Assembly (NCBI RefSeq): GCF_037042905.1
Contig: NC_087251.1
Span: forward strand, 27,902,001-27,966,000
Direction of reading: 5' to 3'
Length of the DNA: 64,000 bases
DNA from: Lytechinus pictus
Taxonomy: Eukaryota
In this document: positions 1-64,000 of the stretch, in pieces
Position numbering within the stretch: position 1 is the stretch's first letter
Layout of the letters: every line of letters starts with the position of its first letter
Made by a program: the position numbers and the translations under genes
Notes under the pieces: model-generated
What the model was told of the DNA's origin: nothing
The model's input: the letters and a program-made list of their open reading frames with translations, nothing else
Database searches by the model: none

Positions 1-949
1 GACAATTACCCCCCGGACAATTACCCCCCGGACAACTACCCCCCGGACAATTACCCCCCGGACAATTACCTTCAGAAAATCCCCCCTTCTCTCCAGCATC
101 AATGTTAGAATTAAGCGGGACCCATTGTAAGTTTTGGTCGGTGGCACAGGTTTCCGAAATATTTTCTACTTCATCTTACGTGTATAACTTTTTCTTTCTC
201 TTTTATATTGCTCTTTCTCCTGTTCTCTCACTTTCTTCTTTTTTCCTTTTTTGTTTAGCGGCGCCTTCTGCATCATGAAAAATGGGGGGGGGGGGGCTTG
301 CACCCGAAACCTCCCGTTTGGCTATGCATATATACATCAGAAAATTTGTAAACTGGCCCTCATTCTAAGTTTTCATTTAACAATTGAACACGTTGAGTCA
401 TAATAATCACAAATGCTGAATATCTTTGATTCCAACTGATCTGATTTTTTTGAATATTTATTTTGGGTTTAATTTCAGGTAAGAAATCAGGCAAATAGAT
501 AAATCGTTAAAAAAAACACCTTTATAGGTAGAAATATTGAAAGTCGATAACGCAACTATGAACACTAACACTGTCAAGTAGACCTATTAATCTGTTTTTT
601 TAACAGTTCAACTAACAAGAAGCTAAGAATTATGAAACAATTGGTGCACATTCCAGATTAAGATGTGGCTTTATAACTTAATACAGTAAGCTAAAAAACT
701 TAAAGAAAAGATAATACACACAAGAACACCTTGTAAATTACAAGGTGTTTTTGTGTGTAGTATTCTTGGGTGAAAGCAATTAAACATTAAAGAAGGAAAT
801 TAAGTACCAAATTTACTAAATTGTAAACAATATGACATATTCAAATACAGTGTTTGTTCTATACAAATTGACAATCATGATGGTATACAATTCGTTTAAG
901 GTGCATTTTAAGGACGGTTTGTAAGAATTTATTAAGAAGTAGGCCTATG

Positions 950-1200
950 CAAATCAAATAATGCGACCGAGCATCGTGAGCTGAAAATATTAATATTTAG
1001 ACCATAAAACGGACATTTTACAGAGCACTTGAAAAATCAATTTGCAAATTTAAAAATAATGAAAGCTCGATATCCGAGATGAAATATGTTTTGTATATTG
1101 GCTTCGAAACTTGATATTTTAAGCTTCATATCAGCCTATATTGAGCAAGATATTAATCTCATCGAAAAAGCAATGCGAGCGCGAAGCGTGAGCGGAAAAT
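950..1200 (+). repeat. Interspersed repeat; second diverged copy at ~4490-4735
   Basis: Shared GCAAATCAAATAATGCGA...ACCATAAAACGGACATT...CATATCAGCCTAT...GCGAGCSCGAAGCGYGAGC. Confidence 0.7.
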
Positions 1201-1369
1201 ACTTGATATTCCGGTATGAAAATGGTGAATTTGAGCACTATCTAAAGCATTGTGTAGGGAAATTGTGAAGTGGATTTGTAAAGCACTTAATAAATGATGC
1301 GAGTGTGAAGCACGAGCTGATATCTTCATTATTATTTTGACCTAGGACCTGGTCATTCTATAGGTTTAA

Positions 1370-1953
1370 AGGAGAATGAAACTCTTGGAGCAAGTTAGCT
1401 TTTGTGAAAGCAGAAAATTCAAAGAATAAGATCAACAAAAGTTTGAGTAAAATAGGACTAGCAATAGAAGAGTTATGAGCATTTGAATGTCGAGATCACT
1501 AATGCTATGGAGATCCTCTTATTGGCAATGCGACCAAGATCTATGATGTCACAGATGAACAACTCTCCCCTTTTGGACACTGAAAATATACCCCAAAACA
1601 TCTCTTTTTGCTCATTCTAATCATATGACAAACGATTCATCAATGATATAATGTTGTGAAACCTCTGTACTTGTCCTCTCATAAAGAGAACACTTCACCT
1701 TGTGATAGACTCTATAAAAGTGAGAATATGAGTGAAATAAGTACTAAAGTAATGAGGGAGTTGTACGTGTGTGACATCACAGATCTTGGTCGCATTGCCA
1801 ATGGGAGGATCTACATGGCATTAGTGATCTCAATATTCAAATGCTCATAACTTTCTTATTATTCATTCAATCTTCCTCAAACTTTCAACAATATGTTTCT
1901 TTGATTTTTCTCTTTGATATGGATTCAGCTGGTTTCAAGGGTTTCATTCTCCT
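1370..1953. mobile_element. Non-autonomous Kolobok-like MITE
   Basis: TTAA|AGGAGAATGAAAC...GTTTCATTCTCCT|TTAA with long imperfect TIRs. TTAA TSD plus AG..CT ends fits Kolobok. Confidence 0.75.
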
Positions 1954-4900
1954 TTAAGGACATTTTGTCATCATATGAAAACAACCAAAAAATTACTTTT
2001 TTTCTTTCCAGGGCTCTTTTTGGAGAAACTTAAAAATTTTCCAGGGCTACTTTTTCATTTTCCAGGGCTCTTTTTCCACTTTCCAGGGCTACAATTTCTG
2101 GAGCTATTTCGCGGCTTTTTTGCGTTTGTGTGTGTGTGTATGTGTGTGTGTGTATATATATACACGGTAGCTAGCATATACCAGGGAAGTATAACACTTC
2201 CCTGGTTTGACCTTCGCATTGTTTCTTCGAAGTGATTGTTTATGATTTTAGTGTTGTGATGATAGATTGATTTTGATGCTTGAACGATATCTGAGTTGAT
2301 TCATGGACCTAATACAGACCTATTCAGATTAAATCATGGAGGTAGAACCTCCATGAATTAATCCAAGTTTGAATGTTTGATACTTGGTTGACGTGAGCTT
2401 TGCGTGTTTACTATTTAGTGTTATAGCCCATTTGCTAAATTAATCTAGAAAGATCTGTATTCGTGTCTAAAGACAATGTAAAAGAAAAAGAAAGTTCTGA
2501 ATTTGTACAATTCTGAGGTAATTTATTTTATCATACAATATAGGTACCTGCAAATGTTATGAAGTTGAACAAATATCCTTCGTACATATTTGACTGAAAG
2601 TTATTTAAATGACACTTTTTAAAAAAGACTTGAAATTATTCATACAAAATAATGATATAAGTCATAAAGGTCATTGAATTGTTAAGCGTTCGTATCAGTT
2701 ACACAGATTCATGACAAAAAGGCCTACCAGAACCAAAACTGGCAATTTCCATCATCCATCATGAATGCCTAGCCTTGCACGGCCTCTAATTGAAATGAAC
2801 TTATCCACGTCTTTGCAAATTTTACCTGACCTAATTTCTCCACACAGTGAGAGAGGCCATGTGGCAGCCAAACCAAAACAGAATGAAAAGGGCGGCAATC
2901 TCGTACCCCCCCCCCACCACCACAAGAATATCAGATTTCCAAACATGTGCTTCTCAAGATTGTGCAATACATGACGGAGACAAAGAAAGTTATGTAAACA
3001 AATTGCCGAGGGTTGATGTCCCTGAATTAAGGGGCTAGTCTACGTTTTCAGTCACTTAAGAAAATGGCGAACTGGCCAAAGGTGAAATACATCATTGAAA
3101 CAAAAATGAATGTTTGGATTAAAATAACGAAGATTAAATGAAATATGACTGAAAAATATCCATAGTTGAATCTCTACTTTTATTACTGACAGAACAATAA
3201 CATCATTTTTTTTAATTAACTTCTTGCCAATATTCCAATAAGGCAAGACTCCCATTTAAGACAAGCAAGCAAACGTTATCAATGGGATTTTTGAATGAAA
3301 GAAAAAAAAATCAAAGCGTGATTTTTTTTAAAGGGATAGACGAGACTCTTGTTTTGAACAGAGATATAAAAATATTTAAAAACAAACAAGAGGTGATAAA
3401 CACTTCATTAAAATTATAATGAAGTTCGTAGTGAATTACAACTTGTAAAAGGAGAAATTAACAAGAATAATAGGGAAATAAAGTTTGGAAGAAAAGAAGG
3501 AATGAGGAGAGACAAGCTTTGGGGGGAAGGATCAAGATGGGTGGCTGCAGCTCGACATGGGGCTAGAGCTAGAGTGTACATAAATGGGAGGGGGGGGGGG
3601 AGCAATTGTCTATCAAGTCGCCCAAAATCTTACACCTTCAAACTTCTCACACAATCCACACACAAATCCCAGTTCATGATACAATCACAAGTGTCGCTCA
3701 ACACATGCGCACGTGGTCTCTACTGGCATTTTACAGTCACACACACAGAAATACACACTACACACAATGCACACGATGCATCCCCATACCACATGCAGTC
3801 ACACTGAGCCTAAAGCACACAAGCAGAGAAACGTTCTGCTCGAAGTGTATGACTCCTCGGCTCCCAATTCTACATTTATTTTATCTCAGTGCTTGGAGTC
3901 GGCGCTGGGGCCGATTTTCGTCCATGAATGAGAGAGCATGGCAAAGACTCGAGTCCCTTTATCTCCCCGACTCTGGCATTGAGAATCGGGTAGACTCGAT
4001 TACCCGGCGCTGGCTCCCAAGCCTAGTTGACGGGGGCGATTATGAGTTTTGCAGTCGCCCTCGTGTGAATGTTTTTAGCCCTTTTCCGGGGCTCTTTTTG
4101 GACTTTCCGGGGCGAATTCGCCCGCCGCCCCCGTGTAATTTTTTGGTTGTATGAAAATGATGACAACTTTCTTATTCCTCTTCCTGAGTGCGATATGAAA
4201 CATATGAAACTGTGATATTGTCGATATTCTTTTCTGAAAAGGGACAATTTAGTCATTAAGAATTCATGGAAATTTTAATATCATATTTATTAATGTAATA
4301 AGCCTAAATGAGTGAGTAAAATGTGTTGACACTGAGGCCTGAAAACTGGATATTTTAAGCACTTTTGTAATCATGAATAGGATTTGTGAGTTGATATATT
4401 TTTAACAAAAATGCGAGCGCAAATCGTGAGACGAAATTTTTGGTAAACTGTCATAAAAGGGGGGTTTTAAGTAGTTTGTTATATAATTTGGCAAATCAAA
4501 TAATGCGAGCGCACAGCGCAAGCTGCAAGTTATATTCACACCATAAAACGGACATTAAACAGAGCACTTAAAAATCAGTTTGTAAATCAAACTAAATTAT
4601 AAATAATGTCCGAGCTGAAATATGCTTTGTAATATCAACTTCAAAACTTGACATTTTAAGCTACATATCAGCCTATTTAGCAAGATGTGTATCTCATCGA
4701 ACAGGCTATGCGAGCCCGAAGCGCGAGCGAAAAAAATAATAAAGTGACATGAAATATATTTTTTAATCATTTTCCAAGTCATCCCCTGACCTTTTTTTTT
4801 CACTCGTCTCCCTCTTATCTTAACTCTTATTTTTCCTCCTTTCTTTCCCCTTCTTTTTCTTTTTTTCTTTCCCCCTTTTTTTTCATTTTTTTGCTCTGCC

Positions 4901-5068
4901 GATAGGGGGGGGCGGGCCCCTTGCCCCCCTGGATCTGCCTATGGATGGAGCTCAATTTTACAGCTTTCTTACGGCGTACGTTTGATTCCAAGATACTCGA
5001 GAATGCCTTGAGTACTTCTTACATCAAACGTACGGCCGACGTATGACTCTGTGCACTCCCTTTGTCTA

Positions 5069-5360
5069 GGGGGTAGTTGTCCGGGGGGTAGTTGTCTGGG
5101 GGGTAGTTGTCCGGGGGGTAGTTGTCCGGGGGGTAGTTGTCCGGGGGGTAATTGTCCGGGGGGTAATTGTCCGGGGGGTAGTTGTCCGGGGGGTAATTGT
5201 CCGGGGGGGTAGTTGTCCGGGGGGTAATTGTCCTCGGGGGGTAGTTGTCCTCAGGGGGTAATTGTCCGGGGGGTAATTGTCCGGGGGGTAATTGTCCTCG
5301 GGGGGTAATTGTCCGGGGGGTAGTTGTCCGGGGGGTGATTGTCCAGGGGGTAGTTGTCCT
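5069..5360 (-). repeat. 15/16-bp G-rich tandem repeat (GGGGGGTARTTGTCC)n
   Basis: Directly visible, about 19 units. Confidence 0.95.
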
Positions 5361-5620
5361 GATACCCTAAATGACATATTATCTTGAAGGATGGCCCACT
5401 ATTTTCGCTAGTCTCTATCTTTCTTTTGATACTGCACATATTCCAAGAAAATATTGAAAATATACGTAGCGGAACAACCAAAATACAGAGACTGAAGCTT
5501 TTGGTCTATAAGCCACCATAAGACTCCAATACAAGGCGAGATTATGATCCGCTACACCAGCATGATACCTTCACATACACGTAATTTTATGTTGCTCATG
5601 ACCTGATTTTATCTTTACAG

Positions 5621-5742
5621 TACCTCTATCAATGGGTGGTAACCGGAACAACAGTAGAACTTTAGAATTCCAAGGTATTAGACCAGATGAAGAGGAGAGC
5701 CCTTGCCATAGATGTCTACATTGTGATCAACATACTGATGAG
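5621..5742 (+). CDS. USP34: USP34 exon (window exon 1)
   Basis: ttacag|...GAG|gtacat; PLSMGGNRNN...QHTDE; low-conservation region. Confidence 0.65.
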
Positions 5743-8700
5743 GTACATTCATTCGATTATATATACCTATATCAATTTTTTATGTGTCACTTTTCTCTTG
5801 TTTGTTTCCTTGTTAAAGTTTCTTGGGCATACAATAACTATGAGGTAATTTGCCCACAAATCTCCACTTTTGATATCCCACCAAACGTGGCTTAATGGGA
5901 ATGTAAAGGGATCAAGTTACTTCAGTTTCTGCTGAATACTCTGAGACTCTTGGCACACATATTGGTTGTGGAGTGAAGATGTACAAGTGTTGCCATGGTA
6001 ATATGTATATTATGGCAAAAAAAATCAGAGAAAAAACCTCTGGAGCAAACCTCTTTTTAAGTCATGGGCCAATGCTCATGAGAATTAGAACATATATTGG
6101 TCTTTGAATGAAACATACATCACATTTAATTAATGTTTCAGTGATGCACTGTCATGATAATAGCATAGATATATTGGGCAAGTAAGATCGTTATTAAGGG
6201 CAGGGGTATTAACTACATTCAGGGATATTTATAGTTAATCTGTTGCTGCTGCTGTTTTTGTTGGTAGTGTCAAATGTTAATGATTGTTGTTTATATCATA
6301 TCACTATCATAAACCATTATATCATTATCTTTATTTTATTTATGATTATTGCGTCATTCTTTCAGGAGGAGCATCTGGATGTGGTTGGTCTTGACCCATC
6401 CCATCTGGAGGATCATTCTTCAGATGTTATGTGCCATCACGACCTTGATGACCACCGCTCAGTACATTCCCACAGCTCGAAGACAAGCCATGCCGATTCA
6501 TGGCGGTCAGAGGGTGAGATGGCCATTTGCCACGCCCATCACAAAACATCCCGCCATCCTTCGTCCCTCTGCGCCTCTGATCAGGACGACTCGGACAGCA
6601 TTGATTCAGAGAACGAGGCGATGGCAACAAGTCCTGATCAGACAGACAGCGGAAGCGACGGTTCTGAAGGTAGCTATGAGGACAAAGGCGTGCCACTAGG
6701 GAGTGACTATGAAGACGTTAGCAATGGAAGTGATATGGAGATGGAAGGTGAGAGGGCTGTTTTGAGGAGAGATGGGAATAGACATGTCCTCAAACAGTTG
6801 GCGAAGACACTTAGGCATGGTAAGGATCATCATCATCACATGGATACTGGCAGTGAGCAGGGAGGAGATAGCTCTGATTCCAGCCCAGGTATAGTGTTAT
6901 TCCAATCATGGCTTTTGCTAGTATATATCATTCATACATACTTCTGTCTCACATATTCAGTTACTTGCACACTAGCTGAACCAAGAACTGTGTTAAGCAT
7001 CAGAATATTGGAATGGCTTGTCCCTTACAATTTGACAGTTTATCCATATCAAATTGTTTCTAAGAATAACATTTTATTGTTGATTGTTCATAATTTAATT
7101 TATTGTAATAATTCTTATCATATTGATTTTCTTTCTCAAAGTTAGATTGTAGGAGTAAGGTTTAAAATGTCTCTCAATTTGCCATTGATTTTCTAGATTA
7201 TTAGAAGAGTTTACTGACTTCTTTCTGAATATGAATATATTTCAAACGTAATATTTTGAAAACTAAGTTAAGTGAATAGGCATGTACAATTTTTTAAACA
7301 GTTTGAGGAGACTGAAAAATAAAATTGGAATTGTAGAACCTTATGTACCTATTTACCCTTTGGCGGAAAGTTGAAAATACAGGAAAACTTGCATAAGTCG
7401 ACCTTCCTTATGTCAAATATTTGTCCAAGCTGATGCATTTTTCATACCAGATTACGCAAACGATGTGATATATACCTCTTCTAAGTTGAATTTCTCCCAA
7501 ATCGAATGGATTTATGTCATTCTGTGGTTCCAAAAGATTTGACTTAAGCAAAGTTACCTGTACAGAAAAGCCATAAGATGTTCATGCCAGTATGGGGTTT
7601 GAATCTTCAACCTGTAGAGTTGCATTCACATCTGTATCACACCTCATGAATGCTTTGATTAAGTGAATAGAAATCTGCAGAAGCTGTATATCAATACTTA
7701 TTTTTTATTTCAACCTTTTTGTTACGTACACAGGTATGGAGTACAAGAAGGTCCAAGGAGATTTAGTGCTCTCTCCTAGTGACCTGAACCGCAGCCCTGT
7801 CAAGCTTGTCCATGAACTACCAGTGAGGGGCAAGTTGCCAACCATCGATGAGTCGCCCGAGTCAGAGCCCCATGGGCTTCCCCATGATCCTCACCAGACA
7901 GTGGAGTACTTTCATGGTCCAAGCAGCATGGATCCAGAGATCTATGACTGTCCAAGGTTCCTTCCTAGACCTAGGCCAATTAGGAGGTGAGTCCAAGAGT
8001 TGGTCCAATGGGTGATTTCAAGTTCAGTGTTAACCTTTTGCTGTTGGTGTGAAGTCAACTGCATAGTACCAAACTTTGTATGAAGTAGAGCCTGGAACAA
8101 ATCACTAGGTGCAGAGCTAGCAATACTATGATTTTGGCTCAAGACATTAGGTGTTAGGGAATTTAGTACATAACTTTTTTTTTTAATTCTTGGCAGTACT
8201 TGAAATGTCTCTTCACTTCCCCCACAGACCTATGATGAACCTGATATACCCTCAGCATCATCATGATGACGATGACGAGGATGATGATGAGGAGGGAGGT
8301 GGAAGCTGCAGCAGCTCGCAGGCCAGCGCCAAATCGGACAAGAACATGGCAGACTTCGACGGGGAAGATGAGGAGGAGGACGAATCCAGCTCTGTCTGCG
8401 AGGACGCCCTGGCGCAGCTCAGTGCCCAGCTGAGTCAGTTTGACCAGCATCCTGACCATCCGCACCATCGCCACCACCACCATCATCACCATCATCCTCA
8501 CAGGTTACAGGCCCATGTCAAGGGAAGGCAGAGACCCATTGCCAATGTTTCACCCGTGCAAAGAACCAGACTCTCCAGTAAGTAAAGCTACCCACTAATC
8601 TTCTCTGTCCCCGCTGCCCGTAGGGCCCCACGCTGGCGCTCTCCGGGCGCGGCAGGTAAATTTTTGGCGAGTTCGTCTGCCATACAGGGGGGGGGCGGAA

Positions 8701-11700
8701 CTAGCGCTGGCATGGGAAAGGGAGCCTTGTTTGAAATCAAATCGGTCTGGTCCGGGGGGGGGGGGGACTTCACAAGGATACCCGTGAACGATCGAATAAA
8801 ATTAGTCACCTTAGGAGTTGCTTGTCTAAGGTACAGTACTTTGTTGTTTCATTTTTGTCTCGCCTGCATAGCAGAGCGAGACTATAGGCGCCGCTTTTCC
8901 GACGGCGGCGGCGTCAACATCAAATCTTAACCTAAGGTTAAGTTTTTGAAATGACATCATAACTTAGAAAGTATATAGACCTAGTTCATGAAACTTAATC
9001 ATAATGTTAATCAAGTAGTACTGAACATCCTGCCTCAGTTTCAGGTCACATGACTAAGGTCAAAGGTCATTTAGGGTCAATGAACTTAGACCATGTTGGG
9101 AGAATTATTTTCAAAATCTTAACCGAAGGTTAAGTTTTTGAAATGACATCATAACTTAGAAAGTATAAGGACCTAGTTCATGAAACTTGGGCATAAGGTC
9201 AATCAAGTATTAGTGAACATCCTGCTCGAGTTTCAGGTCACATGACCAAGGTCAAAGGTCATTTAGGGTCAATGAACTTTGGTCAAGTTGGGGGTATTTG
9301 TTGAATTACTATCATAACTTTAAAAATTTATGGATCTAGTTCATGAAACTTGGAAATAAGGTTAATCAAGTATTAGTGAACATCCTTCCTGAGTTTCAGG
9401 TCACATGACCAAGGTCAAAGGTCATTTAGGGTCAATGAACTTTGGCCAAGTTGGGGGTATTTGTTGAATTACCTTCATAACTTTGAAAATTTATGGATCT
9501 AGTTCATGAAACTTGGACATTAGGGTAATCAAGTACCACTGAATATCCTGTGCGATTTTTCAGGTCACATGACCATGGTCAATGGTCATTTAATGTCAAT
9601 GAACTTTGGCCGTGTTGGGGGTCTTTGTTAAATTACCATCCTAACTCTGAAGGTTTATGGATCTAGTTCATAAAACTTGGACATAAGAGTAATCGAGTAT
9701 CACTGAACATCCTGTACGAGTTTCAGGTCACATGACCATGGTCGAAGGTCATTTAAGGTCAATGAACTTTGGCCGTGTTGGGGGTATTTGTTGAATTACC
9801 ATCCTAACTATGTAGTTTATGGATCTATTTCATAAAACTTTGGATATAAGAATAATCAAGTATCACTGAACATCCCCTGTGAGTTTCAGGTCACAAAACC
9901 AAGGTCAAAGGTCAGTTAAGGTCAATAAACTTAGGCCATGTTGGGGTAATTGTTGAATTGCCATCATAACTTTGAAAGTTTATGGATAGAGTGAATGAAA
10001 TGTGGACATGGGTGTAGTTGACAAGTCTTAAGTCACCGTTCAAATGTCATCTATGGTCAATGAATGTGGTTTTATGTCATTATATGAATGGTGTTTTTGT
10101 GAATGATTATTTCATAGTAGTTTTCAAAGTTAGCACTGCTGCTATATTAAATCGCATAATGCAGGCGAGACTGCCAGAGGCGTTCCACTTGTTACTAAAT
10201 TCTGTTGCACATTCCAGTAAGTCCTCAATGCTTATCCATCATGGATATCGTACTATAGCACTGAGACTTCGTGAATGTCGATATAACTTGAGTCACCACT
10301 CGAGATGCTCAATGATTGCAAGAACCAGAGCTCCTCGGATCCTCCTGGGATCTCTCACAATACCAGCTGCCGTAATATTGGGTGTGATGCTCTTGATCCC
10401 TTGGTTGATGACACTGGCTGCCAACAATTGGACCTTTCTGGGGCTTGTACACCTTGGTTGAAACGTGACCTTCTTGTCGTTCCTGTGCTCTGCTCTTCCT
10501 GTATGAAAGAGTTGACTTCGGGAGTGCTGAAGGTGGTGGTGGACTCGGTTGTGCTGCCCACCAGTTAGGAGGTGTAGGCTGGATGAACCGGAATCCAGGG
10601 ACGGAGACTGTAGTTGGGGCAGGGGTTGATGGTACGGCCAGTACAGGAAGCAGAACAAATGTTGGTTGTGCTATTGGTGCCTTCATCTTTGCCTGACCGA
10701 CTGTGTTGGAAATCGTCGGAAACTGGAAGGGCCTTTGGATGGGAGGTGGTGGCAAGGCATGTGGTTTCTCCTTTGGTGGTGGGACAGATCGGTGGGCAGT
10801 CATGCTAGGTCTATGTGCTGAAGCTCCCATCTCCAATGCACTCCTCTCCTCTTCTTTAGATTTCCGGTTATGCCTGTACATCGAATAAGAAATAGATGAG
10901 AAAGAAAAATGCCAATAGACAGGCTGTATTTCACAGGGAGATACATATTGCTAAAGATACAATCTAATTCTACATTTCAAATACTTTGTAATAACACATA
11001 AACATTTTGTTACAATTTAAATTGTGGTGCCATTGAATTGCTATCCATGATTCCATATGCTGGTTCCCTCATAATTCATTATATTTTAAATTGTCTTTGA
11101 TTTCAAATTGCTGTATTATTTAATTCAGAGGAATGATGCCAGGTCTGATTCATATACCATATTAATTATCTGTATGTAAATTAAGTCAATTCAATTCAAT
11201 AAAAGACATTTCCAAGTGCTCAAAATTTAACTCATTTTCCAATATTCTTACTATTGAATGAGGACATGTCGATTAATATATAACAATTGTAGGCGGGTGT
11301 TGGATGTTATGTGGGTGGAGGCCAGGACCCTGCTTCTAATATTTCTATAGTCATGGATGATTGTGGTCCACCTTTGAATGACTCTTCCTTGGTGCCTCCG
11401 TTGCTCTGGGTAGGAGCTGCAGCGCTGACCGATGACATACTCCATAACCCTGTTGGCGTTGGGCACGGAGGCGGGTCCTGAGTTACTTCCAAGAAAGCAT
11501 CTGTACGAGGGGAGGAAAAAATATACAAAGATAGAAAAATATATAAAGAAATCGTGTACAGCACACTTCAACTGCTGGTTGTATTGCTTTAAGTGAAAGT
11601 TATAAGGTGATTGATACCAGGACAAGTCCCCTTTATTCAATTCGCAAATGAAAATAATCTGTGGCACAATTCCTCTCAAGTAATGTAAATCCTGTGGGGG

Positions 11701-14700
11701 GGGGGGGGGGTTCATAGTAATGAGAGGTGTTTTCCTACTGCTGTTAATCCAAATTTCACTTTGTATCAAATCTAGTAGCTATTTACATGGGTTCTTGGCA
11801 GTTTAAGAGAGCTAATTTTTTTACATTTGGGGGCAAATCTCCCTTGGCCCCATGTATTGTATTTTACCATTTGTGGCACAATGCACATTTATTCCAAACC
11901 ATGCAGTTTATTTTGTTGGAACATCGAGAGTTAATTCCCATGTCTCTTCCTATGCAGGTTCATGCTCAACGCATCGTGAGGATGATGACGAGGATGGTCA
12001 AATCATTCCGTTTGAAGATTTCAGATTTGAGGACGTCTGCAAGCAATCTCACACTCTACTCTGGGACCTTGTACAGGATGATAGTGCTGTAAGTGATATA
12101 ATAATAGTAACAACAATTATTGATGAAATACCAGTTTATCAATATGAAAGAGATACATGCGAGCAGAAACCATGCTTATCACAAATCATGTCAGTTTTCA
12201 TGACTTGGTCTTACTAGAGCATTAGAGTGTGTACACTGAAACATAGGCATATCAATAAACTGATTTGTCATCCCTATTCATTGTTATCCTTCTTTTTCTA
12301 TTTGTTTTGTTTGTTTTCCAGGTTCATTTAGGTGATGGTCTGTCCTCCGAAGCTGAAAAGCTACTCTGTTCTCTGGTTTGTGTGTTTCCTGAGAGAGAAA
12401 TTAGAATGAGATTTGTAGAAGGTTGTCTAGAAAATCTTAAACAGCACAGGTGAGTAATATTTATCATGTGGTATTTTAAAATAAATCGATCTTTTTTTAA
12501 ACATATATGAGTTTCAAATTTTTGTATATTGTGTTATATTTTTAAAGATTATATTCAACCCTCCATTAACGTGAAAGTGACTAGGAGTGTAAAATTTGTG
12601 TTTCACATGTACACACGCTTGACAATTAGGAACAAAATCAATCCAAATTCTAAACTATTTACCTATTGAATACTGGAATCAGGGCTTTTTTTCTTTTATT
12701 TTCAATGGCTTACAAATTAATGACAGTGATTATTTTGAAAATATGAATGAGGTCAAGGATGTAAGAATGGTTCTGCATTCATCAGAGGAAACATAATATT
12801 TATCATATCTTGCAGTCATATTCATATTTTTTTTCTTATTTCAAGTGAAAGTAAAAGTGGAAATATAAGAAACATGGATTGGACATAGTAATTCTTGTTG
12901 ATGAAAACTGATTGAAGATGTAATGCTGAAATACTCAAAATATAAATGAGGATTCATCTATAAATTGCAAGGCCAATAATCTTTCTCTAAATATTTGTTG
13001 CTTTCAGGTCTGTGGTTGTATCTCTTCGTCTTATACCAAAGCTCTTTGCATCCTTCCAGCAGTACCGTAACAACTACAACACACATTGGATTACTATGTA
13101 AGTTCCCCCAAAGAGCTGGGATTGTAACACAATTGATTGTAGCACCAATGTGTATGTTTTATTGCATTGATCGCCATGTACAGTCGTCATAAAAATCAGT
13201 TATATGATCAATTGCTTAGCTATGTGTTATGAGGCCCTTTGCTCTGTTTCAGGAAACTGATTATTTCACTTCACGATATGTTGACGATTTTAAATTTGAA
13301 AACTTATTGTCTTTTCTAATTGAAAAAAAATTGCTGGCAAAGAGTGATATGATGCCCTCAAAGTGAATAGACCTGTGTGCAGAACTTTTGTTTGCTATTT
13401 CTATTTACCAGACTAGTGTTTCATTGAGCTTGTTGTAAATTATGCTCAACTTTATATACAACTGGAACATGTTCTTGTGTGCTCGATGCTCTATTATGTC
13501 GATTCCCTTTAGCTGAAGTTGAAATCGAAGTTGAAGATATATTTTCTTTTAATCAAAGTCTCTCTTCCCCAAATGTGTTTGACACTGTACTAAATGTATT
13601 TTACTTGTTATTTGTTATCATTCAGGTGGGCAGAGAGAGAACTAGGCATGATGAATCTATTCTTTGCTGATCTACTCCATTACACAGGCCAAGTCAGGCT
13701 GGCAAAGAAACAGGAAAAGCAGCTGTGAGTTTATCTAGTGTATTGTGTATTTTCAATTATCAATTCAAAAGTATGAAGGTTTTCTACGATATTCTATTCA
13801 TTGTCACTGGGATGACAAATCCTGTCACCTAAAAAAAATCTCAAATATGAAATAGCAACAATGATCTTGATTAGCCATTGCTGTTTAGTGATTGATCACA
13901 AGTTTTTATGTTACTTAGCCCTGAAAAGTATCCAAACCGTTGCCATTGCCATAACAGTATCTCCAATATCTTCCCTTCGATATGAGCTTTGATAAGTAGC
14001 TTTGCGATTTGGAAAGGGTGTCACTTGATAGAATATTTAGTTAGTAAAAAAAAAGGAATTGATTTTTGTTCCATAAAAAGATTTCATGATTTTGCCAAAT
14101 TGAAGTTTGGGAATGAATGCACTCAAAGAAATATGTGTAGCCAGTTTTTCAGATTTTAAGTAAATGAAATATAATTTTTTATGTTTTTTTTATCATTTCA
14201 TTTCATTTTGTCCTATCACAGATACACTCACAAGACTGAGATCCAAACCAGACTTCAGTTCTTAACCTGTGTGTTCTCAACAGGAGGCTCTCCAGACCAT
14301 TTCAGTAAGTTGACCATTGTTTTCTATGACTTTTCTTGATGATATTCAATGAATGTGGGGAAAATGAGGGCCTCTTTGGATGCTGTTTAACCCTAACTAG
14401 GCCGGGCTTTTTTGGCTGTTCTGTGGCCGGGGGGGGGGGGGTTGATTCAACCCCCCCCTGAGATCTCGGCCGCCGATCGCGCGAGCGCCGCAAAAATTTG
14501 CACGCTGGTAGTATGCGATGTAATCTACAAGGCTGTATGGTAAAATTTTCCAAAATAATGAGGTTTTATTTTACATGAATTAATTATGCTAATTTATGCG
14601 TAAATCATACTTTTTGCTCTAATTCACTAAATAAAGCTCCTAGAATGCTAATTTTTGGTAAAAATATTCTTTGTAGCATTCTTAACAAAGGCAATTGAAA

Positions 14701-17700
14701 AAAACTTCGGTTTGGAAATCAATTTCTTATGTATTTTATTGTTTTATGAATTTCTTATGTATTTCTTTGTTTTTCAACCTTTTGCTTTTCTTTGTTTTTT
14801 TCACCAGATTTATTGCACAACCTTTTTGAAGCATAATTATGCTAAAATCAATTGCTTTCAGCTGTTTGAAGTAAAAATAATCATATCTTTATGAATATGA
14901 TGAGAAAACTCAATTTACATTGACTTTGTACACAAAATTACATTTTGGAACAGTTTTTGGTCCGACATGCACTTACAAAATGTTGCGTAATTTCGGAACC
15001 GCGTACCCGGGCGTCGTAAATTTGGTCTCAAAAGATGTGCGAGACTTAACCCTCAATCTCCCGGGGTATTTTGATTCTTGTCAATCCCGGGGGGGGGGCC
15101 ATTATGGCCCCCCCTTAAGATCTCGGCCGCCGATTGCCTGAGCGACGCAAAAATTTGCACACTGGTAGTGTGCGATGTAATCTACAAGGCTGTATGGTAA
15201 AATTTTCCAAAATAATGAGATTTTATTTTATATGAATTAATTATGCTAATTTATGCATAAATCATACTTTTTGCTATAATTCACTAAATAAAGCTCCTAG
15301 AATGCTAATTTTTGGTAAAAAAATTCTTTGTAGCAATCTTAACAATCGCAATTAAAAAAACTTCGGTTCGGAAATCAATTTCTTATGTATTTTATTGTTT
15401 TATGAATTTCTTATGTATTTCTTTGTTTTTTTACTTTTTGTTTTTTATTGTTTTTTCAATGGAAATCATTCCAGACTTAGTTCTGATCATAAACAAGGCA
15501 AAATTAATTCAGTTTAATCAGTAAAAGTAGAAATAATGATACATTTATGAATTTTGGCTAAATACACAATTTGCATTGGATTTGTACATGAAATCACGTT
15601 TATGAGCAATTTTGGGTCTGACATGCACTTACATAATGTTGCGTAATGTCGTAACCGTGTACCCGGGCGTCACAAATTTGGTCTCAAAATTTGCGCGAGA
15701 CTTGAAAGTAAAAAGTCAGTGAGCGGCGAGGTCAAAAAAATTTGCGCAGCAGATATATCGCGAAAATTGTCAAGGGGGGGGCCATTATGGCCCCCCCCCC
15801 GGGAGAATTAGGGTTAAAAGTATAAACTCTGCGAGTGGCGCGGTCAAAAAATTTCGCGCGGCGGAATGATCGCAGAAAATGTTGAGGGGGGGGGTTGATT
15901 CAACCCCCCCCCCCCGGCCATTTTAGGGTTAAAGTTAATAGCATATTTAGTATTCTGTGCTTTGCAGGACTTTTTTTTAACATAAATTGAAATGCAGGGT
16001 CACAGGGTATGTCACCCTCTGGATGTTGAAAGTCTGGGCTTCAAAACCTGGTCATGGCCATTGTGCTCCTCAGCAAGGCATTTATTTACATTGTTCTTTC
16101 ATGTCTTTTGGAATGTGGCATTAAAGGACCAATATGTGTAATCATATATCTGATTGATATGCCTTTATTAAAAACCCAAAATATGCATACACTCTTGAAA
16201 TTGCCTAAAGACCAATCATTGAAAATAGGCTGCAGAAATACTCAAAACTTTGCAATAAACTGATTACGCAAAAGCAAGTCTCCGATAAATAATATTTTAA
16301 TGGTAACCCTCCCATAGTCACAATGAATCCAACTTTAGTTGATATGCTAGGAATGGTTGATTTCAATTTTGATGGACAGAGCAGTGTTGCCAAGACCCAA
16401 TATTGCCAGGGAGACTCCAAAAAATCAAATGAATTAATTCTCTTTTTTTTCCACATATCTCAATGATTCATTCATTAATTCCATTGAATTGTGTATAATA
16501 GATGAAGGTATCCCCCTATTTTCTCTGAAGGTTAATAATTAATTAGCAGCTTTCATAAGAGAATTACTGCATTCACTTGATTTTAATGATCCTTTTCTCA
16601 TTTAATTTGACCTTTGACATTTAGGGTTGACTCTTGATCAGGTGGATACATTATGGTCATGTTTAGCCTTGGATTCTGACTGTTCTGATGAGGCTCTCAA
16701 CTGGTTCTTACAACAAGCTAACAACAAGGACCAGCATGCACTAGGATTAGAGAACTTCAAGCATATATTCTTCCACAAGGTATGGTTAGATTCATAATCC
16801 TATCTGTGTCAGTTGTTTCCCCTTCAAAAACATGTTCAAAAGTGAAGGTGACAAATACCACATTACGTGAATACAGTTGACAAGGTTAGCACATGTCGAG
16901 GGTTAGAAACTTTTCTTCCACGACGTAGGGTTGGATTTATAATTTCCCCCCTACAAATCAAGGTAAAGGCTGGAATTTCGTGCACTCTATGCAGAGTTGG
17001 TAACACTAGCATGTTTTGGGGTTAGTTGGGAAAATTACAGGAATGCACAGAGTTCAAATATTCTTATACTTTTAGCATTGGATATCATAAAAGGGATGAA
17101 AGTTTACTTTTTAACCAACAATCTTTTTTCTTTCCAACTCAGATGCCGCAGCTAGAACCAGATAGCATTAGTATGACCGGACTAAACCTTTTCCAGCAGC
17201 TGTGTAGTTTAGCTAGATTAGCTAGCTCTGCTTCCTACAACAGTCCATCCGTAGAGGTAATGTACAATCACTAATCTAAAAATGTATAAAATCTTAGCCT
17301 GTAGAGCCTGACTGATCATGTTTTCTCATGTATCTGCTTTAGCCTCTACCCCACGTATATCTGTTCTCTGTCTCCGATCTGTTGACAATTTGTCCAGTGT
17401 ATTATTATGATACCCATGACTGCATGAATGTGTTCAATGGTGGTGTGAGCAACATAATACATAAAATTTACTCTGAGAGTAAAATGAAAATCAGATGAAA
17501 ACAATCATTTTTAATTAAATAAAAGAAAAATATTCGGGTTGTTATAGGAATGCACAATATTACAGTGTACAATGTCTATTGAATTGGACAATCAATACAA
17601 ATGAACGGTCACTATTTCTATCTTTTATTTGTTTTTTTTCGTTTCAGATGCCAGGTATAGATCATTTGTGGAAGATTGCACTTAGAGCAAAGAACACAGA

Positions 17701-20700
17701 TGTTAGTCTTTCAGCAATCCAGTACATCAATTCATATTACATCAACGGTAAGCTAAAGACCGTTAATCTTAGATTACAAGTGTTCATGATACTGGATGTA
17801 TGTGAAGATTGGCACAAATGTAAAGGGTTCCAAGGAGAAAGGCTTGAAAGGCCATTATTCTTTATGATCTTTCACAACTACCATTCTAGTGGTTCTGCCT
17901 AGCCGAACCACACAATGTGGAGATCGGGCTTTAATGGGGTGTTGCAAGAAACTTGCAATCGATTGCAAGTCAATTTTTGGTCCCTAAATCAATCATATGT
18001 CTTGCAGTTAATTGCAAATTAGTTATTGATTGCTAATTTGCTCCTTGAAACAAGAAGTTTAATCTGATTTGCTACAGCTAACGTTGATCTATCAGTTGTA
18101 AAATTGCAAGAGAATATTTGCAATTGATCGCAAATATTTTCTTGCAACACCCCCTAGGGGGTGTGGCCCCAGTTGTGTGCAACAGACTTACCATCAACAT
18201 CAGAAATATAAGCAGTCTTAGGATGTTCTAATTAAGCATCAAGCATTATCTTTTCTTACAGGAATATTTAGTAGTCCTAATATTTTCTTCATATTTATGT
18301 TATGGTTATGATTATGATTATGTTCCTTGTTATTGCTTCTTGTATGTGATGATAATAATTGTTAGGACATATTTTTCTGTGTTTATTTCAGCTGGTAATG
18401 GTACCCTTGAGAAGGAAGAAGAGTTTATTGAGAGATGCATGGAAAGTTTATCCCAAGCATCGGCTGATCTTGACTCTTCTCTCGATGCTAGTCTCCTGGT
18501 CTTACAGAGAGGGCTCATTCTACTTAAAACTCACCTTGAAGCTTTCAGAAAAAGGTAATCATAATCAGTATATTCCACTATCATTATTACGCAAAGGATT
18601 CTTGTACTTTAGAGTATGAACCCATATCTGCATCCTTTCTCCGATAAATTTAAACTTTGTTAGCAGTTTTCTTCACATCTAGTGTACTGTTTTGTGTAAT
18701 CTGCGAAATGGTGAATTCCAGATTCCACTGTGGAAAGGTGACCTCATTTGAGGAAAGAAATTCAAGTTCAATCCCAAATCAATTACAACTCCTTTGATTT
18801 AATGCAAATTGAATTCACTTACCCAAGCGCCTTAGTCAAAGACTCCAAACTATCCAGAATTCTGCAGCTCGACTCGTTACTCGTACAAAGAAACATGATC
18901 ACATATCCCCTGTCTTACAGCATTTACATTTGTTACCAGTCCAGTTTCGAATCCAATTTCAGATTTTGTTATTAGTATATCAATGTTTCTATGGACTTGC
19001 TCCTTCATACTTAAATGATTTAGTCACTGTGTATAAGCCAACATGTAATTTACGTTCACAATGCATGAATTTATTAGTTGTACCTCAAATATCAACAAAA
19101 TCTTATGGCGAACGTTCATTTGCTCATGCAGTCCCTGTTTTATGGAACAAACTCCCAAATTCCCTGAAAAAGATTGATTCTGTCAAAAAATTTAAAACAG
19201 GTCTTGAGACATACTTATTTAAATTGTACCTACATGTAGCTTCAACAAAATGAACTCATCAACACTTCTCTTCCTCTCCTATGTTTTCTCAAGCGCATAG
19301 AGACTATTTGTTATGTGCTATGCACTTTATAAAAACTGACCATTATTATTATTATTAGTAAATTTACTGTTGATTTCTTATTTATTGCCACTCAACTTTC
19401 TTGCAATACCCCAATTGTGCTTGATTTCAGGGACTGTGCTTCATCTGCAATTGGAACATAATTTTTTTTTGCAACACCCTATTAGAGAAACTCTACCATT
19501 AAGAAATGCCTTTAGCAACCTGAGCATGCAACTTTGATTTCCAACTACTCAACCTTAAGCAACTGATAGCAGTAAATGGATATTGTTTTCATGAGGTCCA
19601 TGTAAAATAGCCTCACTGTAAACTCAATTTTTAAGATACCAGTCTAGCCATCAGGGGCTTTTGAGGGCTGGGGGATGCAAGATTGAAGTCTCCATTTAGA
19701 TGCTTGCCGGGAATGGTAGCTTTTATCTACACAAATAGGATTTTAACTTAATCTGAAGGGAATCGCAGTTATTGAGAATCTTATTTAGAATCCAAGAGAG
19801 GATCACCAGTCTGTTTTAAAGTCCTCAGTAACTTACAAACAGCTTTGTGAAATGATCTCTATATTTGTGATGATTCTTCCTCCAGGTATGCTTACCATCT
19901 ACGTCAATGGCAGCTGGAGGGGTGTGGTATTGTCAGCCATCAGAAACATCTACTCGACAGTCAGGCAGCTACCATTAGAATCCTATGCCAAATAGCATCT
20001 GTGCCAGAGAAGGTAGGTCTGGGACCAGTTTCGTAAAAGGATACTTTTATTGTAACTTTGTAATTATGGCAGCTACCATGGAAACATTGATTGTGATTGG
20101 CTGCTGAGCCCTGTTTCCATGGTAGCTGCCATGATGGCAAAGTTACAACATTTGCAATTCCTTTATGAAGCAAGACACTGATGTGTTTAAAACAAAAAGT
20201 GTAGTGATTGATAGTACAATTGATTTTAATGATTGATTGTGCATTGTGGACCATGCAAACTGCAATATGCCTTCCGAATTTAAATCCCATAGTTTATTTT
20301 CCTTTCAATGTATAATTTTTTTTCTCATTGATATTAGATCATATATGCATCCTCATACTACTAGAAATATACATTCTATATCATTTCTTAACAGACTAGT
20401 ATATCATAAACTGAGAAACTTATTATTTATTAAGTTTTGTCTATTCCTTTGTATTGGTCACCACTTATTTGATATTAATATTGATATTTATTATTATATA
20501 ATCTTTCTTTGTAACAGTTCACCATTGAGATGAATGTGGCTGACCTTGTCGCTGACCTGAGGGCAGAGGTCACCCATTTCTGCAGTAACGTCCTACAGCA
20601 GCAGTCCAGCGACAACAACGGCCAGATGGCATCGCTCTATGCAACCTCTGTACCCGATGACAAGAGCGGGGGTTCAGATCCCCAGCAGCCACAGCCGCAG

Positions 20701-23700
20701 GGAGATGACCAGGGACTGTCGTCCATCATTCCTGGTCCTGTCAGGATGTTGTCCGCAGGACATGAGCTGATACCAGATCTTGATGAGAAGACCTTGAAAG
20801 AAATGAGTTTCAGTGATGCAAGGGTAAGGAGGTCTTATGATTATTATGTAATAGCAGTGATAGTGATAATGGAAAGGTGATGACTAAGGTGTGTCGTCCA
20901 TCATTCCTGGACCGGTCAGGATGTTATTGGCAGAGCACGAGCTGATACCAGATCTTGATGAGAAGACCTTGAAAGAAATGAGTTTCAGTGATGCAAGGGT
21001 AAGGAGGTCTTAAGATTATTATGTAATAGCAGTGATAGTGATAATAGAAAGGTGATGACTGAGGTGTGTCGTCCATCATTCCTGGACCGGTCAGGATGTT
21101 ATTGGCAGAGCACGAGCTGATACCAGATCTTGATGAGAAGACCTTGAAAGAAATGAGTTTCAGTGATGCAAGGGTAAGGAGTCATTATGATAATCATGTA
21201 ATATGACAAGCATTCTCTTAGCTATGTAATGTATTCAAGCTGTAGTACTAATCACAGAATGAATTCTAGAAGATTCCAATGAAAATACCAACAGGTATGT
21301 ATGAATAAGTTTTATGTTCCAAATGATTCTGGTAAGAATCGAGTTCAGTAATCATCAAATATGACAAGTTTCAGTCTCAAAGTACTAGTAAAATTCTTCA
21401 TTAATTGTTCTTTTGTTTGTCTTCAGGTGGTGTTTGTATCATTTGGTGCCATGAGGAGAGAGCGTAAGCGTGAAGGGGCCGATCAACCGGCGTCGTGCTT
21501 GCCTCCACCTCCACGAGAGAAACTACCCATGATGCTCTTGCTAGAAGAGCCCCATTTCAGCTGCCTCTTCCATCTTCTTCAGCAACTGAATGAACTCAAA
21601 TGTGATGGCAAACAGGTAAAGTATATTAACCTGTTGAAGACTGAGGTTGCATATATGTGGGCAAGGGTCTATGGAAATTAATGTTATAGCATGATCATCC
21701 AGTTTCCGATAGGTTTAGGTTAATGACCTAGTCCACTCCAACATCCAGTTGATACAAATAAAAAGAGAAGAAAAAATCATTCATTGGAAAATTTATATTT
21801 CATCAAAATCGGATGTATACTAAGAAAGTTATGGCATTTGAAAATTTTGCTTTCATATACAATAAATGAGGGAGCCGATGGCATGCATGTCACAGTCACA
21901 ATTCATATTTCGTATTTTATATGACATATGAAATATTTCATTCCCCCCACCTCCCACCAATAACTCAGACAATGTTTCTTCATCGAACAGATGAAATTGC
22001 CTTGGTTTTAAGTGTTTAATGATTCAGTCATTCTTTCTGTACACCTTGTTCAGGAGGAAGAGTCCGAAAGAGACCTTGAGAGCCGAGCACAGATGCTGTC
22101 AAGGAATGTTTGGGATCTTCTAATGCTCTTACCTACCAGCCCTGATGTACTCAACGGCTTCAAGACCTTACCTGCTATCAAGGTTCGGGAATATTCTTGT
22201 ATACCCCTCTTGTGTTATCTTTGCTCTATTTTGATTATATGGCATTTTCAAAATCAGGTAATAATAATTATGCTTAATAATGCACGGACAAATATCAGAA
22301 GCATGTTTTATTTTTTAAGTGAGAAAATTTCATCTCAAGCAGGAGATGCACAGATCCTACATCCACAGATTAAGCAGGGGAAATTCCAAGTCAAATGCGA
22401 TAACTGGAGATTTCACCAAAAAGCATCAAAGCTGGAGATATGGGGATCTGCATTTCTCAAAAGGACTATGACAAAACTATCATGTTTTGGGGGCTTTTCA
22501 TAGTTAGATTATTTCATACTGATGAACACCCCAGTTGAGATGGGCCTTGAACAATACTAAAGAAACACATATAATTATTATGCTTAGCTCAACCCCAGCA
22601 AAGCAAAGGCAGTGGTCAGCAAGACCAAGGCATCTCAGTCATCAAAGAATGGAGATGACAAGGAGGATTTAAATGGGACGCCCTCTGGAGGTGAACTCGC
22701 ACCAGTAGACTGGGGCAAACTGCTGACAGAAAACAAGCCCCACAAGCTTCTCTACTCCCTTCAAATCATCGAGGCCCTTGGGCAACCTAGCAAGAAACAG
22801 CGTAGCAAATCTGTGGTAGGTCTCCTTTTATTTTAAGATAGACGTTTTAATTTTTTCTCAATTCCATATCATTTATTAGAATATTTGCCAAGACATAAAG
22901 AAATACCTAAGTCATGATCTATGTAGGAAAGAAAGAAAAGTTCTCATTTATCTAAATTTTTACTTGATCTATAACAATTTATATCTTTCACCTGCAAATC
23001 TAGACATTTTACATTCTTATGTATCTGAAAGAGTCTTAAGCAGTGATTCCAACATAATTTATTGAAGATTTATCTATTATCATACCAATAATGGTAAAAG
23101 ATGAACAACATATTATTGCAAAACAATTCAATGAACATCATATAGTAAGTGTACCAGTTTGGTAAGGTGTCCTCTGGGAGGACTTGCCCCTATGTTGCCT
23201 GTTGCAGAAAGAGTTGTGTTTAAACTGAACTGGATAAAAATCAAGTGCAAATCGAAGATAATGCTTATGATTGGTTAAAAATAAGGTTATGTTTGATTTC
23301 TTGAGATGTGTTTGATTGCAACCATTTTTTAAACATGCTCTTAGGAACTTTTACTCAGGGGGAGATGGCATCCAGGAGCTTTTTCCATGTGGGAATCAAA
23401 TCTGGGAGAGGAGAAGGGGGGGGGGATGTCCTGTTACTCTTGATGAAATTCATTGCCTCATCTTGTATGTATTTCTTACTGATTTCATTAGGCTTCTCTA
23501 GGATCCAGTGAGCACTCCTCCAGCATGGCAGATATGGCAGCAATGAAGGTAAAAAAGGTCAGGAAAATTTTGTTGTCTTAGATAGATTTTTTTTCTTCAA
23601 ATTTTCAATTATTTTCAACATTCTCCTAGAGAGATCTGAAGAGATTATTTTCAGTCAATTGCATGTTGATTGGTAAAATTTGCAATTTTGATTACAGAAA

Positions 23701-26700
23701 ACCATATTTTATATAGCGATCAAAAGCAAATTTGCAAGTTCCTTGCAGTGCCTACTAAATTTTGTTCTAAAGATCAATAATTAATATGTGGTTGTTATTT
23801 CAGTGCTTAAAACTAATTATGAGACTTATTCAGTGGTACGCACCCCTCCCCCCCAAAAAAAAAAATATATATGTATATATAATAATGATAATAATGAATA
23901 AATGAATAAAAAGATAAAATAAAATAATAAATAAATTATTAAACCACAAATTAATATCATAGTTATGAATTAAAGTTTACAGAATAGCTTTGTATGCCTG
24001 TGTCATTATCACAGATGGTGATGTGCACTGTCACTCACTTGCTACCATAAACTGAACTCTTAACATATCAAATGCCATAGTTGAAAATCAGCATCACATA
24101 GCACATATAATTCCTATAGAGAGCCACAATTTCTGAGACATAAAGAGAGTTAAGCCTTACACTTCACCTTTTAACTAAGTATTTTACATGTGTGACCCTC
24201 AGTTTAGAAAGAAAAAACTATTGATTTGATTTTGATTTGATTTATTTATTTCCGTTTTACAATTGTACATAATATGATGAACATAACATAGCAAGGTCAA
24301 AAATACTACCAGACAAAATATAATTTATATAACATATTCATAAATTTAAGGAACATAATTCAGTAAATAAAGATATCTCAAATGACATTTGTATTTAAAG
24401 TAAAACGGAGGGACTTGCCGAAAAAAGCAAAGCTTGTACAAGAGGCAAGCCCCTTTCTTAGTTCCATTACAAAATTACAACAAATAAATATTGGGTCTAA
24501 ATAATAACTTTGTTTAAAAATAAATACAAACAATTTTATGCACTTGACAAAAACGTAACTGATGGATTGTGTGAGAGAATATTAAGTTTTACAATATTAT
24601 AAGAGAGGGGGAGAAGACAGGAGGGAAAGAGGGGTGCAGTACAGTAAGTAGAAAGAAAGAAGAAGGCGGGCAGCAGGAGCAGGTACTTTGGCTAATTGCA
24701 ATTTTAAGAAGAAAAAATAAAACAAATAATATACATGACTTGTGTACATAATATGGGCGCATGTACACAAAAGTCGAGTATAATTAAATTAGTTGTTCAC
24801 AGCTTGACCTGTTTGCAGCGAGTATTGCAGAATTAACATTTTTTTCAGTTTGCGTTTAAAAATATTTACGTTGGGGGATTCTTTGAAATCTTGAGGCAGA
24901 GAGTTCCAGTAGGCAGGCCCGGAGAAGACAAATGAATTCTTTGCAAATAGAGTTCTTGTTAAAGGAAGATGATAATATTGTCGTTGCCTTGTTGGGTAGC
25001 AGTGTACGGATGCATTTTTACGGAACATTTTAGAGAAAATGGCGGGGAGGTCGTCCTTGCTTAATTTGAACATAAATTGACTAAGTTCGAAAAGATATAT
25101 GTCACTTACTTTAAGAATGTTATTTTCAAAAAATAAGATATCAGTATGTGATCTAAAGTGTGTTTGAAAAATTATTCTTAGAGCTTTTTTCTGGAGAAGT
25201 AATATTCTATTTAGTTGTGTTTGTATTGCACATCCCCAGGCAATAATTCCAGAATTAATATATGGTAGAATAAGGGTGTAATATAATGTTAACAAAGTGC
25301 GGGAAGGGAGAAAATGTTTGAGTTTATTAATAATTCCAATGTTTCTAGAAATTGTTTTACATATACTATCGATATGAGGCTTCCAGGATAATTTGTCGTC
25401 AATAAGGACACCCAAGAATCTTGTAGTGGAAACATTATTAAGAACGAAATTGTCAAAGAAAATACTGTCAGGTAGAGTATTGATTTTATTACTGAAAAGC
25501 ATGTAGTTTGTCTTCTGGTGATTAAGCGAAAGTTTGTTGGCCTTGATCCAATCTGTAACATTTGTTAGTTCAAAATTTACGATTCTAACGAGTTGATTAA
25601 TATCATCGTGTGAAAAGAAAATATTGGAGTCATCAGCAAAAAGTATAAATGAAAGTAAATTTGATGTATTTTTAATATCATTGATGTAAGTAATGAAGAG
25701 AAGTGGGCCTAGCAGGCTACCCTGGGGGACACCACACGTAATTGGTAGAGTAGTCGAATTGCTATTATTCACTGATACGAACTGTGTCCTATCAGTGAGG
25801 TAACTCCTGAACCACTCCAAGGCCTTCCCTCTAACTCCATAATGACACAGTTTATGAAGGAGAATTTCATGATTTATAGTGTCGAAGGCCTTGGAGAAGT
25901 CCAGGAAAATACCGACAGTATGACAACTATTATCGATGGAAGTGGTGACTTTATTAATAAATGACAAAATTGCATGGGAAGTACTATGGTTTTTACGGAA
26001 TCCAAATTGGAAGTTTGAAAAAATGTTGTGTAATTTGAAAAAATCACTTGTTCTGATATGGACAAGTTTTTCTAAAATTTTAGATAATGAAGTTAGTAAG
26101 GATATTGGACGATAGTTGGAAACGAGTTGGCTATCACCTTTTTTGAAAAGTGGGATGACTTTGGAGATTTTCATTTTATTGGGGACCCGTCCAGTGCTAA
26201 GAGAGATATTAAAGATATGTACTAATGGATCAACGATGGCTGTAATGATTTTTTTTAGAAGAAAGTTGGGTATACCGTCATACCCCGGGCTTTTCTTATT
26301 TTGTAGATTGCTAACAATATTTATGATTTCCATCGAATTAGTAGGATTAAAAAACATGGAATTGGGGTTGGGGTCATCAAGGAAATCAGAAAAGGATTTG
26401 TTAGTTCGAGGTATATTTTTAGCCAAGTTGTTGCCAACATTTGAAAAATATGAATTGAACTCTCGTGTGATTATATTAGTGTCGTCTGTAATAGTATTGT
26501 TTGATTTTATTTTTGTGATTGTAGAGCTTTTTTTCTTTTTGTTGAGTACATTATTAATAATCTTCCAAGTATTTTTCATATCATTTTTGTAAATGTTTAA
26601 TTGGGAAGTGTAGTATTCCTTTTTGGCTATACGTAATAAAGTGGTAAGGGTGTTTTTATAACAAGTGTACTTAGAACGAGAGTTTTCGCTTGGTTTAGAA

Positions 26701-29700
26701 ATGTATTTATAATACAGATTATTTTTACGGTTAATAGATCGTAAGATAGATTTAGTAATCCACGGATGTATTGGGATTTTTTTATAATTTGACTTTCGGT
26801 TGATGATAAGAGGGACGTGGGTGTCTAGAGAATATGTTAATTTGGTAATAAAAGAGTCGTAAGCTACATCAACCTCTGTGGAGTCAAAAATGGTCGACCA
26901 GTCTGTATTGTCTAAATCATTAATTAAATAGGAAATGTTATCATCGGTTATTTTACGATAGGAAGTATTATATGATTCATTCTTAAATATTTTACTTTTA
27001 GACAACTTCGCAAAAATTGAAAAGTGATCAGAAATATCGCTAAGGACTATACCAGCTTGGGGGGTAGGATATGTTACATTACTAAAAATATTATCTATAA
27101 TAGTTGCAGAAGTGTTAGTTACTCTCGTTGGTTTAGTAATTAGTGGTAGGAAGGAATTAGTAAGAAACGTTTCGAGAAACTCTTGCGAGATATTGTTAGT
27201 GTTGCAATTCATTAAATTGATGTTGAAATCCCCCATAAAAAAACAATCTTTGTTTTTCAGAAAAGGATTGAGTAAAAAGTCATTGAGGGTTTCCAGAAAA
27301 TGTTGAGTATTTGAATTTGGAGGTCGGTATAAAACTCCCAGTATCAGATTTTTTCCTTTTGGATTGATGATTTCAACAAAGAGTGATTCTAGAGCGTCAT
27401 TGGATAGAGTCATATTACTTATAAGATTATATTCGTATTGCTGGGGTATATAAAGTGCAACACCGCCACCGGGTCTAAGAGTTCTGTTATTAACAACTAG
27501 ATTAAAATCAGAGAGTTCAAAAAGAGAGCAAGGATTTTCCGCGAACCACGTTTCAGTTAATCCAATGATTGAATGTTTCGGAAACTGATTATTATCAAGA
27601 AATAATTTTAACTTATCGAAATTTTTCTTGGCACTACGAATATTTAGATGGAGAAGAAAAATATCTTCTTCAAGACTGCTAGAATTAATTAAAGATTTAA
27701 AATGTTGTTCTGTAAAATACTGTGAAGTAATAATCTGTCCACATGGGTCATTTGGGTCAAAGTTTGAGTTAAGATCAGCGGTATTATCATTCAGGTAGTT
27801 TTTTATGTAAGTATCAAAATAGGGGTTTTCTGACGAAGCGCCGCGTTGCGATGAAAGGGACAACAGGTCATCGTTGCATAACGAGCTGAATGGAAAGTCA
27901 GACAAGTCAGCCGTCGGAGCCGGGAAGAATCACACTAGTTACGCTAAAAGAGTAGACACGCCGCCATGCTCCCGCTCCTGTTGCTGTGCAAGAAGAGGGA
28001 AACGGAAGGAACGAAAGTATGCTGTGCAAGAGAAATAGACAATACAAGTTTAAAGGAAGAAAAGTAAAATGGGAAGATAAGAGATAAGAAATCCGAACCA
28101 GACCAGATACGAGAACGATCATTACTAATGTACTACGAGAATGAAAAAAATAAATAATAATAATAATGAATAAATAAATAAAGAAAGAAAGAAAAAAGAA
28201 AGAAAAACAAAATAAATAAAAAACAGATGTAATTGAAAATGCTACAGACAAACCCACGTGATGAGGTGGAAATAAGAATTTTTTGCATTTCTCCCTTAGA
28301 AATGATAAAATCGTTGATTATACCTTATGAAAACGATAACAAATCAGTTAGCAGGTGTTCGATGAGCAGTTTAAAAACCAGTTGCTTAAACAGTTAAAAC
28401 GTTCTCCATTATTTTTGCATAACGCTGTCCATCACGAAAGCCCCACAGTTTTTCTGTTTAAGTGTATAAAGTCTTGAATAACAAAGTTTACTTTCTTATA
28501 TTTATCAACAGGAAACAACGAATGAAAATATCATATAGCAAATATGCACTATTTAACATAAATCAAAACATCGCTTTTACTTAGTAGTTATGATTTTAAT
28601 AAGAATTATCCTCTTTCAGCAATCAGTGGCTTATTATGTTAAATAAATAACATGAAGTTAAGAACTCCAAGTTATTACAATTATTTACCTGTATACAAAT
28701 ATCAGTATAGAGCAAGACCAGAATAAGTTGTGTTGGTAACGTTGCAATCAGTATAACAAAGTATAGGAAGTCTGATTTATGCTTCCAGACCCGCAAAAAC
28801 GTACTTTCACACTTTTTGAATAGCGTGCGAATTGACAAGAAATTTAATATAGTATGTAATAATATATTTTGATGAGTAATTTTGGATACAATACAACCAA
28901 GGTGATAGTAATTCAAACCAGATTCGTTTTCGAGGGGGGGGGGGTCTCATCCAGTTACTAAACGCTTTCCAAGCGCTGTCGTGTTATGCAACAATTGGAG
29001 TTCAACCTTTTCGTTGTTATGCAATTGCCACTGGTCAGAAATGAGTCCGTTGAATTCCAAACTATACAGTGCACCAATAATGATTGGAAGTTTAAACAAG
29101 TATATGGGCTACTTCGATCGTAATGCAGTATGGCAATTGGTGAATGCTGCAGCTGACACAATGTAAAAATGCTTGAGAATCTGGAGCAGGCTAAGATGCC
29201 CAGTAAAATTGCTATCTCTATATAGAGAAATATGTAGTGAAAGCGATAATAGATTAAAAATTTCGTTTATCTAGATTGTAAGCATTGTAATAAAATGCAA
29301 GAAAAGCATGCAACATTGGGAGCTGTCACATTCATCCAAGAAACCATCTGCACCTCCGAGCAACCGTTTGTCTAAAAATAATAAGGGTACACGGAAAGCA
29401 TTCAGCTGACTCGATTGGTATTGCGATTTAACTCAAGTAATTGCATACGTTAGTCGGATGGATATACATGTTGTCATAACAGAAGGATGCAAGGCTTAAC
29501 AAGTTTCAACCAAGGAAGGGCAATTCTTGATAAAAAAAAATGTTTGCTAGCACCAAGTTCAGATTGTCATTGGTTATGCAACTATAGATGTACGAAACCT
29601 ACATGCATCAATTAATGTTGGGTCGTTGATCGGGGATCAAGCGTTGCGTGTCGAGAACTGTTCGCTATGTACAATTTGAAATACTCATGAGTTAAATTGT

Positions 29701-30276
29701 GGGGGGGGGGGTATTCGCAAGAGTGCGATACACGAGTTTGCATAACCAATATAGTAAAATATAGATTTGGAAAATATAGGGGAAAAAAAAATAACTACTA
29801 ATATGTTGTCAGGTGAAGTCAAATATCAATATCTACCCTGCCTATTAGTTGCTAACAATGTAATACCGTATTGGTGAAGCATGGCCGATGCCAATTAGTA
29901 AAGACCTTGGATCTGAACAGATGATTCAATCGTATACACCGTGTTTACATTAGTAATCAATTGCCAAAAATACAATGTAATTCATTGTAAGAAAAGTTGA
30001 TAAACTTTATAACCTAATAACCAACTAGTTGACCTCAGAGGGTATCATATCATTTCATTAATAAGGTATAAAAATTCAAATTACAGTATCTGATCTGAAG
30101 AGATAAATAAGCTCTAGGATTTGCAAGCTACTTTCATGCTAATATCATAAATATTTGGCATGTCCAAAACCATGCGATATAATTCCTTTTGAAATGCTGA
30201 GAGCATTGGTTTCCAAAAAAAAAGAAGAAGACATTCGACAATTGGAATATTAATGTTTATAATAAACAGTAATTAT

Positions 30277-30318
<42 letters not shown>

Positions 30319-33300
30319 GTGCTAAACATAATTATTTGTCAGGCCCCAGCAAATTTTTGGTACAGAGATATATAATAGTTGATGTATGTGAAAATTGCAT
30401 ACCTGAAAGAGATGGTCTGAATCATAACAAGGTATACTTTGGTATAACATTAGAATGCATGCTATCTTCAACGTGTATATTTGTAAAGTTTATATTAAAA
30501 TTATTCACAAGCATGCAGTTGCAAGCTATTATATTCAGCTATTATAAAAAATCATGAAGGCAAATTGTGGTCAGTCAATTTAATATCACGTTTTGATATT
30601 CTTACAGAGTAAAAGTGACACCAATGTATATGACATGGAAAGTGATGTAGATGCCCTCACACAAAGACCATGGAGTACGATGGTAAGAGGAATCATTTGC
30701 ACAGATTTATTTCTAATCCAAGAAATCTATGGTGCCTTATGAAGCTGCTTTAGTTGAATTGATTATTTAACTAAAATGCTTATTATGTAAAACTGCAGTT
30801 ACAAACAGAAATTGTATTTCATGTCATGAAACTTGTTTTGTCATGTCATCGCACCAATCATATGAGACTTCAGTGATCTATCGAAAATACCGGGCAAAAG
30901 GATATATGGGGGATATCAGTGATTTTCCTCCAAATTATGGGAAACAGTCCTACAGTTTGTTGCAAGAGTCCCTTAGATTTCTATAGAGTTCATTACGAAG
31001 TGCCATTTGGCATGAAAGACGTAGGAAAACAGCCCATGCTCAGGGGGCACGTTGTTCTCAGATAATCACAAGTCCAAAATGATGAAGTTGTGTGTGATTG
31101 AAAATCTTTCTGCAATGGCCAGTGAACATATGATTTTCCCTGCTGTAGATGCCTTATAATGATGTATTCTTTTGTCTCTCCTATCCAGTTTATCAGTTGT
31201 GGAGGTCTGAAGCATCTATTTGGTATCTTTATGTCAGCTTGTCTGGAGACGCGGGATGACACCCAGTGGAATTTTGTAAGTTCAGAGTTCTTGACTGTGT
31301 TGATGTGTACATACGCACAGAAAATAAATTATTCTTTTTCCTATGCTTCTTGAAATTTATGAAAGTTCAGTGCCTCTGTCATTGGCTTTGAAAAACGTTG
31401 CGCTCTTTGTAGTTTTCTCCATTTGTACCTTAATAAAAGAATGTGTCCGATAGACACCTTGCCCTGAAAATTTCGAAATTGGAGGCCTGATGGATGTGTT
31501 TGATTTTTTAATGTAATGATTTGATGAGCATGCCTGTAGACCTTGCTTGGTCATATCAGTGGCCAAGGGAGGGGGATTTACATGCAAGATTGATATCACA
31601 TTGGATGTATATCACAGGATTTAGGATAATCTCATCTTTGGTCCTGGCATCTTATGTTACAATAACCTTGTTATTTGAATACTGTTGTTTGTTTAAATAC
31701 TGTTTGAATACTGTTTAAAAGAACAAAAGGAATGTGATTGTCAAAGCTATTGATACTTCAGGACAATGCGTAAAATAGCCAGTTATTTTTAGCTTACTAT
31801 GTTTTCTGGAAGAAAGGCCTTGTATCCATATATTTGAAGTGATTTTAGATTTAATATCAGTTTCATATCTAATTTCTTATATTCAGTAGTATTGCTGTTA
31901 TTGTATTTGTGCTGGAAATCTCCCAAGGGAGTGGACAGTGGCTGTGGTGATAACGTATTTGTACAGCACTTGGAGATGTTTCAATATATCAAGCGCTAAA
32001 CAAAGGAATTATACTATTATCATTCTTTCATTTATTATAGATCAACAGGCATAATCAAAATACAATATACAGTTCCACAACAAGTAAGATTCAGAACAAT
32101 GAAACATTTTCTGAATTTATTCACGTCATTTCAATATCTTTCTCTTAATCAAAACATATTGGCAGTTTTGTAAGTAGGGTTCTAAGTAATGAAAAATTCA
32201 TAATTTTATTCACTTCAAGGATTCTGAAAGACAACCTGGTTTTAGCCTTTTGCTCAGAAAATTCAACTTTTCTTCTCTGTAGTGGGAGCAGGAATGCCTA
32301 GCATCTGTCCTGAAGCTCATCAATGAGTTTGCATCGGAGGAAGCGTTGAATGAACCCAGTAGTGATCTAGATGAAGTCTTTGATGAACCACCCTCGTCTT
32401 CCTCATCGTCCAGTGAGGAGGTACCAAGGAAGAGGGCCAGGACAGCAGCGAGACAAAGGAAGGATAGTACAGACTCTGGTAGACTCACCGTCAGGTTCTC
32501 TGCTGTAAGTCCAGGGCCCAGTCTTACAAAGATTTGGACTCGCTTCAAATCAATCTCAAATTCAAACCTGCCAAGTGGTTCTATGAAATAATCCTGTTGT
32601 GAGGAAAAGATTTAGATTGTACTGTTAAGTGAATGAAATGCCAATTAAACTGTCCTTTTTAATAAATAGAACATACAGGAGCTACTACTCCAACTTGTTT
32701 AGTGAATTAAATGCTAATTCAACTGTCTTTTTTTAATTAAAAAAAATATGCAGGATCTACTATTCCATCATCCCATCTTGTGTAGTGATTAAAATGTCTA
32801 TTTGTGTGGAGTTTTTTATAATTAGAAAATGTGGGAGCTGCAATCAGCTGCTAGCTCTACCTTATTAGTAAATAAAATACCAGTTTAATTTTTTTTCAAA
32901 TGTTTAATAAACAGAAAATGCAGGAGCTGCTAGCCCAACCTGGTGTGTTAGAGAGGCTAATGGGTGTATTATACAAAGCTGCTTCTCCTGGGGACTCCAC
33001 TCTTGTGCAGGCAGGTTACTGGGGTAAGTATCAATGGAAGCGTTATATATTTTCTTAATGAAATCAATGTACAGAGGAGCATTTCATAAAACAAATAGAC
33101 AATGATTTAATACCAACTATAGCTTAAAGTACTGTATACCTCGCCTCTAATTGACTAAAAGAATTAGTTTTTGTTTGTTATGTTCTTCATGTTACCTCAT
33201 GGAATCACATTATGGTATCATTCAATTTGATTGGCTGATGGTAAACTTGTTACAGAAAATTTGCATTTGTTATAAAAAAAAATGTCTTTATGAAATGAGA

Positions 33301-36300
33301 CCCAAGTAGTTGCAAGTTCCCTCTCATATTCAGGGTCAACTGGATTTTGATTTTATTGTGCCTTGTAAATATTGTTAGTTAATTACTGGGTGTAAGCCAA
33401 AGCATATTTTTTGCATTAAAGTTTCTGAAGCTTCCTGAATTTACGTTATATGAGATGATGTTTATATGTGGCATAGTGATTATAATTGATAACTTTATTT
33501 GTTTCCTATTTTCTATGTGACGATATACAAGACATCAAAATTCTTTTTATTTCTATGTGTATCTAAGAAGCTTAGCCTTAGATCACCCATTTTCTTCACA
33601 TAATGTGTAATAAGTTGACTGATAAATTGTAATAAAGCATGCCTGTAGACCTTGCTTGGTCATATTAGTGGCCAAGGGAGGGGGATTTCCATGCAAGATA
33701 AAAGCCTATCAAATGGTTGGTATACTCTGTAGATCTATCCAATCTATAGATATCTACCTTTGTGTGCTACATTCATGCAATGTTGTATTTTATTAGCTTG
33801 TAGGTTTGGCCTGAAATATGATTCCCTTTTCAATACTAAGAGCCAATTCAAGGAGCCTACATCTTTCGGTCTTTCTATTCACGAGTACAAGTCACATTTT
33901 TTATTGTATATTTCATGTGTAATCTACTATGAAAAATTCCACCTAGGGTGCTTGTCAATTCCATTATATGACCTAACCCTGAAATGTATTGTACATCATT
34001 CTATCTTTCTATTTGTCGAAGTTAGAAAGAAAAGCTTCATTATTTTCTTTTGAGTATGAACAATGGGGAATCTAGGACCCATAACACAACACATAAGGCT
34101 TGATCGTTGGGCTGATATTTATGCTCGAATACATAGATCATTATGTACAATCAAGCGCACAAGTCAACTGTATGATCAGTCACTACGTTTTGTATTACAG
34201 GCTTAGGCATTGCTCAATGATGAGAATAGTACATATGGCCCTTTTTAAAAATTCTTTGATACAAGTTATAGGAAAATATGCAATACACAGAATTAAGCAG
34301 TTACAAAAGACAGCAGTAGTCAGGTCTTCAATTTTAATATTTTTAGGGCAATGTCACTTTTCGATTGAGTACATTTCTATGTAACAGCACAAATTAAAAA
34401 CTGTAAGAGGACATAAAACTTCAAGGCCAATTAGATGGGCATTGGAGTCAATCAAAGACATCCACGACAGTGTTCTTTGATGACCTTCGCTGAAATTAAG
34501 CCCTGAGAAGTGATTATAATCAACGTCTTGTTTTTTTTTTTATCAGTTGTACATTATGCAATGAAGTTGTTGGTGTCATGGGCATCCACAGACCCGGAAG
34601 TAAAGATGGCTATTGGTCAGTATGAGAAGCTTGACCAGTGGTTACGAAGGCTAACACTTCAGACCAATGAGGTGAGTCAGGTTTAGATTATAGGTCATTT
34701 GTAAGGTTAAATTGAGAGAGGTTAAAAAAGAAAGCAGTATGTATATCAGTTAGATTTACTTTTAGTGTTTATTCAAATTCAGTTATTTATTTAATTCAAC
34801 TTTATCTGATTCCATATAAAAGTAGTAACACCAAGATACATAATTATTATTATGATTATTCATTCGGCATTTCAAAATACATAAATTATAGTACAATACA
34901 AATTACATAAACAATAGGACACGTGACATAGTACAAAGGACCTGGAATAGAGATGAAGGGGCTGCCTGGGTTTGGAAAAGGTTAAATAAAATAACCATGA
35001 CCCACAGGTCTTCCCACATCCCTTTACCTCCATCCAGGTCAGTATAAGAATATGAATATAATATAAATAATAATTAATACAAATTAACAATTTTTCACTT
35101 TGTATTGTATTTTTCTTTGAATATTACTGTATAATTATCTTTTTTTTTAATGGTTGAACTTAATAAATGAAATGAAATAAAAAAATTTCCTTTAATATCG
35201 ATGCAGTACTAAAGATGCAATGACAATGAAAATAGAAATTTGGTTGTTTTAAAACAAATTGGTTGGGGGGTTTTAACAGCCATCTTGGGGAAAATTATAG
35301 ATATTCAACAAAAGCTTAGGCCCCTTTTGACTTTCTAATTCAACAATTTAGAGAGTTCTATGTCTCATTTTGAAAATTGTAGTGCAGGGATGAATTTTTA
35401 AGACTAATTTTCAGGGGCTCCCCTTTGAGCTTGACTGCTCGATTTTAATTTTTGATGAAGATTTTACATTGCACAATATTGAAATGTGATGTTCAGGTTT
35501 CGTTTAAGAGTATTTTTACCCCTCATAATCAAGTATCTTTTCTATGCTGGAAATTTTATATTTATTTATGTTGGAAGACTCTGTGAATCTTGTTGAAAAT
35601 TACCAAATTCTGAGAGCATGCACTGCTGGAACATCTGATCCAGCAAGCAAATTGAAGTTTTAGAAGAAATCCATTTAATAACAAAATGTATGTCCTGATC
35701 ACTGTGCATGGGAAGAATGTGAATGCATCATATGAATCCCACTAAATGGGATTTTTTTTTCCCACTTTACATTATTTGTAAGTTGACCTCCCAATTCCCA
35801 AACACTTGTTTTCTTCAATCTCGAATATCTGTTATCCACCTGTAGATCTACATCAGACGAGAGGTGTGTGATGGTCTGTTCAGACTGTGTGAAGGCCTTG
35901 ACCCATCCAGTCAACATTTCTTATGGTCTCTACTCAGAAGTCTCTTCACTTCATTAGATACAGCACTCAACCTACAACCAAAAAAGGTATATTCTTTTTA
36001 GAATTCAAGAAATCTGAGAATTTGTTTCTTATGTTGAGGGCAAAAGCTTAATCAATACTTATTTTCAACCAACACAGATGAACCTTCATGATGACAAGGT
36101 ATATTCTTAATTTAGACATTAGGATTTTCAAGAATTTGTTAATTTGATACCCATCTCTCTCACTAGTGGGTGGGCTTCTAGGTGAATTATTCTTGCTTTT
36201 TTTCTGCGGTAGATAATATGTAATTTTAGATTTCAAAACATAGCCCGTGACATCAAATCTTCTCTCCCTTAATGCTCCACTCTCCATCTTCATGCGCAGT

Positions 36301-39300
36301 AAGGTTGGTTTCCACATCAGATTCCGCATCGTGGATGAGGATTCTTAATCTCCCAAATCTTGTATTTCAAGACATGAATGCAGTGATTTTCCAAATTCAC
36401 AAACACATTTATCTTCAAACTGCAGGAAGTGGCTTGTCACCCAGTTGTGCCCTTAAGTACCTAGAGTAAGATTTTACCGCACTCAATTTCACCTACAAAA
36501 TATCTCACTGTACGGAGCTACTTGGGTGCTTCCTGGTAACATTCACTCATTGCGAAATTGGAGTATGAAGCAAAAATGAACTGGCTGATTTAGTGAAGCC
36601 AACACAGAGTTATAAATAACTTGAATTCATGAGATTAATTTATGCACAAAATACATTACATCATTCCTTCTTCCTATGTCATATTTGCAGGGAAGTGACA
36701 AGAGCTGCGATGACAGTATCCCTAGTTGCCGTGACTACTTCTGGCTCCTGTGTCTGTTGATGGACAACCTCCATTGGCAGGGAGACAGTCCCCATGCTAG
36801 TGGGGTTGGGGTTGGAGCAGGCAGGATTGACCCAGAGAAGGTCAATGCTGAGCTAGACTCCTTCACCTCACTGCTCTCCCAGAAGATTGAAAGGTAAGAT
36901 GTCAGGAGGATTTCATGACTGAGGAAAGAACAAGCTTTTTGAGAGAGCTTGTGGTCCCAAAGTGTGCTGTATGAGAATGTCATGGCTTATGAAAGAACAA
37001 GCTTTTTGAGAGAGCTTGTGGTCCCAAAGTGTGCTGTATGAGAATTTCAAGGCTTATGAAAGAACAAGCTTTTTGAGAGAGCTTGTGGTCCCAAAGTGTG
37101 CTGTATGAGAATTTCATGGCTTATGAAAGAACAAGCTTTTTGAGAGAGCTTGTGGTCCCAAAGTGTGCTGTATGAGAATTTCATGGCTTATGAAAGAACA
37201 AGCTTTTTGAGAGAGCTTGTGGTCCCAAAGTGTGCTGTATGAGAATTTCATGGCTTATGAAAGAACAAGCTTTTTGAGAGAGCTTGTGGTCCCAAAGTGT
37301 GCTGTATGAGAATTTCATGGCTTATGAAAGAACAAGCTTTTTGAGAGAGCTTGTGGTCCCAAAGTGTGCTGTATGAGAATTTCATGGCTTATGAAAGAAC
37401 AAGCTTTTTGAGAGAGCTTGTGGTCCCAAAGTGTGCTGTATGATAATTTCATGGCTTATGAAAGAACAAGCTTTTTGAGAGAGCTTGTGGTCCCAAAGTG
37501 TGCTGTATGAGAATTTCATGGCTTATGAAAGAACAAGCTTTTTGAGAGAGCTTGTGGTCCCAAAGTGTGCTGTATGAGAATTTCATGGCTTATGAAAGAA
37601 CAAGCTTTTTGAGAGAGCTTGTGGTCCCAAAGTGTGCTGTATGAGAATTTCATGGCTTATGAAAGAACAAGCTTTTTGAGAGAGCTTGTGGTCCCAAAGT
37701 GTGCTGTATGAGAATTTCATGGCTTAGGAAAGAACAAGCTTTTTGAGAGAGCTTGTCCCAAAGTGTGCTGTATGAGAATTTCATGGCTTATGAAAGAACA
37801 AGCTTTTTGAGAGAGCTTGTCCCAAAGTGTGCTGTATGAGAATTTCATGGCTTATGAAAGAACAAGCTTTTTGAGAGAGCTTGTGGTCCCAAAGTGTGCT
37901 GTATGAGAATTTCATGGCTTATGAAAGAACAAGCTTTTTGAGAGAGCTTGTGGTCCCAAAGTGTGCTGTATGAGAATTTCATGGCTTAGGAAAGAACAAG
38001 CTTTTTGAGAGAGCTTGTGGTCCCAAAGTGTGCTGTATGAGAATTTCATGGCTTAGGAAAGAACAAGCTTTTTGAGAGAGCTTGTCCCAAAGTGTGCTGT
38101 ATGAGAATTTCATGGCTTATGAAAGAACAAGCTTTTTGAGAGAGCTTGTGGTCCCAAAGTGTGCTGTATGAGAATTTCATGGCTTAGGAAAGAACAAGCT
38201 TTTTGAGAGAGCTTGTGGTCCCAAAGTGTGCTGTATGAGAATTTCATGGCTTATGAAAGAAAATTCTTGCGAGAATGATTTAAAGATTGAAGAGATAACC
38301 AAAACCTTACATGTTTTTAAATTAATAATTCCAGTGATTATGAACATTTTCCATACAAAGCTCTTTGAGAGGGCATGTTGTCCTGAAATAGTGTATCAGA
38401 GAGCAAACTGATATATGAATAGGAAAACTGATACTATGTGTGTGTAATTGTGTGACAGTACAAGTCCTGCAGCAATTACCTTTTATTGAAAATCTTGTAG
38501 TTAACAATTCTACAAATTCAATGATTGTGTGAGTAGGTCAAGGCATATTGTCTCATTTTCTTCCCTTAATAGATTTCATAATGGACATTTCTTATCTTAC
38601 ATGGAAGATTCAAAAGAGGATAATTAATAGCAAAGTTATGTCATTATTTGTTCAAAAAATTGATATTTTAATCTGTCAAAATGTTATGATAATTACCCAT
38701 TTACAAATATCTGTCCTCTTCCCTGCAGCCGTCCCATCCTGGAAGGTCGTCATAGCACTGTAGAGGATTTAGCTCTAGCTGGTCTCATCAAGCTATGTAC
38801 AGCAGCTGTTAAACACAATCCACCATTCAAGTTCAGTGAAGGTGGACAGGTAAGGCATTATTCTGATCTTTCTTAGGAGTGTTGTGGTCTCGCCTTTGAA
38901 ACAGAGGTTGTATGGTTCGAATCCCAGTCATGACATAATTTCCTTCAGCAAGAAATTGGTCCACAATGTGCTGAGGTGAATGGGTACCTGGCAGGATTAA
39001 TTCCTTAAATGCACCAAGCGCTATTAAGCAGTTGTAGATAAAGCCAGGGTAATATATAGTGTATAATGAATAAACAACTAGATAATCAGCACCTTACAAA
39101 TGCTATGTTATTACTATTATCTAAAATATATTTTAAAACACACTCCCTTTGCCTGATCTGCACCACATTATAAAGACTATTTCACCTTTTGTTATCGCAC
39201 AGAATAAAAGTTTTAATTCTAACCATGATGTGATAATATTATTTTGCATTTATAAAACATTTGATACATTTAAAAAAAATAGTAAAAACCAATAGCAATA

Positions 39301-42300
39301 CTACATATTTCGGATAAACCTGACACTTCTCTGAAATTTCGAAGAATTCAATGATTTGTCCTATTCTTGGCTTATTATTTTCTTATAGTGTGTGACGCTA
39401 ATTTTTTGTATCTCCTTTAACCATTTCTTCACTTACTTTCTTGTGCAGAAGTTTGTAGAGACTGTCTTTGACTGCCTGTTCTCACTGCCGACCCCCGGAC
39501 ACCAGAATCTACCCAAGTGCAAATCAAGAACCAGTCGACTGGCAGGATTTGATCTCCTTCTAGAGCTGGCTAGAGAATGCCAGGCAAACTATACACTGCT
39601 TCACAAGCTAATGTTCCAGCAGCATGCGCCAAGTGAGTGTAAAATTATTTCCTGCTTTGGAAGTCATATTCCTGTTTATACTATGTTGTTTTATAAGGTA
39701 TAATGAATTGTTGAACATAACATTTTTGTAAAAGAGTGAAAAACAGTCAAATCTGTCTATTATACTGTTCAATGTTAATGATGTATGCTGCTTTTTTAAA
39801 GCGCTTAGAAACACCATGTATTAAGCGCTATATAAATACAATGTATTATTATTATTATTATTATTAAGACTTTAAAGAAAGATACCAAAAGCTATTCAAA
39901 TTTGTAGTCTTGATAGACAAATGGTCCTTCTGTACATTTAGTCATGACAACAGGTTTGACTTTAAAAGATTTCTGATGAAGCCACCCTGTTTTAGAAAGA
40001 CTTAGTAAAGGAATAAAAGACTAAACCTTTTCTATTTTTGTATCTGTTATTTTCAGACACCCATCCGCCCTATCCCTGGGAATACTGGCCCCAGGATGAC
40101 AGTCGATCATCATGTGGTTACGTTGGTCTGACTAACCTTGGTGCAACCTGCTACATGGCTTCCTGTATGCAACAACTCTTCATGATGCCTGAGGCTAGAG
40201 CTCCCATCCTGCAAGCAAAGGTAGGACATCTTATTTCTCCTTTTTGACATTTGTTTTCACCTGTAGGGCACTTAATTTCTCTTTAATGACATTTGAATTC
40301 ATCTTTAGTTTTAAGCACCTTGTCCAGTGTGGGATTCTATTACATTCTATCTAAAATATTCAGTGTAACTGTACATGTAATAGCATTGGGGGCAGGGTTG
40401 TCATCAGGAACTTGTTTTTTAAGTGGTAGAAATTTTCTTGCCTAGCCACATGGTTTCAGGAGAATGACAGCCAGTCAGTTTTCAGGGCTCGAACATAAAA
40501 AAATCATGTTTCTACACACAGTACTGTTGCTGCAGCACCAAGCATCGTATTTATTTGGGTCATGGCAACCCCATATAAACAGGTATTTTTCTTACTCTCT
40601 TTGCAGTAATTTAAAATGTAACATTATTAAATGAGTACCATAATGTCATATATCTGAATGTATGTGTACTTGTGATTATTCCTTGTCTTATTTTAGGTAA
40701 GTGAGGCAAACAAGCACGCCAGCATCTTGAGTGAGACTCAGCGGATGTTTGCCTATCTCCAGGAGAGCGAGAGGAAGGCGTACAACCCTCGTAGCTTCTG
40801 CAGGGTGTACACCATGGACAAGCAGCCCCTGAACACAGCAGAACAGAAGGATATGACAGAGTTCTTTACTGATCTCATCAGTAAGATGGAGGAAATGACT
40901 CCAAGACTGGTAAGTCAAGTTCATAATATTCAAGTGCTAAATACATCAACGCGAAGTCTCTGAGCACTTTACTGATATATTATTTGTTAATCAAATTATT
41001 TGCTTGTCCACATGCGCTTTCTCCACTTAATGGGAAGCTCTCACGCAGGAGTTTCTACGGTAAAATACTAGGCATACCTCATTGACTTTCCCATCCTATT
41101 GGATACCCTTTTAACATCTGGTTTGATTGGGGCTAAGTGTAGATTGATGTCTTATCAGAGGGCACTAGTGCTTCCATGGGATTAGAACACACAACTCTGG
41201 TGACAAGGCAGAAGTTTAACCACTACACCAAACAACTTCCAGCACCCTTTTTGACCATCGATTGTGGAACAAATTTTCATGGTCGATTACATTGACCACA
41301 ATGTACAAACAATCATAAAAATTAGTTGTTGTGATCGGTCACTTAGCTTTCATTGGAGGACCCTAGTCTATCAATTGAGTGCATCAAATTGGGATGAAAC
41401 TTGTTGCAGACAGATTGAAATTAATTTGAGCTCTAAGAATATAACTTATTGAATTAAAGATGCGTCAAAACCAGAGAGTCTATTGATTGTGTAATGCAGA
41501 GGGAATGGCATTGTTATTATAGAAAATTCAGTCACCTAATATTCTATATTACTTTTATATTTATTTTATAACAGAAAAACACTGTAAGTAGCCTGTTCAA
41601 AGGAGAGCTGACAAACAATGTTGTATCCTTGGTGAGTATACACATTTTCGTGAAGTTGTGAACGTTTAAGTCTCAATAGAAGGTTGATCAAATTTAGATG
41701 GATTTCTGGCTTGTACCCAGTAAATACAGCAGAATACAATCATGAAACCTGCAAGATTCGGACTTGTCGTCCAATGATTGCCAGGCAGCGACTCTACCAA
41801 CAGCTCTGCTTCTTATATGTTTTGCCTTTTAAATATTTTTAATTGTTTATCGGGTGCAAGCCAAAATCTCTTTGCATTAATTCCTGCCAGTTCCTGAATT
41901 TTCAATGTGTGGGATGATTCTTGTATGTGTCATAGGGGTTGTAATTTGTGTAGTGTCTTTTGTTTAGTATCTCTCCCCTTGTGATAAACAAGACAGCATT
42001 AAAATCATTTTTCATTTGTGCACATTTAGACAAAGGACCTCCCTTTTTTGCACCTAATGCATAAGAATTTGACTATGAGATTGTAATAAAGCATGCCTGT
42101 AGACCTTGCTTGGTCATATTAGTGGCCAAGGGAGGGGGATTTCCATGCAATATTAATATCACATTGGATGTATATCACAGGATTAAGAAATATTACATTT
42201 TCCGATCCTATCATCTTTTGTTACAGTTTTAGATTCAGCATGTGTTACAGTTAAGAATGTCAATATACATGTACTGCATGATTTTTCTCGCCTATTGATT

Positions 42301-45300
42301 CTTGTTTCATGTTTGTAAATGGATTGCATTTGGTATTGAATTTCCTTAAAAGTAGCTTATTAATCTTTTGTTGTTAGTTGTAAAATAGGTATGTCTATGC
42401 ATGGTTATCTTTCTCCAATTATGAGAATCCAAAATCTTTTCAATTCATAGGACTGCCCTCACGTGAGTCAGACGACAGAGGAGTTCTTTACCGTCAGATG
42501 CCAAGTGGCTGATATGAAGAATCTTTACGTAAGTGACTATCATATACTGTTCAGATTACAATCATACCTCACATTGTAATCCCAGGTTTAAAAGAAGTAT
42601 AGTCTCAAATTTTAGGGATGGCTGTGGATATATATCTCCCAATCACAGAAATTTTCTTTTAGCCTCTCCCTCCATTTCACTCTAATCAATTAATCCTCTT
42701 CCGTTAGTCCAACCTTCCTACTCGCCTATATCACATGCCACTTTTGTCTTTCTCTTTTCCTTGATCCATGAAACTTATTCAGCAGTCATTGTTAATAGAA
42801 GACATAATTGCTCTTGAAATTGATGTTTATATTTGTATTGAGATTTCAAAATGTCTTGCACACACACACACACCAGGGTGCGACATAAGCGCTTGCCCGA
42901 TTGCCCGGGGCAAGTAAAAGTTAGAGTCGGGCAAGTGTTTTGAAGCAAAGACAAAACTGCTTGCCCGAATCGGGCAAGCAAAATTCTCCTATGGAAATTA
43001 TATTTTAGAAAGATTCCCCATATTTCACCATCAAAATATAGAAAAGAAAAACAGACAAAAAAAAGCAATATCATTAATTTCTTCTTTCAAAAAAGTTTAT
43101 AATTCGAATTGCAAAATTTGCGCCATTTTCTGCAATAAACACACAGCTCAGAGACGTACACACACACACAGAATCAATGGCAGTCTAGCATACCTAGCTA
43201 GCTAGCGCCTAGTCCACGCAGCCGATGCATGTAGTTAAGTTTCTACGGAGTACGGTGCTGCATGAACGAAGTTTGCTCTGGAAGAAATCTCCCACAGAAC
43301 TGTCAAAATTCACATTTCTTACCAATGAAAATTCTTGTAATGTCCATATTTCCTAAAAATTGGGGTAGCTCTGTCATTTGTAAGCAGTAAAAGGAGAAAT
43401 TTTCACTTCTGTTATGCTTAAAAAAGATCGGGTTTCGAATGATCGTCTGTGTCGCACACACTGAAATACATTGTTTGACAGTCCCACATATGCATTTGTG
43501 TGTATGTTGATAAACGTTTCTTTAGCCAAGGAAATTGATAAATTTTCTTCTTTATTTATGACTGGATAGTTTGAACTTTCTTCCTCTCTATTTTCTTTCT
43601 GCCTATCTTTCCTTCTTTTGAATCTCTCTTTATTTCTTTAAATTTCCTTCCTTCTTTTGTTCATTTTTTATGTTACTATTGCTGTCTTTCTTGTTGTCAT
43701 TCTTTTCTTTCTATCTTTTTTTCTTTCTTCCTTCCATCCAACCATTGTTTACCTCTTTCTTTCTTTCATCCTTCCTTCTTTTTCCCCTTCCTTTCATTCT
43801 TTCTTACTGCCTTCCTTCCGTCCATCCATTCTTTACCTTTTATTCCTGTCTTTTTTTTCTTCCTTACTTTCTTCATCCTTTTCATTCTTTCTTTCCTTCA
43901 TTCCTTCCTTTCTTTTTGTCTTTCATTCTTTCTTTCTCCTTCCTTTCTTTCTTTCCTTCTTTTATTTTTATTTATTTCTGTTTTATTTCAGCAGGGTAGC
44001 CCTTTCAGTTACAAAACTGCTCTACCAAGGGGCCCTTTCTTTTTTCCATCCATCTTTTCTTTTCTTCCTTATTTTTTCTTTCTGCCTTCCTTCATCTCTT
44101 TCCTTCCTTCATTTCTTTCTGTCTTTCGTTGTATCTTTATTTTCTTTTTTCCCTTCCTTCCATCTATCCTTATACCTTTTCTTTCTTCCTATCTTCCTTC
44201 TTTCCTTTTTCTCATTTTCTTTCTTTCTCTTTTCCTTCCTTCCATCAATCCTTTACCTTTTCTTTTTCTCTTTTCTTTCTTCCTTTCTTTCTTTTTACCT
44301 TTTTTCTTTCTTTTTCTTTTTTCATTCGTTCCTTTCTTTCCTTCCTTTCTCTTCCCCTCAGTTTTTTTTCTATTTTTTTCCTTCCATCTTTCTTTCTTTC
44401 TGATTTTCTTTTTTTTTGTCTTTTGATCTTTCTTTTTTTTTCTTCCTTATTTTTTCTTTCTGCCTTCCTTCATCTCTTTCCTCCATTCCTTCCTTCATTT
44501 CTTTCTGTCTTTCGTTGTATCTTTCTTTTCTTTTTTTCCTTCCTTCCATCTATCCTTATTACTTTTTTTTCTTCCTTCTTTCCTTTCTCTCGTTTTCTTT
44601 CTTTCCCTTTTCCTTCCTTTCTGTTTACCTTTTTTCTTTCTTGTTTTCCTTTTATTCATTCCTTTCTTTCCTTCCTTTCTCTTCCTCTCATTTTTTTTCT
44701 ATTTTTTTTTCTTTTTTCTTTCCATCTTTCTCTTCCCCGCAGCCATTCTCTCTCTTTCTTTCTTTCTTTCTTTTTTTTTTCTTTCTTCCTTCCTTTATTT
44801 CTTCGTCCTTTCTTCTTACTTTTTTTTCTTTCATTCTCTCCCCCTCTCTTGATTTTTTTTTCTCTGGTTATTTTCAGTGATTTCCCCTTTTGTTATTGTG
44901 TGTCCTAGTCCCCTCCAAAATATATGGAAAATATATGAGATTAGGAAATTAATTAAAGAGCATATTTACCATTCATTTTGTCATGATGTTCAAGATAAAA
45001 ATCATTAAAAAAAAGAAATAAAACTACAAGGTACATCAGTAGTCATGTTGAAAAATGTATTTTTAAAGCCGTCAATGGTATGGTACATGTATGTAAAACT
45101 ATAAGGCTATAACTTGTTTTGAAGAAATAAAACTTTGTTTTGAAGGATTTTTTCGGGCAAGTGAAATCTATATTCGGGCAAGTATTTTCCAACTATTTGA
45201 AAATTTACTTGCCCGACTGGGCTAGTAAATTCCAAAAAATTCAAAAAAGTTATGTAGCACCCTGCACACACAAAACCCCTATTCAATGCATGTAGATGGA

Positions 45301-48300
45301 ATATGTTTTGATTCCTAAAATCCCAGAATATTATTTCAAATTACATTTTCTTTTCCATCAGCACAGGAATCTTTGGTTTTTGAAATCCCCAAATATTATT
45401 TCAAATTGCATTTTTTTTCCCCAACTGTTCAGGAATCTTTGGATGAGGTAACAGTGAAGGACACACTAGAAGGAGATAACATGTACACCTGCTCACAGTG
45501 TGGCAAGAAAGTTAGAGCTGAGAAGAGGTATGTGGTTCCTGATCAGTACCTTGTATAGATAAACAAGACCTATATGGGTAAAAATTGAATTCTAGAAGTA
45601 TTTCCAGGTAGAAATTTGAAAAAACAGGTCTATTTCACACAATTCCAGTCTGAGGAATGAAACAAGATCGGTTCCCAAGCCCATTTCTGATGTTATGACA
45701 ACCTAATTTCCATTACAAAATGACTGCCATATTAAAAAAAATTAAAGAATGTTTCTTCAATATTTTGATTATTTATTTTCATAAAATTTGCTTTCAATAA
45801 CATAGATACTACATAATCTTGCATGCACCAAGTGTATCATTTGTGAATATCAGTTGTGACTGTTGGTAATTGATTAATTATGCAAATTTATGCATATTTT
45901 TCATATTAGGCTACAATTTGAAAAATGCAGCTCAAAGGTTCCAAGTTTTTTTTTACTCATGATTGCCTTTGCAACATTTTAAACAATTTTGAGGCCTTTA
46001 CAGTTACGGAATCGATCAGTTGAGAAAATACTGAATGCTTGTAATATAACTCTTTCTCTTCCTCTTGTTTCCTCTCATCCCTCCCTCCTGCCCTCTCACA
46101 GAGCTTGCTTCAAGACACTGCCCAAGATCTTATCTTTCAACACCATGAGGTATACTTTCAACATGGTGACCATGATGAAGGAGAAAGTGAACACCCACTT
46201 TTCCTTTCCAAGGCAACTTGACATGTCAGGCTATACAGAGGAGGCGCTCATTAGCAAAGGCAGGGGGTCGGGTAAGTGACTATTTATTGATTCCTCTATC
46301 AAGGTGATGATGAGGATTCTGATGATGCTGATGATGATGGTGGTGGTGGAGGTGATGATGATGATGATATTAAGCACTCTATGAATGCAATATTATTATT
46401 ATTATTATGATAGTCGATGACAATGATGAAAGATGGGTGGGGGGGTCTCCCCTCCTAAAGGTAGTGTTAAAAAAAGCGTACCCCAATACCTTTCATAAAT
46501 AGCAGAAATCTGTAATGTATACTTCAATATCATTACAAAACTTACATGTTCTTGGTCTTTTATTATGAAGTCGAACTTTCTCAAGTTCCCCAATCAATGC
46601 AAAACAAATCAACTGCAAATTAATTTCTGAATGCACGCTCATCTTCATTTTTCCCCATCAGATGTAGCATCAACTAGCAGCAGTCAACCACCCCAGAGCT
46701 ATCTCTACGAGCTGATTGGTGTGACTGTTCACACTGGGACGGCTGATGGCGGCCATTACTATAGCTTCATCCAGGATCGTGTTCACCGTGACCAGGAAGA
46801 AGATCGTTGGTTCATGTTCAATGATGCAGAAGTCAAGCCCTTTGACCCTAAGCAGCTGCCTGCTGAGTGCTATGGAGGCGAGATGACGGTGAGTCAACGT
46901 TTAAGGGTCACTCTTTAAATTATTGATTTTGTTAAAGAAGCAGATATATCATGTCAGTGTGTGCATATATGAAAGATATGTGAGGTAGTTTGAAGGTTAA
47001 TAGATTAAATAGAATTTAAGTCTGTTGTGCAATTAGATTGAGTGAATTCATTTCATCTTTTAACAGACCAAGACATATGACTCTGTAACGGACAAGTACA
47101 TGGATTTCTCCTTTGAGAAGGTAAGTCTCAATTACTTTATTCTCTCCGTAGCAAATAGAACACAAGTTTTTTTTATACCTGTATATATTATTGTCCGAAA
47201 GAAATATCAAAAAAAAAATATTGAAATCCAAAAGTCACTATATATCATGTAATTCACACGTCGGTACATTTTATGGTCTATTTCACTTTTATTTCACTTT
47301 GTATTCCAAGACTTGACATGTAAGAATTTTACATAAATACTTGTCATCACTCAATGATGAACCATCAACACTTTGATCAAAGACATTTCTTTAACTGACC
47401 ATCAATGTTGGAGCCCCATCTTAATATCAATGAAATAATTTGAAAGCTCACAACATATTTTTTCGTCACCCATCTCTGTTGTTTGCAGACTCACAGTGCG
47501 TACATGCTGTTCTACAAGCAGTGTGACCCGGAAGAAGAAGAGCCCAAAGAGAAAGTCAAACCACCTGAGACCACTGTAGACCTCTCAAAGGAGATAGCAG
47601 AGGTAGGTTTTTAAAAATTGATGATGATGACACTTGTAGTGATAATAATGAATTTAATCAAGGTTTATTTTATAAGGTGCTGGTTTTGAATACCATAATG
47701 TCTGTAATGTTATTTGTCAAGAATGCCTCACTCAAACCTGGATTGGTTTCTTAAATGCCATGGGCACTACTGTATTTAAAGAGTTGCACAAGCTTAATGA
47801 TGAGATACAAAACTCATTTGAACATGCATTGAGACACCCGCTTATAATGTGATGTAAGTGGGGAAAAGTAGATGGTATTTTTTTAAAAGAAGGAAAAGCC
47901 AGTGGTCATTGAAATGGTTTATTCAGATATATAAATATGTATAAATTGTCACCTACAATTTTATAATACAGCCAGCATTTATTGTGATACAAGGGGGGGG
48001 GGGGAATGTAGGCTTCATTGTATATAAAAACGAAAAGCTAGTTATTGAAATTATATGTTAAGCTATGGTGTATGAATTGCCACCTTGCATTATTATGTCA
48101 CAGCCATACCATGAAAAACTGTCTACATATATGATAGAACTTGACATTAATTGACGTGTTGGTTTATTTTTCAGTGGATTTGGGAGGATAATACCAGGTA
48201 CCTACAGGATAGTTACATCTTTGATCTCAACTACATGAATTTCATGTGGCAGGTTTGTAACTTCCTACCAGCGACCTTGCCCAACCCGCAGGAAGTACAA

Positions 48301-51300
48301 CTCATTGCTTCTAAGGTGAGTTCTACCACAATTCTAGGCCCCATCCAGAGCTGCCAGTTAGTAGGATTTTATCCTATTTAGTAAGATTTTCAAGGGAAAA
48401 TTGATGCTAAATATGATTTTTCTTTTATATAAATTAGCTGATTATATTTTTTTATGTTGGAAGCACTGATTCATTCCAAGGAGAAACCTAACACCAAGCA
48501 ATGCCTGGAGTTTATGAACAATCAATGCCATATATGTTTCTATGTAATCTATGAACCTTGACTTACTTGTTGAGTGGTTCTTGTTCCTTTCTTTGTTTAG
48601 CTGACTACATCGTTCATGTTGGAAACATTAATCCATTCTAAGGAGAAACCTAACACCAAGCAATGGATGGAGTTAATGACCAATCAGTTCCATACATGCC
48701 CCTTAGCATGTGAGGTAAGGAATTTTCTATACATTCTTTATCAAGCTCCCACAATTTAGTGAGGAAGTATTTACAGTGTGTAGTAATCTTGATATTTTGT
48801 TTTTCCGAATGTATGCAATGTGAATTCTTAAATGATTAGGGTAAATTGATATTGACAATAATGATTAAAAAATTTGGGGAAAAAATATCCTAAATTACTA
48901 ATTCAAATTGTCCTTTCACCTTTTTTCCTATCCTTGAGTTTTTCCAAACAATGTAAGAACTTAATAAGCTTATGTCTCCTTTATTAAGAAAAAAACTATC
49001 ATTGTTATGTTATTGATTGTTTCTGAAATGAAGAAAAAAGAAATCAATTTTTGCTGATTCTGTCTTGTTTTTCAGTGGTTCCTAGACTACATGGCGACAG
49101 ATGATTGGTGGCCTCAGCAAATCCTCATCAAGTGTCCTATACAGACCTGCAGACAGGTAGGTATTCAAAGGTTCATTGAAAAAACACTTGGATACACCAT
49201 TCATTGCCCTCTGGTACAGTAGTTATAGAACGTAAATGCCTACCTTGGGTTATAAAAATATGATTATAATAGATGCACAAGTGCTCAGAATGTCTACATG
49301 AAACTGAAGCTCTCCACTATCCACTACACTATCCATTGCAGTCTGATTTTCAAAGAAATTGTAGTAGCATTCGATATGAACATTCCAACCTGTGAAGTCT
49401 AATGATCAATGTTCCGAATAGTGGTATGAGTGCTAAAATCAAAATTTGAGCCTCCCTGTAGGAAAAGAAGCAAATTCAATTCCAAATCATAACGGCTGCA
49501 ACTTGAAGCCGATATGGGCATTACTCCGACCATAAGGTATATTTCTGATTTTTGTATTCCTAGCATTGTACCAAATTTCAAATAAAATAATTGTTCTTTG
49601 CCATTAACAGCGCTTTGTATCCTCTGGAAAAATTGCTATATAAATCAAATTATTATTATTACTTGGATCTTTCATATTTGATGCAAAATTTGATTTGTTC
49701 AAAAATCGTGTCTTAGTCTGATCTTGTAGTGTGTGATGGGCTTACGGGAATGATTTTTCATGATCTCGTCTCTTATCCCTTCTCAGTTGTTCCAGAGGCT
49801 ATGTATTCATGTGATCAGACAGCTGAGAGAGAAACATGCACCACTCTATCTTCATGCTGTCATAGAAGGGTAAGTGCTCTGAAAAAAATGTTTTCAATAG
49901 GATTTCACTTCATTATGGTTGGATTGTTGATGTACAAAAGTAAGCATGAAATAAATCATGTTGTTTTTTATTAATGAAAAGATGTACATGTAAAGAATCC
50001 TACATATATGTGTACTGTTATTATTCCATGTTCATCAAACTCATATAATTTTGTATGGGAATAATTTCTTCCAGTACTAATATGCATGATTTGTTAAGTA
50101 AAGACGAGTATTTTTGACTGAAAGTGATTTCTTTTATTTGCCTAGTCTTCCTTGGCATGTTGCTATTATGTTTTTAATTGTTTTATTGAGCTATTGAATT
50201 TTAATTACCACTTAAATTTATGACATTGACCGAGCAGATTCCAATTGAAATTCAATTTAAAACAGAAAAGCACAGAAAATAGAAAAATTCTACAAATTCA
50301 AATAAAATAAAAAAAATGTTTTTGATGAAGAAAGAAGCAAAAAGATGTTTTGTTCTTACACAATGGGAATCAGGGAGTTTTATATAAAAAAAACTGAACA
50401 CCAGTCTAATCCCTTTACTGATTACTTCTTATATGTTTATATTTCTTGCAAACTTTAGCAATCATGATGAGCATGATATTCAACCTGATGAGATTGGCAA
50501 TGTGTCATGTGTGACGAGATTCATCAAGAAACTCCTTCTAGTGGTAAGACAATTCAGATATTTGATATTTCAATATACTAGATCAGTTTATCATCTCCTA
50601 ATTAATTGGACCGTTACCGATATTGCATCCTTACAAAAGGAGATTAATTGAAAATATGCTCTAGACGCACCAAAGTAAACATGCTGAGTGTTTCATAGGG
50701 CAAACAATCAGTGATTATTCACTGACTAATTTGTTCTGAGCCATTCAGATGCAAGGAGTTCAACAGCATATAAAAATAGTAATTTGAAAATCGCTCACTA
50801 TTTATTTCATGAATTGCTCCCCTGTTTTCAATGACATGCTCCACATTACTGCTTAAAACTGAACAAATTGTGAAACTTTATCAAGTGGCATCCCAGACAG
50901 AATCTTTGTTTAAAGAATTGAATATACTTATAATTGTTAATCAACTCTATCCATTCATTACAGTCTTTTCCTTTAGCTATTAATGTAATAATGGTACCTT
51001 AAATGTCTATAGCATGAATAATAACTGGAGCATTATTTCTAAAATTATAACATGATTTGTTGAAGTTATTATGATGATATGAAATTTATCTAGCTTTTTT
51101 TAAATTGTTTTGATCTTTCCTTGCAGATCTCTGTTGGAGTTCGACCACAATGCAAGCACCTGACAGAGTACTTCTCTGTTCTCTATGATTTTGCAAAGAT
51201 TGGTGAAGATGAGGTAAAATCTTAATCTTTCTTTGATTTTGGGGTTCTTTTCTGCTTTTCAGTTCGATCTTCAATCAGAAATGTCCTTTACTAATAGAGA

Positions 51301-54300
51301 AATATGAAACAAATATTGACAATCACACACGGAAAATAACTTTTTGTTATCGTGGGACCATACAAGGGGTCATGCCGATTTCCAGAGTACCAATATCCAT
51401 AATTTTGTACACCTCTGATTGGTTTAAAGATTTTGAAAATTGTCTTCAATTCTGAATTTATAATCTCCCTCTTATAATGTCTCATTGCGTTATCTTCCGA
51501 TCCCCCGACTCGCTCTCTCTATTTCTATCTATCTCTCTATCTTTCTCTCCATTCACGCTCTATCTTCTCTCCACCCCATGCTCATATTACATGATCCTTT
51601 TTCTCCTCTTCTTTCTCCACCACTTCTTTTCTCTATTTTCTTATCATCTCTTTCATCTCCTTTCATTCATAAAATATTTTATTTCTTCCCCCTTTCCCTG
51701 TCTCTTCTCCTTTCCTCTTTCCCTCTCACATTTAACAAAAATATTCCCCATATTATTACAATTTCTCCCCTTCTAGGCTCAATTCCTGACATCCGTGGAG
51801 GCTATATCCATAATGGCAAACTTCTATCTGGGAACCAAAGCAGCTGATTATGTAAGTAGTGCACATCTGCTTTCATTTAAAAGTTTAATCTGCGCTGAAT
51901 ATTGACAAAGCAAAATATTTGAAGTGTTCTTTAATCTTGTTATTATCATTGATGGGGACATCAATATGGTGAAATTCATTTCATGGAGACTAGTTTCTTA
52001 GTATTCCTGTAGCGTGGCAAATAGGATGTGATTTTTTTTTTTTTGCTTACCGAAAAAATAAAAATACAGGCCTCTGAAAAGGATGTAATTTGTTTGTCAA
52101 AAGTAGATAATCCTATTGTCAAAACGTATTTTCTACCATAAAAACACTATTTTGTGTAGAAAATGGCCCATTTTAGGTATTTCCTAATCTTTCTAATCAT
52201 TTAGCAGAATCCATATTGTGAATTGAATTGGGACTCATGTACAAATTTAATCTTGTCAGTGACAAGGTATACATCATAATTTGTAAGAAATGTATCGATG
52301 TTGGCTTTTGAAGGTGGAGGTCATTTCCGACGATGAGAATGATGATGAAGACGATGATGATGACGTCATATCTCTGACAGAAGATAAGTACAAGCCAACA
52401 TCGTTGGAGAAGATGATCTCTCTGATAGCATATCTGGTAGAGTCCTCCAGGACAGACCGAAGATTGCTTCTCTCTCATAATGACTATGCTGTGCTCGTTG
52501 GAGGAAAGGTATGGTAGAATATATTGTTCTTGACAGTGTGTCCTATTTTGTGAAGGAATGAATCATTTTGGGGAGAGAATGTTTGATAAAGTCCCATATT
52601 AAATAAAATCTATACAGAGAGATGTAGAGCTTGGCAATTGGTCATTGAACAAATGTTAATAATTTATTGCATTTTCATCAATATGAGACATTATTGCAAT
52701 CAGAAAATTTATTGTGGATATGGTACATGAAACACAGTAGGCAGAGCTTAAATAGAAAAATATCAAAGTTAAAATCCATTAACCCATGGTGTACCAAAAA
52801 AAATGCAGTTCTATTGAAATTCTACGCATTATGTTGTGCCCGTGAGTGAAGTTGGGATTCTAATTAAGTGAAATGTAAGGCAAAAAGTTTCATTCTTTCA
52901 AAATAGCATTCCGAGCTAGATGACTGCAAGTGGTATAACTTTGGAGCTTTGGTTCAAATCCCACCACGGAACTTGCATTCTTTGGCAAGTCAAATATCTA
53001 CAGTTACCACTATCCACCCAGGTGTGGTAAATTGGTACCTGGTATCAAGAAATTCTTTGAATGCTTGAAAGCCCAATTAGGGTAGCCTTGTAAAGACTGT
53101 GTAATAGTATGCAGTGCTTAAAACATTTTATTATGCTCTATGTATATATGCTGCATATTATTATTATTATTAAGAAATGGTTTAATTTACATCAAGATTG
53201 ATATTGCTACTACCATGTATGAAGAAGGCTTGACTATTGATTTCAACAATCCTTGTAGTCATACTACTGATGGTAACCTTGGTGAAGAAAATGTTGGTTC
53301 TATTATTTTTAGGGTTTTCCATTCCTGTTTCAACAAATCCGAGACAACATCAATCTTCAGCAGACAAGGAATCTTATCTTCAGACTCACTCGCTTCCAAC
53401 CCAAATTGGCTGAACAGGTTAGTCTCTACATATTATAGAAATTGATTAAATATGTGTATTATTTCAAGCATCGCGATTGGTCAAATGCATCACGTAGAAA
53501 TCTTCCGGCGACTCTTGGGTAGGGGGTGGGGTCACTACTTTATAGAACAAATAATGCACTTGCTCTGTCCTGTGTGAAAGTTTATACAGTGAAAGCTTGG
53601 TGTACTGATGGTGCACACTCGCCTTAAGACTCATACTCAGTCGGCAACTACATGAATCTAAAGAAACCTTGCTTGCACTGCATTTTTACTAACACACATT
53701 TTCTGTGCGTTATTTGTATAACATTGAAAAGCTGCAATGATAAGAATATATTTTTAAAATCTCATATTTAAACAAGGCATTAAACATACTATTGTGTATT
53801 TAGGAGCTCACTCATATTGATTAAGAACCTGAGTAATATGTTTGAGTAATTGCAAATATTATAATGGCATAGTAATTCAATTTTAAAAGAAATTGTCTTT
53901 AAAAACTGCACATATTTTACATTAATGTGATTTACAGCTTTTATATTTTCCTTTTTGTAAGTATATTATTTTCCTTTATTCTACTCAGCTCATCTCCATG
54001 ATATTCAATGCAATCAGCAAGCTCAGTCCAGAGGTAAATATAGCCAATATATCCATCTTTTTCCTAAACTATTAATCAGTAATTTTCACAGTTTTTGTTA
54101 AATGACCAGTTAAGGAAATTCCTTTTTTTTTATTTGTACATAAAATTTAATTGTGGAAGGTAACAAAAGGTCATTGGGCTTATTCTGATCAGTGTATGAC
54201 ATTTTAAAGAAATTTCATGTAGACTTTGACTGCCAGCATTGGGAAGAAAATAATCAGAGCAGAAATATTTTCAAGAGTTCATATAGAACTGTACCTCATG

Positions 54301-57300
54301 TATTCATTTAGCATACTTGCATTGTAAAGAATAATGAAAATTAGTTAAATATGATACTTATATATAGAGTCATTGAATACAGGCTCTAATGCCAAGAAAC
54401 GGATGAGAAATTCCATTCTTCTTGCATGTGGATATGAATCAGTATTAAAAGTGAATTGCTCTTGTTTCAGGCTGGTATCCCATTCTTCAAGATGCTATCC
54501 CTACTGGTTGAACCTGTACCACCAGGATGTTCCTCCTTCACACCTATCATCCTTCAAAGAATATGGGATGTAAGTACCTGCTTTAGCAATATTCTCTATA
54601 GAAGGACCACCTGTCTATAAAGACCAGGGGCCGTATTCTGAAAATTGTCTAAAGAAAAATAATCTTGCATCTTTAAAATCCGTATTCCTGAAATTCTTGT
54701 ATCTTGTCTTGTAAATTTTCTTGTAACTTTAGCTGAGCGCGTATGATGTCAGAGCTAGAATTATACGTAAAGTTGAAAACGGCGCATAAATATCCCTTTG
54801 AGCAAGACAAAATATCGAGATAAAAGTTATTCTGAAAATTCTCTTATCTTTGCGTTCTGTTCACTTGCAAAATACAAGAAAATTTACAAGAGGTAGGGGG
54901 CTATTGTAACTTATTGTTGCATGCAATATTCGTCCGTCTGCAATAATCATTTCTTGCTGCATCCCGCAAGAACATCATGTTTTACAAAAGGAGACATTCC
55001 AAAGACATTATAACGACGGATCGTTAGACTATTCAGCAATTAAAAATTAGTGGTCGAGAAGATAAATCTTTTCAGAGAAAATATGTCTTTGAGAAGAGCC
55101 ACATGTATTTTTAGCACAGAAGCGCACAAGCATAAGCGTCGGGGGCGCAAGAACCCCAACCATATATCTTAGATGCAACCTTATGCAACCATATATCTTA
55201 GATGCATATATCTTAGATTGCAACCCTAACCATATATCTTAGATGAAATATAGCCCTGAGCAATTGTCGCCAGAGAAAATGTTGTTTTTCCCCATAAAAT
55301 ACTTTTTTGTCTCCCTTGCATGGTCCGTACAGGTTTCATTGTTATACTTCTAATAATGGTCTGTGTGTTAGTCCCAAAATGACAGTATCTCATTTTATAG
55401 ATTTAGACACCCAAATCAATATGAAACAGGTCACACTTGTGGAATTTTGTGTGGAAAAAATAAAAACCTTGTTTGGGTCTTACAATATAATTGTCATTAG
55501 TGCGGATGTATCAAAAGGTCTGAAATTGTTCAATCCCTGTCAGGCCCTAAATAGCAGCATATGTCCATTTGACAAAGTAACCTATCAAGCCTTTATTCTC
55601 ATCTGTTTCTGTACAGATCTCTGAGTACAACCCGCAGCAGGTCCTGGACTGGTTAGCAGCCCAGGTCCCAAGGAACAAGCTAGCCCATCATTGGGTTCTA
55701 CATCATATAGACAGATGGGTGGAGATGTTCCTCATTCATCAGAACAACAGGGTCCGAAATGGTAAGTTTTCTTCCAAATTCTCTCATGTTGATGAAATAA
55801 TTAAATGCCATTCTAAGTCCAAATCTGGTTTGAAAAAAAAAGAGGAACTTTAAGTATTTTTATTTCTAGGCAAGATGATAATAAAAAAAAAGACACTGCA
55901 TGGTTGACACAAAAATTAGAATAGAATGATATTGAGCACCACCCAATGTCAGGCTCTCCATATCTGGTTGTTGTATACATGAAATAAATTAATATATATA
56001 AATATACATGTAAACATATTAGATTTTGGCATCTCTGGCTTTCCAGAGTTGTCATTGATCATATCTATCACAACTCTTTGTGAGACAGGACCCTATTTTC
56101 TGTCTTTCATTTCAGAATTCAGTTAGTTCAATAGGAAATATCAGAATGTTAGTTTTGCTGAGTGAATGAAACTGTTTTTTTCATTTGTTTTTTGTCTTGT
56201 AGCTGCTGCCTTCCTGCTGATCTCCCTGGTACCTGATCCTCACTTCAGACAATCATTCAGATCAGCTAGATCACTCCATAGTCCACAGAGAGAGATCAGA
56301 GTAAGTTGACCATTGGCCCAATGCTTGAAAAAATGAAAGATATTGCTTTCTGTGACTACTAGAGTTTGGTTTAAATTATTACATTAGCATTAAGATTACA
56401 GAGCTGCAAATTCCTTATGAATGTTAGGGAGACACTCTAGACATCTGATGATATTGGTATGAAGAAATCTCAAGGATGGTTGTATAAACATAAATTTACT
56501 CTCAATAATTCCAAATTTGTAAGGATCTTTTTATCTTGATGGTAAGGGTAGATAATTGCCCACGAAAGTAGTTGTACGAATGGAAAGAAAGAAACAATGG
56601 AAGGATGAAAGAGAGGTTCTTTTTTCCTCGTCAATCAATGGAAAGATGATGGAAGTCTGTTAATTCAATAAAGAGAACATACTTGGTGATTTTAAGTGTG
56701 GTATTCCTGTCGATGTTTTCGTTCAAAGCGCAATTTACATTGCCTTCCCTAGCTCTCATGATTTATCTTACTTTACAAAAGAAATGGTCCAAATCGCATT
56801 ATTGAAAGCTCAACACCTAGTGAGATTTATCCCATGAACAATTTCATATCAAATGTGATGCTAAGCTGATGTAAAAATCTGTCAAACACCTACAACAAAA
56901 GGTAACACTTTTCTTGTAATCACCAAATTTTAGTGTAAACCAAATTGTTCATTATTCCTGTACTAATAACCAAATGTAGTTTTAACCAAATGTTTTTATT
57001 ATTGTTTTGTTGCAGCTGGCTCCAGAGTCTCTGATGGTGTTACATCAAATATACTCACTGCTCCTATCACTTCTCCCCAGAGCTAAACACTATGTTGGTA
57101 AGTTATTCTTAATACAATGAGGAGTGCATCCATGGAATTAGACCAATGTAGAGAATGTAGTATGTGCATTATTATTATGAATATTCACTCAGGACTTGAT
57201 TGAAGAATAATATTTGTGGAGTGGAGACACGAACCATAATATACTACCCTTGTGTATTTTGTGCATATTTTAACAACCATACATGAAAGCTGTATTGGGA

Positions 57301-60300
57301 TAGTTTAGTTGTCAAACCAGATGTATTTTGGATGTATGATGTCTATTTTTCTTCAAACAGATGATTGTGATCTTTCTTTCTGTTCTTTAATATTTATAAA
57401 GTTATTAGTAACTTCTTATTTTTTACAATTTTGTCGAAAAAAATCAGGATTTTTACAGGCAGCTTTGAAGCTAGCATGTATTATTTATAGATAAGTTTGT
57501 TATTTGTAATTTTCACAAAAGAACTGATATTATCTTTCATCATAACCTATAAATGAAAAAGGATTGTAAAAATCCTGAAATTGTTCTTATACATATTAAA
57601 TTTATCAAAGGATCAAAGGGGGTAACTTCAGAAGTGTGAGATGAAGCTGGCCACCCCCATTCAACTGGAACAAATCCGTTTTTAAAAATTTTGGATTGCT
57701 TACTGACTCACCGTGATATGCTAATTTTGTGTATTCTTTCATGTACAGATGTAACAGCCCATGGTACTTCTAAGCTGGTAGCTTACTTTGCTGTACTCAA
57801 TCATTGCCTTATCTCTAGAGCTGAGAAGAGAATGGTAAGAGAAACAAAAAGTCTTCTTAACATGTACTTAACATCACCAGGGTCCCGTAACACAAAGGTT
57901 AGCGATTAATCGTACACTTGATTTTTACAATTGATTGTACAATGTAGTCAATGGAATCAATCGTAGAAAAATGTTCTACGATCATTGCTAAGCTTTGTGT
58001 TACGGGCCCCTGGTGGGTGCTTCATAAAGCTGTTTGTAAGATACGAATGACTTTACGCACGACCGGTAACCCTTTCTCATGCCAAGTGATATATCCCTAT
58101 GTAATTGAGTTAAGACCTAAGAACATGTTCCAGTTGTGTGTAAAGTTGTGCGTAAGTTTACAAACAGCTTTATGAAACACCCACCAGGTTTCATAAATAT
58201 GATCAATCAATCGATCAGTTGCAAGTTACAAGCTATTATTTGCCATAAGAGTTTAGAATTATTAATTACAAAATTGATTGTGACATGGGATCTATATCCC
58301 TTTCACAATTTTTTTTTATTGTTAGCACTCAGAAGTGAGGTTGATTATTTTGATGGGCCATATTAAGGCTGGGGTTATGGAACCATTTCTATAAAGCACT
58401 ATATAAACATTATCTATTGTTATAGTGATTGTTTTTTGTTATAAACTATAAAATGACACGCTGATATTATTTGTTCATTTCAGTTCTCTGCCCATTTCAT
58501 GGATCTGTGGAATCTGTACCAACCTAAGTTATCTGAGCCACCCATCTCATGCAACCACAACAAACAGGTATGTTAGGCAGTCATAGATGATGAGGAGGAA
58601 GATGATGGTGGTGATGACGATGATGAAGATGATGATGATGATGATGATTGTGGTGGCTATGGTTATGGTAATGATGATCATGGTGATGAAGGTAATGTTG
58701 ATGATAGTGATGATGATGATGATGGTAGTGGTCGTGATGCTGATGATGGCGGTGGTAATGATTATGATGTTGATGATGTAATGATGATGATGATTAAGGT
58801 GGTGATGAAAATGATTTTGATAATTGTTTTAGTGATGATAGTGGTGACGATGGTAATGGTAATGATGGTGTTGTTGATGATGATTGTGGTAATGCTGATA
58901 ATGGTGATGATGAGGATGATGGTGATAATGATAGTGATGTTATTGATGATGATAATGGTGGTGGTGACGGTGATAATGAGGATGATGGTGATAAGGATGA
59001 TGAGGATGATGATGACAATGATAGTGATGTTATTGATGGTGATAATGGTGGTGATGATGCAGTGCTCTGGTATGATTTCATCATTCTTCTGTCTTCTTAT
59101 GATGTTTATACATCAATTTATCATTTCATTTTCAGGCTCTGTTACAGTTTTGGTACAATGCCTGTGTAGAATATCCAGAAAACGTAGAACTCATCATAAC
59201 CAACCACACCGTTATGAAGCACATCCCATACAACTACATTCTGTAAGTAAAAAGAAAATTATAGATGGAATAATGTTTGATTTATTTTGTCACATTCATG
59301 TGTTATCATTCAGTCAATATCACAAAAATATTTCTTTTATTGCTTCATTGTCAAAAATTAAATTACCTGGACTCTGAATATAAGAAATGTGAATGTAGAT
59401 ATTAATGACAAAGTTTAGAAACTGTGAAACCCTGATTGATGGAAATAAATTTATTGAAATTTCTCAGTGGGTTGCCGATTGAAGGAAAGATGCTTTTTTT
59501 TCTGTATACAAAACAAATTCAGATGAAGAAATCATTGCAAATTGTATTCTATTTCACATCTTGTATCTCAATAGGCTCCCGAGTGAAAACAAAAATGGTT
59601 TGAACATGTACAAATATGGTTTTTTTTTATTGTACAAGGAAGATATGCATAAGGCAATCTCTTCCAAAAATGTTTAAATATATAAAAATACAACTTATTG
59701 GTTGCGCAAGAACCCCTGTAAATCTCAATTGGGTTTAAAATGAAATGTAATTCGGCATGAACAAAAATTGGATGAATAGTCCACATCCAGAATCAAAATC
59801 TGTTATTTCCCAGCATTCATGTGCCCTTGATCTCGTTTACAGTGCCGATCATGATGATCAAGAAGTGGTGGTATTCAATCGTATCATGCTGCCAGCGTAC
59901 TACGGTCTCCTGAGGTTATGCTGCCACCAGAGTCCACAGTTCTCAAGAATGCTTTCAACACATCAAAACATGCAATGGGCTTTCAAGTATCTCACTCCAC
60001 ATGCTAACCAGTATCCTATGGTATGTGTAAATTGTACAGAGCAAAGTAGAGCAAGATATGAATACTTCTCAACCTTGGCTAAAGGAAGCAAGTGACACAT
60101 CAGTGAAATTTGAGTTATTGTTGTTACTGAAACACCCTTTGTATGTCGAACGTTTAGGCAAAATATTTAGGGAAGAAATGCTCGTTCCATGGAAAGATAT
60201 TGAAGAAAATATGCTGTTAAATTGCATTGATGCCTATGTTAATGACGAATGCACATTTCTCATTTACAACAAATGATACTATTGTAACTTGCTTCCTTTT

Positions 60301-63300
60301 GCCAAAGTATGGCATAATAATAGATAGATATATAAACAAATAGATTAGTGGAAAGGTAGATATGGATATGTAGATGATGGATGTATAGAAAGAAAAGGAT
60401 GGACAGTTAGATAAATTGATTGATTGATAGGTAACAGGGTATAATGAGAAATGACACATGTTACAATATGTTATATCTGGCAGATACCTCTATTAATTTC
60501 ATCATCTATTATCATTTTCCATTGATCAGGTTGTTGAAGAGTTGTTCAGGATGATGAAGCTGTTTGTAACAAGACGAGGTGACATTGATGATGAAGAGGA
60601 ACACATTACAGAGTTCAAGAAGATGACACTCCTCTGCTATCTGGAGTGTCTGGAAAGGAGCTCATGCTGGACAACACTCATTAGGTTAGATGGTGGAACC
60701 TGATTATTACTAGACTGATGAATGGATGGATGAATATAATTTTGGGTGGAAAGATGGGATGGATAAATGAATCATATGGATATTTGTTGATGATCAAATG
60801 GATGAAAGGTTGGATGGATGGATGGATGGATGAATGAACTGGTAGATAGATAAGTTGATAGATTGAAGTGTAGATGGATGAATGGATGGAAGGATGGATG
60901 AATAAATTGATTGATGGAAGGATGGGTGGATGGATGTTGCTTGATCGGGGGATGACTGAGTGAATACAAAGAAGAAAGAAAGGATGGATGAATAGATAGA
61001 AAGTTTGGTGGAAAGATGGGATAGATGGTTCAATGACTCGGCAGATGAATGGATGAAAAATGTGATTATGAATTCATTAATGAATGAAAAAAAATGTTAT
61101 AAATGTATTCACTCATTTCTCATTTTTTTATGCAGTGCCTTCAGGTTATTAATAGAGAATGATGAAGACAGGTCAGTGGTTCTTAGTAAGCAAGGATTGA
61201 GCAGACTAGCTGATGTAAGTACCCCTCTCCTACATGAGGGTTCTATTATTTTTCTATGTGCTTTTACGTGTACATTCATTTCATTTCAACAGGTTTTAGG
61301 CAAAGTATGGTTTATTGGATAATTAACCCTTTTATCACATGCATTATGAAAGTCAAGCTTGCTGGATCATGTTTGAAGCTGGTATGGCCACACATAAAGT
61401 TATGACAAGTTTCTTTTTAATAATGATAATGTAATTGATTGGGGGAAAAAAAACGGAACAATTTTCTGTGAGTCTTATGACAGAGTATAGAAATAGAGTA
61501 CAAATGCTGTTGATTAGTTGAATAGATGAATAGGCATTATTTCATTTGTTCATATGGTTTGTGGACCAGAGCTGACAAAAGCAAGCTAACACTAGACATG
61601 ACCATCTACTTGAGCCATGAACAGTTTCAGGAATAAATGTTCAGTTTGACTCTGCAAAAGAATAGGCGCATTGATGTCAGGCTAATACTGATTATATTGG
61701 AACAATCTTCCAACTAAACTAAAAGACTGTAGATCAGTAGAACATTTCATGGCCAGTTTGAAAACTTATCTAATGGCCAAATTGTAAGTTGTACCAGTAG
61801 AGAGTTAAGTTAATTGTAAGCGCCTTGAGCACCCCTAATAGTTTGCGCATTATAAATGTCTTATTATTATTTTTCTGGATAAAAATGTGTATTTTACATC
61901 AACTTTATTCATAATTTTTAAAAGAAAATGATGCAATAAATTATAGCCAAATCAGACAAATATTAAATAGTGATGTTTCTCACAATCACACATTTGTATT
62001 TAGAATATCCTGGTGACATAAATGTTTTGTTTTGCTTTATCCATGATCATTAGGCCTTCTTCACCCTTCATATGATGTACCATGAGGCCACAGCTTGCCA
62101 TGTAGCGTGTGAGCTGGTTGAATTACTCTCAACAACAAATGCTGTCTTGAGAGTGGCCATTCAACAACAAGACTTGAAAGGTAAATTATATTGAGGATTG
62201 GCCATGATTGTAGTGATAATTGTAGCACTTCTAGTAATAACAGTGTTAGTAGTTGTAGTATTAGGAGCAGCAAATGTAGTTGTTGTAGTAGTAGCAGCAA
62301 ATGTAGTTGTTGTAGTAGTAAATATTAGGACCGGTAGAAGTGGTAGAGATAGGAGTATTATTGTTATTTTGTTGTGAAGTAGTAATAATGAAGTTGATGA
62401 TGCTGACAATTGGGATGATGAAGATTATTTCAGCAGTTCAATTGAATTTTTTGTAATTCTTTTGCACTAACCATGCTATACCAGTAGAATGTAGATTCCT
62501 ATTTCTCCCATTCTCTGTTGTTATTACAGAAGTGAAGCAGTCACTACTTCAGTTTCCCGAGAGGATGGACTTTGCACACAAGCTTCTCACGTTACTCAAC
62601 TCATACACCCCAGATAATGTCAGGGCTGAGTGTGTCGGTAAGTCGGCTTCCAAGTCTGGTGTTTAACACTGGTGTGGCAGGCTGGTAAGATCATTGTAGA
62701 GCAGAGTTTGTTAGGAAGTGAGACTTGTCAGGGGACCTACATGCAGTGTTTCAAAAGAAATCAAAGGAATCACAATGTATGGCATTCTGTGTTTCACTCT
62801 TTCAATGTGATCATTTATCTAATGTAGGTCTACACTTGTAAAATTTCAACCATTACCCTATTCTTTTAATAAAACATTGATAATATGTAATGCATACTGA
62901 CTTGTATTTCCATATTTTTATATTTTATGATCAAGCATTGAGTAAATGATAATTTTTCTGACTTCTGTGGGCAGCAGTGTTGTCATTACAGTGGTCAATG
63001 CCAGTCAGAATATTCCACTACTTAAAAATTCTAACCGGCACTCAGTGCAATATAACAACTGCCGCTTGGCACTGATTTCCCCACTTAAGTAAAAAAAAAA
63101 AATGTTAAATGGCAACCCTGATTGGCAGTACCTTCAAGATGTATATCTATATAGACAATAACTGTAGCATGTGTATCATATTTGCTCATGTTCCTCTCCT
63201 GTATTTGACTTTCAGGTGTCCTTCACAGCATGGTGACCTTGTACCCACATGACTTTGTTCAGAGGGTAGTACCACTGATGCACCATGCTCATCGCCAGTT

Positions 63301-63897
63301 CCAACAGCAGTCTAACATTTCAGGTCAGATATTCATGCTTTACTATCAAAATATGTAGTCCTGTTAGAAATCATCTCAATCTTGCTTTCTTAATATTACT
63401 CTACCCATTGTAAGAATAAATATCTCTCCAAATAAATCATTTCCAGCAAGAATATTTTATAATAGAATAACAAATTTGTGTTATTGATCAAAACAATGAT
63501 CAAAAGTGCATTATCACAGTGGACCTATGACACGCTTCTACTTTACTAGAATTATGATGCATTGAATTGAAAAAATCTAAATGTAAGAAAGCCTGGGGTA
63601 ATGGCAGATGAAATCAAGGTAAATTTTGCCCTATTGAAGTAGTCCTCTTCTTTTGGCTACAACAGGTATGTTTCTGAAGAATTAATATGCTGTGTACTTC
63701 AGTGTTGCCCTTTCTATCTAGTTTTCAATGGAATGCATGATTTATTCTGATTTTTCTCTCTTTATAATTTAGTTGTATCATCTGGGCCCTACTTTCCAAG
63801 AAGGATGCCCAAACCGCTCTTGAACAAGGCAACGTTGAGGGCGCCCCGTCCTGAGCTGCAGATGTTCCTTCATCCGAGTCAGCTGGAAACATCACAT
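5621..63897 (+). CDS. USP34: Ubiquitin carboxyl-terminal hydrolase 34 (partial multi-exon gene, 61 exons in window; 5' and 3' ends outside window)
   Basis: Phase-consistent GT-AG exon chain (listed below). USP C19 Cys box GLTNLGATCYMASCMQQLF, His box VHTGTADGGHYYSFI and FNDAEV. Peptides recognised from USP34, e.g. SAKSDKNMADFDGE, SVVVSLRLIPKLF...HWITMWAE, ESERKAYNPRSFC, KYKPTSLEKMISLIA. Confidence 0.95.
6366..6888 (+). CDS. USP34: USP34 exon 2 (Asp/Ser/His-rich)
   Basis: ttcag|GAG...CCAG|gtatag; EEHLDVVG...SSDSSP. Confidence 0.8.
7734..7986 (+). CDS. USP34: USP34 exon 3
   Basis: acacag|...AG|gtgagt; MEYKKVQG...EIYDCPRFLPRPRPIR. Confidence 0.8.
8228..8577 (+). CDS. USP34: USP34 exon 4 (acidic, poly-His)
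   Basis: cccacag|...A|gtaagt; SSQASAKSDKNMADFDGE. Confidence 0.85.
8852..10193 (+). mobile_element. HINE/DINE-1-like (Helentron-associated) element with internal ~163-bp tandem array
   Basis: T-run start, subterminal IRs GTCTCGCCTGCAT (8857) / ATGCAGGCGAGAC (10159), (GGC)n microsatellite, about 7 internal repeats containing GGTCAAAGGTCA, end CTTGTT. Confidence 0.7.
10270..11500 (-). pseudogene. Fossil intron-containing gene of a probable DNA transposon (resembles uncharacterised DUF6729-type proteins)
   Basis: Exon 11500-11252 (cgtacag|...|gtaag) encodes CFLGSNSGPASVPNANRVME...RWTTIIHDYRNIR...QLLYIN...LIQ. The next segment 10878-10310 ends C-x2-C-like ...HTQYYGSWYC. Junction codon and acceptor are mutated. 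Family call is from memory. Confidence 0.55.
11958..12088 (+). CDS. USP34: USP34 exon 5
   Basis: tgcag|...|gtaagt; FEDVCKQSHTLLWDLVQDDSA. Confidence 0.9.
12322..12449 (+). CDS. USP34: USP34 exon 6
   Basis: VHLGDGLSSEAEKLLCSLVC...IRMRFVEGCLENL. Confidence 0.92.
13008..13097 (+). CDS. USP34: USP34 exon 7
   Basis: SVVVSLRLIPKLFASFQQY...HWIT. Confidence 0.92.
13626..13724 (+). CDS. USP34: USP34 exon 8
   Basis: WAERELGMMNLFFADL. Confidence 0.9.
14222..14304 (+). CDS. USP34: USP34 exon 9
   Basis: YTHKTEIQTRLQFLTCVFSTGGSPDHF. Confidence 0.9.
14391..15928. mobile_element. piggyBac-type MITE (outer)
   Basis: TTAA|CCCTAACTAGGCCGGG...CCGGCCATTTTAGGG|TTAA; subterminal GGGGGGTTGATTCAACCCCCC palindromes. 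Confidence 0.85.
15050..15813. mobile_element. piggyBac-type MITE (inner, related family, nested)
   Basis: TTAA|CCCTCAATCTCCCGGGG...CCCGGGAGAATTAGGG|TTAA; body homologous to the outer element. Confidence 0.85.
16625..16779 (+). CDS. USP34: USP34 exon 10
   Basis: LTLDQVDTLWSCL...ALNWFL...KHIFFHK. Confidence 0.9.
17143..17256 (+). CDS. USP34: USP34 exon 11
   Basis: MPQLEPDSISMTGLNLFQQLCSLARLA. Confidence 0.92.
17648..17747 (+). CDS. USP34: USP34 exon 12
   Basis: MPGIDHLWKIALRAKNTDVSLSAIQYINSYYIN. Confidence 0.92.
17936..18153. mobile_element. Small MITE
   Basis: TIR GGGGTGTTGCAAGAAA / TTTCTTGCAACACCCC. Confidence 0.7.
18392..18554 (+). CDS. USP34: USP34 exon 13
   Basis: LEKEEEFIERCMESL...QRGLILLKTHLEAFRK. 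Confidence 0.92.
18613..19356 (+). mobile_element. Decayed L2/CR1-group LINE 3' fragment with inverted 5' piece
   Basis: LPVQFRIQF.ILLLVY...GLAPSYL...YGERSFAHA.P.LWNKLP (LINE ORF2 C-terminus) and an (ATT)n tail; 18613-18745 reads GIHHFADYT on the minus strand. Confidence 0.75.
19886..20012 (+). CDS. USP34: USP34 exon 14
   Basis: YAYHLRQWQLEGCGIVSH...PEK. Confidence 0.9.
20021..20178. mobile_element. Palindromic MITE
   Basis: TAACTTTG...ATGGCAGCTACCATGGAAACA / TGTTTCCATGGTAGCTGCCAT...CAAAGTTA inverted arms. Confidence 0.6.
20518..20823 (+). CDS. USP34: USP34 exon 15
   Basis: FTIEMNVADLVADLRAEVTH...GHELIPDLDEKTLKEMSFSDAR. Confidence 0.9.
20700..21190 (+). repeat. 175-bp tandem triplication of exon 15 3' end and donor
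   Basis: GTCGTCCATCATTCCTGG at 20718, 20893 and 21068. Confidence 0.95.
21427..21615 (+). CDS. USP34: USP34 exon 16
   Basis: VVFVSFGAMRRERKREG...PASCLPPP. Confidence 0.9.
22054..22182 (+). CDS. USP34: USP34 exon 17
   Basis: AQMLSRNVWDLLMLLPTSP; weak donor gttcgg. Confidence 0.85.
22588..22815 (+). CDS. USP34: USP34 exon 18
   Basis: VDWGKLL...PHKLLYSLQIIEALG; acceptor position less certain. Confidence 0.8.
23492..23548 (+). CDS. USP34: USP34 exon 19 (short)
   Basis: cattag|GCT...AAG|gtaaaa; ASLGSSEHSSSMADMAAMK; phase 0-0. Confidence 0.6.
24221..27930 (-). mobile_element. CR1-group (Crack/Daphne/L2-like) LINE, antisense in intron
   Basis: Intact ORF2, ~560-nt 3' UTR with ACAAGC stem, (AAATC)n tail at 24221-24245; 5' boundary unclear. 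Confidence 0.9.
24789..27905 (-). CDS. LINE ORF2: AP-type endonuclease + reverse transcriptase
   Basis: 1038-codon ORF; APE motifs HLNIRS, LTETW, YRPP, GDFN, IDNIF, SDH; RT motifs NYRPISLL, LDFSKAFDT, GVPQGSLLGPLLF, FADDS, FLGV. Confidence 0.93.
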   Translation of the reverse strand: MSDFPFSSLCNDDLLSLSSQRGASSENPYFDTYIKNYLNDNTADLNSNFDPNDPCGQIITSQYFTEQHFKSLINSSSLEEDIFLLHLNIRSAKKNFDKLKLFLDNNQFPKHSIIGLTETWFAENPCSLFELSDFNLVVNNRTLRPGGGVALYIPQQYEYNLISNMTLSNDALESLFVEIINPKGKNLILGVLYRPPNSNTQHFLETLNDFLLNPFLKNKDCFFMGDFNINLMNCNTNNISQEFLETFLTNSFLPLITKPTRVTNTSATIIDNIFSNVTYPTPQAGIVLSDISDHFSIFAKLSKSKIFKNESYNTSYRKITDDNISYLINDLDNTDWSTIFDSTEVDVAYDSFITKLTYSLDTHVPLIINRKSNYKKIPIHPWITKSILRSINRKNNLYYKYISKPSENSRSKYTCYKNTLTTLLRIAKKEYYTSQLNIYKNDMKNTWKIINNVLNKKKKSSTITKIKSNNTITDDTNIITREFNSYFSNVGNNLAKNIPRTNKSFSDFLDDPNPNSMFFNPTNSMEIINIVSNLQNKKSPGYDGIPNFLLKKIITAIVDPLVHIFNISLSTGRVPNKMKISKVIPLFKKGDSQLVSNYRPISLLTSLSKILEKLVHIRTSDFFKLHNIFSNFQFGFRKNHSTSHAILSFINKVTTSIDNSCHTVGIFLDFSKAFDTINHEILLHKLCHYGVRGKALEWFRSYLTDRTQFVSVNNSNSTTLPITCGVPQGSLLGPLLFITYINDIKNTSNLLSFILFADDSNIFFSHDDINQLVRIVNFELTNVTDWIKANKLSLNHQKTNYMLFSNKINTLPDSIFFDNFVLNNVSTTRFLGVLIDDKLSWKPHIDSICKTISRNIGIINKLKHFLPSRTLLTLYYTLILPYINSGIIAWGCAIQTQLNRILLLQKKALRIIFQTHFRSHTDILFFENNILKVSDIYLFELSQFMFKLSKDDLPAIFSKMFRKNASVHCYPTRQRQYYHLPLTRTLFAKNSFVFSGPAYWNSLPQDFKESPNVNIFKRKLKKMLILQYSLQTGQAVNN
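30608..30682 (+). CDS. USP34: USP34 exon 20
   Basis: ttacag|...|gtaaga; SKSDTNVYD...RPWSTM. Confidence 0.75.
31189..31275 (+). CDS. USP34: USP34 exon 21
   Basis: FISCGGLKHLFGIFMSACLE. Confidence 0.88.
31526..31664 (+). ncRNA. Candidate box H/ACA snoRNA, copy 1
   Basis: Hairpin-hinge-hairpin-ACA(31659)+3 nt; 5' hairpin shared with 33635 and 42089. Confidence 0.65.
32283..32504 (+). CDS. USP34: USP34 exon 22
   Basis: WEQECLASVLKLINEFA...VRFSA. Confidence 0.88.
32915..33023 (+). CDS. USP34: USP34 exon 23
   Basis: aaacag|...G|gtaagt; KMQELLAQ...LERLMGVLYKAA...GYW. Confidence 0.8.
33635..33774 (+). ncRNA. Candidate box H/ACA snoRNA, copy 2 (different 3' hairpin)
   Basis: H box AGATAA 33696, ACA 33769 +TTC; pocket-to-H-box spacing 14 nt. 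Confidence 0.65.
34547..34671 (+). CDS. USP34: USP34 exon 24
   Basis: VHYAMKLLVSWA...WLRRLTL. Confidence 0.88.
35846..35986 (+). CDS. USP34: USP34 exon 25
   Basis: IRREVCDGLFRLCEG. Confidence 0.85.
36078..36098 (+). CDS. USP34: Candidate 21-nt phase 0-0 microexon (MNLHDDK)
   Basis: ccaacacag|ATGAACCTTCATGATGACAAG|gtatat; frame-preserving. Confidence 0.45.
36691..36893 (+). CDS. USP34: USP34 exon 26
   Basis: PSCRDYFWLLCLLMDNL. Confidence 0.9.
36908..38260 (+). repeat. 67-bp minisatellite, 20 near-identical units
   Basis: Unit GAAAGAACAAGCTTTTTGAGAGAGCTTGTGGTCCCAAAGTGTGCTGTATGAGAATTTCATGGCTTAT; three 64-bp variants. Confidence 0.97.
38729..38849 (+). CDS. USP34: USP34 exon 27
   Basis: RPILEGRH...GLIKLCTAAVKHNPPFKFS. 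Confidence 0.9.
38876..39120 (+). mobile_element. tRNA-derived SINE (related fragments at ~16015, ~41030 minus strand, ~52915)
   Basis: B-box GGTTCGAATCC, CCTT.AGCAAG and GTGAATGGGTACC core, AT-rich (TAT)n tail. Confidence 0.6.
39449..39632 (+). CDS. USP34: USP34 exon 28
   Basis: LFSLPT...PKCKSRTSRLAGFDLLLEL. Confidence 0.92.
40057..40220 (+). CDS. USP34: USP34 exon 29 (catalytic Cys box)
   Basis: YVGLTNLGATCYMASCMQQLFMMPEAR. Confidence 0.96.
40697..40909 (+). CDS. USP34: USP34 exon 30
   Basis: QRMFAYLQESERKAYNPRSFC...EQKDMTEFFTDLI; begins GTAAGT. Confidence 0.9.
41575..41631 (+). CDS. USP34: USP34 exon 31
   Basis: KNTVSSLFKGELTNNVVSL. Confidence 0.92.
42089..42228 (+). ncRNA. Candidate box H/ACA snoRNA, copy 3
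   Basis: H box ATATTA 42150, ACA 42223 +GTT; 3' hairpin homologous to copy 1. Confidence 0.65.
42451..42528 (+). CDS. USP34: USP34 exon 32
   Basis: DCPHVSQTTEEFFTVRCQVADMKNLY. Confidence 0.93.
42874..45264. mobile_element. Non-autonomous hAT-like element inserted in (CA)n
   Basis: TIR CAGGGTGCGACATAA / TTATGTAGCACCCTG (14/15 match); repeated subterminal GGGCAAG/CTTGCCC motifs. Confidence 0.8.
43575..44890 (+). repeat. ~1.3-kb polypyrimidine low-complexity tract with internal duplications
   Basis: Almost only C/T; e.g. TTCTTTCTGCCTTCCTTCATCTCTTTCC repeated near 44075 and 44453. Confidence 0.9.
45433..45527 (+). CDS. USP34: USP34 exon 33
   Basis: ESLDEVTVKDTLEGDNMYTCSQCGKKVRAEK. Confidence 0.94.
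46102..46271 (+). CDS. USP34: USP34 exon 34
   Basis: ACFKTLPKILSFNTMRYTFNMVTMMKEKVNTHFSFP. Confidence 0.94.
46662..46888 (+). CDS. USP34: USP34 exon 35 (catalytic His/Asp boxes)
   Basis: YELIGVTVHTGTADGGHYYSFI...WFMFNDAEVKPFD. Confidence 0.96.
47067..47120 (+). CDS. USP34: USP34 exon 36
   Basis: TKTYDSVTDKYMDFSFEK. Confidence 0.93.
47489..47602 (+). CDS. USP34: USP34 exon 37
   Basis: THSAYMLFYK (end of USP domain). Confidence 0.93.
48175..48315 (+). CDS. USP34: USP34 exon 38
   Basis: WIWEDNTRYLQDSYIF...FMWQVC. Confidence 0.92.
48601..48714 (+). CDS. USP34: USP34 exon 39
   Basis: LTTSFMLETLIHSKEKPNTKQWMELMT...ACE. Confidence 0.92.
49076..49156 (+). CDS. USP34: USP34 exon 40
   Basis: WFLDYMATDDWWPQQILIKCP. 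Confidence 0.93.
49787..49869 (+). CDS. USP34: USP34 exon 41
   Basis: LFQRLCIHVIRQLR. Confidence 0.92.
50459..50543 (+). CDS. USP34: USP34 exon 42
   Basis: EIGNVSCVTRFIKKLL. Confidence 0.9.
51127..51213 (+). CDS. USP34: USP34 exon 43
   Basis: GVRPQCKHLTEYFSVLYDFAKIGEDE. Confidence 0.92.
51777..51851 (+). CDS. USP34: USP34 exon 44
   Basis: AQFLTSVEAISIMANFYLGTK. Confidence 0.92.
52314..52508 (+). CDS. USP34: USP34 exon 45
   Basis: VEVISDDE...KYKPTSLEKMISLIAYLVESSR. Confidence 0.92.
53313..53417 (+). CDS. USP34: USP34 exon 46
   Basis: GFPFLFQQIRDNINLQQTRNLIF. Confidence 0.92.
53989..54033 (+). CDS. USP34: USP34 exon 47
   Basis: LISMIFNAISKLSPE. Confidence 0.88.
54471..54569 (+). CDS. USP34: USP34 exon 48
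   Basis: PFFKMLSLLVE...ILQRIWD. Confidence 0.9.
55617..55761 (+). CDS. USP34: USP34 exon 49
   Basis: EYNPQQVLDWLAAQVPRNKLAHHWVL. Confidence 0.92.
56203..56300 (+). CDS. USP34: USP34 exon 50
   Basis: AAFLLISLVPDPHFRQSFRS. Confidence 0.9.
57016..57097 (+). CDS. USP34: USP34 exon 51
   Basis: VLHQIYSLLLSLLPRAKHYV. Confidence 0.9.
57749..57834 (+). CDS. USP34: USP34 exon 52
   Basis: HGTSKLVAYF...CLISRAEKRM. Confidence 0.9.
57880..58185. mobile_element. Two abutting palindromic MITEs (Harbinger-like)
   Basis: GGGTCCCGTAACACAAAG..CTTTGTGTTACGGGCCCC (57880-58010) and GGTGGGTGCTTCATAAAGCTGTT..AACAGCTTTATGAAACACCCACC (58012-58185). Confidence 0.7.
58484..58567 (+). CDS. USP34: USP34 exon 53
   Basis: FMDLWNLYQPKLSEPPISCNHNKQ. 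Confidence 0.92.
58586..59060 (+). repeat. Degenerate (GAT/GGT)n microsatellite
   Basis: Directly visible. Confidence 0.9.
59136..59242 (+). CDS. USP34: USP34 exon 54
   Basis: ALLQFWYNACVEYPENV...YNYI. Confidence 0.92.
59843..60020 (+). CDS. USP34: USP34 exon 55
   Basis: ADHDDQEVVVFNRIMLPAYYGLLRLCC...HQNMQWAFK. Confidence 0.93.
60530..60684 (+). CDS. USP34: USP34 exon 56
   Basis: VEELFRMMKLFV...RSSCWTTLI. Confidence 0.92.
60717..61055 (+). repeat. Degenerate (GGAT)n microsatellite
   Basis: Directly visible. Confidence 0.85.
61136..61214 (+). CDS. USP34: USP34 exon 57
   Basis: AFRLLIENDEDRSVV. Confidence 0.9.
62054..62180 (+). CDS. USP34: USP34 exon 58
   Basis: FTLHMMYHEATACHV. Confidence 0.92.
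62530..62637 (+). CDS. USP34: USP34 exon 59
   Basis: ERMDFAHKLLTLLNSYTP. Confidence 0.92.
63216..63323 (+). CDS. USP34: USP34 exon 60
   Basis: VLHSMVTLYPHDF...HAHRQFQQQSN. Confidence 0.88.
63773..63897 (+). CDS. USP34: USP34 exon 61 (last in window)
   Basis: GPYFPRR...RAPRPELQMFL. Confidence 0.88.
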
Positions 63898-64000
63898 GTA
63901 AGATGTCAACCCTCCATATACCATTTATGATATACATTAATTATGAAGCTTTCTCACAACTTTCATCCACTCCTGTGTTTTTTGTCAAGAACAGTGATTG

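Follow-up and report, generated by a model that had tools for sequence, protein, structure and literature searches.

Putative SNORA58-type box H/ACA snoRNA paralogs with a common 28S guide hairpin and two types of 3' hairpin in USP34 and GANAB introns

Three introns of a single gene carry a nearly identical 58-nt hairpin followed by 3' halves that are not all alike, which raises the question of what these units are, what they might guide and how one 5' half came to stand beside different 3' halves. In the window (the whole analysed stretch of 64,000 nt) the hairpin starts at 31528, 33637 and 42091, each time in sense orientation to USP34, a host gene identified by one exon matching human USP34 (E 2e-29). 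Copy 1 (31526..31664) lies in the intron at 31276-32282, copy 2 (33635..33774) in that at 33024-34546 and copy 3 (42089..42228) in that at 41632-42450, all on the plus strand. The copy-1 intron and the donor at 33023 were confirmed by spliced reads, and the copy-3 intron was deduced from GT/AG signals and open frames only.

Each unit displayed the hairpin-H-hairpin-ACA order, in agreement with the earlier note, which had proposed an H/ACA-type guide family within the USP34 introns. The 5' hairpins of copies 2 (33637-33694) and 3 (42091-42148) were identical over 61/61 nt, and that of copy 1 (31528..31585) carried two changes, at RNA positions 32 and 55. Its pocket strands are GUAGA (31536-31540) and GGGAU (31573-31577), and covariation with homologues was observed for this hairpin. 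The H box follows 14 nt past the pocket, as AGATTG in copy 1 (31587..31592), AGATAA in copy 2 (33696-33701) and ATATTA in copy 3 (42150-42155). ANANNA is exact in copies 2 and 3 and in a fourth copy described below; copy 1 has ANANNG, a variant also found in 9/18 homologues. As had been claimed, every unit of the window, as delimited by sequence, ends three nucleotides after an ACA (31659-31661, 33769-33771 and 42223-42225). In all four copies the ACA follows the 3' stem and is spaced 67 nt from the H box; the reads gave no called RNA end. The whole-unit folds reached z values of -3.4, -3.7 and -3.2 for copies 1, 2 and 3, with 0, 0 and 1 of 200 shuffles being as good. Folded alone, the copy-1 3' hairpin with its ACA box (31593..31664) gave z -3.8, and that of copy 3 was weak, with z -1.3 and an equal or better fold in 22 of 200 shuffles.

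RNA reads were found over copy 1. Sense reads covered 31500-31699 in two of the three raw RNA runs (X6 and X7), with a depth at 31580 of 8 reads in X7, 2 in X6 and none in X5 or X1, and the adjoining intron bins (31300-31499 and 31700-32199) had zero depth in 7/7. These reads may originate from copy 3. At copy 2, reads occurred on both strands and also downstream.

The family was recognized by an Rfam scan ranked by E-value. The three window copies were the top three matches, all to RF00418 (SNORA58, also named ACA58), with E-values from 5e-5 to 3e-4, the next match having E 1.7. The scores were 41 bits (E 5e-5) for copy 1, 38 for copy 2, 40.1 for copy 3 and 44.6 for copy 4. All lie under the RF00418 gathering cut-off of 75 bits, so the units are labelled SNORA58-type on account of a homologous 5' hairpin and not full-length Rfam members; a scan of the whole window at gathering cut-offs gave 0 matches. 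The similarity runs through the 5' hairpin in all four copies, and the 3' hairpins were skipped by the model or poorly aligned. When the four 3' hairpins were scanned in isolation against Rfam, no H/ACA match was returned, only one chance C/D match. Judging from sequence and predicted structure, the four units are in all likelihood paralogous SNORA58-type box H/ACA snoRNAs.

The 5' pocket, 14 nt before the H box, can form 5+5 bp around 28S U2689 of this genome. With the 14-nt pocket, this site ranked first among 1315 uridines, scoring 24 against 17-19 for the next ones, and the RF00418 consensus pocket, GUAGA / GGGACAGUG, is complementary to the same flanks. De novo, a 28S score of 24 is no better than the tops of shuffled targets (19-35, median about 24-25), so the target assignment rests on homology. 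The 3' pocket strand pairs over 5 nt including one wobble, as compared with 9 nt in the Rfam consensus, and one 18S site scores 25 in another pocket register. According to the supplement of PMC6984369, SNORA58 guides 28S-U3823; by the shared consensus pocket and the numbering given there, U2689 is the predicted equivalent of the human site. The idea of an orphan guide was consequently not supported, as the 5' pocket reads the SNORA58 site of 28S, and the units add to a gene type already described instead of founding an orphan family. The longer target that had been predicted, GAAAUCCC-UN-UCUACAGG with wobbles allowed, had 0 matches in 18S, 5.8S and 28S because pairing involves no more than the 5 nt of either pocket strand.

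Other assignments were discarded. 28S U1192, 28S U283 and 18S U337 had higher raw scores in a loose scan; their pockets break stems, and they were lost under structure constraints. A 10-mer overlapping the 3' pocket strand, which we take to be kappa-B-like, was set aside as a coincidence with the guide sequence. A scaRNA of H/ACA type was also rejected, since no UGAG CAB box was present in any of the four copies and no match above the null was found in U1, U2, U4, U5, U6, U12 or U6atac.

Homologues from metagenomes add to the picture. Eighteen distinct ones, mostly in RPL29 introns, had the same fold with compensatory changes. Two-sided changes were seen in 7/15 pairs and 96.4% of 330 cells pair, figures that must be read in the light of a search pattern in which the pocket and 6 of the 15 pairs were prescribed and of a structure defined from these very sequences. 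In 16/18 homologues, two bases left free by the pattern extend the pairing to the same 28S site. The layout, the family similarity, the pocket-target pairing, the sense intronic position and the conservation of the fold in other animals were all demonstrated. By analogy with known H/ACA biology, the RNAs would be trimmed from the spliced intron and bind dyskerin/NOP10/NHP2/GAR1, and the pocket strands GUAGA and GGGAU would pair with 28S GUCCC-U-A-UCUAC, converting U2689 to pseudouridine. A common job as 28S guide, as proposed here, would account for the near-invariant 5' hairpin.

Copy 4 was located at G000:C7:26902209-26902348 on the minus strand, in a GANAB intron about 1 Mb from the USP34 copies. 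All four copies are sense-oriented in introns of two host genes. BLAST returned four genomic places and the RF00418 search the same four, so the core is not a high-copy repeat as tested; the latter search scored 41 of 52071 first-look candidates, and the count is at least four. A custom model of the 5' hairpin yielded no further copy in the window, in a 19.8-kb stretch around GANAB or in 15 of 25 metagenome loci. BLAST with the copy-2 flank matched only itself and missed even the copy-3 flank, and the search therefore says little on repeats. Downstream flank homology was absent in 6/6 pairs of copies, and neither a poly(A) tail nor a target-site duplication was seen by eye.

With regard to the 3' hairpins, two types were distinguished. 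Copies 1 and 3 have a common 3' hairpin, as the earlier note had it (type A, 62/77 identical), and copies 2 and 4 share type B, so that the copy-2 hairpin is not unique. The right half of copy 2 was identical to copy 4 at 75/79 nt, with unchanged pocket strands and no shared flank. The 3' pockets were scanned against 18S, 5.8S, 28S, U1, U2, U4, two U5, U6, U12 and U6atac (1382 uridines), and neither the pockets of types A and B nor those of the 17 related homologues and of homologue L039 had a target above the shuffled nulls, the homologue pockets having been scanned with the RNAs of this genome as a stand-in. The 3' hairpin is probably a structural half without a target, free to change, and types A and B would be old paralogous states.

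The arrangement of the copies bears on their origin. Upstream of copies 2 and 3, the diverged common flank that had been reported (33335..33634 and 41790..42088) was recovered with 246/314 paired columns (z 18, 0 of 200 shuffles); over its last 300 nt 203/284 positions are identical. Copies 2 and 3 share flank and 5' hairpin and differ in the 3' hairpin, so that recombination between two paralogs probably gave rise to one of them. Site 32 and the flank group copies 2 and 3, and sites 66, 69 and 70 together with the 3' hairpin group 1 with 3 and 2 with 4, although only a single grouping site lies within the 5' hairpin and the 3' hairpins of SNORA58-type homologues diverge fast anyway. On balance we favour copy 2 (or copy 3) as the product of recombination or gene conversion between A-type and B-type paralogs; the switch point would lie between RNA positions 32 and 66. 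The hairpin shuffling of the earlier note is retained as a mosaic among four paralogs in two host genes, and dropped as the import of a foreign guide hairpin, for which neither a donor nor a 3' target was found. Taken as a whole, the reading of SNORA58-type paralogs with a 28S-guiding 5' half, a variable 3' half and a probable recombinant among them is very likely correct.

A history with no recombination is the less probable but serious competitor. Copies 2 and 3 would have been duplicated with their flank, their 3' hairpins would have diverged in place, and copy 1 would derive from 3 and copy 4 from 2. Residual aligned blocks between types A and B are consistent with it, and the global alignment including the boxes gave z 2.0-2.4 (12-36 of 1000 shuffles); without the boxes the likeness was not significant (0.50-0.53 identity, z 1.0-1.7). 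The claim that the copy-2 3' hairpin is unrelated to type A was thereby neither demonstrated nor refuted. The A/B alignment score of 32 is below that of all four non-overlapping flank windows (48.5-72.5) and was reached by 1-4% of neutral simulations under the three settings nearest to the score of the flank (0.3-3.9% over five), which argues against divergence in place at the pace of the flank, and the change at site 32 would be needed twice. The equal H-to-ACA spacing of the four copies agrees with such divergence. So does the comparison of 17 related homologues (136 pairs), where mean identity was 0.66 in the 3' hairpin versus 0.80 in that portion of the 5' hairpin which the search pattern left free, the lowest 3' values coming from homologue L031 with its mis-picked ACA box. 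Fungal H/ACA RNAs with one conserved and one lineage-specific hairpin, described in PMC5824354, point the same way.

It is unlikely that shuffling brought a foreign guide hairpin next to the 5' one and so produced double guides whose second targets differ. The poor likeness of A and B outside the boxes would suit this, as would the near identity of type B between copies with unrelated flanks, and shuffling of halves is postulated in PMC6984369. For type B, the top joint match of copies 2 and 4 was 18S U472 (GAGGUAG-U-G-ACGAA); its score of 22.5 was equalled by 19/30 shuffled-target tops and includes a G-G mismatch. The best shared target of type A reached only 15.0, a value attained by 17/30 shuffled-target tops. 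A match of 18S U472 to a yeast snR189 site, for which no confirmation was found, was given no weight. Against an import stand, moreover, the 0 Rfam H/ACA matches of the four 3' hairpins and the BLAST search, in which no genomic donor locus appeared. Equally doubtful is a version in which copy 2 is a young chimera, with the copy-3 lineage of USP34 on the left and the GANAB copy on the right, and type B is a lineage-specific second guide, e.g. for 18S U472. That the units are decayed or repeat-derived, non-functional copies is very improbable: the scores under the cut-off, the few reads, the non-consensus H box of copy 1, the upper-stem mismatch of copy 4 and the weak 3' fold of copy 3 would fit, but the 61/61 identity adjoins a flank only about 70-78% identical, ANANNG recurs in the homologues, and no SNORA58-like locus turned up in the genome beyond the copies, just four and all sense in introns.

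The units can be placed among known systems. With SNORA58 (RF00418, clan CL00036) the units have in common the 5' hairpin sequence, the pocket, the 28S site, the H box position, a length of about 140 nt and an intronic location; they differ in 3' hairpins not alignable to the model, a pocket strand of 5 nt instead of 9, and USP34 and GANAB as hosts. Multi-copy SNORA58 and independent evolution of hairpins have already been published. In Xenopus, according to PMC6984369, UBAP2L hosts three SNORA58 and two SNORA58-like RNAs, a multi-copy situation like that of USP34. One such diverged paralog, pug18S-324, had its target moved to 18S-U324 by point mutations, whereas here the 28S pocket is kept in 4/4 copies and the 3' hairpin differs. 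The separate evolution of the two halves of snoRNAs, and their shuffling, are treated in the same source and in PMC5824354 (HACA_2/HACA_31, snR189, snR191). Those cases likewise combine a conserved guiding hairpin with a variable second one, but across species or families and with predicted or tested targets; the present ones are four paralogs of one genome, with a diverged flank that brackets a possible crossover and a variable hairpin for which no target was found. Retroposition and host-gene switching of snoRNAs, including a primate ACA58 retrocopy, are reported in PMC1687206, and the flankless sense-strand intron copies (copy 4 versus 2, copy 1 versus 3) resemble them; here, however, inspection by eye revealed no poly(A) tail or target-site duplication, and the intron sequence common to copies 2 and 3 lies upstream of them and not downstream. 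A literature search for invertebrate SNORA58 retrieved no account, which does not establish absence.

No new mechanism and no new RNA class are implied. SNORA58-type guides that score under the Rfam cut-off are hereby added for an invertebrate genome and for other animals, where they lie in RPL29 introns; the Rfam model could be widened with them. If the young-chimera version were true, the donor, the flank and the interval of the crossover could all still be read in a half-swap between snoRNAs. Because the diverged common flank brackets a possible crossover, the four paralogs offer a modest natural experiment on a postulate already in print, namely that the two halves of H/ACA RNAs change and relocate independently of one another.

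Three units were delimited from the sequence on the plus strand of the window: copy 1 at 31526-31664, copy 2 at 33635-33774 and copy 3 at 42089-42228. The near-invariant 5' hairpin, reported in the earlier note as occurring three times in the window, was confirmed: copies 2 and 3 agree at every one of 61 nt, and copy 1 has two deviating bases, both within the hairpin. The two-hairpin fold was found in all three units (z -3.2 to -3.7). The set is real and, with four places each by genome-wide BLAST and by the RF00418 family search, low-copy. Copy 4, located by both searches, lies on the minus strand at G000:C7:26902209-26902348, in sense orientation and flanked by exons of a GH31 gene; among solved structures, the top match of this gene was neutral alpha-glucosidase AB, GANAB. 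Its 3' hairpin is identical to that of copy 2 at 75 of 79 nt. The RNAs are thus of two types, A (copies 1 and 3) and B (copies 2 and 4), named for the two versions of the 3' hairpin.

The host of copies 1 to 3 was recognised as USP34 by an exon matching the human enzyme (E 2e-29). Spliced reads joined 31275 to 32283 and 32504 to 32915, and reads with loose ends at 33023 ran on into the exon at 34547; the intron of copy 3 was inferred from GT/AG signals and open frames. At the joint 32504 to 32915/32918, RNA run X7 has its junction 3 nt further on, with three different letters in between, which probably reflects an allele where the acceptor exon starts. Within a USP34 intron, a 67-nt unit is also repeated in tandem (36772-38402), with identity of up to 98%. 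Other arrays of the window have units of 15 nt (5032-5380), 163 nt (8876-9975) and 175 nt (20701-21225). Upstream of the units, long open frames on the plus strand (26116-28035) look as though they were antisense to a coding region of retroelement type.

An Rfam scan at the gathering threshold gave no match. At an E-value threshold over 31000-43000, the top three of 11 matches were copies 1-3, all to SNORA58, with scores of 41, 40.1 and 38 bits (cut-off 75) and an alignment borne by the 5' hairpin and hinge. Judged by sequence, the four copies are SNORA58-type snoRNAs, predicted to work like SNORA58 and homologous to it in the 5' half, and overall below the Rfam cut-off.

The 28S, 18S, 5.8S and snRNAs from the L. 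pictus genome, with 28S gene bounds following Rfam, were used as target RNAs. The target pattern proposed in the earlier note had no match in the rRNAs. The strands of the 5' pocket, GUAGA and GGGAU, instead pair around 28S U2689, being complementary to the flanking GUCCC-U-A-UCUAC. In the SNORA58 consensus, the strand GGGACAGUG can pair in full with the nine bases preceding the same uridine. U2689 would be the equivalent of human 28S-U3823, an assignment made from the SNORA58 consensus; the listed guide of the human site is SNORA58 (PMC6984369 supplement). With the canonical 14-nt pocket, U2689 ranked first of 1315 uridines (24 versus 17-19). When all pocket registers were allowed, its score was not above the best match in shuffled targets, and one 18S site reached 25; the target therefore rests on homology and rank, not on complementarity alone. 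None of the copies has a UGAG box, which fits a predicted role as nucleolar rRNA guides.

Four RNA runs were mapped on 31100-34099, a region covering copies 1 and 2 with copy 3 outside, about 6% of each raw run being read. Sense depth in the two bins with copy 1 was 4.26 and 2.08 in X7 and 1.25 and 0.6 in X6, versus zero in the seven intron bins next to them; neither X5 nor X1 had reads in the copy-1 bins. Position 31580 was covered by 8 reads in X7 and 2 in X6. All 8 X7 reads have C there, as in the other copies, and six of the eight show the exact H box. At 31580, 31588 and 31592 the reads depart from the assembly towards the other copies and the exact H box, and may represent copy-1 alleles or cross-mapped copy-3 reads. 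For copy 2, depth in X7 was near 1 on both strands, with some downstream, which is uninformative on a copy-2 RNA. No RNA end was called from the reads. A short intronic stretch at 33217-33273, a little upstream of the shared flank of copy 2, is deeply covered by reads and contigs on both strands, with many differing loose ends, and may be a piece of a high-copy repeat.

H/ACA RNAs are released from the spliced intron, trimmed to ACA+3 and assembled with dyskerin and partners. The RNAs of the copies would likewise be freed by splicing, trimmed to the same end and assembled with these proteins, and the 5' pocket would then pair around U2689 and lead to its isomerisation. For the 3' hairpin, a structural role is most likely. 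Among 1382 uridines, no target of type A or type B scored higher than the shuffled nulls.

When metagenome contigs were scanned with a pattern, 25 loci (L030-L054) were obtained, 18 of them distinct. In 23 of the 25, on contigs of animal type, the SNORA58-type RNA sits in an intron of RPL29, with an RPL29 exon motif within 1.2 kb downstream; Pfam agreed in the three loci tried. The pocket and 6 of 15 counted pairs were set by the search pattern and are thus invariant by construction. The hinge, which was not fixed, is ANANNA in 9/18 and ANANNG in 9/18, and a second hairpin and an ACA, picked 60-90 nt past the stem, are found in the homologues. In 16 of 18, pairing around 28S U2689 is lengthened by two unfixed bases. 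Compensatory changes occur in 7 of 15 pairs and 96.4% of 330 cells are paired, in a count whose structure was named from the same sequences and whose statistics ignore kinship. Among 17 related homologues (136 pairs) mean identity was 0.66 in the 3' hairpin versus 0.80 in those 5'-hairpin positions that the pattern left free, with the ACA picked automatically and wrongly so in L031. No common target of the homologue 3' hairpins was found among the scanned RNAs. L039 (2058-2126, minus; the same as L052) is SNORA58-type and rich in GC; its 3' hairpin is of a third kind, and no RPL29 exon follows. The L. pictus 18S rRNA has, at position 317, GCCC-U-A-UCAAC, which is similar to the 28S target and ranks second for the pockets of two homologues; Xenopus pug18S-324 may have taken over this site.

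The 3' hairpin of copy 2 had been called unrelated to that of copies 1 and 3. Types A and B, which may or may not be akin, have short common blocks and an identical 67-nt spacing, with a global z of 2.0-2.4 when boxes are counted and 1.0-1.7 otherwise. An upstream flank of about 300 nt is common to copies 2 and 3 alone (one of six pairs; z 18), as is a T at position 32. Positions 66, 69 and 70 and the 3' hairpin group copies 1+3 and 2+4, and no downstream flank is common to any pair of the four. Read from these sequences, the pattern is a mosaic, and we lean towards recombination as its origin. In the story with fewest changes, one copy 2/3 duplicate would have acquired the right half of the GANAB paralog, the switch falling somewhere from position 32 to position 66. 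A mirror-image history, in which copy 3 acquired its right half from copy 1, would also fit. Divergence of the 3' hairpins in place is a less probable though serious alternative, favoured by the fast evolution of the 3' half and by there being one informative site only. The A/B score of 32 is lower than that of all four non-overlapping flank windows, and a simple neutral simulation attained it in 0.3-3.9% of runs, depending on which of five settings was used. A foreign hairpin as source of the 3' half is improbable; the 3' hairpins gave no Rfam H/ACA match and no further genomic copy by BLAST.

No account of the four L. pictus copies was found in the literature, and the supplements of further papers may hold one. 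In Xenopus, a single host gene carries three copies of SNORA58 together with two SNORA58-like ones that have been retargeted, and H/ACA halves have been postulated to evolve and shuffle independently (PMC6984369). For fungi, H/ACA families are described in which one hairpin is conserved and the other lineage-specific (PMC5824354), and snoRNA retroposition with host switching includes ACA58 among its examples (PMC1687206). The mosaic history is a modest addition to a known kind of snoRNA.
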